Notes under the pieces: generated by a model
The model's input: the letters and a program-made list of their open reading frames with translations, nothing else
Told to the model about the DNA's origin: nothing
Databases searched by the model: none
Shown: positions 1-64,000 of the stretch, one piece after another
How the letters are laid out: the number at the start of each line of letters is the position of its first letter
How positions within the stretch are numbered: the first letter of the stretch is position 1
Position numbers and translations under genes: made by a program
DNA from: Candidatus Anammoxibacter sp.
GTDB lineage: Bacteria; Planctomycetota; Brocadiia; Brocadiales; Anammoxibacteraceae
Length of the DNA stretch: 64,000 nt
Direction of reading: 5' to 3'
Assembly: GCA_021777105.1 (NCBI GenBank)
Contig: JAIQZQ010000001.1
Location: forward strand, 49,067 to 113,066

Positions 1-145
1 GGATATTATTCAAAATTCCAGAAACGAATTAAAAAAAGGAAATAAAATATCGTTTGAGGAAATGGAAGATGCAATAAAAGAAATGTAGGGAATGCATAAA
101 TAGAAAGCGAGCACTGCCACCCCTCTCGTCAGAAAAAGCGCCGGA

Positions 146-190
146 GTCAAATCTTGAAAACAGAATATGCAATCCAGGAGAATCCTGATA
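146..190 (+). repeat. Short dispersed repeat, copy 1 of a direct pair bracketing the 747-1315 cassette
   Basis: cttgaaaacagaatatgcaatccaggagaatc here versus cttgaaatcaaaatatgcaatacagaaggatc at 1402-1445. Roughly 75% identical by eye, same orientation. Confidence 0.4.
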
Positions 191-746
191 TTTTAATTTA
201 TAACAACCCAATGCCGGCTGCGCCTGTTGCCAACCGGTTTTGAATTGTTTTCTTTAAATTTATCCGATTTGTTTGCCTCATCCAGACTACCGCGCCTGTT
301 GGACTTGCTCCATACGATTTAAATCAGGATTAGGCATGTCCACATGCCGTCTGCGTTTGAAGGAAATATTTCCAATTTTGCGCCCTCCCATTAACAAGCT
401 ATTTCAACGCATGATTACTTAATTTCAACGTATAGCTTTACTTACCTGCCACGATTCGGGGACGCGCAGTGGGTAAAGCAGAAAGCAGGGGTTGTAATTG
501 AATATTGTAACCCCATTGCCGGAGATCACTTGCTAAACCGAAAGTCCAGCTACTCCGAATACGAAATTTCAATCGTCTTATCCCAGAGGCTTTGGCAGAT
601 TGAGCCCACTGAGCAGTTGTTCATTCTAGGCATGTTAAAAAGCCAAATTTCAATTGACTGTTATAAAACAAAAGGCAATAATAAATCATTGAATGTAGAG
701 ACTTGTAGCGTTTTGTTCAATAAATAAAAATGAGGGGAAATATATT

Positions 747-1034
747 ATGGAACAAACATTAACAAAAGAAGTTGGATTTGTAAAAATAGACTGTCTTCCT
801 CATAAAAAACTTTTATCTCAAATAGATGTTGTTATAGAGCCGGATTCCAATGGTTTTATTGCCAGAACACTTGATATACCTTTATATGGATATGGCGAAG
901 ACCCTATTGAAGCTATAGATTCCCTAAAATATGAGATAGAAACGCTTTATAACGATTTAATGGAAGATGATAATTTTACGGATGATTGGCTTAGAATAAA
1001 AGAATATTTAAACGATAAAATTAAAGAAGTGTAA
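747..1034 (+). CDS. HicB-like (UPF0150-type) antitoxin candidate, 95 aa
   Basis: Small acidic protein. VVIEPDSNGFIARTLDIPLYGYGEDPIEAIDSLKYEI resembles the HicB N-terminal signature (compare the clearer HicB at 25002). A gagggg RBS lies upstream. The stop overlaps the next start (TAATG at 1032-1036). Confidence 0.5.
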   Translation: MEQTLTKEVGFVKIDCLPHKKLLSQIDVVIEPDSNGFIARTLDIPLYGYGEDPIEAIDSLKYEIETLYNDLMEDDNFTDDWLRIKEYLNDKIKEV

Positions 1035-1315
1035 TGGGAAATTCTGAATATAACACACGAGATGTGAAAATCTGCTGTGAAAACAAATTAGGAATTAATT
1101 TCAGATCAGGAAAAGAACTAAATGGATGGTTCAAGCTTGAAGGTAAAAAAGCTTGCAGGATTACAATTCCAAAAGGAAGAAAAGATATCCCTCCAAAGAC
1201 ATATAAGTCAATGGCTAATCAGCTTAAATTAAAGATAGATGAATTCGATAATTTACTTAAATGCGATTTAACAAAAATGGGATATCAGGAAATTATATCT
1301 GAAAGAAGTAAATAA
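1034..1315 (+). CDS. Putative toxin partner with a weak HicA-like C-terminal motif, 93 aa
   Basis: Translationally coupled to 747-1034. RITIPKGRKDIPPKTYKSMANQLKL resembles the HicA segment tvPhh.kdl..gtl..ilkqagl, but the usual catalytic His is not evident. Tentative. Confidence 0.3.
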   Translation: MGNSEYNTRDVKICCENKLGINFRSGKELNGWFKLEGKKACRITIPKGRKDIPPKTYKSMANQLKLKIDEFDNLLKCDLTKMGYQEIISERSK

Positions 1316-1401
1316 TAGCATTACACGTGTGCTTGAATAGTAAAACAATCTAACAGGGAAAAACAATCTGAAGGAAAAATTTGAGAAAAGCTCCAGATCC
1401 G

Positions 1402-1445
1402 GGCCTTGAAATCAAAATATGCAATACAGAAGGATCACCGTAATA
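1402..1445 (+). repeat. Short dispersed repeat, copy 2 (partner of 146-190)
   Basis: Shares the aatatgcaat core and flanks with 146-190. Confidence 0.4.
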
Positions 1446-1506
1446 GTTGGCACTGGTTTATCATTTACTTTTCATTTTAAATCCTCATGTTTACAGGAAT
1501 GTTATC

Positions 1507-1776
1507 ATGAACCAAGAATGTCAAAATATATACAATAGGTTGCATAAGATTTATAAAAAACATCTTAAGAGATATAGGAATCCCGATTCTAAACAGATTT
1601 GCTGTATGTGGTCTACTTATAATCCGCCGGATGATATATACAATTGTCAACAAATCTATGACATTGAAGAAGAATTTGATATTGAACTTACTGAAGACGA
1701 TGCATTAGAAATATATGATATGAAGATTTATGAAGCATCTGAATATATTATAAACATTATTAATAGAACAAAATAA
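1507..1776 (+). CDS. Hypothetical protein (about 89 aa from the internal ATG)
   Basis: The track ORF 1447-1776 starts at TTG inside repeat DNA. ATG at 1507 (MNQECQNIY...) is the more plausible start. No recognisable motif. Confidence 0.35.
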   Translation: MNQECQNIYNRLHKIYKKHLKRYRNPDSKQICCMWSTYNPPDDIYNCQQIYDIEEEFDIELTEDDALEIYDMKIYEASEYIINIINRTK

Positions 1777-1791
1777 TAAAAGGAAGCGGAA

Positions 1792-2091
1792 ATGATTGAA
1801 GAAAACAATAAAAATATTGCTGTTGCGTGGTATAGGGAAAATCAGTGGGATAAATTATTAGAGTTCGCAATTGATAGCGGTAAATTAGAAAAAACGTATG
1901 AAGAGTGGGTTTCGCAAGCTAAACAACATATAGAAGAGCTGAAAAACAAAGGATTCAATCCAGCACGAATAGATGTCGAAGTAAACGCCCTAAAAAGCTG
2001 GTGTGAAAAAGAAGGCCGGGCAGTAGATGGTCCGGCGCGCGTAGAGTATACGATAATTGCGGCACAGGAGAACAAAAACATACTACAATAA
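1792..2091 (+). CDS. Hypothetical protein, 99 aa
   Basis: Clean ORF with an aaggaag RBS 6-8 nt upstream. No recognisable motif. Confidence 0.45.
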   Translation: MIEENNKNIAVAWYRENQWDKLLEFAIDSGKLEKTYEEWVSQAKQHIEELKNKGFNPARIDVEVNALKSWCEKEGRAVDGPARVEYTIIAAQENKNILQ

Positions 2092-2459
2092 ATCGATCCA
2101 GAGTTAAACATTGGGAACATACTTTGAAAACATAACATGTTAGTTATTTTAGAATTTTAGAACCACCCAAGGGGCAGATCTGGAAAAGACGAAAAACAAG
2201 AGCGAATTAACCGCACATCTTCATTACAACACACTATACTCAAAAACTTAAGAATGCCGAAATTTGCTAACGAATAAAAGGCTAAAGCCTTAAATCCAAC
2301 AAGCTGAGTTTGTTCGAATTTACCCTTTAGGATCTTATGAGTTAAATTGTGACAATTTTTGACAGAATATTTTCAAAAAAATAATTCCGACCTTTTTACT
2401 TTTGCCTTTTTACTTTTTACTTATCCGGTTTATCCGGGTTAGGAACGCGGAAAAATACG

Positions 2460-4646
2460 ATGAAAGTTGTAAATATAACAGGCATGCGGTGCGCTTCGTG
2501 CGTAAATAGAATAGAGAAGGCTTTGAACGGGATTGAGGGTGTTACGGCAGCGACTGTAAATCTTGTGACAAAAAAGGCTTTTGTAGACGGCCAGGTTTCT
2601 ATAGACTTAATAGCAGATACAATTGAGGGGCTTGGGTTTGGAGTTGTAAAAGAGCCTGAACCGGTTAGGGCAACAAAAGAGACGGTTCTAAAACATGACC
2701 CGGAAAAAGCCAATAGCCAGACTAAAGCCGAGAACGACGAATTTTTAAGTTCAAAAAGAAAAGTTGTTATCTCCGTGGCGCTGGCAATTCCGCTTTTATT
2801 TATCAATATGTTTTCAATTCAATTTGATTTTGCGCCTCTGGCTCAATTTTTGCTCGCCACGCTTGTGGTGTTTGGCGTTGGGTTTGATTTTACCCGCATT
2901 GCCGTAGCCCAGGCTAAAAGGTTGGAGTTCGGCATGGATGCGCTTATCGCCATGGGGTCGGGCGCGGCGTATCTTTATAGCGTTATAAATTTATTTGCAG
3001 GCAAACAAAATGAGCTCTATTTTGAGACTTCGGCAATGATTATTGCTTTGATTCTTTTTGGCCGCCACCTTGAATCAAAGGCAAAAGACCGGGCGGGCGA
3101 TGCGATCAAAAAATTAATAGAGTTGAGGCCTGAAAAAGCGCGCATAACAAAAGAGGGGCGGGAAATCGAAATACCTTTAACAGAAGTTGTCGCCGGCAAC
3201 GAGATTGTTATTCGACCGGGCGAAACCGCGCCGGTGGACGGAAAGGTTTTGCAGGGGAAGACAACGGTTGACGAATCAATGATCACAGGCGAAAGCATGC
3301 CGGTGATTAAGAAAAAAGATGATGATGTGTTTGCGGGCTCGATTAACCATAACGGATCAATTAGAATTGCCGCAAAACATTCAGGCGCTGAAAGTGTAAT
3401 ATCTAAAATTATTGAAACTGTTGAACGAGCTCAATCTTCAAAGGCTCCTGTTCAACGCCTGGCCGACAGGGTTGCGGGGGTATTTGTCCCTATTGTTATT
3501 GGAATAGCGGCAGTGACATTGACAGCCTGGTTGTTAACCGGGCATTGTTTTAGCGAATCTCTTTCACCGGCCATAGCCGTGCTGGTAATCGCATGCCCTT
3601 GCGCTTTAGGGCTTGCCGTTCCCACGGCGGTCGCTGTAAGCTCCGGACGCGCCGCAAAAGCCGGTGTATTAATCAAAGACGCTACAAGCCTTGAAAACGC
3701 GCTTAAAATTGAAACGCTTATGTTTGACAAAACCGGGACTATTACCAAAGGAGTTCCGGTAATCACCGGAATATATAGCGTTGGAAACATGACCAAAGGC
3801 AAAATCCTTGAGATAGCCGCATCTTGCGAACGGTATTCGGAACATCCTTTGGGAAAAGCGATAGTAGAGCTTGCAAACAAAGAGGACGCTCAGCTGGGAG
3901 ACGCCGAAGATTTCAAATCATCGCCGGGCGAAGGCATAAGCGCAAAATACAACGGAGCTGTCGTTTGCCTGGGAAATTCCGCGTTTATGCGCAAAAATTG
4001 TGTTGATACCAAAGTTTGCGAAGCCAAAGTTAACGACTTTAAATCCGGTGGCGAAACGGTGTTTTATATGGCGATTGACGGCAAAGCCGAGGCATTGATT
4101 TCCATGTCCGACACGCTTCGCGACACAACCATGCCGGCAATTAAACGGCTGAAATCCATGGGCATAGCGCCGATCATGCTGACCGGAGATGATGAGAAAA
4201 CCGCCGCAATCATCGCAGCCAAAGCAGGCATTGAGAGTTTTAAAGCCGGGCTTAGCCCTATTGACAAGGCAAATGAAATAAAGCTGGTAAAGATCAGAGG
4301 CAAAATTGCGGGCATGGTCGGCGACGGTATAAACGACGCGCCCGCCCTTGCCGAGGCGGATGTTGGTTTTGCCATGGGAACCGGAACGGACATTGCAATG
4401 GACGCGGCGCAGATAACGCTTGTAAAAGGCGATATTTCCAAAGTGGCGGGAACCATTAATTTGTCAAAAATGAGCGCCAAAATAATAAGGCAAAACCTGA
4501 TATGGGCGTTTGGATACAACCTTGCCGCCCTGCCCATTGCGGCGCTGGGCATGCTAGACCCAATGATAGCCGCCGCCGCCATGGCGTTAAGCTCGGTTTC
4601 GGTTGTTTCAAACTCATTAAGGTTAAAGAATTGTAAATTTGAGTAG
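2460..4646 (+). CDS. copA: Copper/heavy-metal translocating P1B-type ATPase
   Basis: N-terminal HMA domain with GMRCASC (CxxC), transmembrane CPC motif (ACPCALGLAVP), phosphorylation site DKTGTIT, and GDGINDAPAL hinge. Confidence 0.95.
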   Translation: MKVVNITGMRCASCVNRIEKALNGIEGVTAATVNLVTKKAFVDGQVSIDLIADTIEGLGFGVVKEPEPVRATKETVLKHDPEKANSQTKAENDEFLSSKRKVVISVALAIPLLFINMFSIQFDFAPLAQFLLATLVVFGVGFDFTRIAVAQAKRLEFGMDALIAMGSGAAYLYSVINLFAGKQNELYFETSAMIIALILFGRHLESKAKDRAGDAIKKLIELRPEKARITKEGREIEIPLTEVVAGNEIVIRPGETAPVDGKVLQGKTTVDESMITGESMPVIKKKDDDVFAGSINHNGSIRIAAKHSGAESVISKIIETVERAQSSKAPVQRLADRVAGVFVPIVIGIAAVTLTAWLLTGHCFSESLSPAIAVLVIACPCALGLAVPTAVAVSSGRAAKAGVLIKDATSLENALKIETLMFDKTGTITKGVPVITGIYSVGNMTKGKILEIAASCERYSEHPLGKAIVELANKEDAQLGDAEDFKSSPGEGISAKYNGAVVCLGNSAFMRKNCVDTKVCEAKVNDFKSGGETVFYMAIDGKAEALISMSDTLRDTTMPAIKRLKSMGIAPIMLTGDDEKTAAIIAAKAGIESFKAGLSPIDKANEIKLVKIRGKIAGMVGDGINDAPALAEADVGFAMGTGTDIAMDAAQITLVKGDISKVAGTINLSKMSAKIIRQNLIWAFGYNLAALPIAALGMLDPMIAAAAMALSSVSVVSNSLRLKNCKFE

Positions 4647-4716
4647 GTTTGTTGAGATCAACTGTCCCCCCTCTTTCATTACCATTTTTGAGAGCAGGAG
4701 CAAGCATGAACAACAT

Positions 4717-4734
4717 CCCCTCTATAAAGAGGGG
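4717..4734. terminator. Hairpin between convergent copA and lptB (candidate bidirectional terminator, cccctct/agagggg repeat type)
   Basis: cccctctataaagagggg forms a 7-bp GC-rich stem between two converging stop codons. The same stem type recurs at 50351-50430. Confidence 0.35.
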
Positions 4735-4757
4735 AAGGGGAACGAGTGGAGTGTTTT

Positions 4758-5474
4758 TTACCACTCCTCGCCAAGGTATGATTTTCTGGCGATTGGGTCG
4801 TCAAGTATTTCGCTGGTAGTGCCTTTTGTGATGACAACGCCCTCGTCTATTATGTATGAGCGGTCGGTTATGCTAAGGGCGTCGCGCACGTTATGGTCGG
4901 TAATTAATATGCCGATGCCTTTGTCCCTTAAATGCCACACAATATCCTTAACTTCGGTTATGGCAATTGGATCAACACCGGTAAACGGCTCGTCAAGCAG
5001 AATTAACGAGGGCGAAGTGGCAAGGCACCTGGCGATCTCAAGCCTTCTTCTCTCTCCGCCGGAAAGGGTGTATGCCTTCATCTTTGCCAGTTTAGTCAAC
5101 CCAAATTCATCCAGCAACTGCATAAGCTTCTCTTGTTTCTCGGCGCGGTTGTATTTCAGGGTTTCAAGAATGGCCATGATGTTCTCCTCTGCCGTGAGTT
5201 TCTGGAAAATTGAAGGGTCCTGCGCAAGGTAGCCCATGCCGTGTCTGGCGCGCATGTATATCGGCTCCCTGGTTATATCATTGCTTTGAAAAAAGACCCT
5301 GCCCTTATCAGGCTTAATCAGGCCGATTATCATCCTGAAAAGCGTGCTCTTGCCGGCTCCGTTCTTCCCTAACAATCCCACTATTTCACTGGTAAAAACG
5401 TCGAAATTGACGTTGTTAACAACCATTCTTTTGCTGAAAGATTTTGTCAACCCTTCTACTTCCAATAACTTCAT
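4758..5474 (-). CDS. lptB: LPS export ABC transporter ATP-binding protein
   Basis: Walker A GKNGAGKST, signature LSGGERRRLEIARCL, Walker B LILLDEPF. The length (238 aa) and the GMGYLAQDPSIF segment are typical of LptB. Confidence 0.85.
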   Translation of the reverse strand: MKLLEVEGLTKSFSKRMVVNNVNFDVFTSEIVGLLGKNGAGKSTLFRMIIGLIKPDKGRVFFQSNDITREPIYMRARHGMGYLAQDPSIFQKLTAEENIMAILETLKYNRAEKQEKLMQLLDEFGLTKLAKMKAYTLSGGERRRLEIARCLATSPSLILLDEPFTGVDPIAITEVKDIVWHLRDKGIGILITDHNVRDALSITDRSYIIDEGVVITKGTTSEILDDPIARKSYLGEEW

Positions 5475-5632
5475 TTCAAGAAGCTCCTTTTAAATAATAT
5501 AGCCTGCGCAATCTATTATAGTTTTGGCAATTGTAACCGAATACCGCTTAAACTTTAAATAAAAAATTTGAATCTAAATTGCGAGAACCCTTAGTTTTTG
5601 ATTTTTGTTTCTGTTTTAGATATCATGCTAAA

Positions 5633-6730
5633 ATGAAAATTACGGTTGGAGCTTATGTGTACCCAGGATGGCATGATTGCTCAGTGCGCGGTAAAAGCTT
5701 TCCTGGGAGTTTTAGCGAATGGGATTTGGTATTAAATGCCCCAAAGCGTTTTGATAACCACTATCAGCCAAGAATACCGGCCAGGGGGATTTATGATGAT
5801 TCCGACCCTGAGGTTGCGGCAAATCAAGTTAAACTTGCAACGGCGCATGGTGTTGACATGTTTGTTTACGGTTTCTTCTGGTCAAGAGGCAAGCGGGCGC
5901 TTTATAAGCCGCTTGATGAAGGATTCTTAAAGAGCAAAGAGTGTGATGAGTTCCTGTTTGCGGTTATGTGGGCCAACCGCATGCCTCGCGGGGTGTTGCC
6001 GGTAAAAAACGCGCCAGGGCCTGAGATTGATCCGGGGCGCCTTGTTTATACGGACAGAGATGATTTTATGAATCTTATAATCTTCCTTGAAGAGAACTAT
6101 TTCAGGAGAAGGAATTATTTTCGCATTAATAACAAGCCGCTTTTTTCAATATTTGACTCGACCTTTTTTATAAATCAACTTGGTTTTGATTTAACCTCAG
6201 AGGCATTAAATGAAGCGGACAAATATTTAATTTCAAAAGGTTATGACGGCTTGCATTTGATGGGGCTTAACCCCGCGCCAAAAACATTGAGGCATTATAA
6301 TGAGATTGGATTTCAAAGTTTAAGCCATTATGTGTGGCTGCCGGACTGGAAAGGGGATCATTTGCAGGATTACCAGACTGTTTCAACTAAACGGGCCAAA
6401 GAGTGGGCCGGTTTTGCAAATGCCGGGAAATTGCCGTATTATCCATCTGTTTCACCGGGATGGGACGCAACGCCTCGCGGCGAAATACACGGCAACCCTA
6501 AGACGCAAAAGTACCCCTGGTGGCCTGTGGTTGTTGGTGAAAATCCAGAGCTTTTTCGCGGTTTTTTAGAAAAAGGGATTAATTTTACCGTTAAGCATAA
6601 TGACAACCCTATAGTTTTTATAGCGTCATGGAATGAATGGAGCGAAGGGCATTATTTAGAGCCTGATCAACGATATGGGGAGGCATGGCTGCATGCGGTT
6701 AAAGAGGCGAAGGGAAATGTTGGATTTTAG
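5633..6730 (+). CDS. WbsX / glycoside hydrolase family 99-like protein
   Basis: GAYVYPGWH...FSEWDLV...HYQPRIPARGIYDDSDPEV...HGVDMFVYGFFW matches the WbsX-type consensus as I recall it. ATG at 5633 is preferred over the TTG at 5579. Confidence 0.7.
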   Translation: MKITVGAYVYPGWHDCSVRGKSFPGSFSEWDLVLNAPKRFDNHYQPRIPARGIYDDSDPEVAANQVKLATAHGVDMFVYGFFWSRGKRALYKPLDEGFLKSKECDEFLFAVMWANRMPRGVLPVKNAPGPEIDPGRLVYTDRDDFMNLIIFLEENYFRRRNYFRINNKPLFSIFDSTFFINQLGFDLTSEALNEADKYLISKGYDGLHLMGLNPAPKTLRHYNEIGFQSLSHYVWLPDWKGDHLQDYQTVSTKRAKEWAGFANAGKLPYYPSVSPGWDATPRGEIHGNPKTQKYPWWPVVVGENPELFRGFLEKGINFTVKHNDNPIVFIASWNEWSEGHYLEPDQRYGEAWLHAVKEAKGNVGF

Positions 6731-6823
6731 ATTTCGAATTTTAAATTAAAATAATTGAACTGTGTTTGCCAAAATATTGCGTCATAATTTAGGTAAAACT
6801 TAATATCAGAGATACTAAAAAGA

Positions 6824-7720
6824 ATGGATGAGTGTTTTTTTGTTTCAATTGATCTGGAGCTTACAAATCTGTGCGGCAACTCATGCGCAATATGCCCGCG
6901 CGAAAAGATAAGCAGGCCGAAGGGGCTAATGTCAAAAAAGACTTTGGGCTTTATTGTTGAATTGATTGCAAAAGAGGGGCGATTAATTACACTTTCCGGC
7001 ATGGGCAACCCGCTTCAACATCCAGATGTGTTTGACGTTATAAGGTCTATAAGAGCAAATGGGGCTGACGCGGGCATTGTAGTAAATCCGGCCTCGCTTA
7101 CAACAGAAAAAATTGAAAGGTTGATAGAGGCTGCGCCAAATGTGATTGCGATCTCGTTTCCAAGCTTTAGAGATGCAGTTTTTGAAAAGATTGTTCCAGA
7201 TATCTCATTTGATAAGGCAATGAAAATAACGCGTGAATTAATAGCCGGGGCAAAAGGCAAAGTCGGTGTAAAGATTGCCGGGGTTCAGGCTAAAATAAAT
7301 AGTGATGAGAAGGATGATTTCGTCCGATTTTGGAAAGGACTGGGAGTCTTTGCAAATATGTTTGATTGCCATGGAAGGGGCGGCAACCTTGAGCCGTCTG
7401 AAATTTACACAACTGAAACGAATAAAGTATTTTCCGGAACGTGCGGGATGTTTGGATTTCACACATTTATTACCTGGGAAGGCGATGTTATTGCGTGTTG
7501 TCACGACCTTAATGGAAAAACCATGATGGGGAACATTGTTAATGACGGCCTTGAAGCTATTGTTGAAGCAAAAAACAGGATTTTAAAAAGCGGGAATATG
7601 TTCAACCTATGCCAAACATGCGATGAGCCGTTGCGGCTTTGCGATTTGCCGACAGGCTCACAGCCGAACAGCAGGCGCTCCAGAAGAAAATTCTTCCGGA
7701 GCCTGCAAAAAACAAATTAA
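6824..7720 (+). CDS. Radical SAM protein with a Cys-rich C-terminal (SPASM/twitch-like) region
   Basis: CGNSCAIC is a Cx3Cx2C cluster near the N-terminus. C-terminal cysteines lie in GTCGMFG...ACCHD...LCQTCDE. Confidence 0.75.
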   Translation: MDECFFVSIDLELTNLCGNSCAICPREKISRPKGLMSKKTLGFIVELIAKEGRLITLSGMGNPLQHPDVFDVIRSIRANGADAGIVVNPASLTTEKIERLIEAAPNVIAISFPSFRDAVFEKIVPDISFDKAMKITRELIAGAKGKVGVKIAGVQAKINSDEKDDFVRFWKGLGVFANMFDCHGRGGNLEPSEIYTTETNKVFSGTCGMFGFHTFITWEGDVIACCHDLNGKTMMGNIVNDGLEAIVEAKNRILKSGNMFNLCQTCDEPLRLCDLPTGSQPNSRRSRRKFFRSLQKTN

Positions 7721-7745
7721 GTCAATGGTTGTAAAAACCGATTGA

Positions 7746-10490
7746 TTATTGGTCTAACGCGCTTAAAGCGGCAGCGAGTCTGGCAATAGGCACTCTGAAT
7801 GGAGAGCAGCTAACGTAATCAAGTCCAATGTCGTGGCAAAATTTAACGGATGAAGGTTCACCGCCATGTTCGCCGCAAATACCGACCTTTAAAGTTGGCC
7901 TGGTAAGCTTGCCTTTTTTAATGCCCATCTTGACCAGTTGGCCAACGCCGTTTTGATCAAGGACTTCAAAAGGATCTTTCTCTAAAATGCCTCGTTTTGT
8001 AAATTCAGGAACAAACGATCCTACATCGTCACGGCTATAGCCAAACGTCATCTGGGTCAAATCATTAGTGCCGAAAGAGAAGAATTCAGCCTCTTTGGCC
8101 ACCTGATTTGCGGCCAGGGCTGCCCTTGGGGTCTCAATCATTGTGCCTATTTTGTAGTCAACTTTTACGCCTTTCTTTTTAATCACATCTTCCGCCACAA
8201 CTTCAACGAGTTCCCTTAATACCCTCATCTCCTCTTCGGTTGTAATAAGAGGTATCATTATTTCAGGGATGACTTTTATGCCTTTCTTTTTGACATTGCA
8301 CGCGGCTTCCATAATAGCCTGGGCCTGCATCTGATAAATTTCAGGATAAGTGATGCCTAAACGGCAGCCTCTATGGCCAAGCATTGGGTTAAGCTCAGCA
8401 AGGCTTTCAACTTTTTTCCTGATATCTTCAACGTCTATCTTCATCTTTTTAGCCAGTTCGGTTTGAAGCTCTTTCTCTTTAGGCAGGAATTCGTGCAAAG
8501 GCGGGTCAAGCAGCCTGATATTAACAGGCAAGCCGTCCATCTCCTTAAATATTTTCTCAAAGTCGCTCCTCTGCGCAGGCAGCAGTTTCTTTAAAGCTCC
8601 GGTATATAGCTGTTCGCAATCTTTGAACTTCTTTTCAACCTTCTTAAGCTCAGTTTTTAGCGCGTCGGCTTTATCTTTTGGCAACTTTTCAAGCTCAACG
8701 TTTTTATCTTTAATTTCCGCCTCAAGAGATTTCACGTCGCCGGCAACCAATATCATCTGTCTTACATTGCCAATGCGGTCTTCATCAAAAAACATATGCT
8801 CAGTTCTGCACAAGCCAATGCCTTCCGCGCCAAACTCGCGGGCGCGCTTGGCGTCCTGAGGGGTGTCGGCGTTTGTCCTTATCTTTAATCTGCGGTAGGA
8901 ATCGGCCCATTTCATAAGTTTTGAGAAATCGCCGCTTAACTTCACCTCAATTGTGGCAAGTTCGCCCAACATGACTTCGCCCGTGCTTCCGTCAAGAGAT
9001 ATAAAATCGCCATCTTTAACAACCTTGCCGCTTACTGAAAACTCTTTTTTCGAGTAGTTCACCTGTATAGAGCCGCAACCCGCCACGCAACACTTGCCCA
9101 TGCCTCTGGCCACAACCGCGGCGTGCGATGTCATGCCGCCTCTTGCTGTAAGTATGCCTTGCGCGGCGTACATGCCGCCTATATCTTCAGGGGAAGTCTC
9201 AACCCTTACAAGTATGACTTTCTGGTTTTTAGAGCCAAGCTCTTCAGCCTCTTCAGCGCTAAAAACAACCTTGCCAGTGGCGGCTCCCGGCGATGCCGGC
9301 AAACCAGTGGCAATAACCTGTCTTTTTGCTTTTGGATCAAAAGTCGGATGAAGCAGTTGGTCCAACTGGCCCGGTTCTACCCTTTGTATAGCGGTCTTTT
9401 TGTCTATTAATTTCTCTTTTTCAAGATCAACGGCAATCTTAACCGCCGCTTGAGCTGTGCGTTTCCCGTTTCTGGTCTGGAGCATGTAAAGCTTGCCGTC
9501 CTGTATTGTAAACTCCATGTCCTGCACATCTTTGTAATGTTTTTCAAGGTTGTCTTTTATGCCGATCAAACGTTCATAAGCATCAGGCATAACCTTTTTC
9601 AGGTCTTCTATAGGGTCTGGAGTGCGAATACCCGCAACGACATCCTCACCCTGCGCGTTTAACAAGAATTCGCCATAGAACTTGTTTTCGCCGGTTGACG
9701 GGTTTCTGGTAAAACACACGCCCGTGGCAGAATTGTCGCCCATGTTGCCGAAAACCATTGTTTGCACCGTAACGGCAGTTCCCAAAAGGCCTTTTATATC
9801 ATATAGTTCTCTGTACTTTATAGCCCTGGGATTATTCCATGATTTAAACACGGCCTCAATAGCCTCGTCCAGCTGTTTTCTGGGAGAGGTTGGAAACTTC
9901 TTGCCCGTGCTCTTTTTATAAATGTCAAAATATTTATCAACCAGCTCTTTAAGCTGTTTAACGCTTAAATCAGTGTCATTTTCGATTTTTGCCTTTTTCT
10001 TCTGTTTCTCAATTTCGACCTCAAACAGTTGACGATCTATGCCTTTTACCACATCGCTAAACATTGTTATAAACCGCCTATATGCATCCCAGGCAAACCG
10101 TTCGTTGCCGGTCTTTTTAATTAAGCCTTCAACCGAGTCTGGATTTAACCCTAAATTCAACACGGTGTCCATCATGCCGGGCATTGATGAAGCGGCTCCG
10201 CTTCGCACTGAAACAAGGAGGGGGTTGTCACTTCCGCCAAGTTCGGCGTCCATAACATTTTGCAATCTGGCTATGTTTTTATCTATCTCTTTAGACAGAT
10301 CCGCCGGAAACTTGTTTTTATTTTTGCTATATTGATCGCATACTTCCGTTGTTATTGTAAAACCGGGAGGCACCGGGATGCCAAGATTTGTCATTTCTGC
10401 CAGGTTCGCGCCTTTGCCCCCTAAAAGCTCTTTCATGTCTGCTTTGCCGTCTGCTCTGCCGTTAGCGAAAAAATAGATAGACTTTCCCAT
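7746..10490 (-). CDS. ppdK: Pyruvate, phosphate dikinase
   Basis: 914 aa. N-terminus GGKGANLAEMTNLGIPVPPGFTI, phospho-His loop GGMTSHAAVVARGMGK, C-terminal PEP-utilising domain GICGEHGGEP. Confidence 0.95.
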   Translation of the reverse strand: MGKSIYFFANGRADGKADMKELLGGKGANLAEMTNLGIPVPPGFTITTEVCDQYSKNKNKFPADLSKEIDKNIARLQNVMDAELGGSDNPLLVSVRSGAASSMPGMMDTVLNLGLNPDSVEGLIKKTGNERFAWDAYRRFITMFSDVVKGIDRQLFEVEIEKQKKKAKIENDTDLSVKQLKELVDKYFDIYKKSTGKKFPTSPRKQLDEAIEAVFKSWNNPRAIKYRELYDIKGLLGTAVTVQTMVFGNMGDNSATGVCFTRNPSTGENKFYGEFLLNAQGEDVVAGIRTPDPIEDLKKVMPDAYERLIGIKDNLEKHYKDVQDMEFTIQDGKLYMLQTRNGKRTAQAAVKIAVDLEKEKLIDKKTAIQRVEPGQLDQLLHPTFDPKAKRQVIATGLPASPGAATGKVVFSAEEAEELGSKNQKVILVRVETSPEDIGGMYAAQGILTARGGMTSHAAVVARGMGKCCVAGCGSIQVNYSKKEFSVSGKVVKDGDFISLDGSTGEVMLGELATIEVKLSGDFSKLMKWADSYRRLKIRTNADTPQDAKRAREFGAEGIGLCRTEHMFFDEDRIGNVRQMILVAGDVKSLEAEIKDKNVELEKLPKDKADALKTELKKVEKKFKDCEQLYTGALKKLLPAQRSDFEKIFKEMDGLPVNIRLLDPPLHEFLPKEKELQTELAKKMKIDVEDIRKKVESLAELNPMLGHRGCRLGITYPEIYQMQAQAIMEAACNVKKKGIKVIPEIMIPLITTEEEMRVLRELVEVVAEDVIKKKGVKVDYKIGTMIETPRAALAANQVAKEAEFFSFGTNDLTQMTFGYSRDDVGSFVPEFTKRGILEKDPFEVLDQNGVGQLVKMGIKKGKLTRPTLKVGICGEHGGEPSSVKFCHDIGLDYVSCSPFRVPIARLAAALSALDQ

Positions 10491-10647
10491 AACATCATCT
10501 CCTTTTGTTTCTACCCCTTTAAAAGCCTAAGCTTTTTTATCGGGAAGCGGCAAATTTAACCGCTTTTAAACAATTAATTATCCAGTAATACAAACTAATG
10601 AAGTCAAAACTTCAAAAACTTTACAAACTTTAAATTAAAATCATGGT

Positions 10648-11955
10648 TTAGCGTTGGAAAACCTTAGCTCCAGGATAAGTAGCGTTTCCGGCTAGTTTTT
10701 CATTTATCCTTAATAGCTGATTATATTTTGCGACCCTGTCGGATCTAGCCATGCTGCCTGTTTTTATCTGACCTGCATTGCACCCAACAGCCAGATCAGC
10801 TATTGTGGTGTCTTCGGTCTCGCCCGATCTGTGAGAAATTACCGCGGTGTATTTATTCTTTTTAGCCAACTTTATGGTGTCAATTGATTCGGTCAGGCTG
10901 CCTATCTGGTTTACTTTAACAAGTATTGAATTGGCGATGCCGTTGTCAATGCCTTCCTGCAGTATTTTCATGTTTGTCACAAATAGGTCGTCGCCTACTA
11001 ATTGAACGCTGCTTCCAAGTTTATCGGTTAAAAGTTTCCACCCCTCCTTGTCGTCCTCAGCCATGCCGTCTTCAATAGACTTGATGGGGAACTCGCTAAC
11101 AAGCGCCGCGTATATATCCACCATCTCCGCTGAAGTAAACTTTTCCGATGCCATTACATAAGAGCCGTCTTTATAAAATTCGCTTGAAGCCGGATCCAAA
11201 GCTATGGCCACATCCTCTCCCGGAGTGTATTCGGCCTGCTCAATAGCGTAGGTTATTAATTTAAGGGCTTGCCTTATAATAGAGACGGCGCCTTTGCCGG
11301 ACTTCATCATCGGGGCAAAACCGCCTTCATCGCCAATACCAACGGCGACGTTGTTGCTTATCCTGGGAACTATTTTATTCAGGCTTTGAAAAATATTCGA
11401 GGCCATCACCATTGCCGACTGAAAACTGTTTGGCCCGATAGGTATAATCATGAACTCCTGAAAATCTATATTATTGTCCGCGTGTTCTCCGCCGTTTAAC
11501 ACATTCATCATAGGCACGGGCAAAACAGTGGGGGTCGCGCCGTAGAGATTAGAGATATGCTCATACAGAGGTATCTTTTGATCCTGCGCCGCGGCCTTTG
11601 CGACAGCCAACGACACGCCTAGGATTGCGTTTGCTCCAAGTTGATGCTTGTCGTCAGTGCCGTCAAGCTCAATCATTTTGTTGTCAATCCCTTCCTGATC
11701 GGAAGCTTCCATGGAAACCACGCCGGGTTTTATTGTCTTTTTTATATTTGCAACCGCGTTTTGAACTCCTTTGCCGAGGTACCTTTTTGAATCCCCATCT
11801 CTTAGCTCAAGGGCCTCCCTCGTTCCGGTTGAAGCGCCGGAAGGGACAGCGGCTGTGCCGACAATCCCATTGCTTAAAACAACGTCCACTTCGACAGTAG
11901 GGTTTCCTCTGGAGTCTAAAATTTCTCTAGCGTTTATAGATTTGATTTTGCTCAT
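10648..11955 (-). CDS. eno: Enolase
   Basis: [25 protein letters not shown] loop, [46 protein letters not shown] and GQIKTG are all present. Confidence 0.95.
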
Positions 11956-12005
11956 ATCTGCCTTTTAACGGGCATGGCCCGGTTATAAAAATTTGCGTGA
12001 TTTTT

Positions 12006-13370
12006 TTAAAAAGAAAATGTATTTTTTGGGTGAAAGACTGCGTTGTTCCCAAGCGCCTCTTCAATGCGCAACAATTGATTGTGTTTAGCTAAACGTTCAG
12101 TTCTTGAAAACCCGCCGGAATGTATCAAATCAATATTGCAGCCAATCGTAATGTCCGCGACAACAGGGTCTTCGGTGTCGCCGATTCCGCTTCGAATCAA
12201 ACTTCTCAATCTATGGTTTTCGCTAAAATTTACCACTTTCAGCAATTCGCTCAGTGTGGGGACACGATCTGTTGATATAACAACATTATTCATAACTCCG
12301 TCACGAATCATTTTTTCCTTGTCTTTCCCCTCGCCAAAGGCAACGTCGTAGCCGGCCACTTGGATTTTTTCTCCAAAATTGCCTGTTAAACCTTGCCAGC
12401 CGCTTGGATCGTCTTCGGCAAAGCAGTTTTCCATAAACACAATAGGGTATTTTTTAGCGATATTTTCATAAAACCGCTGGAGTTCCTTTCTTGATATCTC
12501 TATCTCTTTCTGCTCTGAGTCCGTGAAACAATATCGCGTGCGCTCACTGTAAAATCCGCTGTCGGCGTTGACATTAATTCCAATAAGAATATCCTGACCC
12601 GCTTTGTATCCCGCCAGAGTAATGCTCTTAACAACAATCTCTAAAGCTTCGATTGTGATGGAATCCCAATTACCCACATTTGTGTCTTCGTGAGAGCAAA
12701 ATACCGGCGCATAACCGCCTTGATCGCCTACGGAAGCGCTCATCCCTTTATCGTGCAAAATCTTTTTAGCGGAGTGAAAGACCTCTGCGCCCATCCTTAA
12801 GGCGTCTTTAAAACTAGCGGCTTTAACCGGGGCAACCATTATTGATTGAAAATTCAGATTGTTGTTTGTAAAAATGCCGCCGTCAAAAATATTGATCAAC
12901 GGTATAGGCATCTGATACGTCCTTCTCTTACCGAAAAGGCTTCTGATGTGCTCGTATAAGCTTTTGTCATTGTTCAAAGCTCCGGCTTTTGCGACTGCGC
13001 ATGAAATTGCAAATGTCGTATTAATGATCGAGTTAAACAAATCCTTTTTCCCATTTAAAACAAGCATTTCATAATCTATGCCTTCCTGATTATTAATGTT
13101 CATTGATTTAATCTCAGGAATTAACAACTCGTTTACCTTTTCAATCGCGGCTCCGATCGCTTTATTATAATAGTCCCGCATAGGCTCCAACGAGACAACC
13201 TTGCCAAAGGAGTTGGTGTCGTAATACCTCTGTTGCTCTTTAATATTAAAAGTTTTTGGAGCCGAGGCATTTGTGCATATGCCGTTATCTAACAGCACTT
13301 CCGCTTCAATAGTTGGGTTGCTGGTCGAATCATAAATTTTTCTAAGTATAATCTTTTCTATATTTGCCAT
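12006..13370 (-). CDS. Enolase-fold paralog lacking most catalytic residues (pseudo-enolase)
   Basis: Colinear with the adjacent eno (N-terminus IYDSTSNPTIEAEV, C-terminus RTERLAKHNQLLRIEEALG), but the catalytic or metal motifs are replaced. See finding. Confidence 0.8.
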   Translation of the reverse strand: MANIEKIILRKIYDSTSNPTIEAEVLLDNGICTNASAPKTFNIKEQQRYYDTNSFGKVVSLEPMRDYYNKAIGAAIEKVNELLIPEIKSMNINNQEGIDYEMLVLNGKKDLFNSIINTTFAISCAVAKAGALNNDKSLYEHIRSLFGKRRTYQMPIPLINIFDGGIFTNNNLNFQSIMVAPVKAASFKDALRMGAEVFHSAKKILHDKGMSASVGDQGGYAPVFCSHEDTNVGNWDSITIEALEIVVKSITLAGYKAGQDILIGINVNADSGFYSERTRYCFTDSEQKEIEISRKELQRFYENIAKKYPIVFMENCFAEDDPSGWQGLTGNFGEKIQVAGYDVAFGEGKDKEKMIRDGVMNNVVISTDRVPTLSELLKVVNFSENHRLRSLIRSGIGDTEDPVVADITIGCNIDLIHSGGFSRTERLAKHNQLLRIEEALGNNAVFHPKNTFSF

Positions 13371-13810
13371 TTTTTATAACTAAAAAGTTTTATCAGGAGC
13401 CGTTTTTTTCGCAAGGCGCCATACAAATCACCGCATTAATCCAATTAATTAGCGGTTTAAGGACATACAGGTATTAAAAATTCGTGGCAGTATACCATAA
13501 TAGATACAATCAGGCAAGAATATTAAACCGATCTCCCGCTTACCCCCCTTTATTTCCACTGAATTTTCAGGTATTTACGCAAAAAAAAGCGAGAAAAACA
13601 CGAAATTTGCGAAATTTTCACAAATACCGGGGAATAAAACATGCTTTTGTTTTAATAAGATACAAACGGGGGTAATTGCTTGACCTAAAGATGGGAAGCT
13701 ACAAATTAAAAGGGGAGACAAAAGCCGAAAACCGGCAGGAGTGAGAGAAAATCCGGTTTCCATTTAAATATTTATATTTTGCCACGATTGCCGGGTTAGA
13801 CGGTTTTATC

Positions 13811-13862
13811 CCTTCCGTGGACAATTCTCACTAGAGCAGGAAAGCCGCTCAGTTCTCATTAT
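13811..13862 (-). repeat. Copy of the 53-nt structured repeat family (minus orientation, diverged)
   Basis: The reverse complement ataatgagaactgagcggctttcctgctctagtgagaattgtccacggaagg aligns with the units at 26074-26179 and 53772-53824. Confidence 0.55.
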
Positions 13863-13864
13863 CA

Positions 13865-14665
13865 TTATGAATTATCTCTTCTGTCAACAATACACTCAAT
13901 TTCACCCCTGACGGACAGCCCAAACTCAAAAGGCGAAAACGAGGAGCCTATTGATATCTCATTTTCATTCATCTGTAAAATATAAGCGCCGTTTAATTTT
14001 GCGCCGTTTATTATGAGCCCGGAATGACTACTACGGTCCACAACAACAATATGCCCCTCTACCTTGTCTATTAAAAAATGGTTTTTCGAAACATAAAACG
14101 GTTCGTTATTTTCCTTAATACACAAATCATTGTCAGCCAAAACATCTTGCTCTTCTTTGCCCTCGCGGCCAATCTTAAAAGGGAACTTTTTAATTAACAC
14201 CTCTTCGCCGTCCAACGCGTTTTTGCTTATCTCGTTTAAGCCGCTAAGGACGGCGTATCTATTGTCTTTTATTACAATGTTGTGTTTTTCGTTATCATTT
14301 TTAGCAATAGCATTTGCGCTGTCGCGCGCAATAGTCACGGTGGCGGAACGCAATCTCTCAAAAAGAGCCTTTACAATAGATAATATTACTTTGCGGTCTT
14401 TTAAAAAAAGTTCATTAAACGATTCGCGGCTGATAACCCTTACGATTGAATCTTTAGTCGCTGTTACGGTAGCCGAACGCGGCTTGTCTTCAATCAGGCC
14501 CATTTCGCCAAAAACCTGTTTTTCACCCAGCTTGGTCAAAACCTTTTTAATGTCTCTGAAAGACCTTGAGACCTCAACTTCCCCTGTTTCAATTATATAG
14601 GCGAGCGTGCCGCGCGAGCCCTCTTTAATTATCACATCCCCTTTTTTATATTTTTCGGTCTGCAT
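13865..14665 (-). CDS. Cyclic-nucleotide-binding domain + FHA domain protein
   Basis: N-terminus: FGEMGLIEDKPRSATVTA (cNMP-binding). C-terminus: FKIGRE...VSKNHFLI...VVDRSSHSGLIINGAKL (FHA G-R...S..H...N pattern). Confidence 0.75.
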   Translation of the reverse strand: MQTEKYKKGDVIIKEGSRGTLAYIIETGEVEVSRSFRDIKKVLTKLGEKQVFGEMGLIEDKPRSATVTATKDSIVRVISRESFNELFLKDRKVILSIVKALFERLRSATVTIARDSANAIAKNDNEKHNIVIKDNRYAVLSGLNEISKNALDGEEVLIKKFPFKIGREGKEEQDVLADNDLCIKENNEPFYVSKNHFLIDKVEGHIVVVDRSSHSGLIINGAKLNGAYILQMNENEISIGSSFSPFEFGLSVRGEIECIVDRRDNS

Positions 14666-14781
14666 ATGACTTCCTACTATTTAAGAATATCGTTAAATTA
14701 AGAACCAAGGCGCTGTCGAATAAAATTCTCAGGTTTTCGCAAATTTACAGGTAAAACAAATTTTGGCAAATTTCAACATTT

Positions 14782-14985
14782 TCAATCAACGTCTTCGTCG
14801 CTATTCTTTTGATTATAAGACAATTTCAGGAAACGGAACTCCCCTTCCCTTATTTCTTCCGGATTTATTTCAATTTCTCTGCCGTCTTCCAACACAAAGC
14901 AAATATATGGGGTAAATATTATCCTCGCTATTTTATTGCCTTCTAATATTTCTTTCACCTCGTCGTCTGAAAAACTTTTCCCCAT
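14782..14985 (-). CDS. Hypothetical small protein, 67 aa
   Basis: ORF only, co-directional with its neighbours. Confidence 0.3.
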   Translation of the reverse strand: MGKSFSDDEVKEILEGNKIARIIFTPYICFVLEDGREIEINPEEIREGEFRFLKLSYNQKNSDEDVD

Positions 14986-15043
14986 AATTCATGTTCCTTT
15001 AATCAATCATTTTATTCAAAACACAACCATACAGTAGCTCACA

Positions 15044-16477
15044 TTATCTTTTCTCTGTTTTGCTTGCTTTGCCCACCATATCAGACTGAATCCAGCCTTT
15101 TGCGTACACCTCGTTATTTTTGTTGTAGACCCCAACCCTCGCCCATCTTACACCCGAGATTTTAGTTTCCAGCACTTTAACAATTGTCCCTGGTTTGAGA
15201 CCGCCCACAAGGTTGCCGATCAATTTTGCAGGGCTTGATGGAACTTCAGGCTTTTTTAATAAAATAGTGGTCGATTCGATCTTCCAAAACTCCCCTGCAA
15301 TAGCCGCGTTAAAGCTTAATTTACCGGAGCCGAACGGTTTTGTTTCCTGTTTTTGCCCGGCTTTGGAAATTGTCTCTCCAGATTTCAAGGCAGGCGCCAC
15401 TATTGAGGATTTGCCCCCTATTTTCTCGGCAACGGCAGTTTCTTTTGATTCCGCCGATTTTTTTAAATCTTCATTTTTCCCGGCTTTGGCCTCTTCATTT
15501 CCAACAGTTTTTGCGTCAACCAGAGTCGGATTAAGCTGGGTGTTTACCATTTTTAAATTTTTACGAATCGCAACCAACTCTTCTTTAGACAATTTCTGTT
15601 CGCGCAACGTTTTGTTATACAAATCCGCCGCGATTCTAAAATTATCGAGGGCCTCTTCTTTTAAACCTTCTTCAAAAAATATTAAGCCGTCCTTGCAAAA
15701 AGTATCGGCTTCCGATATCACCGTTTTATTTATTGCCGGGCCGTCCCCTGCGTCTAAATCCAGTGATATTTTGCGACGTTCATCTTCAGGATGTTTTCCC
15801 GCAGTTTCTGTTTCAGAAGATTTAATAGCGTCAACGGCATCAACCAGGTTTACGACCGCTTCGTCCAACGTTTCATTTGACGTCGGCTCAGGCGTCGGAG
15901 GATCATCAATAGAGCTTTTATTCGAACTCTTTTCTGAGCTTATTTGCGCCGGTTGCGCTTCTCCGCCTACTAGAGCCGGAGGAGCCTCGGCTTCATTTTT
16001 TGCGGCAACTATTTGCGTAGGTTGCGTTTCATCGACAACTACCGTCGTAGGAGCCACGACTTCAATTTTCTTCGCAACTGTTTGCGCCGGCCGCGCTTCA
16101 TCTGCGACAACCGCTGAAACTATTTCAACTTTTTTCTCTTTTGACGTGTTTGAAGGATGCACAGTTACATCAAACGCATAACCGTCCCTTTTAATCAGGA
16201 TAACAGCCTTGTCTCTATCGCTTATTGAATCGCTTTTTCTTAAATAATCCGCACCGGTCTTTATTTTATCGCCGTTAATTTTTAAAATAACGTCGTTTCC
16301 CCTAATGCCTGCTTTTACAGTAGCCGGATTTTTGCCGGCGTCAAGCACGACCACCCCGTTTCTGCTTTCAGCCACTATCAGGCCGGAAAGCAAATTTTCA
16401 GCGCCGGCCACTTTAACTAGAATAAAAAGACAAATTAATATATATATATAAAATCGATCTTTCACATTTATTAACAT
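15044..16477 (-). CDS. Secreted/membrane-anchored PDZ-domain protein with an acidic repeat linker and an SH3b-like C-terminus
   Basis: N-terminal hydrophobic segment. PDZ-like GIRGNDVILKINGDKI. Three imperfect ~23-aa repeats (E-A/T-R/Q-P-A/T-Q), also visible as DNA repeats at ~15940-16130. C-terminal VLETKISGVRWARVGVY...KGWI. Confidence 0.55.
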   Translation of the reverse strand: MLINVKDRFYIYILICLFILVKVAGAENLLSGLIVAESRNGVVVLDAGKNPATVKAGIRGNDVILKINGDKIKTGADYLRKSDSISDRDKAVILIKRDGYAFDVTVHPSNTSKEKKVEIVSAVVADEARPAQTVAKKIEVVAPTTVVVDETQPTQIVAAKNEAEAPPALVGGEAQPAQISSEKSSNKSSIDDPPTPEPTSNETLDEAVVNLVDAVDAIKSSETETAGKHPEDERRKISLDLDAGDGPAINKTVISEADTFCKDGLIFFEEGLKEEALDNFRIAADLYNKTLREQKLSKEELVAIRKNLKMVNTQLNPTLVDAKTVGNEEAKAGKNEDLKKSAESKETAVAEKIGGKSSIVAPALKSGETISKAGQKQETKPFGSGKLSFNAAIAGEFWKIESTTILLKKPEVPSSPAKLIGNLVGGLKPGTIVKVLETKISGVRWARVGVYNKNNEVYAKGWIQSDMVGKASKTEKR

Positions 16478-16543
16478 AATTTAATACCCTTAACCTCTCT
16501 CCTCTGCCGCAAAAAAAAGGTTACAAAATGACTAAGGCCATGA

Positions 16544-18241
16544 TCAGAGCCTGCCCGACCGAAAAATAGCGACCACAAGAGAAAACCCCATAACAGAAGC
16601 CAGCAAATACCCTACAATACCCAACACTGAGACGTTGTCCAAAATCAAAGGCCCAACCTGGCCCATCATTATAATGGACGAGCCAATTAAAGTCGCCGCC
16701 AATATTATGCTCAAGGCCAACCTGTTGCTGGATTTGTCAAGATCGGTAATAAGCGGCTCAAGCCCTTTATGTTTTAAAACAACCTGCAGGTCGCCGCCTT
16801 TAATCTTTCTTAATATGTGCCTGATCTCTTTGGGAGCCTGCCTTAACAGATTTGTCAAATGCCATGCGCTGGAGGTTGCTGATTTAGAAAGATTTTCGGA
16901 TGACAGCTTGTCCCTGAAAACATTGAAAATGTTTTGCGCCAACGGAGCGACGGCGTCAACAAAATTAAAGTCCGGGTCAAGCTCCTTTGCGATGCCCGCG
17001 ACAGTGACAAATGATTTTGCAAGCAACACAAAATCGCGCGGCAAAACCATATCGTGTTCGCGAGCCACGCTCATAATATCTGAAAAGGCTTTTGTTGTGT
17101 CGATATTCTTCAACGGCATCCCGTAATATTTATCTATCACTTCAAATATTGAAAGCCGCAAAGCATGCAAATCGCAATCAGCAGGCGTCAGGCCTAAATC
17201 TAGAAAAATATCAACAAACAGATCAAGGTCATGCTTTACCAGAGCCACCACAGCCGCTCCGAGTTGTTTCCTTAACTCCTCGGACACATGCCCAACCATC
17301 CCAAAATCTATAATCGCCAACGAGCCTGATTCAGAGACCATCAAATTTCCCGGATGGGGGTCGGCGTGAAACATGCTATTTTCAAAATATTGCGAAGCAA
17401 AAGATGTCGCCAAATCAGACGCCAGCCGTTTCTTGTCGATTTCCATTTCGTCGAATCTGTGAGCGTCGGAAAACGACAAATATTCAAACCTCTCAAGCGT
17501 CAAAATATTATGAGTGCTGTAATCCCAGTATACTTTCGGTACCTTTACTTTGCCGTTTGAGCTGAAAATGTCAAAAAACCTGGCAGTGCTTGACGCCTCG
17601 GAAATAAAATCAAGCTCGCGTTCAATCTTGCGGGAAAATTCGTTGACAATCATCGACGGCCTGTAGATCCTAAAGTCCTCAATCTTCTCCGCCTGCTCGG
17701 CTATGTATGACAATATGCCCATATCATTCATAATAACCGGGCCTATCCCGGGCCTTTTCACCTTTACAACAACCTCGTTGCCGTTGGAAAGTGTAGCTTT
17801 ATGAACCTGCCCAATAGAGCCGCACGCAATCGGCGCGTCGTCAAAAGATAAAAAGAGTTTGTCTATCGGAGCTTTGAGGTCGTTTTCAATAATTTCCCTG
17901 CTGGCGGACGATTCAAACGGCTTGACGTCATTTTGAAGCGATTGCAACTCTTTAATTAAACTATCGGGTATTAAGTCGGGCCTGGTAGACAAAACTTGCC
18001 CTAGCTTTACAAAAGTTGGGCCCAACTCCTGGCAAACGGACGCGATCCTTTTGGCCAGGGCTTCATCGCCTACATCAACTATTTTTGCGGCAGTGTCCTG
18101 AATGCGGTTGAGCAAAGGCAGGTGTGTGTGCAACCTCAGGTTGTAAACAAGATAACCAAACCCGTGCCTGGCCAACACCTGCGCGATTTGCGACAACCTA
18201 TATATTCTTTTTGGCGTTCTTACAAAACTGGTGAGTGACAT
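16544..18241 (-). CDS. ABC1/UbiB-family atypical kinase
   Basis: FVKLGQVLSTRPDLIPDSLIKELQSLQNDV, GSIGQVHKA, FHADPHPGNL and IDFGMVG, plus C-terminal TM helices. Confidence 0.85.
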   Translation of the reverse strand: MSLTSFVRTPKRIYRLSQIAQVLARHGFGYLVYNLRLHTHLPLLNRIQDTAAKIVDVGDEALAKRIASVCQELGPTFVKLGQVLSTRPDLIPDSLIKELQSLQNDVKPFESSASREIIENDLKAPIDKLFLSFDDAPIACGSIGQVHKATLSNGNEVVVKVKRPGIGPVIMNDMGILSYIAEQAEKIEDFRIYRPSMIVNEFSRKIERELDFISEASSTARFFDIFSSNGKVKVPKVYWDYSTHNILTLERFEYLSFSDAHRFDEMEIDKKRLASDLATSFASQYFENSMFHADPHPGNLMVSESGSLAIIDFGMVGHVSEELRKQLGAAVVALVKHDLDLFVDIFLDLGLTPADCDLHALRLSIFEVIDKYYGMPLKNIDTTKAFSDIMSVAREHDMVLPRDFVLLAKSFVTVAGIAKELDPDFNFVDAVAPLAQNIFNVFRDKLSSENLSKSATSSAWHLTNLLRQAPKEIRHILRKIKGGDLQVVLKHKGLEPLITDLDKSSNRLALSIILAATLIGSSIIMMGQVGPLILDNVSVLGIVGYLLASVMGFSLVVAIFRSGRL

Positions 18242-18331
18242 TGTTTATTGCTAAAGAAATTTTCCATTAAAATATCGCGCGGGCGCGCGCCGGTTTGCGG
18301 CTATCCGGCCGACGCGGCCTGCCGGCGCCCG

Positions 18332-20104
18332 TTACTCGTCCAGGCGCAACCCCAACTCCTTAAGCTGGCCGGCCTCAACCTCGGAAGGCGCGTTGGTCAT
18401 CATGCATGTGGCGCGTTGTGTTTTTGGAAACGGAATTACCTCCCTTATATCTTCCAGGCCTAAAAACAGAGCCACCATTCGATCAAGCCCCAAGGCTATC
18501 CCGCCGTGCGGAGGAGCCCCATATTTTAACCCGTCTAAAAGGAATCCGAACTTCTCTTTCGCGTTCTCCTCGTCAATATCCAACAAATTAAACACCTTTT
18601 TCTGAATCTCCTGATTGTGTATCCTTATACTGCCGCCGCCCATCTCAACCCCGTTTAACACAAGGTCGTACGCGCGGGCTTTTGCTTCAAGCGGTTTCTC
18701 TTCAAGCTTGTCAAGATCTGCGTCGCAAGGCGAAGTAAACGGGTGATGCAACGAGTTGTATCTGCCGCCGCCGCTCTCCTGCTCAAAGAGAGGAAAGTCA
18801 ACTATCCAGGCAAATTTAAAATCGCCGGCCTTTATAAGCCCCATAATCTTCGCCAGATTTATGCGCAACTGCGCAAGCGACGCGTTAACAACGTCTTTAG
18901 TGTCCGCCACAAAAAGCAACAAATCGCCCGGCTCGGCCTCAAGCCTTGCCGCAATTTCATCCTGAACCTCTTTTGAAAAGAACTTTGCAATGGATGAGTT
19001 CAACGTCCCGTCCTCCTCAACCTTAAACCATGCCAGCCCTTTTGCCCCAAAGTCAGCCAAAGCGGCGGTTAAATCATCAATATCTTTTCGCGAAAATTTA
19101 GAGCAACCCTTGGCGTTTATGCCCTTTACCTGCCCGCCGGACTCAACCGCGCCTTTAAACACTTTAAAATCGGATTTGGGCGCAAAATCAGAAACGTCCT
19201 TAATTTCAAGGTCAAACCTCAAGTCAGGCTTGTCGCAACCATATCTGTCCATCGCCTCGCTGTAAGGAATCCTTCTAAACGGAGTTGACACCGACACACT
19301 TAACAGATCGCCAAAAAGCTTAACCATCAGATTTTCAATAACTTCAAAGATGTCCTCCTCGTCAATAAACGACATCTCCAAATCAAGCTGCGTAAACTCA
19401 GGCTGGCGTTGCGAACGCAGGTCTTCATCGCGAAAACATCTAACTATCTGAAAATACCTGTCATACCCCGAAACCATCAAAAGCTGTTTAAAAAGCTGCG
19501 GAGACTGCGGCAATGCGTAACATTTCCCCAGGTTAACCCTGCTCGGCACAAGGTAATCGCGCGCGCCTTCCGGCGTGCTCTTTGTCAGGTAAGGCGTCTC
19601 AATCTCAATAAACCTGTTTTCGTCAAAATAGTTCCTCATAATCTGGCAAACCTTGTGCCTGAACACTATGTTCCTTTGCATTTGGTAGCGTCTTAAATCA
19701 AGATATCTATGCTTTAGCCTGATCTCCAGCGATGTAATGTTTTCGCACTCGGATATCTCAAAAGGAGGTGTCTCGGAACGGTTCAATATCTCAAGATTGT
19801 TTGCCGTAATCTCAATCTTGCCGGTAGCCATATTTGGGTTTATCGTCTCTTCAGACCGCAACGAAACCTTGCCGGCCGCCGCAATGACAAATTCCGACCT
19901 TAACTCCCGAGATTTTCTATGAACCTCCTCGCCCACATCAGGGTTAAAAACAATCTGTGTAATGCCGAACCTATCCCTTAAATCTATAAATGTCACACCG
20001 CCGTGATCGCGCGAGCTGTTAACCCATCCGGTTAAAACCACTTCGGTCCCCGCGTTTGCGTCGCCAAGTTCGCCGCACGTATGCGTGCGTTTAAGTTTGC
20101 TCAT
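18332..20104 (-). CDS. aspS: Aspartate--tRNA ligase
   Basis: 590 aa. OB-fold N-terminus GWVNSSRDHGGVTFIDLRDRFG, class II motif 2 FQIVRCFRDEDLRSQRQPEFTQLD, motif 3 GGIALGLDR. Confidence 0.95.
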   Translation of the reverse strand: MSKLKRTHTCGELGDANAGTEVVLTGWVNSSRDHGGVTFIDLRDRFGITQIVFNPDVGEEVHRKSRELRSEFVIAAAGKVSLRSEETINPNMATGKIEITANNLEILNRSETPPFEISECENITSLEIRLKHRYLDLRRYQMQRNIVFRHKVCQIMRNYFDENRFIEIETPYLTKSTPEGARDYLVPSRVNLGKCYALPQSPQLFKQLLMVSGYDRYFQIVRCFRDEDLRSQRQPEFTQLDLEMSFIDEEDIFEVIENLMVKLFGDLLSVSVSTPFRRIPYSEAMDRYGCDKPDLRFDLEIKDVSDFAPKSDFKVFKGAVESGGQVKGINAKGCSKFSRKDIDDLTAALADFGAKGLAWFKVEEDGTLNSSIAKFFSKEVQDEIAARLEAEPGDLLLFVADTKDVVNASLAQLRINLAKIMGLIKAGDFKFAWIVDFPLFEQESGGGRYNSLHHPFTSPCDADLDKLEEKPLEAKARAYDLVLNGVEMGGGSIRIHNQEIQKKVFNLLDIDEENAKEKFGFLLDGLKYGAPPHGGIALGLDRMVALFLGLEDIREVIPFPKTQRATCMMTNAPSEVEAGQLKELGLRLDE

Positions 20105-20171
20105 AATTAATTTTCCATCAAAAACTTTTAATATTAAATATAATAAAATTCAGTTAATCTTTAACATCATT

Positions 20172-20304
20172 GTTCCCAAACCCCAGTTTGGGAACGAAAG
20201 AATTCAAGAAGCCCCAGCTTCGCGCGCAAAAGCGCTATACTTACACTCGAACACGAAGCAGGGGCTTCTTGAATTGCCGGTTACCAGGCATGGGCCTGGT
20301 AACC
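20172..20304. repeat. Cluster of REP-like hairpins in the hisS-aspS spacer
   Basis: Three hairpins. (1) gttcccaaa-ccccag-tttgggaac at 20172-20195. (2) A 15-bp long-range stem, gaattcaagaagcccc...ggggcttcttgaatt, at 20200-20276. (3) ggttaccagg-catggg-cctggtaacc at 20279-20304. Confidence 0.6.
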
Positions 20305-20341
20305 AGATCGCTGTCTAAGCGTTTCAAATAACGATAAACAA

Positions 20342-21616
20342 TCACAAATTCAGCTCTTTAATAAACTCCGCCATCTTTTCAATCTCAACCTCGTTCTCAT
20401 CGCCGGATTCCATATTTTTCAGTTTTGCCGCGCCTTTTTCAATCTCATCCGGGCCTACAATAAGCGTCATTTTAGACCCAATCTTGTTAGCCGTCCTCAT
20501 CTGCGCCTTTGTGCTTCGGTCTTCAAAATCCATATCCGCCGATATGCCCGCAGCTCTCAAATTATTCACAATGTTAAAGCAATCAGCCTTGCACTCCTTT
20601 GAGATCGACACCGCGTAAATATCAGGAGCAGGCCCGGCATTGTCGCCGTCGCCCGTAGCGGCATTTTTAAGCGCAAGAATGGAGGCCTCAATGCCCGCCG
20701 CAAAACCAACAGCCCCGGTCGGCGGCCCCCCTATCTCCTCAACAAGATAATCGTAGCGCCCGCCGGCGCAAATTGTGCTTCGAGCCCCAAGCGAGTGGTG
20801 AGTTATCTCGTACACGGTTTTCGAATAGTAATCAAGGCCGCGCACCAAATGGTCGTCAACCACATAATCAATACCGGACATTGAAAGAGATTTCTTAACC
20901 TCCTCAAAATGCGTAGCGCAACATGGACATAAATGCTCATGAATCGACGGCAGGTCCGCCGCAATCTTGCCGCATTTCTCCTCTTTGCAATCCAGCACCC
21001 TTAGGACGTTCCTATCCATCCGTTTATCGCACAAACCGCAAAGTTCGCCGCGTTGCTCCTCAAGCCTCCCCTTTAAAATATCCCTGAACCCCGGCCGGCA
21101 ATCATTGCATCCAATAGAGTTTATATTTACCGCAACATCATTAAGCCCAAGCCTGCTATACATATCCACCGCCACAATTATCGTCTCCGCGTCAAGCATA
21201 GGGTCGTCAGCGCCGATAGCCTCAACCCCCATCTGGTGAAACTGCCTTAACCGGCCAGCCTGAGGCCTCTCTTTTCTAAACATAGGCCCGATATAGTAAA
21301 ATTTCTGAAACTTCTTTGTTTTATGGAGTTCATACTGAACATACGCCCTCATAACCGCCGCCGTATTTTCCGGCCGCAACGTTAGCCCCGACGAATCCCC
21401 CTCCCTGAATGTGTACATCTCCTTTTCAACAATGTCCGTCACCTCGCCTATGCTGCGCACAAACAGGTTAGTGTCTTCAAAAACCGGCGTCCTTATCTCG
21501 TAATACCCCGCAAGCTCAAACACCTCCCTTGCAGTCTCCTCTATCCTTCTCCACAACCGCCAATCCTGAGGCATCATATCCTCGGTGCCGCGCGGAGCTT
21601 TTATTGTCTTTGCCAT
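20342..21616 (-). CDS. hisS: Histidine--tRNA ligase
   Basis: 424 aa. PRGTEDMMP start, RTPVFEDTNLF, class II motifs (FRKERPQAGRLRQFHQ), C-terminal anticodon-binding domain. Confidence 0.95.
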   Translation of the reverse strand: MAKTIKAPRGTEDMMPQDWRLWRRIEETAREVFELAGYYEIRTPVFEDTNLFVRSIGEVTDIVEKEMYTFREGDSSGLTLRPENTAAVMRAYVQYELHKTKKFQKFYYIGPMFRKERPQAGRLRQFHQMGVEAIGADDPMLDAETIIVAVDMYSRLGLNDVAVNINSIGCNDCRPGFRDILKGRLEEQRGELCGLCDKRMDRNVLRVLDCKEEKCGKIAADLPSIHEHLCPCCATHFEEVKKSLSMSGIDYVVDDHLVRGLDYYSKTVYEITHHSLGARSTICAGGRYDYLVEEIGGPPTGAVGFAAGIEASILALKNAATGDGDNAGPAPDIYAVSISKECKADCFNIVNNLRAAGISADMDFEDRSTKAQMRTANKIGSKMTLIVGPDEIEKGAAKLKNMESGDENEVEIEKMAEFIKELNL

Positions 21617-21957
21617 CTAAATTACCCGTATTTCAAATGTAATGAAAAATTATACTTACAGCGCCCAGCCGTTACAAGTCTAAAACGTTTTGCCACAGAG
21701 CCTTAAGTTTGCCCTGAACAAGCCATAAGTATATCAATACCGGCCACGCTTTTCAAACATATAAGGCAACTATTCATATCGTTTAAGCATATTGTTTTAA
21801 AATGATGAAAAAAGGCCTTAAAGGCGCAGTAACCATGAATCTTGAAGGACTACAAAAGCAAAAGGAAGGAAATCACAGGGCTTATCTTAACGGACCGGGC
21901 AAAAACAGCAATTTTGGTCAACCCTAACCCGGAGAAACCGGCAATTAGTCATTAAAG

Positions 21958-21997
21958 GCTGGAGCAGTCTTGCAGACTGATTCTAAACGTTTTTGCG
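21958..21997 (+). repeat. Hairpin + AAACGTTTT repeat family, copy 1
   Basis: gcagtcttgcagactgattctaaacgtttttgcg. Relatives at 25826-25861, 34954-34986 (reverse) and 63191-63232. Confidence 0.55.
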
Positions 21998-22170
21998 TTG
22001 CGATCTAATGAAACTTTAAATATCTTGTCAAATGTTTATATCCACTTTTAACAACCATGTCCTAACCAGCTCATATCCCGATTCAGTTGAAAAGAAAAAT
22101 ACAGATAATCTTGGCTCTACATTTATTTTCTCGATATGCCAATTGAGACACATCCAGTCAAGCAATATTT

Positions 22171-22290
22171 CTTTGCTCTTGTTTTATCCGTGAAAATCCG
22201 TGTCATCCGCGTTCCATGCATTTGCTTTTGCTCGGAGTTTATGCTGAGTAATTACGAAGCGCCCTTTGTTTCCACCGATTACCGAATACA
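22171..22290 (+). repeat. Mosaic intergenic repeat block R1 (short version)
   Basis: gttttatccgtgaaaatccgtgtcatccgcgttccatgcatttgcttttgc ... ccaccgattaccgaataca. The same modules in the same order occur in R2-R4. Confidence 0.7.
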
Positions 22291-22465
22291 AATGGGGCGC
22301 CATACCGTATGTCAAGCGGATTAATTTTGCCAATTTCTAACGAATGACCCGCCTTTATTTTTAATGTTTATTATATTTTGATTATCCGTTAAAATATTAC
22401 AAACGATGTGATTCAATGGATGTGTTGGTTCAGCGTGAAAATAATATACTTTTAAGGAGTGGACA

Positions 22466-22732
22466 ATGGCGTTAAAGCTGACAGAAAGCAGACCTGCAAC
22501 AGAAGACGAGAAAACAAGATCGCAGGAGTTTGCAATTGATGAACAATGGCTTTCAGAACATTCAAAAGACATTTGGGAAAAGTATAAGGGAAAATATATC
22601 GCAGTAGCCAAGCAGACTCTATTTGTAGATGACACATGGGAAAACGTCATCACTAAAGCGAAGGAAAAATACCCTCATAGAGAGCCACTAGTCAGACATA
22701 TTCCATTTAAAAGGAAAATTTTAGTAGTATGA
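22466..22732 (+). CDS. DUF5678-like small protein (partner of the retropepsin-like gene)
   Basis: WLSEHSKDIWEKYKGKYIAVAKQTLFV...AKEKYPHREPLVRHI fits my recollection of the DUF5678 consensus. The stop overlaps the next gene start. Confidence 0.45.
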   Translation: MALKLTESRPATEDEKTRSQEFAIDEQWLSEHSKDIWEKYKGKYIAVAKQTLFVDDTWENVITKAKEKYPHREPLVRHIPFKRKILVV

Positions 22733-23164
22733 TATTCCAAGGGAAATATGTAAATGAAGCCGGCATATATAGACCGTATATTAGCGCGGATTTACAGTCA
22801 CCGTCCAATAAATGGGTGATGATAGATTTCCTCGCGGATACCGGCGCAGATGAAACATTTCTCGACTATTCATACATTAAAAAATTCAACATTGATATGC
22901 ATGGAATAAATGTTAAAGATGATGTTGGGGGGCGTTGGAGGCTCAGGTGTCCCTTATTTCCAGATAGATTCGACCTTGAAACTTATTTCTCAAAGTGGAA
23001 CAAAAGTGTTTAACGGAAAAATAAATATTTTTCTTGATCCGTATTCCTGTGGAGCGCCAATACTCGGGCGAGATGTATTAGATAACTTTGTAACTATTTT
23101 CGACAGAAAACAAAACTCGATTTTTTTGCTTGATGAAATAGAACCTTATAAAATAGACCTTTAA
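22729..23164 (+). pseudogene. Retropepsin-like aspartyl protease, split by a frameshift in a G6 run
   Basis: Frame 1 (22729-23013) carries FLADTGADETFLD (a D-T-G motif). The C-terminal half, APILGRDVLDNFVTIFD, continues in another frame (22910-23164). The switch point maps to gggggg at 22927-22932. Confidence 0.6.
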
Positions 23165-23220
23165 GCCACATCAGCATTAAGGGTTCTCTCCGCCCCCCCT
23201 CCCGCCATTTGTAATTTATA

Positions 23221-23492
23221 TTCTTTCGCTTTTGTTTTATCAGTGAAAATCCGTGTCATCCGCGCCATCTGCGTTCCATCGCTTCTGCTTTTACCGATAA
23301 CCGATAACTTATTACCACTAACCTTGCTTTTGCCTTTTGCTGTTCTTTCGTGGGTACGTTTTTGCTTATATCTGTGTAATCAGTGAAATCTGTGGTTTGC
23401 TTTTGTTTTATCCGTGAAAATCCGTGTCCTCCGCGTTATCCGCGTTCCATGCATTTGCTTTTTGCCAACCGCCAATTGCAAACTGCAAATTG
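23221..23492 (+). repeat. Mosaic intergenic repeat block R2
   Basis: Contains the ccgtgaaaatccgtgtc module twice, plus accgataaccgataac, gctgttctttcgtggg, tctgtgtaatcagtgaaatctgtgg and gccaaccgccaattgcaaactgcaaattg. Confidence 0.7.
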
Positions 23493-23600
23493 AATTTTTC
23501 CTTTAATTTTTTGTATGAGTGATATTATAGTTGAAAAAAGAGAGCCATGATGCTAAGTTTAAGTCATCACGACTCATATTTGCATCAAAAGGAGGTATGC

Positions 23601-23855
23601 ATGAAAGCGTTAACAATTAGAGATATACCTAAAGAAGTTGAAAAAGTTATAAAAAAAAGAGCCGCCCGGAAAAATACGAGCTTGAACAAAGCTGTTATTG
23701 ATTTGCTTGAAGAAGCTACAGGCAAAAAGAGCAAAAAGAAAACGACTTACCACGATCTGGATTGCCTTTTTGGTTCATGGACTAAAAAAGAGGCTTCAGA
23801 GTTTGATAAAAACTTAAAAGAGCAACGCGGCATTGACAAGGAGCTTTGGGAATGA
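23601..23855 (+). CDS. vapB: VapB/FitA-like ribbon-helix-helix antitoxin
   Basis: MKALTIRDIPKEVEKVIKKRAARKNTSLNKAVIDLLEEA. aaaggagg RBS at 23588-23595. Overlaps the start of vapC. Confidence 0.65.
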   Translation: MKALTIRDIPKEVEKVIKKRAARKNTSLNKAVIDLLEEATGKKSKKKTTYHDLDCLFGSWTKKEASEFDKNLKEQRGIDKELWE

Positions 23856-24250
23856 GCAAAACCCTTCTCGACACATCCGCATATTCAGCTTTTATGAACG
23901 GAAATGAATCAGTAAAAAAATGGATACAGGAATCAGAAGAGATTTATATTAACCCGATTATTATAGGCGAATTAAAAGCCGGATTTAAAAAAGGCTCTAA
24001 AGAAGAGGAAAATTTAGATCAATTCAACAGATTTATAGAGTCACCCCGTGTAAACGCAATTTCCATAGATGAAGAAACTTCAGAGAGATACGCTATCATT
24101 TTAAACACGCTAAGGAATTCCGGCAAACCTATACCAACCAATGATATCTGGATAGCAGCCTGCGCCATGCAACATGGCCTACGCCTAATCACAACCGACA
24201 AACATTTCAATTATATTCCACAGATAATAGTTGCATACATCTCAAACTAA
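23846..24250 (+). CDS. vapC: PIN-domain toxin VapC
   Basis: LLDTSAY (first acidic residue), ...IGELKAG..., ...IPTNDIWIAACA..., LITTDKHF, about 130 aa. Coupled to the upstream antitoxin. Confidence 0.8.
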   Translation: MGMSKTLLDTSAYSAFMNGNESVKKWIQESEEIYINPIIIGELKAGFKKGSKEEENLDQFNRFIESPRVNAISIDEETSERYAIILNTLRNSGKPIPTNDIWIAACAMQHGLRLITTDKHFNYIPQIIVAYISN

Positions 24251-24290
24251 AACGGTTTAAAAACAAACAGAGCCGTCACTCTCCACCTTA

Positions 24291-24573
24291 TCCGCTTTTG
24301 CTTTTAAAATTAGTGAATATTAGTGAGAATTAGTGGTTAATTTGCTATTGCTTCTTGCTTTTATCCGTGAAAATCCGTGTCATCCGTGTCATCCGTGTCA
24401 CCTGCGTTCCATCGCTTTTGCTTTTACCGATAACCGATTACTGATTACCACTAACCTTGCTTTTGCCTTTTGCTGTTCTTTCGTGGGCATGTTTTTGCTT
24501 TTATCTGTGTAATCAGTGAAATCTGTGGTTGCTTTTGCTTCCACCTATTACTTATTACCGATTACCGAATACA
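24291..24573 (+). repeat. Mosaic intergenic repeat block R3
   Basis: attagtgaatattagtgagaattagtgg, ccgtgaaaatccgtgtcatccgtgtcatccgtgtc, accgataaccgattactgattaccactaacc, gctgttctttcgtgggc, tctgtgtaatcagtgaaatctgtgg and ccgattaccgaataca. Confidence 0.7.
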
Positions 24574-24795
24574 ACTTGAACGTTATTCTATATTTATATC
24601 TATAGTAGCTTATTTAAATACAAGAAATTATGTTTCATCTGAGGCAATACAATATTTAAATTGACAGTAATAAATTTGAAAGCAATAATAATCATACAAC
24701 AATTTATCTTTGCAACACAACCAAATGAATTAAAGACATATCCGTATCAAAAGACCTCAAAATTACAAAGAAAGCCCTTATAAAGGTGGATTTCG

Positions 24796-24990
24796 GTGAC
24801 ATTTAACGAGATTGTAAGATTACTTGAAAAAAACAATTTTAAGATTGTAAAAGAGAAAGGTTCTATTAGATACTACGGGAAAGTTGGTTGCGAAAAGTTA
24901 GTTCGCGTTGATTATCATGGTTCAAAAGAAGTTCCAAAAGGAACTTGCCATTTTATATTGAAATCCGCGGGAATAAGAAAAACTAATTAG
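24796..24990 (+). CDS. hicA: HicA mRNA-interferase toxin
   Basis: 64 aa, GTG start. FNEIVRLLEKNNFKIVKEKGSIRYY...VDYHGSKEVPKGTCHFILKSAGI is typical HicA/YcfA. Confidence 0.75.
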   Translation: MTFNEIVRLLEKNNFKIVKEKGSIRYYGKVGCEKLVRVDYHGSKEVPKGTCHFILKSAGIRKTN

Positions 24991-25001
24991 AAGGAGTTGA
25001 C

Positions 25002-25250
25002 ATGCTGGAACTTGAATATTCACTTATCATTGAAGCAACGGAAGAGCCTGATTATTTTGGGTTTTATTCTCCTGATTTGACCGGTTTTACCGGGATAGGA
25101 CATTCAGTAGAAGATTGTATTTACAAAGCAAAATGGGGAATGATAGAACACATTAATTTATTAAAAGAAAAAGGATTGCCCGTGCCGCCTAAAAGCGCAA
25201 ATCCCAAAATAACCATACAAAACGAAGAGAAATTAGCAATCCATGGTTAG
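25002..25250 (+). CDS. hicB: HicB antitoxin (short, UPF0150 type)
   Basis: YSLIIEATEEPDYFGFYSPDLTGFTGIGHSVEDCIYKAKWGMIEHINLLKEKGLPVP. Lies 11 nt after hicA. Confidence 0.75.
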   Translation: MLELEYSLIIEATEEPDYFGFYSPDLTGFTGIGHSVEDCIYKAKWGMIEHINLLKEKGLPVPPKSANPKITIQNEEKLAIHG

Positions 25251-25280
25251 CCTCCCCCTCTCTTTAGATCAACGTCTATA

Positions 25281-25533
25281 GCTTTTGCTGTTCTTTCGTG
25301 TAATTTCATGTTTTTCGTGGACACGCTTTCGCTTTTAAAATTAGTGAATATTAGTGAGAATTAGTGGTTAATTTGCTCTTGCTTATTGCTTTTATCAGTG
25401 AAAATCCGTGTCATCCGTGTTATCCGTGTTCTATGCTTTTGATTTTGCCAACCGCCAATCGCAAACTGAATCCCACTTTCCGCCTTTCACGCTTTTACCT
25501 CCACCGATTACTTATTACCGATTACCGAATACC
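25281..25533 (+). repeat. Mosaic intergenic repeat block R4
   Basis: Same module order as R3 (gctgttctttcgtg, attagtgaatattagtgagaattagtgg, cagtgaaaatccgtgtcatccgtg, gccaaccgccaatcgcaaactg, ccgattaccgaatacc). Confidence 0.7.
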
Positions 25534-25825
25534 AATGGACACACCTCCCATGAGCAAGCATCCCCCCTTCGCGCCATCACTACAAGACCTTACATTAATT
25601 GTCGCCATCTATAACCAACGTATTAATTACTCACGGATTACAGCATCAAAATATTTGTTTTTAATCATTTATTTCACACCGTAAAGCTTTTTATAATAGC
25701 CTGTCATTTTTATCACGCATATTTTATTCAAGTTTTTTTCTAGACAATAGACAAACAAAGCGCTAAATTTAAACACAAAATTATTTAAAATCCACAAACA
25801 AAAAGCAGATTACACAGATTAAAAG

Positions 25826-25861
25826 CTGAATCAGTCCTGCAGACTGATTCAAAACGTTTTT
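25826..25861 (+). repeat. Hairpin + AAACGTTTT repeat family, copy 2
   Basis: gaatcagtc-ctgca-gactgattc (9-bp stem) followed by aaaacgttttt. Confidence 0.55.
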
Positions 25862-26073
25862 GATTGACTATTACAATTGACCTTAAAACAAAATTTTGAG
25901 CATAAAAATTTATATTTTTTGTAAAAATCAAGGTAAAACCGCAAGCATTTCCTGAAATTATTATGTTTTTTGCAGGAACATCTTGATTAACAAGGATCAG
26001 ATTAAATTTAGAATTAATTTCTAGAGGAATGTTCAAAACAAAAATTCCATGAGCAAAGGGTATGAAAAGTTTA

Positions 26074-26179
26074 TAAATGAACACTTATCAGCTTGTCTGA
26101 TTTAGTGAGAATTATGCCTTGGAGGCTAAATGAACACTTATCAGCTTGTCTGCTATAGTGAGAATTATCCCCTGAGGGG
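26074..26179 (+). repeat. Two abutting copies of a 53-nt structured repeat
   Basis: Unit 1 (26074-26126) is taaatgaacacttatcagcttgtctgatttagtgagaattatgccttggaggc. Unit 2 (26127-26179) is taaatgaacacttatcagcttgtctgctatagtgagaattatcccctgagggg. Further copies at 53772-53824 and 13811-13862, both reverse. Confidence 0.75.
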
Positions 26180-26391
26180 ACAATTTCATCTTTAATTATA
26201 ACAAACGTTGACAGGTTGTTATCCTTAACAATTTTATATGATTTGGGTTAAAAAATTAACAAATTTAAAAACGGATAAGTGATTTTCAGAGTTATAAGGA
26301 ACCTGTAAATCACTTGTTGATAAGCGTTTGGAAGTTAACTTTTTCTAAAACTGTAAAGTTTGTCCAACAAACGGTTAGAAACAGTCGCTGT

Positions 26392-26533
26392 ATGGCGCGT
26401 TCCTCAACCGGGCATTAAATGCAATTACAAGGCCATTACGATTAAATATCTAAGAGCGTTTTACCATGTATACAGTCGAGGCAACGCAAGAGAAAATGTT
26501 TTCAATTGGGAACGATATAAAGCAAATTTTTAG
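26392..26533 (+). pseudogene. Remnant of an IS200/RayT-like Y1 transposase N-terminus
   Basis: ATG-GCG-CGT (MAR) is followed by a frame change, then ...AFYHVYSRGNARENVF...* in another frame. This matches the N-terminal (I)YHVxSRG motif of the intact gene at 32695. Only about 45 codons remain. Confidence 0.45.
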
Positions 26534-26628
26534 TAACGTTACAGAAAAGTTTTTGATAAGTTGAAAATATAAAAATTAAATACTTTATAATTGAGATATG
26601 ACTCTAATGTTTTTCAGGAGACTAGCCA

Positions 26629-29406
26629 ATGGAACATAATGAATTGCCAAAGTTCGCAGAACTATTGAAAAATCCCACGAATGAGGAAGACTTGCCAAGT
26701 GATTTTGATGTCGAAACAGAAGCGAAACACCTTGAGGACCTCTGGCAGAAAAACAGAGCGAAACTCTCAAGGTATCACTTCGTGGATTTCATCCATGCTG
26801 GCGGAGCAGGGATGGTTTTCAAGGTTAAAGGGGGGGATATGCCCCAAGCACTAGCAATGAAACTCGCAAGGAGCAAACTTGTCTCCCAATCATCGGATGA
26901 TGTAGCAAAAGCGCTCTCGCCAGTGTCAGAATCCGAGCTTAGGGCGCTCAAACGCCTTTCTCACCCAAATTTAGTTTCACTGTCTGATGCTATTGAAGAC
27001 AAGCGAGGCATTGTGGGAATTGTCACGAGTCTTGTAGAGGAACCAAGGAATATACACGACTACATCGGAGAGGTTCTCCCTAAGCCTCCTCCGGAATCTA
27101 GTCCACTTGATCCCAGACGAATAGACCGCGCTTGTGAGTATGTTCTTGAGCGTTTTAAAGAAATTGCATCGGTTTTAAAACACATGCATCACAATGGGGT
27201 CTATCACTTTGACGTAAAGCCTGCTAACATCCTAGTGTCAAAAACCAAAAAGGACGTTTTTCTCACCGACCTTGGTGCATGCGTCATTACCGACGAACTG
27301 GATTTAAGTATTCGACACCGCGTGTACTTCACTTGGACCTATGCCCATTCAGAACTTGTTGACTTGGTGCATGACATTCGCGGCATTTCAGGGGGAGGAC
27401 TTCACTCATCAGCCGAGGTGGATCTCAGTGTTCGCCCTGAAAGATTCGACCTCTTTTCTCTTGGCAAAACCATTCAGGAGGTGCTGGCTGTGATTGAGTT
27501 GGAGTTTCGAGCGAGAAGTCATGCTTCATACCCGTTTCGTTTCTTGCATCTGGTAGCATGCCTGCTGCTTGATGGAAACAATGTCCCTGGCGCTTCCTAC
27601 GAGAAGTGGTATGAAGCAATCAAACAAGACGGTCGCACTTTTGCAAGCAACTGTGCTATGAACTACCCCGCAAAGCTTTTTGTGAAACACAAGATTCTAT
27701 CAGCAGGTGATCTCTGTGAGAGGCTTGATAGATTCGCTAATGGGATACCTTGGCAAGATAGTCTGCCGGAGCTCTCTCCTTGGTGCCCAGAAGGCCTTAA
27801 CAGTGTTATACACTCGCCTGCGCCCTTCACGCGACGTGTGTCAAAAACAGTTAACCATCCAATTTTTCAACGCCTCAAGAGGGTAAAGCACTTGGGTTGG
27901 ATGGACGAGGTCTACCCCGGAGCTACACATAACAGATGGACACACTCAATCGGCTCTTTTTCAGCCGTCGTTTCCTACATAGGTGCTCTACTTTTGGATC
28001 CAGAGGTACCAACCTTCCGGCTCCTGGCATCAGAAGATGATATCCGTCACACCTTGGTTGCGGCGCTGATCCATGATCTTGGACAAACTCCTTTTGGCCA
28101 CGATCTTGAGGAAGTAGCCCCGTTTCTCTATGACCACTCTGAAACCGTTGAGCGCCTCCTTCATGACAAGAGATGGGCCAAACCTACACTAGCAGAGAAT
28201 ATCAAGGCAGAATGGGATGTAGACATCGACAGGATTCTATGCATACTGAGAAACGGTAGAAAAAGTGGTAGGTTATCGCCTAAACACGAGGAGGACTTGC
28301 ACACCAGTGCAGTTGATGGCGTCGCTACTGACTGCATCGACGGCCCCATGGATGCGGATAAGCTAGATTACTTGATTCGAGACTCAGTCGCCTGTGGTGT
28401 TCCGTACGGTCACGGAATTGATGCGACCAGACTTCTCAAGTCTCTTACCGTTACAGCACGGCTTGATCCTAACTATGGAGCAAGGCTATCGCTTGCTTAC
28501 AAAGCTAAGGGCAGACCAGCCGTTGTTTCCCTATTACTTGCTCGGTACCAGATGTATGGATCTGTATATTGGCATCACACGTACCGATGCATTCAGACAA
28601 TGTTCTCGCGTGTAGCGGCTGACACCTTTCATGGACTGGACATATCAAGCCGAGAACTGAATGGCATAATGCTATACAAAAGTAGATTGAAGACCCTTTT
28701 CTATGACAGGGTTATCTTTGGCATTCCGTGGAATAAGTGTAGTGAACTCACAAAGTATAAGGCGAACAAGATGAATGCAGTGTTCAACTGCTCAATCCCG
28801 TCCTCGGTAGATCATGAGCCTGTACTTGAATTCATTTGGCGTTTCGCAGATGTAGGAAGTAGAAAGCTTCTTGAAGATCTCGGAGAAAGGCGGCTTTACA
28901 AGCGCGCCTTTGAACTTCGACTTGGGGAACTAGGTGATAGAGCGGACTATTCTGCAATCAGCGCGCATTTCACGCACAGAGAGAGGACGAACACGGCGCG
29001 GAACTTTCAGGATAATTTACTCAACACAATTGACGATCAGATGCGCAAGCACGGATCGACAGACACGGCAGCAGAGCACGAAGCCCGGCTAATCTTGTCG
29101 CAATGGAGGAGTTATTCCGGACCTCTGTTTCTCATAGACTTTCCTTCCCGAGGTGTTCCCGGCCCTGATGTAGACTTTCCTCTTGAGATTGTTGATGCGG
29201 TTCGAAAGTACTTTGTCATGTCTGGACGAGAAGAGGCGTCAGAAGATAACTTCTTCCATTCGGTGCGGACTCTCCAGCAGAAAACGGCAGCTATACGAGT
29301 GTTCTGTCAGCCAGATTTCCACAACGTAGTTGCAAGATACTTGACGCCATCCACAATCCAAAACTGCCTTTCTGAGGTTATCAGTTCTGTACCACCATCA
29401 AGATAG
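26629..29406 (+). CDS. Ser/Thr protein kinase domain fused to a SAMHD1/dGTPase-type HD phosphohydrolase domain, 925 aa
   Basis: Kinase: GGAGMVFKV, AMK, HFDVKPANIL, DLG. HD: HPIFQRLKRVKHLG...PGATHNRWTHSIG, LIHDLGQTPFGHD, DADKLDYLIRD. Confidence 0.85.
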   Translation: MEHNELPKFAELLKNPTNEEDLPSDFDVETEAKHLEDLWQKNRAKLSRYHFVDFIHAGGAGMVFKVKGGDMPQALAMKLARSKLVSQSSDDVAKALSPVSESELRALKRLSHPNLVSLSDAIEDKRGIVGIVTSLVEEPRNIHDYIGEVLPKPPPESSPLDPRRIDRACEYVLERFKEIASVLKHMHHNGVYHFDVKPANILVSKTKKDVFLTDLGACVITDELDLSIRHRVYFTWTYAHSELVDLVHDIRGISGGGLHSSAEVDLSVRPERFDLFSLGKTIQEVLAVIELEFRARSHASYPFRFLHLVACLLLDGNNVPGASYEKWYEAIKQDGRTFASNCAMNYPAKLFVKHKILSAGDLCERLDRFANGIPWQDSLPELSPWCPEGLNSVIHSPAPFTRRVSKTVNHPIFQRLKRVKHLGWMDEVYPGATHNRWTHSIGSFSAVVSYIGALLLDPEVPTFRLLASEDDIRHTLVAALIHDLGQTPFGHDLEEVAPFLYDHSETVERLLHDKRWAKPTLAENIKAEWDVDIDRILCILRNGRKSGRLSPKHEEDLHTSAVDGVATDCIDGPMDADKLDYLIRDSVACGVPYGHGIDATRLLKSLTVTARLDPNYGARLSLAYKAKGRPAVVSLLLARYQMYGSVYWHHTYRCIQTMFSRVAADTFHGLDISSRELNGIMLYKSRLKTLFYDRVIFGIPWNKCSELTKYKANKMNAVFNCSIPSSVDHEPVLEFIWRFADVGSRKLLEDLGERRLYKRAFELRLGELGDRADYSAISAHFTHRERTNTARNFQDNLLNTIDDQMRKHGSTDTAAEHEARLILSQWRSYSGPLFLIDFPSRGVPGPDVDFPLEIVDAVRKYFVMSGREEASEDNFFHSVRTLQQKTAAIRVFCQPDFHNVVARYLTPSTIQNCLSEVISSVPPSR

Positions 29407-29647
29407 GGGCAAGCCTAGGGTCAGATATTAACAGGGCGAAGCTCAGGGTCACATCTTAACAGGGTGTCCGAGAATAGGAGCCGTATTGAATCAGGCGCTA
29501 TATATGGTAAAAATATAAAAAAGAAAACATTTACATACAATTTACAAATTTGGTTTTCGAAACGAAAAGAAGAAATAGACTGAATATCAAAAAATAATAT
29601 TCTATACAATAAGGCTTCTATATATTTAAAGAAAGGTCTAAATAAAT

Positions 29648-32128
29648 ATGAGCGTATTTATAAGTTACAGTCATGACTCAGATGAACATATGAAAAATGT
29701 TTTAGATATTGCAAATCGGCTTCGTTCTGATTATGTAGATTGTGAGTTAGATCAGTATATTGAAAACCCTCCGGAAGGATGGCCTAAATGGATGGACACA
29801 CAAATTAAAAAAGCTATGTATGTTATTGTTGTATGCACAAAGCCATATAATTATAAATTTTCTGCAAACGATCAGGAAAGTATAGGAAAAGGCATTAAGT
29901 GGGAAAGTAGAATATCATATCAACACATTTATGATTTAGGATCTAATAATTATAAATTCATACCTGTAGTATTTTCTAAATCAGATATAGATTATGTGCT
30001 TACGCCTTTAAAAGGAAATACTGTATACCTAATCCCTAATGAATATGAGAAACTCCTACGTCGCCTTTCAGGAAAACCTTCAGTTGAAAAGCCAAACCTT
30101 GGTTTTTCATCAAAAAAAAATCTTTTTTTGACAAAAGATCAGGATTCAAATGTCGCAACAGAAATTGATATGATAGATATAGAATTAGTGATAAAAGAAG
30201 ATTTTGCAAACTTTTCACATGAAAAGGGAAAAGCTTTACTAAACGCCATTAAAGTTTTTCTTGATGCAGATTATGATATAAAAATAAAGAAAAAGCGGGA
30301 AGGCAGCACTTTATTAACTTTAGGATTACAACCAGAAGATGCCGAAAAGCTTTTGTGGGCAGCAAAATCAGGATATTTTGATAACCTTAATGTAGTTGAT
30401 GCAAATATGGTAGAGGTAGAAGCAGGAATGCCTACAAAACTATCAGAATTTAATGTTAAAACAGTTGAAAAAGAAATAAATGAATTCTTTAAAAAACATA
30501 TTGAACAAAAACCACCTAGGAACGAAACGGAAAGATTATTATGCAGTCTTTGGTCGCAAATACTGAAGACTGAAGTCTCCAGTATATTAAGCGATTTCTA
30601 TAAAGTTGGCGGTAATTCAGTATTAGCTATTAAACTAGTTTCTCTCATCCGTAATCGCTTCGGAATTGAAATGCCACTAAGGACATTTTTCGAAAGAACT
30701 ATTTTGTTAGAACAAGCAGAATGGCTTGATAAGCAACCTCCTAGCGCAAAATTGCCACCAGCCGAACCTTTCGTTAATGGTGTGCCATCTGTTTTGTCTT
30801 TTGCTCAACAAAGATTGTTATTCCTAATACAATTGAAAGGGCAAAATGCCGCTTATAATATGCCAATGGCTTTTTATTTACAAGGCCATCTCAATGAAAA
30901 AGCTTTACAGAATGCTTTATCCATTTTAATTAAACGCCACGATAGTTTACGGCTTTGTTTTCCTATTGTTAATGGAGTCACAAAGGCCCAGTTCAAAAAC
31001 GTTTATAACCCACTTACCGTAATTGATCTAAGCGGGTTACCGAAACAGAAACAACAACAACAAGTTACGGAATTGTTAACTAATCACGCCCATGCTTTAT
31101 TTGACTTAAATACTGGCCCTTTACTGAGTGTACAACTTATCAAACTTGGCTGTAAAGATCAGATTTTGTTGTTGAACATACATCAAATTATAAGCGATGA
31201 CTGGTCTACAAGGGTTTTGATTCGAGAATGTAGTCAATTATACAATATTTATGAACAAAATCAGACACCAGAAACGCCAAAACTGTCAGCCAAATATACT
31301 GATTACGTAGTTTGTCAGAGAGATTTGCTACAAGGAGCAGTCGTAAGGAATCAGATAACTTATTGGAAAGGTAAACTCGCTGGCGCATTGGAATTATTAG
31401 AATTACATTCAGATTATCCACGCCCGCCTGTAACGAGCTACCAAGGCAAACATTTGCAGAGTGTTTTAAGTACAGAAATAACACAGGGGCTTAACAGCTT
31501 AAGCAAAAGCCGTAACGTTACATCATTTATGACGTTACTTACGACTTTTAATGTTTTACTATATCGTTACAGTGGACAAACGGACATGCTTGTGGGCAGT
31601 CCTGTTGCGAATAGAACGCTTTGCCAAACCAAGGATTTAGTTGGATTTTTCTCCAATACGTTAATATTGCGAACACAAATTAAAAAAAACCAAACGTTTG
31701 CAAAGTTACTAACACAAGTAAAAAATACAGTTCTTGAGGCGTACAATAACCAGGAAATCCCTTTTGAATATTTGATAGAACAAGTAAAACCTTTTTGGAG
31801 GCTGAAACATGCACCATTGTTTCAGGTTATGTTTATATTATTAGATACACCTAGGGAAACGTTAAAATTTAACAGAATGAAAGTGTCTTTTTTGGAAGCC
31901 GAAAATATTATGACAAAATCTGACTTAACCTTAAAGGCATCTGAACACGAGGGAGTCTTTGTTTGTGATTGGGAATACAACTCGGAATTGTTCCGTGATG
32001 AAACTATCAATCAAATGGTCAAATATTTTCAGGTTTTATTAGAATGGATTCTTAATAATCCTGAACATTCGCTTTCTAAACTACCTTTATTAGAACAAAC
32101 CGAGAGTCAACAGTTAAAAGACTTTTAA
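29648..32128 (+). CDS. SEFIR/TIR-like domain + NRPS-type carrier (T) + condensation (C) domain protein, 826 aa
   Basis: N-terminus VFISYSHDSDEH...YVIVVCTKPY. Carrier FYKVGGNSVLAIKL. C-domain motifs LSFAQQRL, RHDSLRLCF, IHQIISDDWS, YTDYVV, VGFFSNTLILR and NQEIPFE. Markedly AT-rich (about 28-36% GC in sampled stretches). Confidence 0.8.
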   Translation: MSVFISYSHDSDEHMKNVLDIANRLRSDYVDCELDQYIENPPEGWPKWMDTQIKKAMYVIVVCTKPYNYKFSANDQESIGKGIKWESRISYQHIYDLGSNNYKFIPVVFSKSDIDYVLTPLKGNTVYLIPNEYEKLLRRLSGKPSVEKPNLGFSSKKNLFLTKDQDSNVATEIDMIDIELVIKEDFANFSHEKGKALLNAIKVFLDADYDIKIKKKREGSTLLTLGLQPEDAEKLLWAAKSGYFDNLNVVDANMVEVEAGMPTKLSEFNVKTVEKEINEFFKKHIEQKPPRNETERLLCSLWSQILKTEVSSILSDFYKVGGNSVLAIKLVSLIRNRFGIEMPLRTFFERTILLEQAEWLDKQPPSAKLPPAEPFVNGVPSVLSFAQQRLLFLIQLKGQNAAYNMPMAFYLQGHLNEKALQNALSILIKRHDSLRLCFPIVNGVTKAQFKNVYNPLTVIDLSGLPKQKQQQQVTELLTNHAHALFDLNTGPLLSVQLIKLGCKDQILLLNIHQIISDDWSTRVLIRECSQLYNIYEQNQTPETPKLSAKYTDYVVCQRDLLQGAVVRNQITYWKGKLAGALELLELHSDYPRPPVTSYQGKHLQSVLSTEITQGLNSLSKSRNVTSFMTLLTTFNVLLYRYSGQTDMLVGSPVANRTLCQTKDLVGFFSNTLILRTQIKKNQTFAKLLTQVKNTVLEAYNNQEIPFEYLIEQVKPFWRLKHAPLFQVMFILLDTPRETLKFNRMKVSFLEAENIMTKSDLTLKASEHEGVFVCDWEYNSELFRDETINQMVKYFQVLLEWILNNPEHSLSKLPLLEQTESQQLKDF

Positions 32129-32579
32129 CAAAGAAAACGGAAGAAAACCACCAAGGTCACATCTAAAAAATAAAGTATTGATGTAACGTATCAAAGGGCG
32201 AAGCGTAACAGTTAAGCTGCCTACGCCAAACTAAGGGCCTGCGCATAGATAATTTGGTTTACCCGCTCTTAGGTTTTGAATAAATTTGGGCAATCTGATT
32301 GAAACGAACCGGTAGCGGAGCCTAAGCCGTATTGAAGATTCAGCGATTGATGATAGTTCAAAGTTGGCCTGAAAATATATATGAAGAGTCCGAGTTATTT
32401 GTTCGTAGGAAACCTAAGATGTATTGAGTAACGATTTGGTAATGTTATGCAGTTGGTTATCCGGGGTTGTTAAAATATTTTGTAGAAAATGTATAAGACT
32501 TTTGCCTTTTAATTTACAAGTTTCAAGGACTGAGCAAATAATTGAGTAGTTATGCGCTCCATGAGAGCTTCTGTTTCCG

Positions 32580-33864
32580 AAAATAAGGGACAGGTTTATT
32601 TTTATGGCAATATTTGAATAAATTATGTATAATTCGCGCGTTAGAGATTTTTGGGGTTAGTTTTTCTTAACTATCTGATTTTGTGAGGGTTAAAATGGCA
32701 AGGATACCACGATTGATGCTTAAAAGCGAAGAGGGGATATATCATGTTATGTCGCGTACAGCTCTGGAGGGGTTTGTTTTAGGGGATGTCGAGAAAGATT
32801 ATTTGTTTGGCTTGATTAAGCGATTTAGCGGGATATTTTTTGCGGAAATTTTTGGGTATTGTATTATGGGCAATCATTTTCATCTGTTGGTTAAGATGGG
32901 GCAGTCTGATGATTATACTGATGATGAGATAAAAATGCGCATAGGCCGATATAATAGCGATAAGGACAAGGTTGTGACTAATGGGGAAGTCCCCTATTTT
33001 CGCGACAAATTCTCTAATCTGTCTGAATTTATGCGCGAGATAAAACAGAGGTTTTCACGTTTTTACAATAAACGGCATGAAAGGAGAGGCTATTTCTGGG
33101 GAGACAGGTTTAAAAGCGTTATTGTTGAAAAAGGGGATACTTTGATAAATTTGCTTGCGTATATTGATTTGAACCCTTTAAGGGCAGGGTTGGCAAGTCG
33201 GCCCGAGAATTACAGGTGGTGTTCGATAGGTTATCATGCGCAGACGGGCAATCGGGACGGTTTGCTTTCAACTAATTTTGGATTGATTGATTATGAAGCG
33301 ATGTCTGAACAGGAGAGATTGACGGACTACAGGGAGTTTTTGTATGAAAAAGGGGCAATTGAACCTGAAAAAGGGGCGACTATAAATGAAACTATAATGA
33401 AAACCGAACGCGCGGGCAAGTACAAGTTAACGGAGATAGACCGATTTAGATACAAAACGAGATATTTTACAGACAGTGGCATAATCGGCACAAAAGCTTT
33501 TGTTCGCCGTCACTTTGAGCATTTTAAAGATCATTTCAACACGAAGAAAACAAAAATCCCAAAAGAGGTAACCGGCTGCAAGGACATTTATTCGCTTAAA
33601 AATTTATCAAGCTGATTCATTAAATGCTTAATCTCAAATCCTCTACGATCAGCTATGTGCATCTTGTAAACCTGCCACATTACAATCCATTTTCCCTTCT
33701 TATATCCGACAATTATCAATTCTCCTCGTAAATGCATCATGTATATTTTCCCTTGAGCAGTCAAAATACACCAACAAAAAGCGCTACATCAATTTTTTGA
33801 AAATTATCTCACAAAACGAAAGAAATTGTTAATTTAGCTATAAAATAAACCTGCCCCCTATTTT
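32580..33864 (+). mobile_element. REPtron/IS200-like unit: Y1 transposase gene flanked by inverted hairpin repeats
   Basis: Left aaaataagggacaggtttattttta (32580-32604) versus the reverse complement of right aaaataaacctgccccctatttt (33842-33864), about 24/30 matching. Each arm is itself a small hairpin (aaaataa...ttatttt). Confidence 0.5.
32695..33615 (+). CDS. IS200/IS605-family Y1 (HUH) transposase, RayT-like
   Basis: MARIPR...GIYHVMSRT, HUH motif GNHFHLLV, AYIDLNPLRAGL and ENYRWCS. ATG at 32695 is preferred over the GTG at 32683. Confidence 0.8.
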   Translation: MARIPRLMLKSEEGIYHVMSRTALEGFVLGDVEKDYLFGLIKRFSGIFFAEIFGYCIMGNHFHLLVKMGQSDDYTDDEIKMRIGRYNSDKDKVVTNGEVPYFRDKFSNLSEFMREIKQRFSRFYNKRHERRGYFWGDRFKSVIVEKGDTLINLLAYIDLNPLRAGLASRPENYRWCSIGYHAQTGNRDGLLSTNFGLIDYEAMSEQERLTDYREFLYEKGAIEPEKGATINETIMKTERAGKYKLTEIDRFRYKTRYFTDSGIIGTKAFVRRHFEHFKDHFNTKKTKIPKEVTGCKDIYSLKNLSS

Positions 33865-34042
33865 GTCCCTATTCTATTTTTTCTCTATCATAAACCAATA
33901 TGAGCAAATCCGTTGAATAAATGCATATTTTTACCCTATAATTTCTATTGTGTTTTTGATAGTATAAAATGGCATTGCGGCAGTATGCCTGTTTGGTAAT
34001 TGTAACAATTTGTTTTTACTTAAAAGTTAAAAAGGATGCGAT

Positions 34043-34261
34043 GTGAATAAATATATTACAATTGATCCACAAATTTGCAATGGCAAGCCTGTGATTGCTG
34101 GGACAAGAATACCTGTAACTGTTATTTTGGACCAACTGGCTGATTGTAGATCAATTGAAAAGGTTATAGATAAATACCCGGAATTATCCACAGATCATGT
34201 AGTCGCGGTATTGCAATATTGCAACTCGGTTATTGAACATACCGAGCTTGAGGTTGCTTGA
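34043..34261 (+). CDS. DUF433 antitoxin-like protein
   Basis: ITIDPQICNGKPVIAGTRIPVTVILDQLADCRSIEKVIDKYPELSTDHVVAVLQY matches the DUF433 consensus. Confidence 0.7.
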   Translation: MNKYITIDPQICNGKPVIAGTRIPVTVILDQLADCRSIEKVIDKYPELSTDHVVAVLQYCNSVIEHTELEVA

Positions 34262-34277
34262 GGAACCATAAAAGCGT

Positions 34278-34626
34278 TTGTTTCTTGACCAAATGATAGA
34301 CCGTGATGTTAAAACAGCTTTACAAGACATCGACGTCGAAAGCGCGGTTGATGTAGATATGCCAAAGGCTGATGATATTGAAATACTTAACTATTGCGTT
34401 TCTGTTAAAAGAACGCTGTAACACTGGATGAACATTTCGGTGATTGGACGTTCCTGCGTTTAAACAGACATCCCGGCGTTATTCGGCTTAAAGCGCGCCC
34501 TACCACAACGCATAATATAAAGAATCTTTTGCTTCCATTTATACGCAAAAACAAGTTTCAAAGATTTGAAAATTACTTAGTGGCTGCGACAAGCGCATTT
34601 CCAATTAAAAGCAAAGGAGGTATTTA
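34278..34626 (+). pseudogene. DUF5615 (PIN-like/Mut7-C) toxin partner, frameshifted
   Basis: TTG-start frame gives FLDQMIDRDVKTALQDIDVESAV...DDIEILNYCVSVKRTL, then a stop at 34419. Another frame continues TLDEHFGDWTFLRLNRHPGVIRLK. Together these reconstruct a DUF5615-length protein of about 115 aa. Confidence 0.55.
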
Positions 34627-34899
34627 ATGGATAACGATAACAGTGATAAAGAATTAAAATATATAGTTGTTTGCGGAGGAGACGGATGCTCGTCATTTGG
34701 CGGGCGAGTAATACGTGATCAAATTGAAAATGCAATTAAAGACAATGGATACGAAGAACAGATAGAAATTAAAGACTCCATATGCAATAGCCTTTGCTTT
34801 CAAGGCCCTATTGTAAAAACAGGCCCGAAAAACAGAACATATAAAGATGTCACACAAGATGACATTCCAACAATAATTAATAAAACCCTGGAAGATTAA
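34627..34899 (+). CDS. Thioredoxin-like [2Fe-2S] ferredoxin-domain protein
   Basis: IVVCGGDGCSSFGG...DSICNSLCFQGPIV gives two Cys pairs in the typical spacing. aaaggagg RBS. Confidence 0.5.
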   Translation: MDNDNSDKELKYIVVCGGDGCSSFGGRVIRDQIENAIKDNGYEEQIEIKDSICNSLCFQGPIVKTGPKNRTYKDVTQDDIPTIINKTLED

Positions 34900-34953
34900 G
34901 CCGGGAAAACCAAAGGACTGGTCTTAATTATTACGAATTGTAATCCCAAAGCA

Positions 34954-34986
34954 AAAACGTTTTGAAGCAGTCGACAAGACTGATCC
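34954..34986 (-). repeat. Hairpin + AAACGTTTT repeat family, copy 3 (reverse orientation)
   Basis: aaaacgttttgaagcagtcgacaagactgatcc. Confidence 0.5.
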
Positions 34987-35073
34987 AGATTTTAATTTTG
35001 TTTTTTCACTTTTAATCAATGTAATCTGTGGTTAATGAGCTTTTCCGGGTTATCCGGGTTAGGAATAATAAAC

Positions 35074-35487
35074 ATGATTAAACTCTATATTAAAAGCAAA
35101 AACTTTATTTTATTGATAGCATTTTTTGCTATAATTGCCGGCTCTAACATAGGGAGCTATGAAGCATCACAGGTTAAAAAGGCTCCCCCAGCCACGCCAA
35201 CGACCACAAACGTAAGCGGGAGGACGTTTATAGGCGATCCTTCCACGGCCAAGTTTGTAATAGGTTGCGAAGGGTGTTCTAATCCCGGGGAATTTTCTTT
35301 CTTAAAAGGCGGCAGTGTATGTTATGCCTTTCCAGGGAGCGATGAAGAGGATTGCGATCAATACACACAGGAAGGGCTTTTAATAACATTTAAAAGAGAG
35401 GCCGCAACGTTTACAGTATCAGAAGATGGGTGGGCAATTCGAGATGAATATGGAACTATATATCGGGATAAAGAATATGGATGTTAG
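35074..35487 (+). CDS. Hypothetical exported protein (Cys-containing)
   Basis: MIKLYIKSKNFILLIAFFAIIAGS looks like a signal or anchor. The track ORF start (35035) lies inside repeat DNA, so ATG at 35074 is preferred. Confidence 0.4.
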   Translation: MIKLYIKSKNFILLIAFFAIIAGSNIGSYEASQVKKAPPATPTTTNVSGRTFIGDPSTAKFVIGCEGCSNPGEFSFLKGGSVCYAFPGSDEEDCDQYTQEGLLITFKREAATFTVSEDGWAIRDEYGTIYRDKEYGC

Positions 35488-35611
35488 TTATAATGTAACG
35501 GATGCTCTTTACCTCTAAAATCAAGAATCGTTAATCCTTATTTTTAAATCGCTTTTAGCCAAAAAGGCCTTTTTAATTGTCATTGGTTTTAAAATGAATC
35601 ATAAAAAGGGT

Positions 35612-35947
35612 GGCTAAAGCCCATAGGTGTTAGGTTAAGATTTAAATATACGCCGCCTGTAAATGATTAAATCGCCCTTTCAGGGCTGATATTGCATATT
35701 ATATTCAAACCCAGGGCGTTGCCCTGGGCTATATTAACCCCGCCCTTTCAGGGCTACCTACGTTTTAACGTATTGATAAAAAAATATACAATTTCAAGCC
35801 CCAACGGTGCGGCTTTAATATAGCCTGGGGCATCGCCCCAGGTATTAAATGTTATTTTAATTTAGCCTTGAAAGGGCGATTTAAGCTCTTACGCTCTGTT
35901 TCTGATGTTTGGAGCTAAAGCTTAACCTAACACCTATGGGCTAAAGC
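35612..35947. repeat. ~335-bp nested imperfect palindrome (MITE-like or structured RNA)
   Basis: Outer arms are agcccataggtgttaggttaag (35618-35639) and cttaacctaacacctatgggct (35921-35942). Middle arms are aaatcgccctttcagggct (35669-35687) and agccttgaaagggcgattt (35864-35882). Inner hairpins are cccagggcgttgccctggg and cctggggcatcgccccagg. Confidence 0.65.
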
Positions 35948-36254
35948 AGTCCCCACCCCGCTATTCAGCGTAAAATTTACACACCCCGTCCGCAATTCAG
36001 CGGCCACGCCTCTTTTTAAAGGGGATTCACGCAATTTCAAACCTTTCACCATGACAATCAGGCAATTTGAGAGGTCAACCGGCTTTGTGTATAAAAATCT
36101 GAACTAAATAAATGCCTTTTTATTCACGAGAATAATAATGATTTTGCCTGTCAAGTGTAGTAAAATCGTGAAATAATAAATGTAGAGGCTACAACTAATT
36201 GCCAATTTAAGGGCACGGAAAGAGATAACTTCAATTTTTCAAACAGGAAACGTC

Positions 36255-36824
36255 ATGGCTCTCAAGGCTGAAAAGATCAAAATAATGATAAGGGAACTGG
36301 AAGAGGTCGCCCTTAAAATCCTTGCGGACCTTGTGGCGTATCAGATTAAAACAGGGCCTTATAACAAAAGCCCGGGCGAAAACTATATAGCCGCCGAGAA
36401 TTCCACCGCCGAATACGTTGCCGAAAACTTTGAGAACATAAAGGAGTTTAAAGAGCACATGGAAAAACAGGGCAAAGGAATTGAAGCTATTCAGGCCCTG
36501 GCAAAGAAGATATACGATAACTACTTTACAGGCCGGATGAATTTTACCGAGGTTAAAAACAAGATTAGCGCTAAAAAAGATATAACTTTAAAGGCCATCA
36601 CGGATATGGTGGCCTACAAGATATCGCAAAGCAGCGATGATAAAGGCCCTGAGATAAACTATCTGGTTGCGGAAACGTTTGTGGCCCAATATATTTCAAA
36701 GAATTTTAAGAATATGGAAGCGTTTAAATCAATGATAAAGACTTTGGACAACAGCATAAAGGGGATTGAAGCTTTCTCTGACCTGATTTACGGCAAATAT
36801 TGCCAGGCTCAAAACGCAAGGTAA
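36255..36824 (+). CDS. Hypothetical protein with an internal ~90-aa duplication
   Basis: DLVAYQIKTGPYNKSPGENYIAAE...NFENIKEFKEHM...GIEAIQALAKKIYDNY versus DMVAYKISQSSDDKGPEINYLVAE...NFKNMEAFKSMI...GIEAFSDLIYGKY. Confidence 0.45.
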   Translation: MALKAEKIKIMIRELEEVALKILADLVAYQIKTGPYNKSPGENYIAAENSTAEYVAENFENIKEFKEHMEKQGKGIEAIQALAKKIYDNYFTGRMNFTEVKNKISAKKDITLKAITDMVAYKISQSSDDKGPEINYLVAETFVAQYISKNFKNMEAFKSMIKTLDNSIKGIEAFSDLIYGKYCQAQNAR

Positions 36825-36919
36825 AAGCCTGGAGCGCGAAACCGCAAAAATAAAAAAATTTCCATACCTTTTACTTTTTACATACTAATCAGGGTTAGAC
36901 GAGTTAGGCTGGAAGCATC

Positions 36920-38326
36920 ATGAAACTGCTATTTGTCCATATAAAAGGGAGCAAAAAGGGACATTCCGAAGTGTTCGATAAGGAGAAGATCGCAATCGGG
37001 TCCGACCCTTCATGCTGCGTAATATTTGACAAGGGCGAGGAGGCTCAAGTGGAGCCTTTTCACGCCGAGGTCAGTTGCGAGGACGGCAAATATAATATAC
37101 GCAACCTCTCCGCCGGGCATAACACATATGTAAACAACGAGCCTGTTGAAAGCATAGCGCTAAACGACGGAGACGTTGTTGTTTTCGGCGAAAACGGGCC
37201 GGAAGTATGCGTGAGGTTTTCCGACTCTAAAAAATTGCCGGCATCTCTAAAAGTCGTCGCCGGCATGCTTGACTCTATGGAGGTTTCCAATGAAACAACG
37301 GAAAAACTAAAAGAAGAGGTCATGGAGATAAAACATTCCAGACCCGAAGCGCCTATTGATATAAACCTCTTTAAATACCTTGTTTGGCTTCCATTTAAAC
37401 AATCATCAAAAAAGGTCAAGTTTTATGTAGCCCTGTCAACCATTCTAATAATAAGCGTATTGTCATTGGCGGGATATTTCTATTTCTTTGAACTGAAAAA
37501 GACTACCAAAAGGGTCTTAAAACTTGAGACGCAGCAGACCGTTACTGAAGATTTCATTGAAACATACCGAAAAAGCGTCTGTTTTATCCAGGGAAGTTAC
37601 TACCTTGCCAGCAAAAAGACGGGCAATCCATTAAGGACGGGCAGAGACGGCAAACCTTTTATGCGCGATTTTACCGGATCCGGATTCCTATCTGATAAAA
37701 CAGGCATAATTATAACGAACAGGCATGTGGCCGACCCTGTCTGGCAAGCCGGCGCGCATCTATACAACAAGGAAAGCGGGCGGGACGGCCCCGGCGTGGA
37801 GGCAAGGTTTGCGGAGTTAAGAGCTTTTTTCCCGGGGATAAAAGGACCGTTTCCGCTTGAAATTGTAAAAATGTCGAAACACGCTGATATAGCTGTTTTA
37901 AAAATAAAATCCGGTTCCGTAACATTGCCGCCGTTTAACTTTGACCGGTCCGGCAAAGAGGCGAGAATTGGCGAGCCGGTTATACTTTTGGGCTATCCCG
38001 CCGGTATAAACGCCATTTTCGGCAAAAGCGATCAGGAAACCATAAACGAGCTGATTAAACTCCCGGTTTTGGAAATAGCCGAAGAGCTTTCAAACCGCAA
38101 TCTGATAACGCCTATCATAACCCAGGGGCACATTACCGACATCTCGCCGGGCAAGATCATATACGACGCTCAAACCACTTTCGGCGGAAGCGGCGGCCCG
38201 CTAATTAACTCAAAAGGCGAGGTTATAGGAATAAATTACGGAATCCTCAGAGAATTTAAAGGCTCCAATTTCGCCGTGCCCATTAAATACGGCATAGAGC
38301 TTTTGGATGAAAGCGCGGAGCGCTAG
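36920..38326 (+). CDS. FHA domain - TM helix - trypsin-like (S1/DegP-type) serine protease
   Basis: FHA: IAIGSDPSC...FHAEV...RNLSAGHNTYVNNEPV. TM: FYVALSTILIISVLSLAGYFYFF. Protease triad context: TNRHVA, DIAVLKI, GGSGGPLIN. Confidence 0.8.
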   Translation: MKLLFVHIKGSKKGHSEVFDKEKIAIGSDPSCCVIFDKGEEAQVEPFHAEVSCEDGKYNIRNLSAGHNTYVNNEPVESIALNDGDVVVFGENGPEVCVRFSDSKKLPASLKVVAGMLDSMEVSNETTEKLKEEVMEIKHSRPEAPIDINLFKYLVWLPFKQSSKKVKFYVALSTILIISVLSLAGYFYFFELKKTTKRVLKLETQQTVTEDFIETYRKSVCFIQGSYYLASKKTGNPLRTGRDGKPFMRDFTGSGFLSDKTGIIITNRHVADPVWQAGAHLYNKESGRDGPGVEARFAELRAFFPGIKGPFPLEIVKMSKHADIAVLKIKSGSVTLPPFNFDRSGKEARIGEPVILLGYPAGINAIFGKSDQETINELIKLPVLEIAEELSNRNLITPIITQGHITDISPGKIIYDAQTTFGGSGGPLINSKGEVIGINYGILREFKGSNFAVPIKYGIELLDESAER

Positions 38327-38612
38327 ACGCGAAGAAATCGGAGCGCAGGGCGCGAAGTAATGCTTCTGATTTTCGCAAACTGAATACTAGTTACTGATTA
38401 CTTGCAAACTGCAAATTGCAAACCGGCATTATCACACTTCCCCCCCCATGCTGTTCCGTTTGCGTACAACTCTCTGCCAAATTTAAACCCGCCGTTTTCA
38501 TCCTCCACTGCCCAGGCTAGCGCGTAGCGCAGAAAGCGAAGAGCAAAAGCGAAAAGGTGGAAATATGAACGTAAATAAACCGTCTATTTCAAAATCAAAA
38601 TCATATCAGTAA

Positions 38613-38846
38613 AATGGACAATTTTGGGATGACCATGATATAAGTGAAATGTGGGAACAAACCGAGAATATGGATTTTAGTGTAGATATTCAGTCCAAGA
38701 CGCGGTATTACCCTATAGACATAAGCCCTCTATTAAAGTTGCAGAGATTGCAAAAAAAACGAGGCATAAGCGCTGATGCATTAAATTTGTGGATGCATGA
38801 AAACAGAGATCAATTTAGCATTGACCAGAAGTCTTGGAAGTCTTAG
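38613..38846 (+). pseudogene. BrnA/CopG-like antitoxin remnant (N-terminally disrupted)
   Basis: ...FWDDHDISEMWEQTE...ISPLLKLQRLQKKRGISADALNLWMHE resembles the BrnA-type FWDTHD...lik.wl consensus. An in-frame TAA lies at 38610 and the upstream ATG (38564) is out of frame. No toxin partner was seen. Confidence 0.35.
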
Positions 38847-38928
38847 TAAAGGTTGTCAAATATGATCCCCCCTCAATTTCCATTGTTTTTCGTGTCATCA
38901 GCGTTCCATGCTTTTTCGTGTTTTCAAC

Positions 38929-39561
38929 CTATTCATAACTAATGCCGGGATAAAGTATTGTCATGCAGTCTGGGCATATGCTGTGTGTGAAATCGGCTTC
39001 TGAACGCTCGCTGATGTATGTCTCAATAGGCGCCCAGGATTCCCGTTGTTTTGGATCGCAGTCCTTTGACCGTATTTTTTTGCAGTTTGCGCAAATAGGG
39101 AGCAGGCCTTTTAGCGTCTTTATCTCATTTAACGCGGTTTGCAGTTCGCTGTTAAGCTGTTTTTGCCTGTTTAGATTGTCCTTGAGCTTTAAATGGGTTT
39201 CGATTCTGGCTTTTAAAAGAGAGGGCGATAATGGTTTTGTAATGTAGTCAACCGCGCCAAGGGCGAGCCCTTTTTTCTCGTCGTCTACTTCATCCATAGC
39301 GGTAACAAATATTATGGGGATGTCCGTTGCAGGCTCATGGGCCTTTATTCTTTGGCAAACCTCGTAACCATCCATATCAGGCATCATTATATCAAGCAAA
39401 ACAAGGTCAGGCGGGTTTTCAGACATTACCCTTTTAAGGGCCTGTTCGCCGTTTTTAGCGACTACGGTTTTGTAATCGCCTTTTAACAAATCAACAAGCA
39501 CGTTTATGTTTAAGGCTTCGTCATCAACTATTAATATTTTTTGTTTGTCGTCGGTTGTCAT
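38929..39561 (-). CDS. Response regulator (REC) with a C-terminal Cys4 domain
   Basis: REC: ILIVDDEALN...LVLLDIMMPDMDGYEV...TAMDE...KP. Tail: LKGLLPICANCKKIR...W..IETYISERSEADFTHSICPDC. Confidence 0.85.
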   Translation of the reverse strand: MTTDDKQKILIVDDEALNINVLVDLLKGDYKTVVAKNGEQALKRVMSENPPDLVLLDIMMPDMDGYEVCQRIKAHEPATDIPIIFVTAMDEVDDEKKGLALGAVDYITKPLSPSLLKARIETHLKLKDNLNRQKQLNSELQTALNEIKTLKGLLPICANCKKIRSKDCDPKQRESWAPIETYISERSEADFTHSICPDCMTILYPGISYE

Positions 39562-39847
39562 TTTTTAACTCCTCAACGATTGTAACTATTCAGCGTGATT
39601 ATTGCACAATGCCTGGCTTACATTGACAAATATGCATTAATCATCAATGTAAGCCTGGAGTGGATGGAGTAATGGAATGTTGACAATAAATGAAATACGA
39701 TTGTCATCGCCCCAGTACTCCAAAGCTCCAATACTCCACGCTGCCCATTGCGCCTTATTGATATTTAAAATTATTTTCGTACTTTATGTTCAAACATGCT
39801 GAATAGTTACCAACGATTAATAAATAATTTGCGCGGTTTTTATATGA

Positions 39848-39870
39848 TCACAGGCAAGGATGCCTGTGCC
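39848..39870. repeat. cacaggca-agga-tgcctgtg hairpin repeat
   Basis: 8-bp stem. Two more copies form an inverted pair at 52353-52406. Confidence 0.5.
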
Positions 39871-39892
39871 ACTGATTTCTAATTTCTAATTT

Positions 39893-40537
39893 TTACTTCC
39901 CGGCTCGTTCCGGTAATTTTACTCCAGGGTATAGCCTGCCGGCGCAGGCGGGGCATACGCTGTGTGTAAACTTTGTGTCTGAATGATCGCTGATATACGT
40001 CTCTATTGATGTCCATGATTTTTGATCACGGGGATCGCCTTCCTGCGATCTTATTTTTTTGCAACTTGCGCAGATGGGGAGAAGGCCCTTTAACGTCTTG
40101 ATCTCGTTTAACGCGGTTTGCAACTCATTGTTTAGCTCTTTTTGTTCGCACAGATTATCCTTTAGTTTCAGGTGCGTCCGGATTCTGGCTTTTACAACAG
40201 GGGGTGAAAATGGTTTTGTGATAAAATCGACCCCTCCGATCTCAAATCCTTTTGTTTCGTCTTCAACTTTATTAAGGGCAGTGACAAATATGACAGGTAT
40301 ATCCGCCGTGGCGCTATCAGCCTTTAATTGCCTGCAAACTTCAATGCCGTCCATAACCGGCATGAGGATGTCCAGCAATATAATGTCCGGCGGCGTTTCG
40401 GCCCGGGCTCTTTTCAAAGCCTGTTCTCCGCTTTTGGCGACAATCAACTTATAATTATCCCCAAGCAAAACCGCCAGCAGATCAATGCTTGTGGGGTCGT
40501 CGTCAACCACAAGAACTCTTGGTTTGTTATTTGTCAT
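39893..40537 (-). CDS. Response regulator (REC) with a C-terminal Cys4 domain, paralog of 38929-39561
   Basis: Same architecture. The tail LKGLLPICASCKKIRSQEGDP..WTSIETYISDHSDTKFTHSVCPAC is nearly identical to its neighbour. Confidence 0.85.
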   Translation of the reverse strand: MTNNKPRVLVVDDDPTSIDLLAVLLGDNYKLIVAKSGEQALKRARAETPPDIILLDILMPVMDGIEVCRQLKADSATADIPVIFVTALNKVEDETKGFEIGGVDFITKPFSPPVVKARIRTHLKLKDNLCEQKELNNELQTALNEIKTLKGLLPICASCKKIRSQEGDPRDQKSWTSIETYISDHSDTKFTHSVCPACAGRLYPGVKLPERAGK

Positions 40538-40605
40538 TTTGTTAAGCCTTTCGGTTTATAGTCAAATGGCTAAAAATAAATTTATATCTATATTGGGCGT
40601 TTTTT

Positions 40606-40654
40606 TCACCCTCCCCTAACCCCTCCCATCAAGGGAAGGGGAATAATAGGTATA
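40606..40654 (-). repeat. G/C-tract repeat family (cccctcccatcaaggg core), copy 1
   Basis: tcaccctcccctaacccctcccatcaagggaaggggaataataggtata. Relatives at 45340-45408, 45484-45539 and 63121-63188. Confidence 0.6.
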
Positions 40655-40668
40655 ATGTTTTTGTTGGT

Positions 40669-43600
40669 TTATTTTTTATCAACCCCTAAAGTCGCAAAGA
40701 TTCCAGGCATAGCCTCAACTGCTTCGTCAAAATCGTAATCTTCAATTTTGCGTTTTATAAACTCCATTGTTTCATATAATTTAGAGCCGGCAAGCTCATT
40801 CATAATTAATGACGTCTGTTCAATGGCGTCTGAATCGCCGTCCCGAAGCATAGCTTCCAGTTTGACAAAAAGAGGCTCAAGTTTTTTAACATTAACGGCG
40901 TTAACCGAGGCGGGTTTATTTGGAGACTCTTTTTTCATTGCGTCTTCGGCGGCCTTTGTCTCATTTATAGATTTAACAACAGGATCAATCTCGTTTTGAA
41001 AACCTTTAATGTATTTTTCGTAGTTTTCAGCGTCCCTCTTTTTTATGCACGATTCCAGATTAGAGGCTGCAATATAGACCTTGTCGGCTCCTATAGTTCC
41101 GGCGACTCCTTTAATTGTATGCGCCAGCATTTGGGCTTTTTCAGTGTCATTGTTTTTTAAAGCGGTTTTTATCCTGTCGGGCGAGCCTTCAAAGTCTCTT
41201 CCAAACGTGACGGTTATTTTCTTGTAGAGTTTTACATTGCCCATTAACCTTTTAATGCCGTGTTCCGTATCAATGCCCTTAATGCTTTGCAAAAACGTTT
41301 TTTCACAGCCTGACGCCGCGCCGGTTTCTGTTGGGGCGGGCATTGCCGCCGGTTCGTTTTTTGACCATGTTTTTAGAGCTTCGTATAGTTTGTTTGGATT
41401 GATTGGTTTGGATATATAGTCGTCCATGCCGGCGTCAAGGCATTTTTGTTTATCGCCCGTCATTGCGTTGGCGGTCATGGCAATAATAGGGAGATTTTTA
41501 AACCGCTCTTCCTCTCTAATAAGTTTGGTTGCCTGGTAACCGTCCATCTCCTGCATCTGAATATCCATAAACACCATATCAAAATCATGGTTCGCCACGC
41601 TGTCCAACGCCTCCTTGCCGGTGCTTGCGGTTGACACCTCTACCCCATAACTCTCAAGCAGTTCGCGGGCAACCTGTTGATTTATTGAGTTGTCTTCAAC
41701 GAGCAGGACGTGGGAACCGGAAACATTGGCAAAAGTTGCCTTCTCTTTTTCAATGGATTTCTTTTTATCATTAACAATATATGCATGCCCCAATGCGGTG
41801 AAAATGTTGTCTAAAAGCCTGGACGAATTGACGGGTTTGGCCAAAAAACCGTCAACCACATCTCGCGCGTCTTCGTTTGAGGCAAAATCGGCGCCGTATG
41901 CCGTTACCATGATTATTGAAGGTATGTGCGACAATTTAGTGTTCTCTTTAATAATCTTGGCGGTTTCTATGCCTGTAAGGCCGGGCATCTTCCAATCCAT
42001 AAGGACAATGTTATATGGATTAACCGCGTTAGGGCCGTTGTTTTGTTCAATCTCTTTTAACGCCTTTTCGCCTGAATTTACAGGCACGGCGGAGAGGGAC
42101 AGCGACTCCAGCGTTTTCGTCATAAACTCGCGAGCGGTATTGCTGTCATCCACAACCAGCGCCTTTACATCGCGCGGCTCTGGAAACAGGTCAAAGATCG
42201 TCCTGTGCGTTGCTTTGCGATACCCAAATTCCGCGGTAAATATAAAAGAGCTACCTTTGCCGGGCTCGCTTTCAACCCAAATGTCGCCGTTCATCAACTC
42301 TACCAATCTTTTACATATGGCAAGCCCAAGGCCGGTGCCGCCGTACTTTCTGGTAGTTGAGGCGTCGGCTTGCTCAAAGGGGCGAAACAGTCCCTCTGAC
42401 TGCTCTTTGTTAAGGCCGATGCCCGTGTCTTTAACTGAAAATTTAAGGCGCGCGGCTCCGGATGCTTTATCGTCAAGTTCGGTGACGATAACTACCTCGC
42501 CTTTTTCAGTAAATTTAAGGGCGTTGCTCACAAGGTTTATAAGCACCTGGCCTAAACGCAACTGGTCGCCGACTAAAGCGTTGGGGCACTCAATTGAAGT
42601 AAAGAACAGAAACTCAACGCCTTTGTCTTCCGCCTTTTTGCCGAACATGCCGGTTAAATTATCAAGAACGTCATCAAGGAAGAATTCCGTATTCTCAATA
42701 TTCAGCTTGCCGGCCTCAATTTTTGAGAAATCAAGGATGTCGTTTATAATCACAAGCAAAGACTGGCATGATGAGTTGATCTTGTTTAAATAGTCCTTTT
42801 GCTTATCGTTTAACCCGGTCTGAAGGGCGAGGTGTGTTAGGCCTAAAATAGCGTTCATCGGCGTCCGTATCTCATGGCTCATATTGGCCAGGAAATTGCT
42901 TTTGAATTCGTTCGCTTTAACTGCCTGCTCCTTAGCTATCACAAGCTCTTGTTCAGTCTTTTTTCTCTCTGTAATATCGCGTATCACGCCGACGCTGCCA
43001 AGGAATTTAGAGTCTTCATTCTTTTCATTTACTTCATACATGCCGGCGCTGTTAACTTCGGCGGGCAAAAGCTTGCCGTTTTCAGAGGCATTATCGCATT
43101 CATCCGTGGCTTCAGGGGCTTTATGCCTGATCATGACTTCCAGCCCTTCTGTTTTACGCTCACCGCTTCTGCGCTCATCGAATAGTTTCAGGAAATCGTC
43201 ATCAGCGCTCTTTTGGTTTTTAAAAGCAGGCAACGCGGTGTTCAGGCTTACTTTATCAACCTGCGCGGGAGAGAGGATTGAGCTGAAATGTTTATCTATC
43301 AAATCTTCCGGTTTGTACCCGAAATGTGAAACGCTGTGATTCAGGAACAGGAAATTGCCGTTTTCATCAACATGGTAAATAATGTCAGGCACGGTTTGAA
43401 CCAATGTCTGAAATTTTAGCTGCGACGCCTTGAACTGTTTAGCCAGTTGCTCAAGGTCGGCGTTGGATTTGACAAGCGCGTTCTGCATCTCCAGCATTGA
43501 CTTGTTTTTTCTGATGGCGTTTTCATAAATCGACAACAAAAAGTTTAGAATTTGCCTGGCGTTTGAGTTTAGGAGATATGTCTCATTGTCCAGACTCAAT

Positions 43601-44004
43601 TTCATGGAATCTCCGTCTGATTGGGGCGTGTCGCCGGTTGACTCTGAAAGCGTTTTAGATACCGTGTGGAGTATTTCGTCCTCGGTAAAAGGCTTGATGA
43701 TGTAGTTGTCGGCTTGGCAGCCGAGCCCGACAACTATGTCTTTTAATTCTGCAAGATCGGATAGCAGGATAACCGGGATATGGCCGTATTCAGGAGAGTT
43801 CTTTAGTTTTGCGCACATCTCGTAGCCGCCCATCTCAGGCATGTGTATATCTGTTATTACCAGAGCGGGCTCTTTTTCGTAAACAACATTAAGCCCCTCC
43901 TTGCCGTCGTGGGCAACCAGCACAACGTGTCCCGCGCGTTCCAGAATGTCTTTTATATAAAATTGCTGAGTTCTGCTGTCTTCGGCTACAAGTATTGTTG
44001 ACAT
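40669..44004 (-). CDS. Hybrid sensor histidine kinase (REC-PAS-HisKA-HATPase-REC-REC-HPt)
   Basis: H-box MSHEIRTPMNAILG, G-box GTGLGLAICKRL, three receiver domains (DIHMPEMGG, MDWKMPGLTG, MDIQMQEMDG), HPt AHTIKGVAGTIGA. Confidence 0.9.
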   Translation of the reverse strand: MSTILVAEDSRTQQFYIKDILERAGHVVLVAHDGKEGLNVVYEKEPALVITDIHMPEMGGYEMCAKLKNSPEYGHIPVILLSDLAELKDIVVGLGCQADNYIIKPFTEDEILHTVSKTLSESTGDTPQSDGDSMKLSLDNETYLLNSNARQILNFLLSIYENAIRKNKSMLEMQNALVKSNADLEQLAKQFKASQLKFQTLVQTVPDIIYHVDENGNFLFLNHSVSHFGYKPEDLIDKHFSSILSPAQVDKVSLNTALPAFKNQKSADDDFLKLFDERRSGERKTEGLEVMIRHKAPEATDECDNASENGKLLPAEVNSAGMYEVNEKNEDSKFLGSVGVIRDITERKKTEQELVIAKEQAVKANEFKSNFLANMSHEIRTPMNAILGLTHLALQTGLNDKQKDYLNKINSSCQSLLVIINDILDFSKIEAGKLNIENTEFFLDDVLDNLTGMFGKKAEDKGVEFLFFTSIECPNALVGDQLRLGQVLINLVSNALKFTEKGEVVIVTELDDKASGAARLKFSVKDTGIGLNKEQSEGLFRPFEQADASTTRKYGGTGLGLAICKRLVELMNGDIWVESEPGKGSSFIFTAEFGYRKATHRTIFDLFPEPRDVKALVVDDSNTAREFMTKTLESLSLSAVPVNSGEKALKEIEQNNGPNAVNPYNIVLMDWKMPGLTGIETAKIIKENTKLSHIPSIIMVTAYGADFASNEDARDVVDGFLAKPVNSSRLLDNIFTALGHAYIVNDKKKSIEKEKATFANVSGSHVLLVEDNSINQQVARELLESYGVEVSTASTGKEALDSVANHDFDMVFMDIQMQEMDGYQATKLIREEERFKNLPIIAMTANAMTGDKQKCLDAGMDDYISKPINPNKLYEALKTWSKNEPAAMPAPTETGAASGCEKTFLQSIKGIDTEHGIKRLMGNVKLYKKITVTFGRDFEGSPDRIKTALKNNDTEKAQMLAHTIKGVAGTIGADKVYIAASNLESCIKKRDAENYEKYIKGFQNEIDPVVKSINETKAAEDAMKKESPNKPASVNAVNVKKLEPLFVKLEAMLRDGDSDAIEQTSLIMNELAGSKLYETMEFIKRKIEDYDFDEAVEAMPGIFATLGVDKK

Positions 44005-44165
44005 TTTGTTTTTGAGTTAAATTTAACGACTTTAAAAAGTGAGACTAAAGTCTCTCCAACCCGCCGGACTCGAAGCTGGTGGTGGGCCGGCTGCAAAATG
44101 TAAATATCTCCTTCAACCGTCATGGCGCGAGGACACGCCTACATCACAGGCGCGTATTGTCGCCG

Positions 44166-45302
44166 TTATTTCCCCGCGCGGCTTGCCGCAAGCAGGTTTT
44201 TCGCGATATCGCGCTCTTTTTGCGCCTCTTCCTCCATGCCAAGCTTGCCGTATACGCTGGAGAGTCCCCTGTGCGCGCTTAAATAATCGTACTTCAATGC
44301 AATCGCTTTCTTTAACTCAACAACCGCTTCTTCAAGCTTGTTTTGGGTGTAGTAAATATAACCAATGTTGTTGTGCGCTTCGGCAAGCTTTGGGTCTATC
44401 TCCACCGCTTTTTTGTATTCTTCAACAGCTTTTTGGTTGTCCTGCATCCGCAAATATATATTGCCCAGATTTATATGAGGGCCGGCGGATTTGGGGTTGA
44501 CCTTGATAGCTTCGTTAAACGCATTAACAGCCTCGTTAAGTTTGCCGGCCCTGTCATACACAACGCCAAGCATATTTCTGGCTTCCATAAGATTTGGGTC
44601 AAGCTCTATCGCTTTTTGAAACGACTTGACCGCATTGTCGAGGTCCTTTTTCTGGAAATAGATATACCCCAGGTTAAAATGCGGCTTGACTTGCGCCGGG
44701 TCGTTTTTAATCTCAAGATTGTTTTCCGCAATTGCGTCGTCAAGTCTGCCGGTGTTCCAGTAAACAACGCCAAGCATTGTGTGGACGCCGGGCAGTTTAT
44801 CGTTAGCCTTTATAGCCAATTTAAACTCCTCAATTGCTTTGGGGAAGTCCTGTGCTTTGTAATAGATGTTGCCGAGGCTCATGTGCGGCTCAGCAGCGTC
44901 TGCCTGAATCCTTAAGGCTGCCTGGTGCTCCTTTTTCGCCTGTTCCGGCATGTTGTATTTCTCGTAAATATTTCCCAGCATTGTGTACGCCTCAATCCAA
45001 TCCGGGTTTAACTGCAACGCTTTTTTGAAATAGCTTATAGCCATATCCTTGTTGTTCTGCTCATTATAAATATACCCAAGGTTAAAAATCGACGCTCCAT
45101 GTGAAGGGTCAAGCTTGATTGCCGCCTCATACTCTTCGATGGCTCTGGTTGTGTCGCCTTTTTTCCAGTACGTGACGCCGTTGTTGTACCGGTCGACCGC
45201 TTTGGACTCGTTGTCCTTGTCAGGTTCAGAGTATCCATTAACCGCAAACGCGGATAAAGCCGCAAAAAATAAGATAAACAATACATAAGATGCTCTTTTC
45301 AT
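44166..45302 (-). CDS. TPR-repeat protein with a signal peptide
   Basis: N-terminal MKRASYVLFILFFAALSAFA, then about 9 tandem 34-aa TPR units (A..Y..A....P....A...LG..Y). Confidence 0.85.
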   Translation of the reverse strand: MKRASYVLFILFFAALSAFAVNGYSEPDKDNESKAVDRYNNGVTYWKKGDTTRAIEEYEAAIKLDPSHGASIFNLGYIYNEQNNKDMAISYFKKALQLNPDWIEAYTMLGNIYEKYNMPEQAKKEHQAALRIQADAAEPHMSLGNIYYKAQDFPKAIEEFKLAIKANDKLPGVHTMLGVVYWNTGRLDDAIAENNLEIKNDPAQVKPHFNLGYIYFQKKDLDNAVKSFQKAIELDPNLMEARNMLGVVYDRAGKLNEAVNAFNEAIKVNPKSAGPHINLGNIYLRMQDNQKAVEEYKKAVEIDPKLAEAHNNIGYIYYTQNKLEEAVVELKKAIALKYDYLSAHRGLSSVYGKLGMEEEAQKERDIAKNLLAASRAGK

Positions 45303-45339
45303 TTAAATATGTTCCTTTCTATAAAGTAATTTTTACCTA

Positions 45340-45539
45340 AATTGAACGATTATTATCACCCTCCCCTGCCCCCTCCCATCAAGGGAGGGGAAATAAACGG
45401 TATATATTTATTTCAATACATCGCCCATTAGGTAAAATTTTTTAAGTTTGAGATTAAAATCAGAACAAGTTTAAAAAGCCAAATTCCCCTCCACTTAGTG
45501 GGAGGGGTCAGGGGAGGGGGTATTTAAACTCGCTCAATT
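45340..45539. repeat. Inverted pair of the G/C-tract repeat family
   Basis: 45340-45408 is aattgaacgattattatcaccctcccctgccccctcccatcaagggaggggaaataaacggtatat. 45484-45539 is ttcccctccacttagtgggaggggtcaggggagggggtatttaaactcgctcaatt, in opposite orientation. Confidence 0.6.
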
Positions 45540-45562
45540 TTGGTTCTAAGTAAGCCTTTATA

Positions 45563-48500
45563 CTATCTGGTAAGCAGATCAAATATTGAGATAAAGACTA
45601 ATTTGCTGAGATTCGTTATCTTTTCAGCGTTAACATTTTCAATTGTGTCGTTAATATTATGAAGCTCTCTATAATTGCTGGAGAATAGGTCTACGGCAGG
45701 TATGCCTTTCATGTGAAACGGGTAGTGGTCGCTGCCGTATTTAAAGGCGTATTTGTCGATGTTGTCCCCTTCAACCAATCCTAATTCGGCTGAATATTTA
45801 TTGACAAGATTGGCTATCGGCGGGTAAACCGAGCCTCCGATAAGCCAATATTTTGAAGTGTCGCCCCTTCCAATGGAGTCTATATTAAACATCGCGATAA
45901 TCTTTTCAGTGGAGGAGAGCTTGCGGGTGTCCACAAAAGCCTGCGATCCTATTAATCCCCACTCTTCAGCGCCGAACGCCACAAACAAAACCGTGCGTTT
46001 CAAACGATCCCTTACTTCGTACAGAGCGTTTGCGACTTCGAGCATGGCTGCCACGCCCGATGCGTTGTCATCCGCGCCGTTAAAGATGTTGCCTTTTTCG
46101 TCCATGCCAAGGTGATCGTAATGGGCGCCGATAACAACCATCTCGTACTTTTTCACGGGATCATTGCCTTTCAGGACGGCTATAATGTTGTTTGTTTCAA
46201 CCGTTGAGATTTTATACTCTATAGCCATATTCGCCGTTAATCCTTTTAGATACTTGCCGGCCGGAACTTTTTTCTTCTCTATCTTCTTTTTTATTTTTGA
46301 TAATTGTAGCCTTTTTTCAACTTTCTCGTAATCAGGGCCGCCCTCAATAATTAGCGCAACAGGTATTTCAATGTAAAAGCCGGGTTTTTTGCATCTTGAA
46401 ACCGCGCCGGACACCTCCATCTCTAGTGAAGAGAACGAGCCTTTATCTTTCTTGCGTTTGATTTTCTCCGCTATTGAATCAGGCACCCTTGACATATATG
46501 TAAGGTATGGGGCGTATTTCTTCGCCTGCTCTTTGGTGGATATTATAAAGAGGGCTTTGGCGCCTAATTTTTGGGCCTTATTAATCTTATTAAACAACAA
46601 CTCGATTTCGTCGCCGCCGCCGTCTTTGTTAAGGAAATCCGGCTCGCCGTCAAATATTGCCACTGTCTTGTCTTTAATTGCGTCCTCAACTCCTTTATAA
46701 TCGTCATATGTTTCGCCTGATATGCCGTATCCGGCCATAAAGACCTCGGATGAGTACTTTCCGGCGGGCGAAAAATTAAACGGGACGGCTATTGCGCCGG
46801 CGTTTACAGACTTATTTTTGTTTTTAAATTCACATGTGAAATTTTTTAAATCCGTTAACACGATATTTACTTCCTGCTCATATTTGTTTGAGCCGGTGAC
46901 GATAGCCGGTGGTATGTTATATTTTGCAAATTTGCGCTTTATGTACGTTCTGGCTAAAAGATCGCCGTTTGAGCCCGCGTATCTTCCCTCAAACATATCG
47001 GAAGCGAGGTATTTTAAATGATGGCTTATATTCTCGGTTCTGATCGGCAACGTAAGCGAATCGACAAAATTGATATTGGTGTAAAGGTGCTTGTTTTTAA
47101 AGTAGCCTCTTTTAACAGGTCTGCCGTTCTTAAAAACAACATACCCGTTCCAGCCGTAAAAAAAGATGTATCGCGCCCGGGAAACAGCCTCCGGTGAAAG
47201 GCCGAAATATGTGGTTACGTAACGCGAATCGTTAAACGGATTTCGCACTGTAAAAAGCGCGGAATATTCAGGCCCTTTAAACTCCTCTCCGTTGAATGAA
47301 AAGAAACCGTCCCCCAGCACGATGTTGCCGGGCAGCAGATCGTAAAACTGTTTGCAGAGAGGGTTGTTCATCGCGCCTCCTGCTATAAAAAGAGAGCTTT
47401 CCAACATCTCTTCCGTAACTTCAGAGTCGGATACTGATTTGCCGCCGGTTCTCTGAGAGGCGGAGTTTGCCAGCCCCTGGTAAATCTTCTTTTCCGCTTC
47501 GGTTCCTTTTTCGGGGTATATATAATATTTGCTGTCGTCTTCAAGGACGGCGTTCAGGCAGGGCGAAATGTCGACATTAGGCAGCCGCCTGAACAGGTGG
47601 TATTCAGGATCGATATTTATAGAGAGCGGCAGCTCGCTTACGCCGATCTGCAACTGTTTTATCTTTTCATTGGTTTTAAATTCGATAACCTTCTCTCTGC
47701 TTCCAAAGTTTATATGCACGGGAAGGGCAAGGTTGTATACGCGGCCAATCTGAATAACGTCGCCTTTAATTATGTATCCTTTATCCGCCGGCGCAAAAGC
47801 CACGTTTGAGAGCAGCAGTTCCGGCGCGCCGGAAGCCTCAACCCATTGCGTGAAAAACCAGCCAAGCTCTGTTTCAGAAACATCCTCAAACACCGCCTGC
47901 AAGTCTGCCCACTCCGCAAACTTTCCGCCAAATCTTTTAACAAGCTCTTTTAAACCTTTAAAAAATTTGTCGTCCCCAATAGTTTGCCTCAACTGATGAA
48001 AGACCATTGATCCCTTGGTGTATCCAATCTCGTTGTCATAAGGGGCGGTTTTGGTGACAAACTTTTTAAGCGGATAATCCTTGTTTTTTGGAACCCTTAT
48101 GCTGTACTTAAGCGACGCGTTTTCCCTGTGTTCAAGGGCCTCATTGTGGCCCAGCATCAACTCCTTGTAATAATAGTTTGCGCAATATGTTGTTAAGGCC
48201 TCAACCCAGTTTCCTTTAATAGCGTCGTTAAACACATAATTGCCGAACCACGAATGCACAATCTCATGGTCAAGGTAACCGGGATGCAACGATCCTTTGC
48301 CGCGTTTAATAACATAGTTGCCAAGCAGCGTGTACGACGGCATTCCATAACCGGTTGAGAAGAAGTTCTCAACCACATCGAACTTTTTATAGGGATATTT
48401 GCCCAGAAGGTCGGAATATATCTTTAAATACTCCTCGGCTGCGTCAAGAAACAGGCCGGACATTGACGCATCTTCCGCAAAAAAGTAAGACGACACCTTT

Positions 48501-49228
48501 ATGCCGTCCACCGTTCTTGTGTTTATAACATATTTACCGCCAACCAGGGCAAGCCCGTCCGCCGGAACATGAGATTTCCATACGCTTATTGACTGCCCCG
48601 CCTCAACCTTGCGCTCCAGCAACTCGCCTTGCGTCACTATCCGGAATGGGTCTGCGATAGAGGCCCTGATGTTAAACATGGAAAGTTCGTTTGAAATCAC
48701 AGGATACCAGTGCGTGCTTGCGGCCAGGTAAACACCTTTTTCAGAGATTAGACCGGCGGTTACATCTCCCCGCAAATGGCCCAATTCCTGCGCCGTTATA
48801 ACCGGATCGTAAATCTCGCCCTCGTATTCCACCTCAATAGTCAACTCATCGCCTACGTTGTCCGGCAAGCCGGCTGTTATCTTTTGGATATTGTGAAACG
48901 CGTTGGCCTGTTCCCACACAACAGGATTTTCATCGCCCTGAATGCGCAGGCTTTTTACCTTAAGGTTTTTATTGAGCATAAACGCAACTTGCTTAATGCC
49001 CTTTTTGGTCAGTTTAACACTAAGCCTGTCAACAGCGGATATTGAGTGACCAGCCACATCCAGCTTTACATCAAGATCGTGGGCGCTTATTTGATAGCCG
49101 CGCTCATTCGCCTCCACTGCGGCGTCATCCGCGCCGGCAAACCGCGCCCCGGCCCCAAATGCTAAAAACAGGGTCAAACAAAACAACGCCACAAAATTTA
49201 CAACAGATAGTGATTTGCCTCTATTCAC
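45563..49228 (-). CDS. Exported fusion of an M1-family metallopeptidase and an M28-family (PA-domain) aminopeptidase, 1221 aa
   Basis: M1: HEIVHSWFGNYVFNDAIKGNWVE (HExxH-x18-E). M28: IGAHYDHLG, NGADDNASGVAAMLE, FGAEEWGLIGS, FNIDSIG, SDHYPF. N-terminal signal-like segment. Confidence 0.8.
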   Translation of the reverse strand: MNRGKSLSVVNFVALFCLTLFLAFGAGARFAGADDAAVEANERGYQISAHDLDVKLDVAGHSISAVDRLSVKLTKKGIKQVAFMLNKNLKVKSLRIQGDENPVVWEQANAFHNIQKITAGLPDNVGDELTIEVEYEGEIYDPVITAQELGHLRGDVTAGLISEKGVYLAASTHWYPVISNELSMFNIRASIADPFRIVTQGELLERKVEAGQSISVWKSHVPADGLALVGGKYVINTRTVDGIKVSSYFFAEDASMSGLFLDAAEEYLKIYSDLLGKYPYKKFDVVENFFSTGYGMPSYTLLGNYVIKRGKGSLHPGYLDHEIVHSWFGNYVFNDAIKGNWVEALTTYCANYYYKELMLGHNEALEHRENASLKYSIRVPKNKDYPLKKFVTKTAPYDNEIGYTKGSMVFHQLRQTIGDDKFFKGLKELVKRFGGKFAEWADLQAVFEDVSETELGWFFTQWVEASGAPELLLSNVAFAPADKGYIIKGDVIQIGRVYNLALPVHINFGSREKVIEFKTNEKIKQLQIGVSELPLSINIDPEYHLFRRLPNVDISPCLNAVLEDDSKYYIYPEKGTEAEKKIYQGLANSASQRTGGKSVSDSEVTEEMLESSLFIAGGAMNNPLCKQFYDLLPGNIVLGDGFFSFNGEEFKGPEYSALFTVRNPFNDSRYVTTYFGLSPEAVSRARYIFFYGWNGYVVFKNGRPVKRGYFKNKHLYTNINFVDSLTLPIRTENISHHLKYLASDMFEGRYAGSNGDLLARTYIKRKFAKYNIPPAIVTGSNKYEQEVNIVLTDLKNFTCEFKNKNKSVNAGAIAVPFNFSPAGKYSSEVFMAGYGISGETYDDYKGVEDAIKDKTVAIFDGEPDFLNKDGGGDEIELLFNKINKAQKLGAKALFIISTKEQAKKYAPYLTYMSRVPDSIAEKIKRKKDKGSFSSLEMEVSGAVSRCKKPGFYIEIPVALIIEGGPDYEKVEKRLQLSKIKKKIEKKKVPAGKYLKGLTANMAIEYKISTVETNNIIAVLKGNDPVKKYEMVVIGAHYDHLGMDEKGNIFNGADDNASGVAAMLEVANALYEVRDRLKRTVLFVAFGAEEWGLIGSQAFVDTRKLSSTEKIIAMFNIDSIGRGDTSKYWLIGGSVYPPIANLVNKYSAELGLVEGDNIDKYAFKYGSDHYPFHMKGIPAVDLFSSNYRELHNINDTIENVNAEKITNLSKLVFISIFDLLTR

Positions 49229-49303
49229 AACATTTCCCTCCTATTTTTTTTCTTTATCCTTAATTAAATAAAACGTCGAGACAGGTTTAATCCTGCCTCT
49301 AAA

Positions 49304-49858
49304 TCATTTCCACTTAATATTGCAGCCCGCGCTGGGTCTTTGTTCCGCCTGCGCGGGTTTGCCGTCCAATATCAGATCCAACGCGGTTCGCATATCCCTG
49401 CCTGTTACCGGAACTTTATTACCCGGACGCGAATCGTCTAGTTGGCCGCGATACGCCAATTTTAAATCCTTGTCAAATATGTAAAAATCAGGCGTGCAAG
49501 CCGCGTTGTACAATTTTGCGGTCTCCTGCGTCTCGTCAAACAGATATGGGAACGTGTAACCCGCATCCTCAGCCTCTATCTTCATCTTGTCAGGAGAATC
49601 GTCAGGATAGTTCTCAACATCATTTGAATTTATGGCTATAAACGACGCGCCTTTTGACTGATAATCTTTAGCAAGCTCTGTAAGCCCGGCTTGAACGTGC
49701 TTAACATAAGGGCAGTGGTTGCATATAAACATAATTACAGTGGCTTTATCCGACTTTAGCGTTTCAATGCTAAGCATATTGCCTGAAACAACGTCGCGCA
49801 ACGTAAAATCGGGCGCAACTGTGCCCAATGGAACCATATTTGAAGGCGTCAACGACAT
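49304..49858 (-). CDS. Thioredoxin-fold (AhpC/TSA-like) protein
   Basis: FTLRDV..G...S......ATVIMFICNHCPYVKH..., about 184 aa, typical of the thioredoxin-family protein group with a CxxC-like CNHC motif. Confidence 0.7.
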   Translation of the reverse strand: MSLTPSNMVPLGTVAPDFTLRDVVSGNMLSIETLKSDKATVIMFICNHCPYVKHVQAGLTELAKDYQSKGASFIAINSNDVENYPDDSPDKMKIEAEDAGYTFPYLFDETQETAKLYNAACTPDFYIFDKDLKLAYRGQLDDSRPGNKVPVTGRDMRTALDLILDGKPAQAEQRPSAGCNIKWK

Positions 49859-49936
49859 AACATAACTCCTCTGTTAACACGCCGCTTTAAGGTTTTAAGC
49901 GGCTTTTTCATATTTAAAAACAGGCATTAAAGCCCT

Positions 49937-50119
49937 AAGGAACACGGAAGAAATTAAACGCCCCATCTCACATCAGTCTTCATGCAATATTTGCTCGATT
50001 TTCAATCGCCGAATCCTCAACGCAGCTTAGGCTGCGCTTCCGGTTCAGCTCAATCAGATCGGTCAAATCCCGCCTAAATCTGAACGCGATTTTGGACATT
50101 TAATTGCTTCCACGTCCTT
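49937..50119. repeat. ~180-bp element bounded by imperfect inverted repeats (MITE-like)
   Basis: Left arm aaggaacacggaagaaattaaacgcccca... (49937-49976). Right arm aaatctgaacgcgattttggacatttaattgcttccacgtcctt (50076-50119), about 70% complementary. Internal hairpin cgcagc-ttag-gctgcg. Confidence 0.5.
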
Positions 50120-50491
50120 TATTGCAAATTTATTATTTTTAAAGTTTAGCGAATAAGGGAAAATAAGTCAAAACGTTATTATTTACATTAAAAAAGCATT
50201 AAAAAAGCATTTGAAATTCATTGACATTGAAAGGCCAATAATTGATAATAACCCGTTTATTAAATCGTGACAATGTTCATTGCAATCAACAATTTTTACA
50301 TAAATTTGAAGTAACTATTTAGCGTGTTTCCACTTGGCGACTATACACAACCCTAAATCCCCTCTTATTAGAGGGGGACTTTGTGGAAATAAATCCTATT
50401 TAATATCCCCTCTAAAAAGAGGGGTGACCGCTTGGCGGACGGGGTGTGTAAATCACGCTGAACAGATACAATTTGAAAGGATAAACCCTGC

Positions 50492-52108
50492 ATGGCTAAA
50501 AAGAATGACAAACCTGATGAGCAGGCGACCGTTGCTAAAAAAGGCAAAGAGAAAAAACCGAAAAACAAGGTGCGCGAGAATATCGAGTCGATATTAATCG
50601 CCGTGGCCCTGGCCTTTTCCATACGCTACTTTGTTGTAGAAGCGTTTAAAATACCCACGGGCTCAATGGCCCCAACTTTGCTCGGCGCCCACAAAAACAT
50701 ATTGTGCCCCAATTGCGATTGGGAATTTGAGTCGGATATTAACAGCAATCGGGCAATGTGCTCAAATTGCCTCTATGAGATAGATATTTCCAGGTATTGC
50801 AAAACATGCTCCAATCATTTAAAGTTCGGCAAACCGGAATTTCTGCGCAAAAGCGGCGGCTGCCCGCAATGCGGAACAAAACTGGAAAAACATGACGCCT
50901 CAAATCGCGTAAGGCACGGCGGCAACAGGATTGCCGTAAGCAAGCTTTCGTATAAATTCGGCGATCCTAAAAGATGGGATGTTATCGTCTTCATCTACCC
51001 GGTGTATGACAGGGCTATCTGTAAAAGCTGCTCAACCGCGTACAAAGACGTCCGCCTGGATAACGGCTTTGCGTGCAAAAACTGCGGTTCAACGCGATTC
51101 AGTAAAAAGAAGAAGAACTATATTAAACGCCTGGTTGGCCTGCCTGGTGAAAAACTTGAGATTATTAACGGCGATATCTATATAAACGATAAAATACAAC
51201 AAAAACCGGACGATGCGCAAAATGCGTTGTGGAATCTGGTTTACAACAGCAATCTTCCGCCAAAAGAGGAAGTTGTGCCCACATGGCTTATTAAAGACGG
51301 CGGCTGGACAGCCAACAAGACTAATCTCATTTTGTCGCCTAGCGAATCCGCTGGAGATAAGATGTCATACATCAGGTTCGGCAGAAAGATAACTGACAAA
51401 AATCCATACAACACCGCCAATATCGCCTACGTTGAAACCGGCGATATGATGATAAAGTTTGACATTGAGGTCTCCGGCTCTACCGATAACGGCGGGACGG
51501 AAATAATTATTGAAGAAAACGACAAAATATTCACGGCCTTCCTGCCTGTGCAGGGCAATAAAAACGAAAACGCCGGTTTGACAATGTCCTCCAACAAGAC
51601 TACAACCAGAACCAGAGACATACTAAAGTCTATCTTTAAGGGCAAAAAAGGGGCAGGGAAAGATGGTGAAGACGGCATTGTTGCTGCTGAAAACAAGGAA
51701 TTCTATCTTGAAAGCGGCAAACGATACACGGTTAAATTCTCAAACGTGGACAATGTTGTAAAACTGTTCGTTAACGACGCTGAAATATTTAATTACTCAT
51801 ACGATCTGGACAAAGCGCCTCAACGAAATTTTAATCTTCACAGCGGATTAAGACTGGGAGGCAAAAACATAGACGCCGTGCTTGACAACATTGAGATCAA
51901 ACGCGACATTTACTACTCCAACCTCTCATCAGCCAAATTCGCCACAAAAGCCCCCACACAGCTTGGCGAAGAGGATTACTTTGTGCTCGGCGACAATTCC
52001 AGAAACAGCAACGACAGCAGAGTTTGGGGCTATGTTAACGAAGACGACCTCGTAGGCAAAGCCTTCTTCGTATGGTGGCCGGTAGACACCATAAAACTTA
52101 TTGATTAG
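50492..52108 (+). CDS. lepB: Signal peptidase I with zinc-ribbon-like insertions, 538 aa
   Basis: S26 boxes: IPTGSMAPTL (Ser), GNRIAVSK/WDVIVF, YIKRLVGLPGE (Lys), YFVLGDNSRNSNDSR. Inserted CxxC pairs: CPNC/CSNC, CKTC/CPQC, CKSC/CKNC. Confidence 0.85.
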   Translation: MAKKNDKPDEQATVAKKGKEKKPKNKVRENIESILIAVALAFSIRYFVVEAFKIPTGSMAPTLLGAHKNILCPNCDWEFESDINSNRAMCSNCLYEIDISRYCKTCSNHLKFGKPEFLRKSGGCPQCGTKLEKHDASNRVRHGGNRIAVSKLSYKFGDPKRWDVIVFIYPVYDRAICKSCSTAYKDVRLDNGFACKNCGSTRFSKKKKNYIKRLVGLPGEKLEIINGDIYINDKIQQKPDDAQNALWNLVYNSNLPPKEEVVPTWLIKDGGWTANKTNLILSPSESAGDKMSYIRFGRKITDKNPYNTANIAYVETGDMMIKFDIEVSGSTDNGGTEIIIEENDKIFTAFLPVQGNKNENAGLTMSSNKTTTRTRDILKSIFKGKKGAGKDGEDGIVAAENKEFYLESGKRYTVKFSNVDNVVKLFVNDAEIFNYSYDLDKAPQRNFNLHSGLRLGGKNIDAVLDNIEIKRDIYYSNLSSAKFATKAPTQLGEEDYFVLGDNSRNSNDSRVWGYVNEDDLVGKAFFVWWPVDTIKLID

Positions 52109-52128
52109 AAACCAAAAAAGTTTTGTAG

Positions 52129-52277
52129 GTTGGGTAGAGGTACGAAACCCAACATATATTTGCCGCGGGTGGGTTGTCGCAAAACCAAGCTTGTTACAAG
52201 GCTCCCGCCTTGTAACACACTGTTCCAAGAGGCTCAGCCTCTTACCTCTGTGTCGTAACCAAACTCCAGTTTGGAAC
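52129..52277. repeat. Cluster of REP-like hairpins downstream of lepB
   Basis: gttggg...cccaac (52129-52153), gttacaagg-ctcccg-ccttgtaac (52193-52216), aagaggc-tca-gcctctt (52227-52243), gtaaccaaa-ctccag-tttggaac (52255-52277). Confidence 0.6.
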
Positions 52278-52352
52278 CAGATAAATTTATTTACGCCATA
52301 AAAAACGTAAATCACGCCTGAATTGAGGGCTTTTAAAATCCATATAAATAGT

Positions 52353-52406
52353 GGCACAAGCATCCTTGCCTGTGTTTCAATTGATCACAGGCAGGATGCC
52401 TGTGCC
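52353..52406. repeat. Inverted pair of the cacaggca..tgcctgtg hairpin repeat
   Basis: ggcacaagcatccttgcctgtg (52353-52374) and cacaggcaggatgcctgtgcc (52386-52406). Confidence 0.5.
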
Positions 52407-52446
52407 GTTAAAACAACCGCCATTTGTGGCCTGCGCAAAAATAACT

Positions 52447-52490
52447 AAATCTGAATGCGATTTGGGACATTTTATTTCTTCCACGTTCCT
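52447..52490 (+). repeat. Solo copy of the right arm of the 49937-50119 element, just upstream of cas6
   Basis: aaatctgaatgcgatttgggacattttatttcttccacgttcct versus 50077-50119, about 38/43 identical. Confidence 0.6.
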
Positions 52491-52529
52491 AAAGATAAAA
52501 ACATTATCCCCGGAAAGGATAATGTTGGA

Positions 52530-53495
52530 ATGGTTTTGAATATGCTTAAAAATTTCAGATTTGCAAAATTCAGGTTTATTTTAACGGCGGATGAAGATAT
52601 ATCGCTGCCGGCTTATAAAGGCGCTGTTTTAAGGGGCGGTTTTGGATATGTCTTTAAAAAAATGGTTTGCGCGCAACAGTTTGCCGATTCCTGCTCAAAA
52701 TGCATGTTGCGCAACAATTGCGCCTATGCTTACATATTTGAGACGCCACTGCCGGCAGACGCCCAAAAGCTCCGCTCATATAACGCCATACCCCATCCGT
52801 TTGTAATTGAGCCGCCTAATGACACCGTGCGTATTGTGCGTAAAGGCTTTGACACTGAGTTTAATCTCGCGCTAATAGGCAATGCCGTCGATTATTTGCC
52901 ATATTTTGTCATTACTTTTATTGAACTCGGCAAAAAAGGGTTAGGGCGAAACAAGAGCAGGTATATTTTGAAAGATGTTCAAAGCCTGGATATGGCCGGC
53001 AAGGCCATATCCATATTTAACAGCGCATCCGGCGCTCTGGCCGGCGACTTTACCGTTTTAACCGGAGACATGTTTGAGTCCACGGATAAAGGGAGCGCTG
53101 ATGATCAGATCAGTCTGGAGTTTTTAACGCAATGCCGCATTAAATTTAACGAAAAATTTACCTGTAACATTGAATTTCATATCCTTATCAGAAACATGCT
53201 TCGCCGTTTGTCTACCCTTTCCCTATTCCATTGCGGCAATGAGCTTGAATACGATTATAAAGAGCTAATCGAAAAAGCAAACAGCGTTAAAACCATAAAG
53301 AATTCACTGCAATGGCGCGATTGGGAACGGTACTCAACCAGGCAAAAACAGAAAATGGCCCTTGGAGGCGCAATAGGAAGCATAACATACCAGGGCGATC
53401 TTGCCCCTTTTTTGACTCTCCTTAAATTAGGCGAATATATCCATGTAGGCAAAGGCACAAGTTTCGGCCTGGGAAAGTATGTTATTAATCAATAG
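52530..53495 (+). CDS. cas6: Cas6-family CRISPR endoribonuclease (RAMP)
   Basis: FRFILTADEDISLPAYKGAVLRGGFGYVFKKMVC...C.KC.L...CAYAYIFETP, plus the C-terminal glycine-rich loop HVGKGTSFGLGKY. Start moved to ATG 52530 (ggaaagga RBS) because 52455-52529 is repeat DNA. ATG 52542 is also possible. Confidence 0.75.
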   Translation: MVLNMLKNFRFAKFRFILTADEDISLPAYKGAVLRGGFGYVFKKMVCAQQFADSCSKCMLRNNCAYAYIFETPLPADAQKLRSYNAIPHPFVIEPPNDTVRIVRKGFDTEFNLALIGNAVDYLPYFVITFIELGKKGLGRNKSRYILKDVQSLDMAGKAISIFNSASGALAGDFTVLTGDMFESTDKGSADDQISLEFLTQCRIKFNEKFTCNIEFHILIRNMLRRLSTLSLFHCGNELEYDYKELIEKANSVKTIKNSLQWRDWERYSTRQKQKMALGGAIGSITYQGDLAPFLTLLKLGEYIHVGKGTSFGLGKYVINQ

Positions 53496-53680
53496 CTCCC
53501 TCTTTTAAAGCATCGTATAATGTATCCACTTATCCTGTAAAATCCCAATATATTAGAGTTCCCAAAAACCAGCGCAAATGGCGGATCAATCATGCTGGTT
53601 GATCCAAAATGACAAAAATATATTGCGTAGCCCCTAACCCGGATAACGGGAAAAATAAAAAGGTCGAACAATATTGAATC

Positions 53681-53860
53681 GTAACCAAACTCCTGTTTGG
53701 TTACGCAATTGCCCGAGAAACTCCGGTTTCTCGTTTAGCTTGCCGGCATGATACACGAAACTGGAGTTTCTCCCCTCAGGGGATAATTCTCACTAAGGTA
53801 GCCAAGCGGCTAAGTGTTCATTTATCGGGCAATTACGTTCCAAAATCGGAGTTTTGGAAC
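53681..53860. repeat. Composite hairpin cluster / candidate structured RNA between cas6 and the CARF gene
   Basis: Hairpins at 53681-53704, 53714-53733, 53757-53770 and 53837-53860, the 53-nt repeat at 53772-53824, and a long-range pairing of gcaattgcccg (53705-53715) with cgggcaatta (53826-53835). Confidence 0.55.
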
Positions 53861-54152
53861 GAGCCGCGGGATAGAGAGTTAAAATATCTTGTCAAAACTT
53901 TACTTATAATCCCCTAAGACAACATGCTGCTACGTGGCAATAACATACAGTAACTATAACAATTTACTTCAAGTCACAACCACGATCAACGCTAACCATC
54001 CTGCTTAATTTACGCCAAATTATGTGTTTTTTTTACAAAACCTATTGATTATCCGGTTTTATCCTGCTATACTTTTTCACATAATACTTGTATGTACGAA
54101 TAGTTTTATATTGAAATACGAAACCGCATAATCAATAACGGGCAAATTGAAA

Positions 54153-55202
54153 ATGGACAATTTTAATACCCTTGTTTTACTTGTAGGCACAAATCCACTC
54201 CCTAATTTTGTGGTAGCGGAATATTATCTGCAAATTAATCCAAATATTCAATCTATCCGGCTTATCCATTCAGAAGCCAACAGCTTGCAGGCCGGCACGG
54301 CTAAACAAGTTCAAAATTTAGAAGCCTTGCTCCAAAAACGTTGGCGTGATAAACACACAAGTCTACAATTTCCTCTGGACAAAATATCAATATCAGATGT
54401 AAGCAACGCTATGACCATCAGAAGTGAAATTGAGAGGAAATTGGTTAAAAAACTAGACAGTTCATGCAAATTACACCTTAATTATACCGGCGGCACGAAA
54501 GCGATGGCAAACCATGCTTATTTATGTTTTAAGGAGTTGCAGGGCTCAATTTCATGTCAATTTTCATATTTAGACGGCAACAATTTTCGACTGATCGCGG
54601 ATGATTACGGCATCGTTGATAATGATTTGCGGCGAAAAGTAAGGATAGGTTTTGCCGAGTTAATAAAATTACACGGTTTTACGAGATTTAATAAAGATAG
54701 CGCCCCCGATTTTGACAATACCAAAGAGATGTTTCAAAAGTTCATTGAGCCGGCCCCGACGCAACAGCTTAAGGACGGCTACTGGTTGGAGGATTATATA
54801 GCCGCGACTCTCACTGAAAAGTTTAAAGACCTATTAAATAGCAATGAAGGCGCTTTACGAAATTGGAAAATTAAAAAACCTGATTGGGGGACACATTTTG
54901 AATTGGATGTCATGTTGCTGCATGGTTACCAATTTACAGGCATTTCATGCACTATTGGGCATAACAAAGACACATGCAAATCCAAAGGTTTTGAAATAGC
55001 GTTAAGGTCAAGGCAAATAGGCGGAGATAACGCAAAATCTATCCTTATTACAGGTTCAAATAAAACGCAAAACATTAAGTTGCAGGAGGAGCTTGTGATT
55101 GAGACAGGGGAAAGCCTTGGCAATATTTTAGCGCTTGGCGTTGAAGATTTAAGAAATGAGGATTTATATATAACCAAGATTGAAGATTTCATCTTTGGTT
55201 AA
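54153..55202 (+). CDS. CARF-domain protein with a Card1/Can2-like (DUF1887, PD-D/ExK-fold) C-terminal domain whose catalytic motif looks degenerate
   Basis: N-terminus LVLLVGTNPLPNFV and NYTGGTKAM (CARF hallmarks). C-terminus GYWLEDYIAATL...FELDVMLL...FTGISCTIG...K.KGFEIALRSRQIGGDNAKSILI. ATG 54153 is preferred over TTG 54147. Confidence 0.65.
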   Translation: MDNFNTLVLLVGTNPLPNFVVAEYYLQINPNIQSIRLIHSEANSLQAGTAKQVQNLEALLQKRWRDKHTSLQFPLDKISISDVSNAMTIRSEIERKLVKKLDSSCKLHLNYTGGTKAMANHAYLCFKELQGSISCQFSYLDGNNFRLIADDYGIVDNDLRRKVRIGFAELIKLHGFTRFNKDSAPDFDNTKEMFQKFIEPAPTQQLKDGYWLEDYIAATLTEKFKDLLNSNEGALRNWKIKKPDWGTHFELDVMLLHGYQFTGISCTIGHNKDTCKSKGFEIALRSRQIGGDNAKSILITGSNKTQNIKLQEELVIETGESLGNILALGVEDLRNEDLYITKIEDFIFG

Positions 55203-55226
55203 TTTGCATCCACGGGAGAAGGGTTT

Positions 55227-56855
55227 ATGAGCAGTAGAGTTGCCGTTTTACTTGATATAGTGTCTATTCAGGATTTCATCTTTAAATCTAATGAACTTCG
55301 GGTAAACCTTGGAGCTTCATATTTGGTTGAGGAAGTTTACCACAAATATTTAGCCGCCGGGTTAACAAAGATTACCGGCGGGACATTAGAGGATGAGCTT
55401 AAAAACCTGGATTCATGGATGAGCGCGGATAGTCAAAAAGACAATACACCTGGAAAAGTAAATTTCGGCTATATTGGAGGCGGCAATGCGCTCTTGTTCT
55501 TTGAGAATGAAGGATTTGCGCGGGACTTTATTGAAGAGTGGACAAAAATCCTGCTAATAAATGTGCCGGGGCTTACATCGGCAGTTGCTTTTGGCCCATT
55601 ATCGGAAAATGATCCTGAATTCAGAACAAATCTAAATCTGATTGTTGAACAACTTCAAACAAACAAGTCTGAACATATACCCGTCACATTATTGCCGAGA
55701 CACGGCATTACAACTGAATGCCGCAGTAGCGGCGCATCCGCCGAGGTTTATAATTCAAAGTCAAATAGTTATGTTTCCGCCGGCGCAAATGCCAAAATCA
55801 ACGCCGCAGACAGCTCAAAAGAGAAATTAAAAAATTTATATCACGAGCTGTTCGGCAATAAACAATACACTTTTACCAATGAGCTGGACAAGCTTGGCGG
55901 CATCAGCGGCGAAGATAGCCACATAGCGATAGTCCACATTGACGGCAATGACGTTGGCGAACGGTTTAATAGCTCAAAAAGCTTAGACGATATTGAAAAA
56001 TTATCAAAATTTATGAGGCTGGCAACTGAGCGCGCCTTTAAGGAAGTTATTCGGATGGCCGTAAAGAATTATGATGATATCATGCCGTCGTTAGGCTTTG
56101 ATCGTGATTCCGCTGATCCTCAACGTAAATATCCTGTAGATAAAGATAACAACTATATCCTGCCCATTCGTCCAATAATTCTGGGAGGCGATGACGTCAC
56201 TTTTGTCTGCGACGGCAAACTGGGCATTTTCTTTGCAAAAATATTTATTGAAGCATATGAAAGCATGAGGACGGACAATATTGAAAAGTTGACCGCATGC
56301 GCGGGCATTGCAATCATTAAGACAAAATATCCATTTTATCGCGGAGTTTCCCTGGCTAACGAGTTGTGCCGCAACGCAAAACTGGAGCGTAAGGATCCTG
56401 ACAAAGGCGACCTTAATGCATCATACCTTGACTTCCAAATCTCATTTGGCGGCATTGCTGGAGGGTTGCATGAACTAAGAGCCTCCTTTAAAGCGCCCAG
56501 GGGTTATTTGTTATACAGGCCTTTTCGAATTACGCCAAAAGAGCCTTTTGATGAATACAGCCTTGATATGTTCATTGAAAAAGCCCGCAAGCTTAAATAT
56601 ATCGACAAAGACAATGCAAATTTGCCGAACAACAGGATAAATGAGTTAAATGAAGTATTAACCCTTTCAGAAGAAGCCGGGCTTAAATTTGTCCGGCATG
56701 AGAAATCGCGCAACAGAAAGTTGCCTGATATTAACGGGCATCAATATGAAGAGGCCCTTTTTGAAAACGGTTTAACCCCTTATCATGACATGATAGAAAT
56801 ACTGCGCTTTTATCCCGATTTTGCGCTGTGGGATGAATATGGAGAAAAACAGTGA
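55227..56855 (+). CDS. cas10: Cas10-like polymerase/cyclase subunit without an HD domain, 542 aa
   Basis: Begins directly with the Palm-type segment VAVLLDIVSIQDFIFKSNELRVNLGASYL. GGDD motif is intact (ILGGDDVTF, nt 56185-56196). No H-D dyad N-terminal extension. Confidence 0.75.
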   Translation: MSSRVAVLLDIVSIQDFIFKSNELRVNLGASYLVEEVYHKYLAAGLTKITGGTLEDELKNLDSWMSADSQKDNTPGKVNFGYIGGGNALLFFENEGFARDFIEEWTKILLINVPGLTSAVAFGPLSENDPEFRTNLNLIVEQLQTNKSEHIPVTLLPRHGITTECRSSGASAEVYNSKSNSYVSAGANAKINAADSSKEKLKNLYHELFGNKQYTFTNELDKLGGISGEDSHIAIVHIDGNDVGERFNSSKSLDDIEKLSKFMRLATERAFKEVIRMAVKNYDDIMPSLGFDRDSADPQRKYPVDKDNNYILPIRPIILGGDDVTFVCDGKLGIFFAKIFIEAYESMRTDNIEKLTACAGIAIIKTKYPFYRGVSLANELCRNAKLERKDPDKGDLNASYLDFQISFGGIAGGLHELRASFKAPRGYLLYRPFRITPKEPFDEYSLDMFIEKARKLKYIDKDNANLPNNRINELNEVLTLSEEAGLKFVRHEKSRNRKLPDINGHQYEEALFENGLTPYHDMIEILRFYPDFALWDEYGEKQ

Positions 56856-57508
56856 ATGAGTATAAATTACAATTAAAAATATTGACCCCCGCATTGATCG
56901 GATCAGGCGTAGGGTATGGTTCAAACATTGACACTGATATTGTTTTTGACGATGCAGGCGTCCCGTTTGTTCCCGCAAAGAGGATAAAAGGCTGCCTGCT
57001 CGACGCCGCCAACGAAGCGGATAATATGCTCACAACCGCCGGCATTGCATCCGGCCTGGTTTCTATTAAAAAGGCATTTGGCGAGCCGGGCGCAAAGGTA
57101 GAAGCCCCCCTCTATTTCTCAAACCTCTATATTGAGGATTATTGCCGTAACAGCGCCTGGATAAACTACTTCTTAAAATCAAAAGAATACAATCTAATAA
57201 CCCAGCAACGTATTTTAAAGACCTTTACGGAAATACGTCAACAAACAAAAATTGATTCAGGCGGCGTAGCCCTTGACCATTCATTGCGAACAAGCCGCGT
57301 TCTCAGAAAAGGCGCGACTTTCCAGGGAGTTGTCAGGATAACAGATGACAATGAACAGATAATCGACACCCTTCTGCTTGCCTGCCTTAACTTTCGGCGG
57401 TTCGGAACCTGCCGCAATCGCGGTTTTGGCGAAGTAAGCTGCTCACTTTTACACAATGGAACAGAGCTGTCTGTTTGCAAGAAACTGGAGGCGTTATGCA
57501 AAGATTAA
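56852..57508 (+). CDS. RAMP protein, Cas7 (Csm3/Cmr4-like)
   Basis: LKILTPALIGSGVGYGSNIDTDIV..DAGVPFVPAKRIKGCL and C-terminal FGTCRNRGFGEV. The GTG start overlaps the cas10 stop. Confidence 0.65.
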   Translation: MNEYKLQLKILTPALIGSGVGYGSNIDTDIVFDDAGVPFVPAKRIKGCLLDAANEADNMLTTAGIASGLVSIKKAFGEPGAKVEAPLYFSNLYIEDYCRNSAWINYFLKSKEYNLITQQRILKTFTEIRQQTKIDSGGVALDHSLRTSRVLRKGATFQGVVRITDDNEQIIDTLLLACLNFRRFGTCRNRGFGEVSCSLLHNGTELSVCKKLEALCKD

Positions 57509-59115
57509 AATATAGAGTTAAAGCTTGCTCGCCTTTAATTATCTCCAAAATTTCCGGCGATATGAATATGATAAGCACTGAGCAACACATACCCGGCACG
57601 GCAGTCCTGGGCCTGTTGGCCGGCAGATTCCTCCAAATGGAGAAAGGCCGCATCAATCCCAAACTTGCGCATGAAGATAACGATTTCTTCAACCTTTTCC
57701 TTAACGGCGGTCTTAAAGTTTGCAACGCTTATATTATCTCGCAAGATGAGTACGGCGAATACGGCTATTATCCTACCCCTTTTTCCATTGAGAAGGACAA
57801 ATATGGTATAGACACATATGACCGTTTATGGCGACGCGGGAACATTGGCGAATCCACTGAATATGTTGGCGACTTTTGCAGATTTGATGATGATACGGTG
57901 TGGACTAAAACGACACAAACCAATATTAACTTTCACCATGCCAGAGACGCCGAAACCGGCGCGCCCAAAATGTCGGGCCAAAAAGGCGTGATTTTTAATT
58001 ACGAGTCAATTAACAGCAATCAGATATTTGAAGGCGAATTGATCGGCAAAGAGCGCGATCTTAAAAGATTGACCCAGATTTGCGGCATGCAATGGCCCGC
58101 ATTTGTTGGCCGATCACGAAATGCCCAGTATGGCGCGGTAGAGTTCAGCATTATTAATGAAGCGCCTGAGATTGTTCACAACCGGATAGAGTTCGCAAAT
58201 GAAGATGAAAAGAAAGAGGAAGGTTCCGCAACTATAATATCAATGACATTAACCTCAAACATGATCCTATATAATGAGTTTGGTTATGCGGTTGTAGACG
58301 TTGTGGAGTTGAAAAAAGAGCTTAATAAACATCTTGGCAAAGTAAACATTCAAAATGCCTTTGTGAAGAAAACCGAAGTTGAGAACTTTGTCGGCATATG
58401 GCAGCTTAAAAAGCCTTCAGAGACAAGCTTTGCCGCCGGCTCAACATTTTTGCTGAATATTGAACAGCCTGATATTGCCCGCCTTGAGGAGCTAACGCAA
58501 AACGGCATCGGCGAGCGAACCCATGAAGGGTTTGGACGTTGCCTATTCGGCATTCAAAACCCGCCAATTGACATTAAAAAGCAGCCAACCATCTCTCTCA
58601 GAAATGAAGCGGATGATGAAGTTGTTCGCAAGCGCTCAAAACCAAAATATCCAATCCCTGAAATAGCCAAAAACTCAATTACCGAAATTGTCAAAGAGAT
58701 AATAACTGAAAAAATTGAGTTAAAAGCAATAAACGACCAGGACAACTTTGACAACCTGCCTTCAAGAGCGCTTATATCAAGATTAAATACTATTTCTAAT
58801 ATCGTTGAAAATGAGAAACAACTTGCAGAGCAAGTTCAAAATTTTCGTCAAATAGCATTAGACCAACTTGATGGGTGCGCTTGCCGGGACTATACTCTGC
58901 GCGAATTCCTGACTAAGCATAAACCTGTTAATTGGGATGATTTTTTTCGAGCGCCGCAAAATGCCAAAATCAAATCGCTTTGTGAAGAGATTGGATTTAA
59001 CCCCAAAAATGACAATGTTTTTAAACTTGACATAACAAAACGCTATTTCAGCGCCTTTTTTTCAATGATGCGCAAACAAACCATAGCGGAAAGCGAGGGT
59101 AGCCATGACAAATAA
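57496..59115 (+). CDS. RAMP protein, Cas5-group (Csx10-like) with a long helical C-terminal extension (possible Cas11-like small-subunit fusion)
   Basis: YRVKACSPLIISK...IPGTAVLGLLAG and glycine-rich loop GIGERTHEGFGRCLFG, followed by about 190 aa with no RAMP motif. ATG 57496 with a ggagg RBS. Overlaps the upstream stop. Confidence 0.55.
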   Translation: MQRLKYRVKACSPLIISKISGDMNMISTEQHIPGTAVLGLLAGRFLQMEKGRINPKLAHEDNDFFNLFLNGGLKVCNAYIISQDEYGEYGYYPTPFSIEKDKYGIDTYDRLWRRGNIGESTEYVGDFCRFDDDTVWTKTTQTNINFHHARDAETGAPKMSGQKGVIFNYESINSNQIFEGELIGKERDLKRLTQICGMQWPAFVGRSRNAQYGAVEFSIINEAPEIVHNRIEFANEDEKKEEGSATIISMTLTSNMILYNEFGYAVVDVVELKKELNKHLGKVNIQNAFVKKTEVENFVGIWQLKKPSETSFAAGSTFLLNIEQPDIARLEELTQNGIGERTHEGFGRCLFGIQNPPIDIKKQPTISLRNEADDEVVRKRSKPKYPIPEIAKNSITEIVKEIITEKIELKAINDQDNFDNLPSRALISRLNTISNIVENEKQLAEQVQNFRQIALDQLDGCACRDYTLREFLTKHKPVNWDDFFRAPQNAKIKSLCEEIGFNPKNDNVFKLDITKRYFSAFFSMMRKQTIAESEGSHDK

Positions 59116-60466
59116 TACGATTAAAGGCAAGGTTTTGATTGTCGGCCAAATAGAGTGTTTATCGCCGTTGCATATAGGCAGCGGCAAAAGCTCCTGCAGC
59201 GATATGGATATTGCCCTGGATTCCGCCGGGTCGCCGGTTATCCCGGCAACTGGTTTTGTGGGCATTCTGCGCCATGCTTTTCAAGACAACTTTCCGCAAG
59301 AGTTTATATCCGATAAACGTTTCAACAATTTCTGGGGTTATACGCTTGAAAGCGACGGCCGCCAAAGCGCGTTATGCTGTTCAGACCTATCATTTGTAGA
59401 TGATGAACCGCAAAAGATCATTATCAGGGACGGAATTCGCATTAACAATGAAAACGGCATTGTTAAACCGGGCGGCAAGTTTGATTACGAATTGCTTGAA
59501 AGAGGAAGCAAATTTAAGTTTAAAATGGAATTTACATTACGGGAAGATGATGAAGACTTTGTCACAAACACAGCGAGCGCTATTTATGAACTGTTACGCA
59601 AACAACAGATCCGGCTGGGCGCAAAAACAAATAACGGCTTAGGCAAGGTCAAACTGATTGAAAACGAAACTAAACTGTATAGCTTTGATTTCACCGATAA
59701 GTTAGACGTCCTTAAATGGCTAACTCAAAATATTGAGCACAAAAAGCCCACTGCAATTGAATCCCTTTCTAATATTTTCAGTGTGAGCAAGCGCCGTTTC
59801 TGCGTTGATTTAACAATAAAGCTCATGAATTCATTGATTGTTAAATCAGCTAATAATGACCCCGCCCTCCCTGATGACACTCAGCTAAAATCAGGAGACG
59901 ATTGGATCATACCCGGCAGCAGCCTAAAAGGCGCAATCCGCGCCAGGGCGGAAAAGATTGTCAACACGCTTGAACTGCGTAATAAGGAAGATTTAATCAC
60001 AACCTTATTCGGAAACGTAGATGACACAAAACCATCTACAAAAGCAATAAAAGGCAAGATGCGTATAGAAGAGGCAACCATGAACTGTGTTGATTTCCCG
60101 TCTGAGTTGCAGGCCCGAACTAAAATTGACCGCTTCACAGGCGGTGTCATTACCGGCGGCTTGTTCGACAGCATGCCGATTTTTAACGCATCAAGCGATA
60201 AGACGATTGCCGTGCGCATTGAAATAGAAGATTATCATCGTAATGAAGCAGGCTTGTTATTGCTGGTTATAAAGGATCTATGGACAGGCGACCTCGCTGT
60301 TGGCGGGGAAAAGAATATCGGCAGAGGCGCTTTTGAAGGCCGGCTGGCGGAAATTACCTGGGAAGATAGAAGAGTTACGCTCGAAAGCGACCTTTCAACA
60401 CTCTCCGAACCGGATAAGAAGGATTTGCAATCTTTTATTGAAGCTTTAAACAAGGAGCGCCCATAA
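59105..60466 (+). CDS. Double-RAMP protein (two fused Cas7-like domains)
   Basis: Domain 1: ECLSPLHIGSG...SPVIPATGFVGILRHAF...GAKTNNGLGKV. Domain 2: IIPGSSLKGAIRARAE...DRFTGGVITGGLFD...GGEKNIGRGAFEG. Confidence 0.7.
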   Translation: MTNNTIKGKVLIVGQIECLSPLHIGSGKSSCSDMDIALDSAGSPVIPATGFVGILRHAFQDNFPQEFISDKRFNNFWGYTLESDGRQSALCCSDLSFVDDEPQKIIIRDGIRINNENGIVKPGGKFDYELLERGSKFKFKMEFTLREDDEDFVTNTASAIYELLRKQQIRLGAKTNNGLGKVKLIENETKLYSFDFTDKLDVLKWLTQNIEHKKPTAIESLSNIFSVSKRRFCVDLTIKLMNSLIVKSANNDPALPDDTQLKSGDDWIIPGSSLKGAIRARAEKIVNTLELRNKEDLITTLFGNVDDTKPSTKAIKGKMRIEEATMNCVDFPSELQARTKIDRFTGGVITGGLFDSMPIFNASSDKTIAVRIEIEDYHRNEAGLLLLVIKDLWTGDLAVGGEKNIGRGAFEGRLAEITWEDRRVTLESDLSTLSEPDKKDLQSFIEALNKERP

Positions 60467-61071
60467 TGGATGATAAATTTAAACATAAAGCCAACAATCT
60501 AAAGTTAATAAACCTCGGATCTAGCTCTGTTCAATATAGCGGGCTTGACAACGACAAACTGGAGCCGCTTTTAAAGGAACTCTTTGTTGACAACTCATAT
60601 GTAGTTGCATGGCTGGATTATAAAGTACTGATTGGAACTTGCTCAAAAGGCTCCCTCCGCTTTTGTGACGGCGAGACCTTTGATTACAAACATATTCAAC
60701 GGTTAAGGGTTTTTAACCGTCAAAAAGAGCTTTTACTATGGCGAAACAACGGCAAATGGAACGCCCGGGCGCGAAATGACGACCTCGCCGGAAAAGGCGC
60801 AACAGCAGTTGTTGCCGAACAGGTTGTTGTAGGCACGGATGCAAGGCCCATTAACGGAATGTTTACTGAAATAAGCGAAAAACGAGGCGCAAAACTAAAC
60901 ATACCGTTCACAAACATCAAAGTTGATGATAAACAACGGCTACTAGAAAGGGTTTTTATAAAAACACATAACTATGTCAAAACCAATACCGTTCACCAGG
61001 CAAGTTATTTCGATTGTAGATTCGTTGAGTTTACAGCCGGCGAAAATACCTTATCGCAGGAGAATTACTAA
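60466..61071 (+). CDS. Csx19-like type III-D accessory subunit (tentative)
   Basis: ~200-aa non-RAMP protein in the position Csx19 occupies in type III-D operons as I recall them. TAATG coupling on both sides. No motif verified. Confidence 0.45.
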   Translation: MDDKFKHKANNLKLINLGSSSVQYSGLDNDKLEPLLKELFVDNSYVVAWLDYKVLIGTCSKGSLRFCDGETFDYKHIQRLRVFNRQKELLLWRNNGKWNARARNDDLAGKGATAVVAEQVVVGTDARPINGMFTEISEKRGAKLNIPFTNIKVDDKQRLLERVFIKTHNYVKTNTVHQASYFDCRFVEFTAGENTLSQENY

Positions 61072-63101
61072 TGGAAAAAGCAAAACTTATTATAGCCCTA
61101 ACAAAGAAGAAGAAATTTATTGCGCAAATTCAGTTCAATGACGGCAAGACAATGCCATTGCCTCAACTCACCATTAAAAATGATTCATTAAACAATAAAG
61201 AAGTGGATGTCGAACGCAAAAATGGACAAATTGTTGAGGTAAAAGCGGAAGGCGAAATAATATATCAAGCTAAAACAGAGCAAAAACCAACTGCTTCGAC
61301 CCCGGTTTCTCAGAATCAAAGTTATAAAGATGCGCCACTCCAAAACGAACATTTGTCAAAAGTAGCTAATCCCGCTTATGCCCCATATAACTTCGTCCCC
61401 TTGAATGATCAGGTAGTGGAGACCTCACACCCGCCGGATTTTAATAAATACCATCCTGAAAAGAACACGGGTTGGATTGACCTTGAGATAGAGACGTTAA
61501 CCCCGGTCTATATTCGTGGAACGCTAACTGAAGATGAAGTTAGAGAAAATGAAGATATTAAATACAAACCCGGTTTTTTCGCCCCTGCCGGCAAGATTAG
61601 AATACCCGGCAGCTCCCTGCGGGGCATGACGCGTAACATAGTTGAAATTGTTAGTTACGGCAAATTTGAATTTTACGATGATAAGAGGTTGTATTACCGT
61701 GGCTTGGCGGATATAAGTAATTTACGTGGGGAGTATCAACGCAAAATGAGTTCCTATGACGGGCGAGATAAGAAAACCCAATACAAATTTTTCGCCGGAG
61801 CGCTTCAAAAAAGCCAATCAAAGACGAGAGGAATGCATTTCGAGATCGTTTCATCCGGCAATAATTATAAACAAATTAAAAAATCCGAATCACAAGCTCT
61901 CGTAAAAGGCTTGGGGAAAAAGTACAGCGAATTTAATTATTACGAATTAGTAGATGAGGGCTATATTGTTGTGTCAGGAAACATGCAAAACAAAAAGCGT
62001 GACTGGCTTATTTGCTACCCGCCGGATAACGCTGAAGTTATACCTATTCCAGACGAAGATATTAAAGACTACAATAACGACAACACGCGTAGCGAAGATG
62101 CGCCTAACCTGCTGGATTTGGCGAAAGAAGGCAAAAAAGTTCCATGCTTTTTTGTCCGCCGTAAAGATGCCAATACCGGAGAGGACAGGATATCTTTCGG
62201 GCATACCGGCATGTTTCGCCTGGCTTATGAAAAAGATATCGGCAAACACGTCCCTGACAATTTAAAAGACAGCGATAAAACAGACTTTGCCAATGCTATC
62301 TTTGGCAGCTCTAAAACGCACGACGACAAAGCATTTGCGGGCCGCGTCTTTTTTGAAGACGCCTTTTTAATTGATCCGCAAACCAACCCACAACTTGAGC
62401 CTCAAGTCCCCCATATTTTATCAGGGCCCAAACCCACAACTTTCCAGCACTACCTGGTTCAAAAAAACGAGAATGTAAAACAACTAAATCATTATAATAG
62501 CAACTCCGCAATTCGTGGATATAAAACATACTGGCATAAATCAGCCGATGATGAACGATGGGTTCAGCATGATAAAAGCGCAATAGAAAAAGCGACAACA
62601 CAATACATTAACGAAGGAATCAGACCGGTTAAGAAAGGCGCAAAATTTCGAGGCCAAATTCGCTTTGAAAATCTTTCAAATGAAGAACTGGGGGCTTTGC
62701 TCTTTGCCCTTGAATTGCCTGAAGGTTGCGGCCACAAACTAGGCATGGCTAAACCCCTTGGCCTTGGCTCTGCCCGCATTACGCCAAAACTAAAACTTTC
62801 CAACAGAAAAGAGCGTTATAAGGATCTGTTTGCAGAGTGGAACAATGATATCTCCCCGTCAAACGACGAAGAAATGCTTAAAATAAAAACCGATTTTGAA
62901 AGATATGTTCTACAACAACTTGAAGAAACTTCAAAAAACAGCATCTGGGAAACAGCGCGTTTAAATGAATTGTTGACACTGTTAAATGTGGAAACGGGAA
63001 AAAGCCTTGAATCCAAAGGCACAACAAGATACATGACAATTGATCAAAAAGAATTTAAAGATCGCCATGTTCTGCCATTACCGTCGTCATTGGCGGAATA
63101 A
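61071..63101 (+). CDS. Large RAMP protein of the TIGR03986 / Cas7-with-insertion type
   Basis: APYNFVPLND, LTPVYIRG, IRIPGSSLRGMTRNIVE and C-terminal GHKLGMAKPLGLGSARI, with a long insertion between the RAMP core motifs. Confidence 0.7.
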   Translation: MEKAKLIIALTKKKKFIAQIQFNDGKTMPLPQLTIKNDSLNNKEVDVERKNGQIVEVKAEGEIIYQAKTEQKPTASTPVSQNQSYKDAPLQNEHLSKVANPAYAPYNFVPLNDQVVETSHPPDFNKYHPEKNTGWIDLEIETLTPVYIRGTLTEDEVRENEDIKYKPGFFAPAGKIRIPGSSLRGMTRNIVEIVSYGKFEFYDDKRLYYRGLADISNLRGEYQRKMSSYDGRDKKTQYKFFAGALQKSQSKTRGMHFEIVSSGNNYKQIKKSESQALVKGLGKKYSEFNYYELVDEGYIVVSGNMQNKKRDWLICYPPDNAEVIPIPDEDIKDYNNDNTRSEDAPNLLDLAKEGKKVPCFFVRRKDANTGEDRISFGHTGMFRLAYEKDIGKHVPDNLKDSDKTDFANAIFGSSKTHDDKAFAGRVFFEDAFLIDPQTNPQLEPQVPHILSGPKPTTFQHYLVQKNENVKQLNHYNSNSAIRGYKTYWHKSADDERWVQHDKSAIEKATTQYINEGIRPVKKGAKFRGQIRFENLSNEELGALLFALELPEGCGHKLGMAKPLGLGSARITPKLKLSNRKERYKDLFAEWNNDISPSNDEEMLKIKTDFERYVLQQLEETSKNSIWETARLNELLTLLNVETGKSLESKGTTRYMTIDQKEFKDRHVLPLPSSLAE

Positions 63102-63120
63102 TGGGTGATGTATTGTAATT

Positions 63121-63188
63121 AATATATACCGTTTGTTTCCCCGCCCTTGATGGGGGGAGTCAGGGGGGGTGATAAGAATCGCTCAATT
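63121..63188 (+). repeat. G/C-tract repeat family, copy 4
   Basis: aatatataccgtttgtttccccgcccttgatggggggagtcagggggggtgataagaatcgctcaatt is about 88% identical to the reverse complement of 45340-45408. Confidence 0.65.
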
Positions 63189-63190
63189 CC

Positions 63191-63232
63191 GGCAGGAGCA
63201 ATCTTGTAGATTGCTTCAAAACGTTTAAAAAC
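63191..63232 (+). repeat. Hairpin + AAACGTTT repeat family, copy 4
   Basis: gagcaatct-tgt-agattgcttc followed by aaaacgtttaaaaacc. Confidence 0.5.
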
Positions 63233-63336
63233 CATTGGAGCTGAGTTCATAGCTTTACGTTTCCAGTAAAGTTAAACGTGATTGTTGTAATGTTTAAAAC
63301 AGTTTAGCGTCAAACATAATGGAGTATAAGATAAAA

Positions 63337-64000
63337 ATGACAAAAAAAGGGATTACAATGGTTGAACTTGCGCCAACCGTTCTATGGTTAATAAAACAAG
63401 AATTTGGAAAAGCATGTAATCCTTCTCACTGGATAGGCCCTGTAAATAACAAAACAAATAGAACCGCATTTGTCCTTGAAGATGAATCAGGGAAATGTGT
63501 ATTGTTTCTGCCTTATACGGCGTTTGACGTGATAAACGGCAAAAAATCATATCATCAAGCCGCGCTGGAAGACGAAACCATATTTAAATGCATATTTATA
63601 TTGCCTGTTATTTTGAACGAAAAACAAAACGAAGTTTTAAATAAAACGTTTGAAACTGCAAAAGAGACTGAAGTGTGGGATGCCCCTCTCTTTGAAGAAA
63701 AATTACAAAAACATTTAAATACCACAGAGAAACTATTAGGTTCAACAGTGCTCAATGTGGAAAGAGCTAATGAGCTTATTGATGAGAATACGCTAAAAAA
63801 TAACGATAAAGACAAACCGCCTAAACTATTAACAAATCATGGCAATTCTTTAAACAATTTAATTAAACGATTTTCTTTTGAGAAATCTATTAGAATATTA
63901 CAAGAATCAAAAGCAAATGAAACCGATGATCTTTTTACATTAAAAGAATATTCACTGCTTGATGTTGTTGTGATTGCAGGTGACATTAAAAATTTTACAC
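63337..64000 (+). CDS. Partial ORF running off the window end, AT-rich hypothetical protein (N-terminal 221 aa)
   Basis: By hand translation there is no stop from ATG 63337 to position 64000 (MTKKGITMVELAPTVLWLIKQEF...EYSLLDVVVIAGDIKNFT). It is absent from the supplied track, presumably because it is open-ended. Confidence 0.45.
   Translation, partial: MTKKGITMVELAPTVLWLIKQEFGKACNPSHWIGPVNNKTNRTAFVLEDESGKCVLFLPYTAFDVINGKKSYHQAALEDETIFKCIFILPVILNEKQNEVLNKTFETAKETEVWDAPLFEEKLQKHLNTTEKLLGSTVLNVERANELIDENTLKNNDKDKPPKLLTNHGNSLNNLIKRFSFEKSIRILQESKANETDDLFTLKEYSLLDVVVIAGDIKNFT

Follow-up and report, generated by a model that had tools for sequence, protein, structure and literature searches.

Organization of the locus

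Two large co-oriented open reading frames, gene 1 (925 aa) and gene 2 (826 aa), lie in the 64-kb stretch of Candidatus Anammoxibacter sp. DNA that was analysed (the window) and are separated by 241 bp, as had been originally predicted (Table 1). They are part of a low-GC variable island, which is bordered by hisS/aspS (18332–21616, minus strand) on one side and by an FHA-trypsin gene (36920) on the other, and which also contains an array of toxin-antitoxin (TA) cassettes, a RayT-type transposase unit and a DUF433/DUF5615 pair. VapB/VapC and HicA/HicB were found upstream of the two genes and DUF433 downstream, so that the proposed placement of TA cassettes on both sides largely held, but the DUF5615 partner of the downstream pair is only a truncated 47-aa fragment (E = 0.0017; profile positions 4–51 of 110).

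Table 1 Features of the island and of the two genes located in it (positions are those of the window)
Feature	Position	Strand	Description
Low-GC variable island	21700–36000	.	GC 0.28–0.41 outside gene 1
Tandem 53-nt repeats (two)	26074–26179	+	Two short hairpins each
57-codon ORF	26360–26533	+	YHVYSRGNARENVF motif; possible Y1 transposase N-terminus remnant, motif-level
Imperfect inverted repeat, left arm	26579–26615	.	37 nt; pairs with 32143–32179, 76% complementary
Gene 1	26629–29406	+	Ser/Thr kinase, SAMHD1/EF1143-type HD dNTP triphosphohydrolase, C-terminal HD-associated region
Kinase catalytic core of gene 1	26794–27276	+	G-loop HAGGAG (56–61), Lys78, Glu103, HFDVKPAN (193–200), DLG (214–216)
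HD dNTPase active-site motifs of gene 1	27925–28383	+	H439, H482-D483 (HDLG), DADKLDYLIRD (575–585)
Direct repeats AGGGTCAsATmTTAACAGGG (two)	29417–29464	+	20 nt each, 28 nt apart, from 11 nt after the gene 1 stop codon
Gene 2	29648–32128	+	Chimera: SEFIR, TRADD-N-like, T (PCP), C (condensation)
SEFIR domain of gene 2	29651–30097	+	TIR-like; putative NADase effector
TRADD-N-like domain of gene 2	30164–30421	+	Adaptor; GS motif at 219–220
Orphan NRPS fragment of gene 2	30503–32128	+	A-T linker, T (Ser324 in GGNS), C with HQIISDD (512–518); ends 15 residues into the C-A linker
Imperfect inverted repeat, right arm	32143–32179	.	37 nt; 15 nt after the gene 2 stop codon
RayT-type Y1 (HUH) transposase unit	32580–33864	+	ORF 32683–33615 within 23-nt inverted repeats

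The profile of GC content and codon usage confirmed the sharp compositional break between the two genes (GC of 0.479 in gene 1 vs 0.342 in gene 2, with 0.29–0.33 in the first 800 nt of the latter), but gene 1 is not the outlier: the AT-rich parts are gene 2 and the whole surrounding island of about 14 kb. The backbone genes of the window have a GC content of 0.41–0.50 and a GC3 of 0.39–0.57, and the GC3 of gene 1 (0.468) is backbone-like. Gene 2 itself is internally mosaic, with a GC3 of 0.19 in the SEFIR part (first 290 codons) vs 0.31–0.32 in the part carrying the T and C domains. In codon usage (RSCU), gene 1 lies at a distance of 0.44 and gene 2 at 0.57 from the backbone, whose own genes average 0.38 ± 0.08. 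These differences in GC3 and RSCU suggest separate origins of gene 1, the SEFIR part and the T-C part.

Gene 1 encodes a kinase fused to an HD dNTPase

The identification of gene 1 as a kinase-HD protein was borne out by Pfam, with matches to Pkinase (9e-17; residues 50–244; 61.7 bits, cut-off 31.7), HD (459–513) and HD_assoc_2 (3e-11; 597–677). All hallmarks of Hanks-type Ser/Thr kinases are present (G-loop, VAIK Lys, αC Glu, HxDxKxxN and DFG-type Asp), and the second half carries both the HD metal ligands and the DxDKxDYxxRD motif characteristic of SAMHD1/dGTPase enzymes. Among 28 family members of 23–49% identity, the kinase residues G58, G59, K78, E103, H193, D195, K197, N200, D214 and G216 are invariant, as are H439, H482, D483, D575, D577, K578, D580, Y581, R584 and D585 of the HD half. 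Both enzymatic halves have kept their catalytic residues intact.

A profile of the gene 1 family matched the solved dNTPases 2hek (6.3e-42), EF1143 2o6i (1.5e-36), 2q14 (2.7e-33) and SAMHD1 (~1e-21), and PknB-type kinases as well. At the same time, gene 1 did not reach the curated anti-phage dGTPase models, the PADLOC dGTPase model giving 23.6 bits over 64 residues and NCBIfam antiphage_dGTPase giving 15.3 bits vs a cut-off of 400, and no PADLOC or NCBIfam defence model covered its full length. The likeness to SAMHD1, EF1143 and the bacterial dGTPases used in defence (10.1101/2021.04.26.441389; PMC13519002) thus consists of the HD fold, the H...HD...D ligands, the DxDKxDYxxRD motif and the profile matches, whereas the N-terminal Hanks-type kinase, an extra C-terminal region of about 225 aa and scores far under the thresholds of the curated models set gene 1 apart. 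A 2026 survey of dGTPase fusions listed SAM, NLR, TIR, CARD, death and SIR2 domains, with no kinase among them.

The kinase domain matched the PD-T4-6, MkoA and mad6 models (1e-9 to 1e-16); in the case of PD-T4-6, a single-gene defensive Ser/Thr kinase, the match covers only the generic kinase core. Stk2 is another single-gene defensive Ser/Thr kinase. The defensive dCTP deaminase also joins a nucleotide-depleting enzyme to a kinase-type domain on which defence depends (preprint 10.1101/2021.04.26.441389), but its partner is a nucleotide-kinase-like domain rather than a protein kinase, and, unlike gene 1, neither this deaminase nor the defensive Ser/Thr kinases have an HD domain.

The search for homologs of gene 1 gave 95 proteins, 92 of which are full-length kinase-HD proteins or fragments of such, from Acidobacteriota, Planctomycetota, Competibacteraceae, Methanoregula and Thorarchaeota. 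The family counts at least 92 members, and its distribution is patchy, the best match being only 49% identical. The relatives are lone genes in variable, mobile or defence-rich surroundings, with different neighbours at every locus examined, in a small and mostly metagenomic sample of about 10 relatives with >5 kb of annotated flank. Locus L174 has integrases, ThyA, a RecD-like helicase, a TIR protein and an LmuA-like protein nearby; L003 has ThsB_TIR with 8xMP, a Cas4-like protein and a YhcG nuclease; L177 has an integrase and two Y1 transposases; and HicAB, PIN, DUF5615 and patatin genes are located near the relatives at other loci. Eight loci had called genes as well as sequence downstream of the kinase-HD gene; at six of them the following gene is encoded on the opposite strand, and the same-strand genes at the other two are a Y1 transposase (L177) and a TIR gene (L174). 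A TIR-superfamily gene lies ≤2 kb from the kinase-HD gene at 3 of the 11 loci with annotated neighbours, the window included.

Gene 2 is a SEFIR protein with a TRADD-N-like domain and an orphan NRPS fragment

The domains proposed for gene 2 were all found by Pfam (SEFIR/TIR_2, PP-binding and Condensation), and the complete order is SEFIR (residues 2–150), TRADD-N-like (173–258) and T-C (286–826). The original label SEFIR-T-C nevertheless misleads if it is taken to mean a designed NAD-targeting NRPS enzyme: the protein is composed of a SEFIR and TRADD-N-like part and of an orphan fragment from the interior of an NRPS, the active site of which is altered. No listed match in the billion-protein databases had this architecture, with the exception of P0358, an independent SEFIR-TRADD-N-C-A-T fusion with a different junction and a C domain of another lineage (36% identity), which suggests that fusion to NRPS modules recurs and is tolerated.

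SEFIR is a better description of the N-terminal domain than TIR, the Pfam matches within residues 2–140 being 4.1e-14 for SEFIR vs 9.3e-9 for TIR_2. The PADLOC bSEFIR model matched with 9.6e-48, aligned only over profile positions 40–263 of 412. Up to P106, 26 columns are invariant between gene 2 and nine relatives, and the invariant core includes F4, S6, Y7, S8, D10, S11, H14, D35, PPEGWP (41–46), W48, G80, G82 and E86. Most relatives are 355–370 aa long, and their similarity to gene 2 is confined to the first ~150 residues. The modules following the SEFIR N-terminus are very diverse: the 65 long relatives contain 92 Pfam families, among them STAND/TPR, S1 and sigma-70. SEFIR proteins act as single-gene defences that deplete NAD+ (10.1101/2022.05.11.491447; NAD+ depletion according to 10.1101/2024.02.11.579819). 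The similarity to the bSEFIR system (Millman et al. 2022) concerns the N-terminal domain with the conserved core of the family, the single polypeptide and the location of relatives beside TA and defence genes; the difference is that the usual C-terminal domain of ~210 aa in proteins of ~360 aa is replaced in gene 2 by the TRADD-N-like and NRPS T-C parts.

The TRADD-N-like region had no match of its own to Pfam TRADD-like_N (PF20694), which was matched by the 44%-identical stretch of the homolog P0216 (27.6 bits, cut-off 23.7). The AlphaFold2 model of residues 173–258, built with 23 sequences, had a pLDDT of 87.9 and a predicted RRM-like β-α-β-β-α-β order (E4–13, H19–33, E41–45, E48–55, H57–68, E77–83). 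G219 and S220 (G47 and S48 in the alignment) are invariant in the 23 sequences and lie in the β2-β3 turn, where a conserved tiny residue plus Ser marks the bacterial TRADD-N domains (Kaur et al. 2021, PMC8195603). A Foldseek search of the model against the PDB gave no match at E ≤ 0.001, and the top 50 hits were generic ferredoxin-like structures, none described as TRADD. The layout of effector, TRADD-N and variable C-terminus, the predicted adaptor fold and the G-S turn are shared with the bacterial TRADD-N proteins, for which the order TIR, TRADD-N and variable C-terminus was described, with repeats, STAND, caspase, PAS, GUN4 and HTH as C-terminal partners and SEFIR unmentioned as effector (PMC8195603). 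In gene 2 and its relatives, by contrast, this place is taken by NRPS modules, S1 repeats, sigma-70 regions, a sugar transferase and a starch-synthase domain; the domains found after the TRADD-N-like domain in relatives were S1, sigma-70, GerE, Bac_transf, GT5, NRPS or pentapeptide-TIR. At its own locus, P0216 is a lone gene, with BrnTA and RES-Xre as neighbours.

The NRPS homology detected by tblastn starts at 30503 and ends at 32125, and five NRPS proteins used as queries matched nothing in the window outside 30503–32131, neither an A domain nor partner modules. The closest relatives (52–58% identity) are A-T-C-A stretches from the interior of multimodular NRPSs, and the T-C part is thus an internal piece of such an NRPS captured at domain linkers, which makes gene 2 chimeric in origin. 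Like the T-C didomain of LCL-type elongation modules, it keeps the phosphopantetheine Ser of GGxS (GGNS, 321–324; Pfam PP-binding 2e-10) and most C core positions, but it is placed behind an immune effector and lacks the active-site motif HHxxxDG, having HQIISDD instead, while all 111 aligned relatives (112 sequences) keep the second His. Of 51 near-invariant C-domain columns, 5 are changed vs a median of 1. Loss of C-domain activity is likely but not certain, because a C domain with HQxxxDM is catalytically active in streptothricin biosynthesis (PMC11546977). The T-C module could also simply be decaying cargo.

Repeats and transposase sequences around the genes

The RayT-type transposase downstream of gene 2 is intact, as predicted. 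Its ORF (310 aa) matched Pfam Y1_Tnp (7e-10, 39.5 bits, cut-off 23), and both the HUH motif GNHFHLLV and the tyrosine motif YIDLNP can be read in the translation. The predicted inverted ends are also present (32580–32602 and 33842–33864, 23 nt, 91% complementary), but the two arms fold no better than shuffled sequences, and the ends are therefore an inverted-repeat pair rather than hairpins. The HUH and Tyr motifs, the flanking inverted repeats and the match to the NCBIfam model of REP-associated tyrosine transposases (REP_Tyr_transpos, 1e-16) are shared with REPtron/RayT elements, from which this unit differs in its size, about twice the model length, and in its score of 61 bits, below the cut-off of 80. 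No dispersed REP family is visible in the window, since the 21-nt end sequence of the unit occurs only at its own two ends. The transposase is homologous (E = 6e-13) to the Y1 transposases beside the kinase-HD relative in L177.

The decayed Y1 transposase N-terminus postulated upstream of gene 1 (26392–26533) could not be upheld beyond a motif-level resemblance: the ORF had no Pfam or NCBIfam match even at E ≤ 10, and its best BLAST alignment with the N-terminus of the local RayT (YHVxSR motif) had E = 0.32. The two structured repeats predicted further upstream are indeed tandem (units of 48–53 nt at 26074 and 26127, 92% identical, chance expectation 0.00), and their 3' hairpins differ by compensatory changes (GCCT/AGGC vs CCCC/GGGG); only the first unit, however, folded better than its shuffles (z = −3.3), the second giving z = −1.2.

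The 37-nt imperfect inverted repeat brackets exactly genes 1 and 2, and its core GTCAyATCT recurs after both stop codons; as the pattern was built from these very copies, its statistics carry little weight. The two direct repeats after gene 1 (two matches, 0.00 expected) lie immediately before the fall in GC content. The inverted repeat and the shared core hint that the two genes have a cassette history in common or are regulated jointly.

Occurrence of the two genes in other genomes

The two genes had been put forward as a candidate defence-like module. The pairing was examined at 23 loci with a relative spanning both the kinase and the HD domain, 21 of them by tblastn and two (L177 and L178) by their listed Pfam annotations only. 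No match to SEFIR, TRADD-N, T or C was obtained by tblastn at any of the 21 loci, and the Pfam lists of the other two had no SEFIR or NRPS neighbour. Apart from four loci fetched via SEFIR relatives and the NRPS locus L168, none of the 176 fetched loci gave a SEFIR, TRADD-N, T or C match. Conversely, the kinase-HD gene was absent beside the nearest SEFIR-TRADD-N relatives, P0216 and P0358 (two loci, four fetched contigs). Conserved pairing of genes 1 and 2 is therefore lacking, and in the sample drawn their homologs never co-localized elsewhere. The 241-bp spacer contains neither a terminator-like site nor a sigma-70-like promoter on the plus strand, so co-transcription of the two genes is possible.

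Discussion

The locus is probably best explained as an insertion hotspot, within an AT-rich variable island next to hisS/aspS, that holds two anti-phage candidates, each a single gene independent of the other, rather than as a two-gene system; the separate origins suggested by GC3 and codon usage count towards this explanation. The mobile, TA-rich context of both genes agrees well with the mosaic hotspot originally envisaged.

That the pair could still be a module, in which one protein has a sensing or signalling part and the other carries out the response, or in which dNTPs and NAD+ are both depleted under common control, seems quite improbable. The same orientation, the short distance without a predicted terminator, and the 3' motif and inverted repeat around the pair speak for such a module, as do the TIR-domain genes located ≤2 kb from two distant kinase-HD relatives, in L174 immediately downstream on the same strand. 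However, these TIR proteins are not orthologs of gene 2 (BLAST E = 0.015 vs the SEFIR part), the TIR of L174 is C-terminal and resembles ThsB, that of L003 has an 8xMP partner of its own, and both sit in generic defence islands, while all eight annotated loci of the close clade (42–49% identity) have no TIR gene at all. The absence of SEFIR or NRPS neighbours from all 23 kinase-HD loci and of kinase-HD neighbours from the SEFIR-TRADD-N relatives, the sharp difference in composition and the lack of a recognizable signal-binding domain in gene 1 also argue against joint action. The abortive-infection logic originally proposed for the pair, or a logic of depletion, is plausible for each gene alone, as a SAMHD1-type dNTPase and as a bSEFIR-type NADase domain, while a joint module found no such support.

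Each gene taken singly has its own competing explanation. It is unlikely, but distinctly less so than a joint module, that gene 1 has no immune role and is a regulated housekeeping enzyme of the dNTP pool or of nucleotide signalling, the kinase coupling dNTP hydrolysis to the growth state. Its backbone-like GC and GC3 fit such a role, as do relatives among metabolic genes in L002 (acetyl-CoA synthetase, glycosyltransferases), L084 (alanine racemase) and L082 (arginine metabolism); for many bacterial homologs of dGTPase/SAMHD1 no role in defence is known, and the preprint 10.1101/2021.04.26.441389 notes that defence islands show no enrichment of dgt homologs. The family is, however, patchy across taxa and without conserved synteny, its members recur beside integrases, Y1 transposases, TA modules and defence genes, and gene 1 forms a compositionally discrete 2.8-kb block within the AT-rich TA island. 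Marginally less doubtful is the view of gene 2 as a non-functional relic, an accidental in-frame junction between a SEFIR-TRADD-N gene and a stranded NRPS fragment that arose by rearrangement in the hotspot and is now decaying. The fragment is an orphan, with neither an A domain nor further NRPS DNA in the window, its key His has been substituted along with other near-invariant positions, a compositional seam runs through the gene, the architecture was seen in no listed match, and broken genes are found around it (the truncated DUF5615, a frameshifted aspartyl-protease-like ORF and the possible Y1 remnant). Against decay, the frame of 826 codons is open in DNA of only 34% GC, the breakpoints fall in the A-T and C-A linkers outside the domains, 46 of the 51 near-invariant C-domain positions and Ser324 of the T domain are kept, the SEFIR core residues are all retained, and the independent fusion in P0358 suggests that such partners are tolerated.

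According to the explanation by two independent genes, several independent units would have accumulated side by side in the island next to hisS/aspS. While the domain identities of both genes, their intact catalytic residues, the chimeric make-up of gene 2, the absence of a conserved pairing and the mobile, TA-rich surroundings are clear from the sequences, we infer their defence function, the triggers, and the roles of the kinase and of the T-C module. Gene 1 would be a self-contained single-gene unit, composed of a Hanks-type Ser/Thr kinase and a SAMHD1/EF1143-type dNTP triphosphohydrolase, in which the HD domain may empty the dNTP pool and so block phage DNA synthesis, and in which the kinase may gate the HD domain, either through autophosphorylation or in response to a cue of infection. 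Phosphorylation exerts a similar control over human SAMHD1. Gene 2 would be a separate single-protein unit of the class with a SEFIR/TIR effector, TRADD-N and a variable C-terminus, with the SEFIR domain as a putative NAD+-cleaving effector, the TRADD-N domain as a possible switch and the T-C didomain presumably acting in sensing or regulation rather than in biosynthesis. Each of the two genes represents a previously undescribed form, built on known types of protein.

Results

Organization and composition of the region

The two large ORFs, located on the same strand and separated by 241 bp, were found as predicted. Gene 1 encodes a kinase-HD protein, and gene 2 encodes a protein with SEFIR, TRADD-N-like, T (PCP) and C (condensation) parts. 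The sharp compositional break between them was also confirmed, but it has to be interpreted in the opposite sense: gene 1 is backbone-like, whereas gene 2 and the surrounding island are AT-rich. In the flanking chromosome (aspS and hisS, together with the large genes of the 40–63 kb stretch), GC was 0.41–0.50 and GC3 was 0.39–0.57, and the corresponding values were 0.479 and 0.468 for gene 1 and 0.342 and 0.271 for gene 2. Codon usage, compared as the RSCU (synonymous codons) distance to backbone genes, gave a mean of 0.38 ± 0.08 for the backbone itself, whose highest value was 0.52; gene 2 (0.57) fell outside this range, and gene 1 (0.44) fell inside it, being less typical than size-matched backbone genes (0.24–0.34). 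The high-GC block corresponded approximately to gene 1 plus about 60 bp, and gene 1 reads as a discrete single-gene block within the AT-rich island adjoining hisS/aspS. A further seam was located inside gene 2, with a GC3 of 0.19 for residues 1–290 against 0.31–0.32 for the T and C parts. The mosaic hotspot reading was borne out. The genes differ in compositional origin, and the island is rich in both toxin-antitoxin (TA) genes and AT.

Coordinates of the features discussed (window positions unless a locus is named)
Feature	Position	Strand	Remarks
Low-GC island	21.7–36 kb		Between hisS/aspS and the FHA-trypsin gene; GC 0.28–0.41 without gene 1
~45-nt palindromic repeat	21951–21995, 25818–25878, 63185–63229	+	…CAGTCyTGCAGACTG…AAAACGTTTTTG
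~45-nt palindromic repeat, opposite copy	34936–34996	-	
TA cassette array	22100–25620		DUF5678 with frameshifted aspartyl-protease-like ORF; FitA/VapB-VapC; HicA-HicB
TA-array repeat core	22173, 23235, 23406, 24359, 25390		TTTTATCmGTGAAAATCCGTGTCATCCG
Tandem 53-nt repeats	26074, 26127		
Y1-like stretch	26360–26533		YHVYSRGN...
37-nt inverted repeat (76%)	26579–26615 / 32143–32179		
Gene 1	26629–29406	+	925 aa; Pfam: Pkinase 50–244, HD 459–513, HD_assoc_2 597–677
Two 20-nt direct repeats	29417–29464		After the gene 1 stop
Gene 2	29648–32128	+	826 aa; Pfam: SEFIR/TIR_2 2–140, PP-binding 297–358, Condensation 383–823
Start of NRPS homology	30503		Residue ~286, A-T linker; runs to the gene 2 stop codon
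Spacer after gene 2	32130–32580		Folding no better than shuffles (z -0.2)
RayT unit	32580–33864		310-aa Y1 transposase at 32683–33615
189-aa repeat-containing ORF	36255–36824		Precedes the FHA-trypsin gene
FHA-trypsin gene	36920–38326		468 aa; right edge of the island
Integrative element, locus L174	1–12100		Carries kinase-HD homolog P0076
TIR, 8xMP and Cas4-like region, locus L003	7726–8664		Methanoregula MAG
SEFIR-TRADD-N-C-A-T gene, locus L166	10001–14095		GCA_977880235.1, 8.8-Mb contig

Flanking repeats, mobile DNA and TA cassettes

The tandem 53-nt repeats upstream of gene 1 are real. The decayed Y1-transposase N-terminus proposed beside them showed a motif-level likeness only: neither Pfam and NCBIfam nor BLASTP and BLASTX comparisons with four Y1 transposases gave a significant match. 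Downstream, the RayT transposase with a 23-nt inverted repeat was confirmed, its ends being an inverted-repeat pair and not the hairpins originally described. The VapBC, HicAB and DUF433 cassettes were present as well, the DUF5615 partner being a 47-aa stump. No structured RNA was detected by Rfam at the gathering threshold in the whole window or at E ≤ 1 in 25.6–34.1 kb, and the group-II-intron-like strings “GAGCCGTAT” in both spacers were dropped as a first impression.

A 61-nt inverted repeat (25818–25878 / 34936–34996) considered as the island boundary proved to consist of copies of a scattered 45-nt palindromic repeat (at least four in the window), which resembles a bidirectional terminator or REP-like element; two oppositely oriented copies happen to flank 25.8–35.0 kb. 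The three TA cassettes of ~1 kb are each preceded by a 150–300-bp repeat with an invariant core, a layout resembling a cassette array. The exact HisS protein search used for strain comparison yielded no more than two short contigs, which belong to the same organism. Both were 100% identical, and these short-read contigs end inside the first repeat copy of the TA array, so they are uninformative on the island. At the opposite edge, a hydrophobic segment is predicted between the FHA domain and the trypsin-like peptidase that make up the FHA-trypsin fusion.

The kinase-HD family of gene 1

The search with gene 1 provided 95 homologs (best, 49% identical), 92 of which were full-length kinase-HD proteins or fragments thereof, from Acidobacteriota, Planctomycetota, Competibacteraceae, Methanoregula, Thorarchaeota and others. 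In the alignment of 28 members (23–49% identity), the kinase residues G58, G59, K78, E103, H193, D195, K197, N200, D214 and G216 were invariant, as were the HD residues H439, H482, D483 and D575–D585 (DADKLDYLIRD). The family profile matched solved dNTP triphosphohydrolases (2hek, 6e-42; EF1143, 1.5e-36; SAMHD1, ~1e-21). PADLOC returned only generic kinase models for gene 1, plus a weak dGTPase match, and the family was not found among the PADLOC and NCBIfam defence models.

The neighbourhoods of the relatives differed. The kinase-HD gene stood alone among unrelated neighbours, with the next gene on the opposite strand, in L081, L082 and L084 (HicAB and Uma2 in L082), and was surrounded by ordinary metabolic genes in L002. 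Nearby genes encoded a PIN domain (L171), DUF5615 (L172), or Patatin, Metallophos and HTH_3-M78 (L173), and L177 carried a tyrosine integrase with two Y1 transposases homologous to RayT (E 6e-13). In L174 (32% identity), the relative lies in an integrative element with two tyrosine recombinases, thymidylate synthase (ThyA) and a RecD-like helicase, followed by a protein whose C-terminus carries a ThsB-like TIR domain and by an LmuA-like protein; this element has the appearance of a compact, mobile defence island. In L003 (28% identity), a ThsB-type TIR gene, directly followed by an 8xMP octameric-membrane-protein gene and then a Cas4-like nuclease gene, lies upstream of the archaeal homolog, and a YhcG nuclease lies downstream; the TIR and 8xMP genes may be a TIR plus membrane-effector pair.

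With the four parts of gene 2 (SEFIR, TRADD-N, T and C) as tblastn queries, no matches were obtained in 171 loci. The scan comprised 176 loci, of which five matched and were set aside: four SEFIR-relative loci (L166, L167, L169, L170) and L168, an NRPS locus. Relatives spanning both the kinase and HD domains are present in 21 of the 171. L177 and L178 were covered by their Pfam lists alone, which show no SEFIR or NRPS neighbour. The kinase-HD family thus resembles a single-gene cargo, patchy in its distribution, of regions that are variable, mobile and rich in defence genes, and it has no fixed partner.

Architecture of gene 2

PADLOC recognized bSEFIR in the first 285 residues of gene 2 (9.6e-48), covering only profile positions 40–263 of 412. 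Among 1.84 billion representative proteins, 6597 SEFIR relatives were found; the close ones are mostly bSEFIR-type proteins of ~360 aa, common to gene 2 only over the first ~150 residues, and a subset additionally matches residues ~173–258. The counterpart of this segment in P0216, the nearest relative and a lone gene adjoining BrnTA and RES-Xre, is 44% identical to gene 2 and matched Pfam TRADD-like_N with 27.6 bits (cut-off 23.7). A G-S pair was invariant in 23 aligned TRADD-N-like segments, and the AlphaFold model (pLDDT 87.9) placed it in the beta2-beta3 turn of a beta-alpha-beta-beta-alpha-beta fold, the same fold order and motif position as in the TRADD-N signature of Kaur et al. (PMC8195603). 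The PDB sequence search with the TRADD-N profile gave nothing significant, and Foldseek returned only generic ferredoxin-like matches, which leaves sequence and motif as the basis of the assignment.

Since tblastn puts the start of the NRPS homology at nt 30503 and the residues before it align with the post-TRADD linker of P0323, the fusion junction was assigned to the A-T linker. An A10 motif remnant upstream of the T domain, where MAFFT paired NVKTVEKEI with NGKIDRKAL, was rejected as contradicted by this start. Gene 2 stops 15 residues into the C-A linker, where relatives go on with “...WNxT..DYP” into the A domain. The nearest T-C relatives (52–58% identity) come from the interior of multimodular NRPSs, and no other NRPS-like sequence was found in the 64-kb window. 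A stand-alone T-C family suggested by P0098 (573 aa) was discarded, because the locus shows this protein to be one part of a multimodular NRPS broken by a frameshift.

The T-domain serine is retained (GGNS, S324). The C-domain motif reads HQIISDD, the second His being kept in 111 of 111 aligned relatives, and 5 of the 51 columns conserved at ≥95% in the C domain are altered against a median of 1. Since a C domain with HQxxxDM is known to be active (PMC11546977), the loss of catalysis is likely, not certain.

Related SEFIR-TRADD-N fusions

SEFIR and NRPS domains did not occur together among the best 120 of 307 matches to the full-length query or the best 120 of 273 to the SEFIR query. The exhaustive representative search revealed one such protein, P0358 (1364 aa; SEFIR-TRADD-N-C-A-T), an orphan NRPS module amid DDE transposases and a Y1 fragment, which deviates at 8 of the 51 conserved C-domain columns. 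Its TRADD-N passes directly into C, unlike the junction in gene 2, and the C domains are only 36% identical; P0358 is an independent NRPS capture. The orphan SEFIR-TRADD-N-C-A-T gene of L166, also found on the Tara scaffold L167, has TSGSTGRPNG as its A3 motif against PKG in four aligned relatives. DDE transposases and a Y1 transposase fragment of 90 aa lie around it, with a gene for Pkinase-TPR and one for an ECF sigma factor close by.

Other SEFIR-TRADD-N proteins end in S1 repeats (P0336, P0343, P0349), sigma-70 regions 1.2-2 (P0342) or region 4 (P0353), a LuxR HTH (P0354), a sugar transferase (Bac_transf; P0338), a starch-synthase GT5 domain (P0345), or pentapeptide plus TIR (P0445). In 65 long SEFIR proteins, 92 Pfam families were counted, STAND/TPR sensors among them. 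The TRADD-N layout is an N-terminal effector such as TIR, then TRADD-N, then a variable C-terminal domain, and C-termini made of housekeeping-type protein pieces lie outside the partner list of that paper (PMC8195603). Gene 2 therefore belongs to an architectural class that is already known, and its C-terminal module is of a new kind.

Discussion

The observation underlying the original prediction was largely right, including the mosaic hotspot, and its two-gene module was unsupported. We consider it fairly probable that the insertion hotspot holds two independent single-gene anti-phage candidates, a kinase-gated dNTPase and a SEFIR-TRADD-N NADase. A true functional pair is quite improbable: homologs of the two genes never co-localised in the loci examined, both families stand alone elsewhere, and the compositional origins differ. 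On the other side, the spacer between the genes has no predicted terminator, two distant kinase-HD relatives have TIR-superfamily neighbours, and the repeats around both ORFs are linked in sequence. The core of the direct repeats after gene 1 (GTCAyATCT) recurs 27 nt past the gene 2 stop, and an inverted copy lies 26 nt ahead of the gene 1 start, so that the 37-nt inverted repeat brackets exactly both ORFs. The statistical backing of this link is weak: seven matches were counted against 2.5 expected, and 2 of 100 shuffles reach 7, with a pattern derived from these very copies. This link at most suggests shared cassette history or shared regulation; the motifs may represent cassette ends or an operator, or may have arisen by chance.

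Regarding each gene separately, gene 1 would act on its own as a kinase-gated, SAMHD1-like dNTPase. That it is instead a non-immune regulator of the dNTP pool is unlikely; the metabolic surroundings in L002 and the defence-like genes in L174 and L003 bear on this question from either side. A defensive dCTP deaminase provides the precedent of a nucleotide-depleting enzyme requiring a fused kinase-like domain (preprint 10.1101/2021.04.26.441389). The 2026 survey of dGTPase fusions covers SAM, NLR, TIR, CARD, death and SIR2 domains and, unlike what is seen in gene 1, never mentions a kinase. No earlier description of a kinase-SAMHD1-type (kinase-HD/dNTPase) fusion was found in the literature searched, nor of SEFIR plus TRADD-N or SEFIR plus NRPS fusions. 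Gene 2 would be a SEFIR-TRADD-N NADase carrying in its sensor slot an NRPS T-C fragment that has been captured and is probably non-catalytic. To a decaying chimera we give a minor though appreciable chance; the altered C-domain columns speak for it and the retained T-domain serine against it.

By analogy with plant NLRs, SEFIR-TRADD-N proteins might be a class of bacterial immune receptors with integrated decoys, gene 2 being the NRPS-decoy member, a proposal that we hold to be doubtful. The C-terminal modules would then be captured, often partial and catalytically altered, copies of host proteins targeted or bound by phages (e.g., sigma-70 region 2 or 4, ribosomal-protein-S1 repeats, sugar/glycogen transferases, NRPS carrier/condensation modules); once the decoy is engaged, the TRADD-N switch would flip and the SEFIR NADase would be set free. 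If so, the two independent NRPS captures would imply that phage biology touches the carrier-protein or condensation machinery.

Rejecting the pairing keeps a spurious “kinase-HD + SEFIR” system out of the catalogues. Gene 1 represents a testable lead; its family is widespread, counting at least 92 members in bacteria and archaea, and joins a eukaryote-like protein kinase to a SAMHD1-like dNTPase. Phosphorylation-gated nucleotide depletion has so far been known mainly from human SAMHD1, and gene 1, if anti-phage, would offer a compact model of it. Gene 2 reveals a SEFIR-TRADD-N sub-class whose C-terminal “sensor” slot holds pieces of housekeeping or secondary-metabolism proteins, which bears on how single-protein TIR/SEFIR defences recognise infection.

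Follow-up and report, generated by a model that had tools for sequence, protein, structure and literature searches.

The window analysed here, a stretch of 64,000 nucleotides from Candidatus Anammoxibacter sp., carries on its forward strand a kinase-dNTPase gene at 26629..29406, consisting of 925 codons and a stop codon. The ORF list and translation gave exactly the single 925-aa ORF of the initial annotation, with an ATG start, and direct reading of the sequence revealed a ribosome-binding site, AGGAG (26616..26620, + strand), with the ATG 8 nt downstream. The window gave no tRNA or Rfam matches and lacks the HIP1 motif of cyanobacteria (GCGATCGC).

An AlphaFold model of the 925-aa protein was obtained with pLDDT of 86.8 and pTM of 0.88. 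The protein begins with a conserved N-terminal extension (aa 1-47, 26629..26769, + strand; LPxxF...E31...Y49), for which the model predicts helices at residues 9-14 and 28-41; Y49 never varies in the family alignment and E31 hardly does. The extension is followed by a predicted Hanks-type Ser/Thr protein kinase domain of the non-RD type (aa 48-290, 26770..27498, + strand), assigned from the Pfam Pkinase match and invariant residues. A conserved linker (aa 291-400, 27499..27828, + strand), helical in the AlphaFold model, contains LLDG and PELD motifs, in which L314, D315, G316, P380 and E381 hardly vary, if at all, in the family alignment. A Pfam search with the linker gave no match, and the homologue search found it confined to the kinase-dNTPase family. 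The predicted HD catalytic core of the SAMHD1/EF1143 dNTP triphosphohydrolase type (aa 401-680, 27829..28668, + strand) was assigned from PDB sequence and profile matches and from Pfam, and the remainder (aa 681-925, 28669..29403, + strand) was assigned to the C-terminal lobe of this fold from the extent of the Foldseek alignment. No other part of the protein varies as much as this lobe, with between-clade identity of only 17%; R754, R759, D837 and R890 are invariant in the family alignment.

The kinase half

Pfam Pkinase matched aa 50-244 (E = 9e-17, 61.7 bits vs a cut-off of 31.7) over profile positions 2-169 of 263, the C-lobe of the kinase being divergent, and the PDB sequence matches of this half were CDK7, PknA and PknB. 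Residue conservation was evaluated with 37 homologues of 23-49% identity. G58, G59 and G61 of the Gly-rich loop, K78 (the VAIK Lys), E103 (the alpha-C Glu), H193, D195, K197 and N200 are invariant in the 37 sequences, and so are D214 (as DLG), G216 and D274. All of the kinase motifs listed in the initial annotation were found, although D195, and not D194 as listed there, is the catalytic Asp of HFDVKPANIL. Position 194 is occupied by F, L, M, C or G and never by R in the 37 sequences, and the absence of the HRD Arg places the kinase in the non-RD type. The P+1 loop and APE segment reads F-T235-W-x-Y238-A-H240-P-[D/E] in place of GTxxYxAPE, with T235 as the P+1-loop Thr, and the alpha-F Asp is present in D274-x-x-[SA]-x-G279, with these positions mapped onto PKA numbering. 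These two elements distinguish protein kinases from small-molecule kinases. Judging by these motifs, the N-terminal half is apparently a catalytically competent Hanks-type Ser/Thr protein kinase. Non-RD kinases are a marker of innate-immune receptors in plants and animals, and in most of them phosphorylation of the activation loop is dispensable, so that the kinase type does not define the switch.

Beyond the family, homology of the kinase module extended to ordinary kinases (E ~1e-22, 25-30% identity), so far as homologue searches can tell the module being specific to the kinase-dNTPase fusion. Effector swapping, with the same kinase module attached to other effectors, was considered and not seen, since the non-family matches were ordinary kinases; the tails at the 10 kinase-only loci examined were TPR, WD40, AAA or Usp. 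The eukaryote-like Ser/Thr kinase core is common to Stk2, PD-T4-6, PglW of BREX/Pgl, MAD6 of MADS and MkoA of Mokosh. The match with these defence-associated kinases covers only the generic core (aa ~44-286) and none of them has a SAMHD1-type domain; the NCBIfam MAD6 model scored 45 bits vs a cut-off of 460.

The SAMHD1-type half and its closest relatives

The HD region was proposed in the initial annotation to be colinear with SAMHD1, which was borne out by profile, PDB and Foldseek matches. Pfam HD (PF01966) was marginal (21.7 bits vs a cut-off of 22.0) and HD_assoc_2 was clear (E = 3e-11, 43.4 bits vs a cut-off of 23.1). A family profile matched EF1143 (E = 1e-36), Aq_1910 (2hek; E = 2e-42) and SAMHD1 (E ~1e-23) in the PDB. 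Foldseek of the AlphaFold model matched SAMHD1, C. elegans ZK177.8 and EF1143 (E = 2e-14 to 1e-13; 2e-14 to 1e-12 over the whole-fold matches) with target-normalised TM-scores of 0.59-0.69 over ~550 aligned columns. This alignment length and TM-score indicate that the last ~250 aa, in which the initial annotation could name no motif, are probably the C-terminal lobe of the SAMHD1 fold rather than an extra domain. The model thus gives firm grounds for predicting that the C-terminal 525 residues (aa ~400-925) form a complete SAMHD1/EF1143-type fold.

The metal site H439, H482, D483 and D577, rightly read as intact from the beginning, is invariant in the 37 homologues, and its motifs align with those of EF1143, 2q14, 6pwy and 9mr6. 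The His/Glu dyad, H491 and E494, is also invariant and is aligned with S-H-T-F-E of EF1143. Other invariant residues in the 37 homologues are L422, R436, H503, D575, K578, D580, Y581, R584, D585, R639, Y647, W648, H650 and R653. Among these, R436, L422, K578, Y581, D585, R639 and Y647 align with substrate contacts of SAMHD1, where L150 and Y374, aligned with L422 and Y647, exclude a 2'-OH. Both active sites are, as judged from this alignment, under strong purifying selection. The equivalent of SAMHD1 His210 is Gln in 29 of the 37 members, by which substrate handling may differ. Positions aligned with SAMHD1 D137, Q142 and R145 are variable in the 37 members, and those of allosteric site 1 near the FQRL motif are unconserved (N409 is variable, and 20 of the 37 have R in place of Q414). 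R754 and K758 map to the allosteric-site helix of fungal SAMHD1 in a weak, non-significant profile stretch, and this is possibly the SAMHD1 R451 helix. We infer that dNTPs are the substrate of the HD half; in Clover CloA, the His/Glu dyad is cited as needed for dNTP hydrolysis.

SAMHD1, EF1143 and ZK177.8 have in common with the window protein the whole fold, including the C-terminal lobe, the H..HD..D site, the catalytic His and acidic residue, and the motifs DxDKxDYxxRD and RYxxYxxxYxH. Sequence identity is only 16-19%, and where these proteins have a SAM domain or nothing, ~400 N-terminal residues of Hanks kinase and linker are found here. SAMHD1 differs further in having His210 and the allosteric-site-1 residues, and it is phosphorylated by CDK in trans, whereas in the window protein the kinase is fused in cis.

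The predicted HD and His/Glu dNTP triphosphohydrolysis, and likely the logic of nucleotide depletion, are common to the Dgt-type anti-phage dGTPases and Clover CloA, and the FGHDLEE of the window protein resembles the PFGHxxE motif of Dgt. The Dgt-type enzymes nevertheless form a different branch from the SAMHD1/EF1143 branch to which the window protein belongs. The PADLOC dGTPase model PDLC02374 matched only aa 432-495 (E = 7e-6), NCBIfam antiphage_dGTPase NF041026 scored 15.3 bits vs a cut-off of 400, below the curated threshold, and TIGR01353 scored 22.7 bits vs a cut-off of 152. Clover has a CloB-like nucleotidyltransferase partner, for which there is no counterpart here, a fused protein kinase being found instead. 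Stand-alone bacterial dGTPases defend via dNTP depletion (Tal et al. 2022), and in a defensive dCTP deaminase an N-terminal kinase domain is fused to the enzyme and both domains are essential (Tal et al.). [quoted passage not shown] Nevertheless, the kinase of the former is P-loop nucleotide-kinase-like (G29A/C30A mutations, nucleotide-binding motif), its fold being unrelated to Hanks kinases, and its effector is a deaminase in place of an HD hydrolase. A survey of dGTPase fusions (Nat Commun 2026, PMC13519002) reported SAM, NLR, TIR, CARD, death domain and SIR2 partners, and the word 'kinase' is absent from it. The principle of a dNTPase effector joined to regulatory or immune modules is the same.

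Distribution and genomic surroundings of the family

The fusion of a Hanks kinase with a SAMHD1-type dNTPase is a large and so far unnamed family. Full-length homologues span 99% of the protein, at least 134 full-length cluster representatives were found at 50% identity, and for the best 150 cluster representatives at this identity every E-value was below 1e-167. The closest relative of the window protein is only 49% identical. Named members belong to Acidobacteriota, Planctomycetota, Gamma- and Betaproteobacteria and one Asgard archaeon (a Thorarchaeota MAG), and at least two full-length copies were present among the best 80 loci from 185,579 species-representative genomes. From these homologues the family appears to be horizontally scattered, with a patchy occurrence across phyla and domains. 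A natural two-gene split, in which P0096 is followed by an HD ORF (L093), was rejected, as other genes of the same contig are also fragmented, suggesting assembly frameshifts. No phage-borne copies were found on viral contigs, which is neutral evidence; this search returned only HD-only relatives, many of them from giant-virus MAGs.

For family members, current annotations go no further than 'protein kinase' or 'HD superfamily phosphohydrolase'. PADLOC 2.0 and NCBIfam 20 contain no whole-protein model for the kinase-dNTPase and gave single-domain matches only, with scores well short of the cut-offs for whole proteins, and no mention of a kinase-SAMHD1-type fusion was found in the literature searched. 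These results agree with the earlier statement that the fusion is not a named defence system.

All-against-all BLASTP of the ORFs within 8 kb at 32 loci revealed no conserved partner gene, which suggests a single-gene module. The 11 annotated gene contexts were all different. The sole recurrent neighbours, a PASTA-domain ORF (L112, L119/L120) and a PP2C phosphatase (L111, L104), were confined to a distant clade. The family gene is abutted by brxL/pglZ of BREX at L005, by a SIR2-STAND protein at L100 and by type II/IIG restriction-modification genes at L111 and L119, and TIR proteins are near it at L089, L090 and in the window. Toxin-antitoxin pairs, integrases and transposases are near the gene in the window and at L002, L085, L086, L087 and L090, and ordinary metabolic genes surround it at L001, L091, L092 and L004. 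A known defence gene was present within a few kb at 7 of ~23 informative loci (a raw count with no background set), namely BREX, SIR2-STAND, restriction-modification (2 loci) and TIR/SEFIR proteins (3 loci), and by partial annotation ~6 more of these loci have toxin-antitoxin or integrase/transposase genes. With annotation limited to immediate neighbours at 12 loci, and with raw counts, the link to defence genes is a qualitative one.

In the window itself, the kinase-HD gene has a GC content of 47.9% and GC3 of 46.8%, near those of core genes, and the surrounding island is AT-rich; a recent foreign origin is thus unsupported by composition. The downstream SEFIR-carrier-condensation gene was considered as a functional partner and rejected, no homologue of it being found beside other family members. 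Its architecture is a singleton and its GC3 is 27% vs 47% for the kinase-HD gene, to which it is unrelated.

Possible mechanism and alternatives

Being large, unnamed, scattered and often located beside anti-phage genes, the family is a credible new single-gene antiviral candidate. Our tentatively preferred reading is that the gene is a self-contained, single-protein conflict module, most likely anti-phage, with the dNTPase as effector and the kinase as controller. The active dNTPase would strip the triphosphate off dNTPs, and with dNTPs lost, the invader, and for a time the host as well, would be starved of material for DNA replication. The N-terminal non-RD kinase, joined to the dNTPase via the family-specific helical linker, would upon infection switch the hydrolase, acting in a single chain or across the subunits of an oligomer, through phosphorylation or a rearrangement that depends on it. 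The direction of control, from kinase to hydrolase, and the trigger are inferences of ours, and phosphorylation gating or infection sensing, as had been proposed at the outset, is purely conjectural. In the HD half of the family alignment no position is conspicuous as a conserved phospho-acceptor, and those columns in which Ser/Thr reach 85% or more (401, 433, 440, 607 and 813) are generic. The protein contains no recognisable sensor domain, and neither a trigger nor a partner for phospho-gating was identified. The initial reading of the architecture was right, and support for a defence role is circumstantial, with no conserved operon, a patchy distribution and frequent defence or mobile neighbours.

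That the two halves are separate effectors is unlikely in our estimation. The kinase would then be a second weapon that phosphorylates many host or phage proteins, for which Stk2 as described and PD-T4-6-type kinases as presumed are precedents, and the dNTPase would deplete dNTPs independently under allosteric regulation by nucleotides, like SAMHD1 or Clover CloA. The best PADLOC scores of the kinase were indeed for MkoA, MAD6 and PD-T4-6 (E = 1e-14 to 2e-16), but these matches are limited to the generic kinase core. All protein-kinase features are retained (K197, P+1 Thr235, alpha-F Asp274), yet the kinase occurs apart from the HD half only as fragments or on a frameshift-prone contig, and the conserved, family-specific linker argues for intramolecular coupling and against two independent weapons. 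Clover demonstrates the gating of a bacterial dNTPase by nucleotides alone, and R754/K758 in the non-significant alignment hint at a retained nucleotide site, whereas the allosteric-site-1 positions near FQRL are not conserved. That the protein regulates dNTP pools in housekeeping or development, with the kinase linking dNTP hydrolysis to cell-cycle or stress signals and no immunity involved, is rather improbable. The fusion would then be a cis version of the control of SAMHD1 by CDKs, which is a known phospho-regulation, or of Dgt in the Caulobacter cell cycle, where a dNTP triphosphohydrolase is reported to promote progression (PMC12186491). The metabolic surroundings at some loci and the core-like base composition fit such a role, but the zero synteny over 32 loci, the very sparse distribution across phyla and domains, the repeated BREX, restriction-modification, SIR2, TIR, toxin-antitoxin and integrase neighbours and the distance of even the closest relative all stand against it.

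A substrate other than dNTPs for the HD half (rNTPs, a signalling nucleotide or nucleic acid, for example), and with it a mechanism other than the depletion of dNTPs, is more improbable still. The Gln at the His210-equivalent of most members, the very low scores against the PADLOC and NCBIfam models of Dgt type, the binding of nucleic acids by SAMHD1 in PDB entries, and the status of Aq_1910 (2hek), the closest profile match, and 2q14 as structural-genomics entries named only 'hypothetical protein' and 'phosphohydrolase' in the PDB would be in line with this. Nevertheless, the metal ligands, the His/Glu dyad, and L422 and Y647 (SAMHD1 L150 and Y374) are all invariant, and the characterised relatives found (EF1143, SAMHD1 and ZK177.8) are dNTPases.

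Bacteria and humans both use dNTPases to deplete nucleotides against viruses, and how a toxic dNTPase is restrained and released is a central question in nucleotide-depletion immunity. The known modes of gating are allosteric nucleotides, in SAMHD1 and Clover CloA/CloB, and in humans the phosphorylation of SAMHD1 by CDK, the effect of which is debated. It is possible, if doubtful, that the family represents a widespread single-chain immune class in which a non-RD kinase senses infection and phospho-switches the attached SAMHD1-type dNTPase. If this is true, prokaryotes would have their own in-cis parallel to kinase control over SAMHD1, perhaps even its evolutionary forerunner, and protein phosphorylation would join the known gating modes of nucleotide-depletion immunity. 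A kinase hard-wired to a SAMHD1-type enzyme would offer a compact and genetically tractable model of the phospho-control of a dNTPase, and the family would enlarge the catalogue of single-gene defences and link two eukaryote-like immune modules in prokaryotes.

Domain architecture and catalytic motifs

The open reading frame of the kinase-HD protein was found exactly as in the initial annotation, at 26629..29406 on the forward strand, with an ATG start and 925 codons. A ribosome-binding site (AGGAG) lies upstream at 26616-26620, and consensus scans for a promoter or terminator bounding the gene gave none that was convincing, as shuffled sequence scored equally well. The 545-nt intergenic region upstream contains, at 26074-26174, a tandem pair of 48-nt direct repeats that are 92% identical. 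The gene has a GC content of 47.9% and a GC3 of 46.8%, near core-gene values. Pfam searches bore out both halves of the fusion: Pkinase was matched at aa 50-244 (E 9e-17, 61.7 bits vs. a cut-off of 31.7) and HD_assoc_2 at aa 597-677 (E 3e-11), both far above chance, while the HD match was marginal (21.7 vs. 22.0 bits).

Conservation was read from an alignment of 37 homologues, which share 23-49% identity with the window protein. In the kinase half, G58, G59, K78, E103, H193, D195, K197, N200, D214, G216 and D274 are invariant and G61 is kept in 35 of 37; the invariant residues represent the glycine loop, the Lys/Glu pair that anchors ATP, the HxDxKxxN catalytic loop, the DLG that binds Mg, and the alpha-F Asp. 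All kinase motifs described previously are present. The catalytic aspartate is D195, the earlier assignment to D194 being off by one. Position 194 is occupied by F, L, M, C or G and never by Arg, which makes the kinase non-RD and, as such, probably independent of activation-loop phosphorylation. The segment T235-W-x-Y238-A-H240-P-[D/E] stands where the GTxxYxAPE P+1/APE segment falls. Mapped to canonical kinase numbering, K197 and T235 are features of Ser/Thr-specific protein kinases, as opposed to small-molecule kinases. As the Pkinase match ends at profile position 169 of 263, the C-lobe is divergent. Searched by itself, the kinase and linker module (aa 1-395) matched fragments of the family and then nothing closer than ordinary Hanks kinases at E ~1e-22, so that its close relatives are confined to the fusion. 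The fusion is obligatory and is made via a family-specific linker.

In the HD half, the invariant residues are R436, H439, H482, D483, H491, E494 and H503, followed by D575, D577, K578, D580, Y581, R584 and D585, and further on by R639, Y647, W648, H650 and R653. They make up two motifs, DxDKxDYxxRD and RYxxYxxxYWxH, as well as the H..HD..D metal site and a His/Glu pair; this dyad has been cited as needed for dNTP hydrolysis in this superfamily. In HMMER alignments these columns fall on the corresponding motifs of EF1143, 2q14 from B. thetaiotaomicron, ZK177.8 from C. elegans and a fungal SAMHD1. Judged by these residues, both catalytic centres are intact and invariant across deep divergence. 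A systematic difference is seen in the residue after HDxG, which we take to correspond to His210 in SAMHD1 and which is Gln in 29 of 37 members.

An AlphaFold2 model built from the same alignment gave a mean pLDDT of 86.8 and a pTM of 0.88, with low confidence in short loops only. Its top PDB matches in Foldseek were SAMHD1 orthologues and EF1143 (E 2e-14 to 1e-12), with target-normalised TM-scores of 0.59-0.69 and ~550 aligned columns against targets of 430-510 residues. With almost all of the target covered by the superposition, the last ~250 aa, in which no motif had been named, should correspond to the C-terminal lobe of the dNTPase fold; the alignment length and TM-score point to no third domain. 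Mean pairwise identity is highest in the HD core (0.46-0.49), followed by the kinase (0.35-0.39), and the C-terminal lobe is the least conserved region (0.25 overall, 0.17 between clades).

Family distribution and genomic neighbours

A word-indexed search recovered 92 kinase+HD homologues, mostly full-length, the nearest being 49% identical to the window protein. In an exhaustive profile search with clusters at 50% identity, each of the 150 top-scoring representatives had E <1e-167; of these, 134 are at least 800 aa long and cover almost the entire profile, which sets a lower bound on the size of the family. A pattern scan of 185,579 species-representative genomes yielded at least two full-length fusions among the best 80 loci. 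By source name, members come from Competibacteraceae, Burkholderiales, Bryobacterales, Blastocatellia, Thermoanaerobaculia, Pirellulales and a Thorarchaeota MAG, and are currently annotated just as 'protein kinase' or 'HD superfamily phosphohydrolase'. The fusion was not found on viral contigs. Giant-virus MAG contigs from IMG/VR (loci L174-L253) frequently encode stand-alone SAMHD1-like HD proteins with 23-31% identity to aa ~390-680. At one locus (L093, 6001-9000), kinase and HD modules are separate ORFs with 270 nt between them; this apparent two-gene version is probably a frameshift-prone assembly artefact, because several other genes on that contig are fragmented, among them those for asparagine synthase and an aminotransferase.

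Neighbours at 32 loci were compared by BLASTP, using every ORF of 80 aa or longer that lies within 8 kb of the gene. No cluster was conserved across independent loci, except that a few loci of the distant clade share a small ORF with a PASTA domain or a PP2C phosphatase, and the kinase-HD gene is thus regarded as a self-contained module. The ~130-aa PASTA-domain ORF directly adjoins the gene in at least two independent loci of one distant clade (L112 13002-13391; L119 9237-9632; L120 1211-1606) and could be an accessory sensor. A PP2C-type Ser/Thr phosphatase is divergently transcribed immediately upstream in L111 (925-1626, reverse strand), and a homologue lies ~4 kb away in L104 (7324-8235, reverse strand), so that some members may take part in a kinase/phosphatase cycle.

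Defence and mobile neighbours recur in type. In L005, from a Thermoanaerobaculia MAG, BREX brxL and pglZ (3790-8460, reverse strand; PADLOC E 2e-285 and 0) directly adjoin the family member, with 240 nt separating them from its 3' end. Elsewhere the gene is accompanied by a SIR2-STAND protein in L100 and by restriction-modification genes of type II or IIG in L111 and L119/L120. L089 has two TIR proteins, L090 has one immediately downstream, and the window has a SEFIR protein. Toxin-antitoxin pairs occur in the window and in L002, L085 and L087, and integrases or transposases in L086, L090 and the window; L084 has an ImmA/IrrE peptidase next to its partner, a patatin-domain protein, and L112 has such a peptidase alone. 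Four loci sit amid ordinary metabolic genes. The distribution of the family is accessory and conflict-type, and the qualitative tally of neighbours backs a conflict role, in a supportive and not decisive way.

The island around the gene

The kinase-HD gene lies inside an AT-rich, repeat-laden island between hisS (20342..21616, reverse strand) and a gene for an FHA and trypsin-like protease protein (36920-38326, forward strand). The island also carries small toxin-antitoxin-type genes separated by repeats, namely DUF5678 (22466-22732), FitA/VapB-like and PIN (VapBC; 23547-24250) and HicB-like (25002-25250). The intergenic repeats at 22100-25600 have a cassette-like period of ~1 kb, comprise families of 57-149 nt up to 95% identical and are rich in the heptamer tandem motifs ATCCGTG and TTACCGA. 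An element of 55-60 nt, which contains a hairpin (CAGTCTTGCAGACTG), is present at 21951-22004, 25818-25878 and 34936-34996, as two direct copies and one inverted, and these bracket the AT-rich island; a 3-mismatch search of the 64-kb window found the two direct copies and no others. A 310-aa REP-associated tyrosine transposase (RAYT/IS200-like Y1; 32683-33615, forward strand) lies downstream of the SEFIR gene, and Y1 transposases likewise flank the family gene in L086.

The SEFIR gene, downstream of the kinase-HD gene (29648..32128, forward strand; PADLOC bSEFIR E 1e-47), encodes an 826-aa SEFIR/TIR, carrier (PP-binding) and condensation protein, of NRPS type without an adenylation domain. Among the matches listed from a 5.8-billion-protein collection none has the same architecture; they cover the carrier-condensation part, at best with 53% identity. 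It was rejected as a partner of the kinase-HD gene, being absent beside other family members and sharply different in composition (GC3 27% vs. about 50% in core genes), and may be a chimeric relic or a real immune/NRPS hybrid. A type III CRISPR-Cas effector cluster occupies 52455-63101 (forward strand). It comprises Cas6 (52455-53495), three RAMP ORFs and a protein with a Cas10 palm domain (55227-56855); scans of three stretches flanking it detected no repeat array. The region is flanked by the FHA-trypsin gene and by one for a cNMP-binding and FHA protein (13865-14665, reverse strand). FHA domains are phospho-threonine readers, and the two genes therefore indicate a rich Ser/Thr-phosphorylation signalling repertoire in this genome. 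An ABC1 kinase is encoded at 16544-18241.

Proposed function and known systems

SAMHD1/EF1143-type enzymes convert dNTPs to deoxynucleosides and triphosphate. Bacterial dNTPases protect through dNTP depletion, and such enzymes are toxic and require gating. In our preferred but tentative reading, to which we give somewhat less than an even chance, the HD half would be a dNTP-depleting effector and the fused kinase its built-in phospho-controller, which upon infection would phosphorylate and switch the hydrolase. Which way control runs, what triggers it and which site accepts the phosphate are all inferred; conserved Ser/Thr columns include 401, 607 and 813, none of which stands out as a regulatory site.

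It is rather unlikely that the protein is a dual effector with an Stk2-like kinase. A role in regulating dNTP pools for housekeeping or the cell cycle is an unlikely reading, and an HD domain acting on a different substrate is quite improbable.

The effector-controller protein, as predicted here, would share its nucleotide-depletion logic with the dGTPase/Clover class. It resembles SAMHD1 in its fold and also in the notion of being kept under the control of a kinase. The protein falls outside the Dgt-type anti-phage dGTPase family, as curated HMMs give 15 bits against a cut-off of 400, and is no PADLOC kinase system, since those matches are limited to the kinase core. In architecture it comes closest to the defensive dCTP deaminase (Tal et al.), whose N-terminal kinase domain is essential; that domain, however, is P-loop nucleotide-kinase-like and unrelated to the Hanks kinase. 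A 2026 survey of dGTPase fusions (Nat Commun, PMC13519002) reported SAM, NLR, TIR, CARD, death and SIR2 partners but makes no mention of kinases, nor is the fusion described in DefensePredictor or two recent reviews, in agreement with the earlier view that it is not a named defence system. The initial annotation thus holds as an observation with two small corrections (D195 and the last ~250 aa), and its interpretation is partly supported. The kinase-HD protein, which belongs to a large uncharacterised family, is a well-defined, readily testable candidate for a nucleotide-depletion effector joined to a Hanks kinase.

Follow-up and report, generated by a model that had tools for sequence, protein, structure and literature searches.

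A single gene joins a SEFIR effector domain and a TRADD-N-like domain to an NRPS-derived carrier–condensation module

Results

One intact gene combines immune-type and NRPS-derived domains

The gene described here is an intact open reading frame of 826 codons with an ATG start, found in the 64,000-nt stretch of DNA that we analyzed (the window). Its product consists, from the N terminus to the C terminus, of a SEFIR domain, a TRADD-N-like middle domain, a carrier domain (T or PCP) and a condensation domain (C), the last two forming an NRPS-derived didomain (T–C) (Table 1). A sequence-only reading of the locus had called all four domains, and each call was borne out: Pfam matches SEFIR, PP-binding and Condensation in the 826-residue protein, and the middle domain is recognized through its homologue P0121. 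The motif positions quoted in that reading all match the translation of the frame.

Table 1 Features of the SEFIR–T–C gene, in positions of the 64,000-nt window
Feature	Position	Strand	Evidence
Whole gene: SEFIR, TRADD-N-like, carrier (T) and condensation (C)	29648..32128	+	ORF list, translation, Pfam, PADLOC
Upstream intergenic region, AT-rich, with purine-rich stretch AAAGAAAGG ~12 nt before the ATG	29407..29647	+	Sequence reading
SEFIR (TIR-like) effector domain, aa 2–150	29651..30097	+	Pfam, PADLOC, PDB sequence search, AF2/Foldseek
Asp35 codon	29750..29752	+	Invariant column in 36-sequence SEFIR-clade alignment; PDB alignment
Glu86 codon, K-W-E-S (KWES at aa 84)	29903..29905	+	Invariant in 36 aligned homologues
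Middle domain, aa 176–254, β-α-β-β-α-β, TRADD-N-like bridge	30173..30409	+	Homology to P0121 and P0228; AF2
Ser220 codon, β2–β3 turn (E-G-S), position of the conserved TRADD-N serine	30305..30307	+	Three-sequence alignment; AF2
Start of NRPS-derived part: end of A–T linker, carrier (T/PCP; Pfam aa 297–358), T–C linker	30503..30793	+	tblastn, Pfam
Ser324 codon, predicted phosphopantetheine attachment, GGNS (aa 321–324)	30617..30619	+	Motif and alignment
Condensation domain, aa 383–823, full length, elongation-type origin	30794..32116	+	Pfam; identity to NRPS modules
C3 active-site motif HQIISDD, replacing HHxxxDG	31181..31201	+	Translation, alignment

The gene has a GC3 of 0.20–0.31, compared with 0.47–0.57 in host genes. 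Its SEFIR half (0.21) and its T–C half (0.31) both lie below the sister NRPS gene (0.48), and the AT-rich composition runs unbroken across the junction between the SEFIR side and T–C. In the Logan assembly of run SRR15505515, an independently assembled contig of 2,868 bp spans the whole gene and is identical to the window. With domain E-values so far below chance and an identical second contig, the fusion is not a chance result; the same identity leaves no polymorphism for a dN/dS estimate. Since promoter and terminator scans gave no excess over shuffled sequence, we infer from the sequence rather than observe that the gene probably has expression signals of its own.

The gene lies in a low-GC, repeat-rich island with toxin–antitoxin cassettes and further defence-like genes. 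A type III CRISPR–Cas locus is located nearby, and 555 nt downstream of the SEFIR–T–C gene comes an IS200/RAYT-like transposase gene. Searching the window by tblastn with four multi-domain NRPS relatives gave matches at nt 30503–32125 only, and Pfam scans of most long window ORFs (outside the island, those of at least 130 aa) revealed no A, TE, PKS or PPTase domain; the scanned ORFs likewise contain no P450 gene. These scans agree with the earlier claim that the 64 kb holds no NRPS partner genes. A proposed link to an upstream kinase–HD gene did not survive: the two genes differ in GC3, and the kinase–HD gene is missing both beside P0121 and from 57 related SEFIR loci, so we dropped it as a partner. 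A genome scan with the kinase–HD protein found no relatives, and the kinase–HD and FHA–trypsin proteins are both singleton clusters. Scanning the window for Rfam families and tRNAs returned nothing. The best AspRS matches belong to Desulfobacteraceae, Planctomycetota and Brocadiia MAGs.

The N-terminal domain belongs to the bSEFIR clade

Pfam SEFIR (PF08357) matches aa 2–140 with an E-value of 4e-14 and beats TIR_2 (E 9e-9). This is the ranking by which the bSEFIR preprint recognizes its proteins, an N-terminal SEFIR match having to outscore the TIR match. The PADLOC bSEFIR model matches the whole protein with E 1e-47 and the SEFIR part alone with E 4e-46, the latter supplying 156.7 of the 162 bits. 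The true match covers only positions 40–191 of the 412 in the profile, compared with 40–380 in P0122, and the middle and T–C parts of the query have no PADLOC match. A PDB sequence search with the SEFIR part found the prokaryotic SEFIR structure 5y8e and Act1. The AF2 model has a pLDDT above 90 across most of this domain, and Foldseek ranked the SEFIR structures 9ot1 and 5y8e best, followed by TIR NADases.

bSEFIR (Bacillus sp. NIO-1130; PADLOC PDLC03957) is a single-gene defence system, demonstrated by experiment, in which the N-terminal SEFIR domain depletes NAD+. The SEFIR domain of the query falls in this clade (157 bits against the model); it is 40–54% identical to those of family members of ~360 aa, retains their invariant Asp and Glu and is encoded, as in bSEFIR, by just one gene, which lies in a defence island. 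Unlike bSEFIR, the query has TRADD-N-like, carrier and condensation domains in place of the usual C-terminal domain of ~200 aa (profile positions 191–412). C-terminal domains vary widely across the query's SEFIR clade, with NACHT, AAA_16, FGE-sulfatase, DUF4384 and TRADD-like_N among those matched by Pfam, so a swapped-in module at this place is a habit of the family.

Two residues of the predicted NADase are invariant in the clade. In the PDB alignment, Asp35 lies opposite the Asp in the ...VILDRW... segment of the B. cereus SEFIR protein, and it may be the same kind of residue as D40 of bSEFIR, the mutation of which (D40A) abolished defence in the bSEFIR preprint. Glu86 is matched by the Glu within the GVGTETMI segment of 5y8e and sits at the beginning of helix 84–100 in the AF2 model; by analogy with TIR NADases, it is a candidate catalytic glutamate.

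The middle domain is probably a bacterial TRADD-N domain

The middle domain is 41–44% identical to that of P0121 and 34% identical to that of P0228, both of which are SEFIR–TRADD-N relatives. P0121, the closest homologue with this domain, matches Pfam TRADD-like_N (PF20694) with 27.6 bits, above the cut-off of 23.7. Unlike members of PF20694, the query itself stays below the Pfam threshold, with no match to the profile up to an E-value of 1. AF2 predicts an RRM/ACT-like secondary structure with a pLDDT of 84–94, and Foldseek with the isolated domain returned generic RRM/ACT folds only and no TRADD match, the U1A RRM and the aspartate-kinase ACT domain scoring probabilities of 0.9–0.98 but E-values above 0.02. 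The hallmark of TRADD-N is a conserved serine in the β2–β3 turn (PMC7159879, PMC8195603). G219 and S220 are invariant in the query, P0121 and P0228 (n = 3), and the AF2 model flanks Ser220 with strands 212–216 and 222–227. The domain is thus probably a bacterial TRADD-N domain, an assignment made transitively through P0121. The earlier suggestion that aa 170–255 form a small conflict-system adaptor is supported in kind by the Pfam match of P0121, the RRM/ACT-like fold and Ser220.

As described by Kaur et al. (2020, 2021), bacterial TRADD-N proteins begin with an effector such as TIR, continue with TRADD-N and end in a C-terminal domain that varies greatly, and TRADD-N has been proposed to keep both flanking parts inactive. 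The query resembles them in its TIR-superfamily N-terminal effector, its RRM-like middle domain, its β2–β3 serine and the order of its parts, with a single copy of the middle domain between the N-terminal SEFIR domain and T–C. If the middle domain is TRADD-N, as is probable, the architecture fits the published scheme of effector, TRADD-N and variable C-terminal sensor. Repeats, STAND NTPases, caspases, PAS, GUN4, HTH and Death-like domains have been described as C-terminal partners; these TRADD-N descriptions (Kaur et al. 2020, 2021) do not mention NRPS parts.

The C-terminal half derives from an NRPS elongation module

Homology to NRPS relatives starts at nt 30503, in the end of an A–T linker (tblastn), and includes a PP-binding domain (PF00550, E 2e-10). 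GGNS at the predicted attachment serine occurs in 34 of the 918 carrier domains in the homologue set (3.7%), which places the query motif inside the natural range. The Condensation match (PF00668, E 6e-93) spans profile positions 7–455 of 456. All seven motifs (C1–C7) are recognizable, among them C1 (LSFAQQRL, aa 383), C2 (RHDSLRL, aa 430), C4 (YTDYVV, aa 550), C5 (VGFFSNTLILR, aa 665) and C6 (NQEIPFE, aa 701), and the frame terminates within the C–A linker (LPLLEQTESQQLKDF, then the stop codon). The closest solved structures of the C domain are 5u89 and the TycC PCP–C didomain 2jgp.

T–C is homologous over its full length to NRPS PCP–C didomains (TycC PCP5–C6, 2jgp; 5u89; fuscachelin PCP2–C3, 7kvw; E 1e-57 to 1e-87), with the domain order and linker positions of elongation modules, and is 52–58% identical to modules from the interior of ordinary NRPS lines. 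In a search of a representative library with the whole protein, the nearest representatives were 54–55% identical and all were multi-module lines; giant multi-module NRPSs with summed scores fill the top 150, so this search does not address relatives of the same architecture. Judged by its sequence, T–C was excised from a canonical elongation module at the A–T and C–A linkers. A six-frame search of the 64 kb found neither an A-domain remnant nor a displaced SEFIR C terminus, and we therefore rejected a truncated NRPS gene and an insertion into a bSEFIR gene.

The C3 motif of the condensation domain departs from the canonical HHxxxDG, as the sequence-only reading had noted. Within the context IHQIISDDWS (aa 511), the second His is replaced by Gln513 and the Gly by Asp518, compared with (M/I)HHII(S/G)DGWS in all five of the nearest relatives. 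The homologue set contains 951 instances of C-type domains; the second His is kept in 98.4% of them, and Gln takes its place in four, including the query (0.4%). Because the nearest relatives of T–C are canonical HHxxxDG C domains, the query is not a member of the X subfamily by nearest relatives, as opposed to a formal subtype classifier.

T–C evolves faster than its sisters but keeps its frame and fold

T–C has evolved ~2–3 times faster than its sisters, throughout T and both C lobes. Among 95 columns that are invariant elsewhere, 18 are altered, including W391L, G522R, W556C, E662K, R717W and F758S, leaving a retention of 81% compared with 91–100% in leave-one-out controls; many of the replacements seen in the alignment with relatives are conservative. 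The acceleration is partly a compositional shift, given that FYMINK residues amount to 27% against 18–20% and that GC3 is 0.31 against 0.48 in a sister gene. This drift of codons toward the AT-rich SEFIR half suggests a long-lived fusion in an AT-rich donor before transfer.

The T–C frame is open over 541 codons, in which a stop would arise from 5.8% of all possible single-base changes; the probability of encountering no stop is ~0.03 for 45 neutral replacements. On the evidence of the open frame, the clean domain boundaries and the conservative replacements, T–C is still maintained. It looks repurposed rather than conserved for catalysis. It differs from elongation-module PCP–C didomains in standing outside an assembly line, in its HQxxxDD motif, its residue losses and its faster evolution, and in its fusion to immune domains.

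The fusion is so far a one-off

No protein combining SEFIR with T–C was found among 5.8 billion protein clusters and 241 million metagenome contigs, or in viral contigs, plasmids and phages; these searches were word-indexed and pattern-limited, and distant relatives could escape them. The protein is a singleton at the 90% cluster level. A homology search with the junction (aa 160–380) returned nothing, missing even known T-domain relatives, and thus reflects the limit of the word index rather than evidence. Because no other gene with the same combination was found, the SEFIR–T–C fusion, which is real and unusual, is so far a one-off, and the lack of a second example means that selection on the fusion itself cannot be demonstrated. 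The protein, metagenome, viral, plasmid and phage searches, together with two key papers on TRADD-N systems, agree with the earlier proposal that NRPS parts are used here in a way not described before.

Discussion

We tentatively favor, at somewhat less than even confidence, the reading that the gene encodes a single-protein abortive-infection NADase in which T–C acts as a sensor or regulator and not as a peptide-bond enzyme. The product would be a single-polypeptide anti-phage conflict protein with an N-terminal effector, a TRADD-N bridge and a C-terminal variable module. Oligomerization of the bSEFIR-clade domain would lead to cleavage of NAD+ to ADP-ribose and nicotinamide, and the TRADD-N-like domain would keep both the effector and the C-terminal module off. 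The PCP–C didomain would fill the slot that sensor, repeat or ligand-binding domains occupy in other family members, serving as a sensor or regulatory scaffold for a ligand or protein, possibly through its substrate tunnel and carrier arm. Binding of this putative trigger would rearrange the TRADD-N interface and release the NADase. The construct is small (a single gene of 826 aa) and directly testable.

The X-domain of glycopeptide NRPSs, a C-like, non-catalytic domain that recruits P450 enzymes, offers a precedent for reuse of the condensation fold as a protein-binding scaffold, and it shares with the query a degenerate HHxxxDG motif. The X-domain is an old, separate subfamily within assembly lines; the query C domain, in contrast, is a recent derivative of canonical domains with no P450 or NRPS gene nearby.

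Taken more broadly, PCP–C could be a working immune part of either of two kinds, a possibility that we hold with considerable reserve. As an enzyme, it would esterify or amidate an NAD-derived SEFIR product with a carrier-bound acyl or aminoacyl group, giving a conjugate signal or toxin of a new class; as a sensor gating the predicted NADase, its phosphopantetheine arm and tunnel would either bind a phage factor or report on the cellular state of CoA, acyl thioesters or PPTase.

An evolutionary accident is a less likely alternative. Recombination, possibly linked to a mobile element, would have fused a SEFIR–TRADD-N gene to an NRPS fragment, leaving T–C as a functionless passenger in a decaying gene, where it either replaced the sensor, so that the protein is inert or deregulated, or is merely tolerated. 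The singleton status of the protein and the lack of relatives with its architecture would fit such an event, as would the nearby transposase gene in its repeat-rich island, the faster evolution of T–C and the loss of conserved catalytic-motif residues. Against this reading stand the unbroken frame over 541 AT-rich codons and the retention of 81% of invariant fold positions, with many conservative replacements. The junctions fall exactly at the A–T and C–A linkers in a window free of A-domain or SEFIR C-terminal remnants, and T–C lies closer in GC3 to the SEFIR half than to the sister NRPS or the host.

A catalytic T–C is, in our estimate, improbable. The carrier would be phosphopantetheinylated and loaded in trans with an acyl or aminoacyl group, which the HQxxxDD domain would pass on to a soluble acceptor such as a SEFIR-made NAD-derived nucleotide, yielding a conjugate signal or toxin. 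The retained Ser324 in a GGNS motif that ordinary carrier domains also use, the seven recognizable C motifs and the nearly complete Pfam coverage speak for such an enzyme. The second His is dispensable in some C domains, and the streptothricin ORF18 C domain, with HQxxxDM, is active with a free amine acceptor (review PMC11546977), so catalysis by an HQxxxDD domain is conceivable; the likeness to ORF18 is one of motif (Gln at the second His) and not of sequence comparison, and ORF18, unlike the query, belongs to a biosynthetic cluster that supplies adenylation enzymes of its own. The 64 kb, by comparison, contains no adenylation, acyl-CoA ligase or PPTase gene. The near-universal C-domain residues W556, E662, R717, F758 and G522 are lost, and the rate acceleration is uniform, sparing neither the donor nor the acceptor side. 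ADPR conjugates are within reach of TIR-family enzymes, one of which makes His-ADPR in type II Thoeris. The characterized bSEFIR, however, works through NAD+ depletion and not signaling, no related system shows conjugation of this kind, and nothing observed here speaks directly for the transfer of an acyl or aminoacyl group onto an NAD-derived nucleotide.

Finally, although the source lineage is apparently uncultured or poorly represented (best AspRS match 58–60% identical) and MAG contigs can be chimeric, a chimeric assembly join is extremely improbable given the identical, independent Logan contig over the whole gene, the in-frame join at domain boundaries and the continuous AT-rich composition across the junction.

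If T–C is a mere passenger, the gene would capture domain shuffling at the C terminus of a SEFIR effector in the act; if it is catalytic, it would join thiotemplate chemistry to NAD-derived immune nucleotides. As a working immune part, whether enzyme or sensor, it would be the first NRPS machinery within an immune effector protein. Returning to the sensor reading that we favor, or to any in which the fusion is functional, this would be the second condensation fold, after the glycopeptide X-domain, retained for a use other than elongation, and immune proteins built as effector, TRADD-N and sensor could recruit parts from secondary metabolism, widening their repertoire of sensor domains.

A SEFIR domain fused to carrier and condensation domains

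The SEFIR-T-C gene encodes, in one frame, a SEFIR domain, a middle domain, a carrier (T) domain and a condensation (C) domain. The Pfam profile search bore out the SEFIR, PP-binding and Condensation calls of the sequence-only reading, re-reading of the ORF returned every motif that it had quoted (GGNS, C1–C6) at its position, and its central observation is confirmed. It had also held that the window has no other NRPS gene, with which tblastn and Pfam scans agree: four multi-domain NRPS relatives used as tblastn queries match nt 30503–32125 alone, with no further NRPS component in the window, and Pfam scans of most of its long ORFs found nothing beyond housekeeping, signalling, defence and CRISPR genes. 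All five nearest relatives have (M/I)HHII(S/G)DGWS at C3 and GGHSL in the carrier domain.

Features of the SEFIR-T-C gene and of the window
Feature	Position (nt)	Position (aa)	Strand	Details
SEFIR-T-C gene	29648-32128		+	single ORF, ATG start, 826 codons
SEFIR domain		2-140		Pfam E 4e-14; TIR_2 weaker, E 9e-9
PP-binding domain		297-358		Pfam E 2e-10
Carrier motif GGNS	30617-30619	Ser324
Condensation domain		383-823		Pfam E 6e-93, profile positions 7-455 of 456
Motifs C1, C2, C4, C5, C6		383, 430, 550, 665, 701
Motif C3, IHQIISDDWS	31181-31201 (HQIISDD)	511
54-61-nt repeat	21951-22004, 25818-25878 (direct); 34936-34996 (inverted)			82-89% identical
Direct repeats separating cassettes	22173-25553			50-150 nt, up to 94-95% identical, spacing ~1.03-1.13 kb
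Kinase-HD gene	26629-29406		+	925 aa; Ser/Thr kinase (Pkinase), HD phosphohydrolase, HD_assoc_2
IS200/RAYT-like Y1 transposase gene	32683-33615			Pfam Y1_Tnp E 7e-10; 555 nt downstream of SEFIR-T-C stop
23-nt inverted repeats around transposase gene	32580-32602, 33842-33864
Palindromic non-coding block, ~335 nt	35613-35947			three nested inverted-repeat pairs, arms 29-52 nt, 73-91% complementary
Internally repeated protein	36255-36824			189 aa; just upstream of FHA-trypsin gene
FHA domain + trypsin-like protease fusion	36920-38326		+	hydrophobic segment between
Type III CRISPR-Cas gene set	52455-63101		+
Cas6	52455-53495
Cas10/Cmr2-palm protein	55227-56855
RAMP proteins	59105-63101			several
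Enolase paralogues	10648-13370		-	two in tandem, one far more divergent
Response regulators	38929-40537		-	two paralogues
Large hybrid histidine kinase	40669-44004			adjoins the response regulators

The N-terminal half is a SEFIR effector head followed by a probable TRADD-N domain

The N-terminus, predicted to be SEFIR/TIR-like, is a SEFIR domain by solid assignment. The protein matches PADLOC bSEFIR with E 1e-47 (aa 1–151 alone yield 157/162 bits), and phmmer matches in the PDB are prokaryotic SEFIR 5y8e/5y8f and Act1. An AlphaFold2 model of aa 1–290 (alignment of 36 sequences, mean pLDDT 84) most resembles the SEFIR domains of Act1 and IL-17R (9ot1) and 5y8e, followed by TIR-APAZ and AbTir-type NADases. 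Asp35 and Glu86 (K-W-E-S) show no variation among the 36 clade members. Experiments have established bSEFIR as a defence encoded by one gene, in which the N-terminal SEFIR domain depletes NAD+, yielding ADPR and nicotinamide. The two proteins have this head in common, but most SEFIR relatives are ~360 aa long with a family-specific C-terminal domain that is missing here, so the SEFIR-T-C protein is not a canonical bSEFIR. Other SEFIR relatives end in NACHT, AAA_16, FGE-sulfatase, DUF4384 or other domains (Pfam lists), which makes the clade a promiscuous effector head.

The segment at aa ~175–255 is common to two relatives only, P0121 (41% identity) and P0228 (34%). P0121 scores 27.6 bits against Pfam TRADD-like_N (PF20694; cut-off 23.7), and the SEFIR-T-C segment itself is unmatched. 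In both AlphaFold2 models it folds as beta-alpha-beta-beta-alpha-beta with pLDDT 84–94; Foldseek matched it to nothing but generic RRM and ACT domains (E > 0.02), with no TRADD structure among them. The turn between beta2 and beta3 contains its invariant Gly219-Ser220, and it is at this position that Kaur et al. place the hallmark TRADD-N superfamily serine. The earlier suggestion of a small conflict-system adaptor at aa ~170–255 was thus right in kind, and the domain is probably TRADD-N. Bacterial TRADD-N proteins combine an N-terminal effector (TIR or others), TRADD-N and a highly variable C-terminal region, and TRADD-N has been proposed to keep the regions on either side of it switched off until a signal is sensed by one of the two (PMC8195603). 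The SEFIR-T-C protein probably belongs to this class, and condensation or NRPS parts are not mentioned in either of the two papers on it by Kaur et al.

The carrier-condensation half is altered and looks maintained

NRPS homology begins at aa 286, within the A-T linker of relatives, and extends to the stop codon, which lies in the C-A linker (LPLLEQTESQQLKDF before the stop vs ...LPLLTVAEQQLLQAWNRTE... in the NRPS relative P0002). The T-C half is closest (52–58% identity) to modules from the interior of ordinary multi-module synthetases, such as the one of which P0003 is a fragment, with L085–L087 similar. Among solved structures, 5u89 and the TycC PCP-C didomain 2jgp come nearest to it. The SEFIR-T-C protein itself is outside any NRPS line.

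The non-canonical C3, with Gln for the second His, is real and rare, occurring in 4 of 951 C-type domains of the homologue set (His is kept in 98.4%). The T-C half differs at 18 of the 95 columns that do not vary among nine NRPS homologues, the changes including W391L (C1), H513Q, G522R, A554V, W556C (C4), E662K, D703E (C6), R717W (C7 region) and F758S; retention is 81%, vs 91–100% for canonical homologues, each left out in turn. Tajima relative-rate tests gave 56–84 changes specific to the T-C lineage vs 25–37 in sisters (p 1e-2 to 2e-7), no sister-sister control was significant at p < 0.05, and the excess is evenly spread across T and the N- and C-lobes of C. The acceleration is in part compositional in origin; FYMINK residues make up 27% of T-C vs 18–20%, and GC3 is 0.31 vs 0.48 in the P0003 gene. 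Stop-creating changes are 5.8% of all single-base changes in T-C, and 541 codons are nonetheless open; the probability of no stop is ~0.03 for 45 neutral replacements, indels not counted. The module looks maintained because its frame is open, many replacements are conservative and its carrier motif is ordinary (3.7% of normal carrier domains have GGNS with this Ser). Weighing these alterations and this apparent maintenance, we regard a functionless passenger fusion as somewhat unlikely.

Mutation of the second His leaves some C domains active, and that of streptothricin ORF18, which has HQxxxDM, works with a free amine acceptor (PMC11546977). Because that review reports such cases, we do not call the present domain dead. 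A catalytic T-C half forming a conjugate is nevertheless unlikely: no loading enzyme lies near the gene, and the constraint pattern differs from that of assembly-line C domains. In the glycopeptide X-domain a condensation fold has been retained as a binding platform that does no catalysis, which is a precedent for such reuse.

A single, compositionally foreign gene

No second protein with SEFIR and T-C was found in any search. The window protein alone combined SEFIR with Condensation among the matches listed in the full-length search, PF00668 or PF00550 occurred in 0 of 120 matches listed in the N-terminal search, all 55 loci of a metagenome scan were SEFIR-only or T-C-only, and viral contigs, plasmids and phages yielded nothing with both halves. 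At 90% the protein clusters with no other sequence, and at 50% it is its own representative. Since the searches were word- or pattern-limited, they could have overlooked distant relatives. An assembly chimera is highly improbable, given a 2.9-kb contig from an independent Logan assembly identical to the gene region.

The gene is compositionally foreign along its whole length (GC3 0.20–0.31; host genes 0.47–0.57, the adjoining kinase-HD gene 0.47), and the T-C half has shifted far from its sister's 0.48 toward the 0.21 of the SEFIR half. The simplest history, we infer, is long residence of the fusion in an AT-rich donor and then transfer to the present host; such a stay would argue against a very recent local accident.

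Genomic setting

A low-GC island of ~13 kb, bounded by hisS and signalling genes, surrounds the gene. Besides DUF433 and repeat-separated toxin-antitoxin cassettes, it contains the kinase-HD, transposase and FHA-trypsin genes. The cassettes comprise DUF5678 with split retropepsin-like ORFs, FitA/VapB-PIN and HicA-HicB, in a layout that resembles a cassette array, though the window showed no integrase. A 54–61-nt repeat brackets the island, with direct copies just past hisS and ahead of the kinase-HD gene and an inverted copy on the far side of the DUF433 and ferredoxin-like genes; these copies may be boundary marks of a mobile element or of recombination. The palindromic block has no Rfam match.

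The proposed co-occurrence of the kinase-HD gene with the SEFIR-T-C gene did not hold up: it is missing beside P0121 and from 57 of 57 SEFIR loci, and a genome scan found no close relatives, so we rejected it as a conserved partner. Its product, a singleton cluster with partial PADLOC matches to MkoA, mad6, PD-T4-6 and dGTPase, may be a defence protein in its own right. The protease part of the FHA-trypsin fusion is similar to the PADLOC RT-Protease_XI protease. Elsewhere in the window, the response regulators have Cys-rich C-terminal tails (…LLPICA(N/S)CKKIRS…C(P)xC). The organism has no close relative in the species-representative genome collection; its AspRS shares at most 58–60% identity with MAGs of Desulfobacteraceae, Planctomycetota and Brocadiia.

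A putative one-protein defence system

The best-supported reading, which we put forward tentatively and short of calling it probable, is a one-protein abortive-infection NADase with T-C as sensor or regulator. Its plan would be effector, TRADD-N and variable module, with a repurposed PCP-C didomain occupying the sensor or regulator position. The combination of SEFIR with NRPS parts, known from a single occurrence, is surprising, and the protein that carries it is directly testable.

Follow-up and report, generated by a model that had tools for sequence, protein, structure and literature searches.

Nested dispersed repeats probably account for a hairpin-rich spacer between cas6 and a CARF gene

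The hairpin-rich region that separates cas6 from a CARF gene in the DNA analysed here (a stretch of 64,000 nucleotides, called the window) is most probably, at roughly 0.88, a set of nested selfish or dispersed palindromic repeats and not a CRISPR component. An earlier note on this DNA had listed a pile-up of REP-like insertions among its options, and this option was borne out: the palindrome and a 54-nt unit within it belong to two separate dispersed families, a close copy of the palindrome on contig C16 has an empty insertion site and another on contig C123 carries an insertion at the mirror-image site. The genome that contains the window, G000, is a draft of 7.65 Mb in 142 contigs (93.6% complete, 5.5% estimated contamination), and the window ends 713 nt short of the end of its contig, C1. 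The features to which the argument refers are given below, where R1 is a covariance model built from a 21-copy alignment of the palindromic family.

20156-20313: full palindromic copy in the window (model R1, 139 bits)
52183-52293, + strand: degenerate palindromic copy upstream of cas6 (model R1, 26.5 bits, E 6e-5)
52530-53495, + strand: cas6 (Pfam CRISPR_Cas6, E 9e-19), upstream neighbour of the hairpin region
53631-53660, unstranded: left-flank multi-copy module CCCTAACCCGGATAA..., 13-mers present 57-61 times in the genome, aligning with C16 upstream of the palindrome
53674-53770, unstranded: palindromic element, left part, with hairpin A (53680-53705), linker GCAATTGCC, hairpin B (53714-53733), centre (53734-53756) and hairpin B' up to the insertion point
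53771-53824, + strand: 54-nt two-hairpin repeat at TTTC^TC, with a 2-nt phasing ambiguity (equally 53773-53826)
53825-53866, unstranded: palindromic element, right part, with linker (c)GGGCAATTA and hairpin A' (53836-53861), 13-mers present 7-25 times, aligning with C16 and C123
53867-53897, unstranded: right-flank module ending TAAAATATCTTGTCAAAA, 13-mers present 12-48 times in the genome, common to the C16 and C123 copies
53911-54080, + strand: unique segment, 86% conserved downstream of both cas6 paralogues (BLAST against C88:40733-40900; alignment)
54147-55202, + strand: CARF gene (Pfam CARF_Card1, E 4e-4, below the curated cut-off), downstream neighbour

The individual hairpins that the earlier note had listed (53681-53704, 53714-53733, 53757-53770 and 53837-53860) were all recovered at those coordinates, together with one copy of the 53/54-nt repeat among them and the complementarity of gcaattgcccg (53705-53715) to cgggcaatta (53826-53835). 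They are parts of one large imperfect palindrome. In an inverted-repeat scan, its outer arms of 42 nt (53679-53720 and 53821-53862) were 76% complementary and its inner arms of 16 nt (53715-53730 and 53757-53772) were 94% complementary. It had further been supposed that a closing long-range pairing encloses three stems. The gcaattgcc/ggcaatt pairing is real and forms part of one palindrome with a central helix, but the second and third hairpins are not separate stems; in the minimum-energy fold, they pair with each other to give one long central helix, and 53674-53866 as a whole becomes a single long helix with terminal hairpins. Computed folding, a check that the note had recommended, gave -82.8 kcal/mol for 53674-53866, as against -47.4 ± 4.4 kcal/mol for shuffled sequences (n = 200, z -8.1, no shuffle as good), and the opposite strand gave -80.2 kcal/mol (z -8.0). 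Since both strands fold equally well, the predicted structures point to a DNA palindrome rather than to a strand-specific RNA.

The palindrome is a multi-copy and extragenic sequence. A 13-mer copy-number profile over the whole 7.65-Mb genome confined multi-copy words to approximately 53605-53897, with peak counts within 53631-53897, and showed 53496-53604 and 53900-54146 to be essentially single-copy. With a family HMM made from full-length copies, 164 distinct loci were found in the genome, 41 of them near full length (median 148 nt). The unit of about 140-170 nt consists of hairpin A, a linker, hairpin B and a centre, followed by the mirror images, with GCAATTG as the linker of the arm. The conserved core runs from TCTGGTTACC... 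through ...GGGAGCGAGGTG, and the family consensus opens with TCTGG... and closes with ...CGAGGTG. Two subfamilies, one with CTCC loops and the other with CCCC loops, have identical architecture, and the compensatory changes between them preserve pairing, both sides being changed in 12 of the 28 predicted pairs of the 21-copy alignment. A single midpoint out of 164 falls inside an ORF of at least 150 aa, though such ORFs make up 72.8% of the genome.

The copy studied here is matched by model R1 at 53671-53792 (71.6 bits, E 9e-16), and its displaced right arm is matched separately at 53830-53861 (27.7 bits). Its left part has 99% identity with G000:C16:441-539 (BLAST; three-way alignment A1). 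The close copy to which this match belongs, C16:441-611, is 99% identical over 53674-53772 and has hypothetical and PKD-domain genes as neighbours, and another close copy, C123:11589-11815, has an ORF6N gene on one side and a PKS-NRPS gene on the other; no cas genes were found beside either of them. Upstream of cas6, the degenerate copy contains a solo hairpin-A arm (52253-52274; direct repeat D18, 95% identical to 53679-53700). It was also observed that cas6 is bracketed by members of the palindromic family, with 52183-52293 upstream and the hairpin region downstream, and that short modules such as those at 53631-53650 (CCCTAACCCGGAT, 57-61 copies) and 53879-53897 (TAAAATATCTTGTCAAAA, up to 48 copies) occur beside many palindromic elements. 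The combination of flanking short modules and palindromes is a BIME-like mosaic. No consistent direct repeat that could represent a target-site duplication was found flanking 16 anchored copies of the palindrome. Its mobility would follow from the distribution of the family and not from an unoccupied counterpart of this locus.

The second family is represented by the 54-nt unit, of which 281 anchor-defined copies are present in the genome. The stretch 53768-53826 has more than 200 genome matches on both strands (about 219-243 by BLAST), often in tandem. Each unit combines a short GC hairpin (CCCCTCAGGGG) with the conserved word ATAATTCTCACTA, then a second hairpin with compensatory variation in its stem, and AGTGTTCATTTA as its conserved end. 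Midpoints of this repeat lie inside ORFs of at least 150 aa, which cover 72.8% of the genome, in 2 of 219 cases. Tandem copies follow 31 of the 281, in arrays that reach 4-6 units, and 32 of the 281 are nested in another copy, all at one internal place, AATTC^TCACT. When 30 relatives were searched with the whole region, the repeat was not found in any of them, so that G000 stands alone among the 31 genomes.

Empty and filled insertion sites of the 54-nt unit are both present in the genome. At C16:441-611 the site is empty (...GAGTTTCTC|GGACAATT) and the sequence runs straight on into GGACAATTACG..., and in C123:11589-11815 a unit of reversed orientation occupies the mirror-image site, in the left arm. 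The empty site on C16, the insertions in the window and on C123 and the 32 nested copies all fit TTC^TC, and with the 2-nt phasing ambiguity these junctions fit no duplication and a 2-bp TC duplication equally. The presence of a TTC^TC word within the unit itself would explain its self-nesting.

The covariance search across relatives that the earlier note had recommended was run with model R1, and matches were found on both strands in 56 of 92 same-order genomes, at least 32 per genome in many of the 56. The palindrome is thus order-wide, with an uneven spread among families (42 of 47 genomes in one, 0 of 14 in another). The order in question is taken to be the anammox Brocadiales, because an ORF of about 810-826 aa with a hydrazine-synthase alpha domain was present in all four genomes tested, G000 included. 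In one relative, G017, the hairpin arm of the palindrome constitutes the subterminal part of a MITE of about 235 nt. The 19-nt terminal repeat of this MITE, GTAACTATTCAGCGTAAAC, has 137 copies and is shared with a Tn5-like transposase element; the element that it bounds codes for a Tn5-like transposase of 743 aa that has a DruA-like domain at its N terminus. This terminal repeat is absent from the copy studied here, and none of the related TIR words in G000 adjoins it. In G017 (L061 532-2763 and L060 264-1316 for these observations), a GTAACTATTCAGCGTAAAC pair 1670 nt apart also surrounds a transposase gene of the IS110 family, an arrangement that may have arisen when an IS110 element entered such a MITE. 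In the same complete genome (G017:C1:2962560-2962790; L009 approximately 1470-1700), an arm-bearing MITE of about 235 nt was observed within a CRISPR repeat, GTTTCAATTCCTCATAGGTAGAATGAAAAC, bordered by direct GAATGAAA, a possible 8-bp duplication.

The earlier note had expected an array or leader at the spot between cas6 and the CARF gene, an expectation that gains no support from relatives, in which CARF-cas10 operons have neither cas6 nor an array upstream. In six same-order genomes, orthologues of the CARF gene are followed by cas10 (in the window, cas10 and RAMP genes lie 3' of the CARF gene), and no cas6, CRISPR array or hairpin core was detected within 1.5-6 kb upstream of the six orthologous pairs. 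The spot is therefore not one where an array or leader is conserved. The orthologous CARF frames (L022-L027: G058, G026, G046, G011, G051, G020) are 428-458 aa long in five of the six genomes, compared with 351 aa here, and the orthologues have an extra segment between the parts that correspond to residues 203 and 208 of the protein encoded here.

A paralogue of cas6 with 94% identity is located at G000:C88:39712-40577 and has no palindrome downstream. A diverged 54-nt unit is found at the very 3' end of this gene, followed by a 170-nt segment that is 86% identical to 53911-54080, and the genes beyond the shared segment are unrelated between the two loci. In this region (G000:C88:39712-42255; L018 approximately 9713-12256), the paralogous cas6 lies downstream of polysaccharide-synthesis genes. 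The 170-nt segment is followed by a 288-aa ORF without a Pfam match, and the contig terminates in a CRISPR repeat (...ACATTGACCTGATTTATAAGGGATTGAGAC). This ORF and the CARF protein are unrelated. Elsewhere in the genome, C140:166958-167133 holds a third cas6-like sequence, which is more distant.

Genes for Cas6 often adjoin arrays, and contig C88 ends in its CRISPR repeat 1.6 kb downstream of the paralogous cas6, which would suit the idea that the region is a decayed remnant of an array or leader that once followed cas6. However, no direct repeats with array spacing were found in the spacer and an array scan of contig C1 gave none, the best matches of the spacer to the six CRISPR repeat types of the genome were within shuffle range, and the dispersed families account fully for the repeated sequence; a remnant of this kind is hardly credible. 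CRISPR arrays with at least four repeat types were observed elsewhere in the genome (contigs C47, C20, C67, C16, C140 and C73), and the type III locus of the window could draw its crRNAs from one of these.

The same comparisons bear on two further options of the earlier note, a structured non-coding RNA and a non-canonical guide or regulatory RNA for the adjacent effector, here read as an RNA specific to this locus that Cas6 or the type III effector would bind. All that speaks for them is that the region stands between cas6 and the genes of the effector, with a strong predicted structure. Resemblance to the six repeat types does not exceed the shuffle level, the 8-nt handles ATTGAGAC and ATTGAAAC are absent from the spacer, and the composite is missing from the paralogous cas6 locus and the orthologous CARF-cas10 loci; the guide option found no footing in these results. 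The first option fared no better, as the element has 164 loci, with unrelated genes beside them, was matched in 56 of 92 genomes of the order and is equally stable on both strands. No match was obtained in the window with Rfam 15 at the gathering score, and with E up to 10 there was one chance-level match (E 6.7) in 53300-54300. No tRNA or tmRNA genes were found, and no phage or plasmid matched the spacer. An RNA dedicated to this locus is therefore regarded as very improbable, if slightly less so than an array remnant. Cas6 relatives in named genomes were about 43% identical, came from unrelated phyla and were of no help on the spacer; metagenome scans with the CARF protein, and with a 23-nt word of the conserved 170-nt segment, found nothing.

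An RNA function of a different kind, exerted in cis, has to be weighed as well. Terminating, stabilising or insulating roles are reported for some REP or BIME elements, and the stem-loops here may have been exapted to terminate or stabilise the cas6 transcript, or to insulate cas6 from the CARF-cas10 operon. The palindromic element lies about 180 nt beyond the end of cas6, has a separate promoter-like site downstream of it and folds very stably, and one of its hairpins (53714-53733) was scored as terminator-like, its T tail being weak. Within the spacer, the promoter scan ranked TTGATT-17-TATACT at 54045-54073 highest; this site is inside the 53911-54080 segment and is likely to be the promoter of the CARF-cas10 operon. 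REPs are also described as lying mostly 3' of genes and are thought to act as RNA elements, in one account (PMC3733652). On the other hand, no proper T-run follows the stems of the 53674-53866 element, the paralogous cas6 locus has no palindrome, the identical element type adjoins unrelated genes and this copy is indistinguishable from the other 163. Exaptation is thus unlikely, and nested dispersed repeats are still the preferred reading.

According to the preferred reading, an extragenic palindrome about 140-170 nt long would have landed, or been copied, downstream of cas6, and its right arm would later have received one 54-nt two-hairpin repeat at TTTC^TC. Both families would have spread as non-autonomous elements mobilised in trans, their hairpins being recognised in single-stranded DNA in a REP/REPIN-like or IS200/IS605-like manner, and the 54-nt unit would prefer TTC^TC sites while carrying one itself. 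Any effect on the locus would be incidental: a stable stem-loop 3' of cas6 may protect its transcript or bring about termination, and the CARF-cas10 operon would use its own promoter at approximately 54045-54073.

A search for a mobilising enzyme was made in G000. Eight Y1_Tnp matches were found in the genome, none of which is flanked by either family. Neither the 54-nt repeat nor the hairpin core lies within 1.5 kb of them, and a lone palindrome was seen 1.5 kb from one of them. The left and right ends of the 54-nt repeat never occur 150-4000 nt apart in the assembly, as would be expected of an autonomous relative, except for one case of 297 nt, and no parent insertion sequence with the ends of the palindrome was seen in G000. 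It is possible, though we would not bet on it, that the 54-nt unit is an unusually small, currently active element that inserts at TTC^TC and is mobilised in trans without a linked enzyme, and that the order-wide palindrome is a REPIN-like anammox replicator that persists without a RAYT. No description of such an active 54-nt element or of a RAYT-less REPIN-like anammox replicator was found in the literature searched, and searches for repeats described in anammox genomes gave nothing relevant.

For CRISPR biology, the hairpin region is of low interest. It serves as a caution that, in a repeat-rich genome, strongly structured intergenic DNA next to cas genes does not count as evidence for an RNA linked to CRISPR. 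For the annotation of the type III locus, it means that junk repeats separate cas6 from a CARF-cas10 operon that is apparently served by a separate promoter. As a resource, the two repeat families are modest, one being order-wide in probable anammox bacteria and the other lineage-specific and self-nesting; either could be used to type strains and to study the spread of miniature elements for which no transposase is linked.

Among known systems, the palindromic family can be compared with REPINs, or REP doublets (Bertels and Rainey 2011, PMC3116915), and with the BIME mosaics of E. coli, which are likewise high-copy short extragenic palindromes. As in REPINs, two inverted arms enclose a short spacer, and a long hairpin is predicted for the whole when it is single-stranded DNA or RNA. 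Solo arms occur as well as doublets, in a mosaic with short modules, and the family persists through a whole bacterial order. Unlike typical REPINs, the arm here consists of two hairpins and the unit is longer (about 140 nt). REP stems carry an unpaired GTAG or CGTC tag at one end, as described in PMC3733652; the stems at this locus are bordered by ATCG/GCAA and TTAC/GAGC, no GTAG or CGTC tag stands next to the stems of the family, and no RAYT flanked by these repeats is present in the assembly. Membership of the REPIN-RAYT class, for which both the tag and the cognate transposase were looked for, was rejected.

The MITEs of the Correia/NEMIS type in Neisseria and of the ERIC type in enterobacteria are similar to the palindrome in being non-coding units of 100-200 nt with long imperfect TIRs, intergenic and present in many copies. 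Units of these types are often co-transcribed with their neighbours. The palindrome differs from them in the lack of a visible target-site duplication (16 copies) and of a parent IS in G000, and for these reasons was not assigned to the classical MITEs.

Palindrome-associated elements derived from IS200/IS605 are far longer than the 54-nt insert, for which the search of G000 gave no cognate TnpA or TnpB whose ends match. The insert resembles them in having two same-strand hairpins near its ends, in lying beside a fixed word, TTC^TC, with no evident duplication (a 2-bp TC duplication fits equally), and in that its copies insert into and beside one another. In the repeat-rich genome of Nostoc punctiforme, small dispersed hairpin repeats, also named in PMC3116915, reportedly nest inside other repeats (Elhai et al. 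2008); they would be alike in being tiny, nesting and hairpin-forming, and differ in phylum and in sequence. Taken with these systems, the palindrome behaves like selfish DNA of the REP/REPIN or MITE type.
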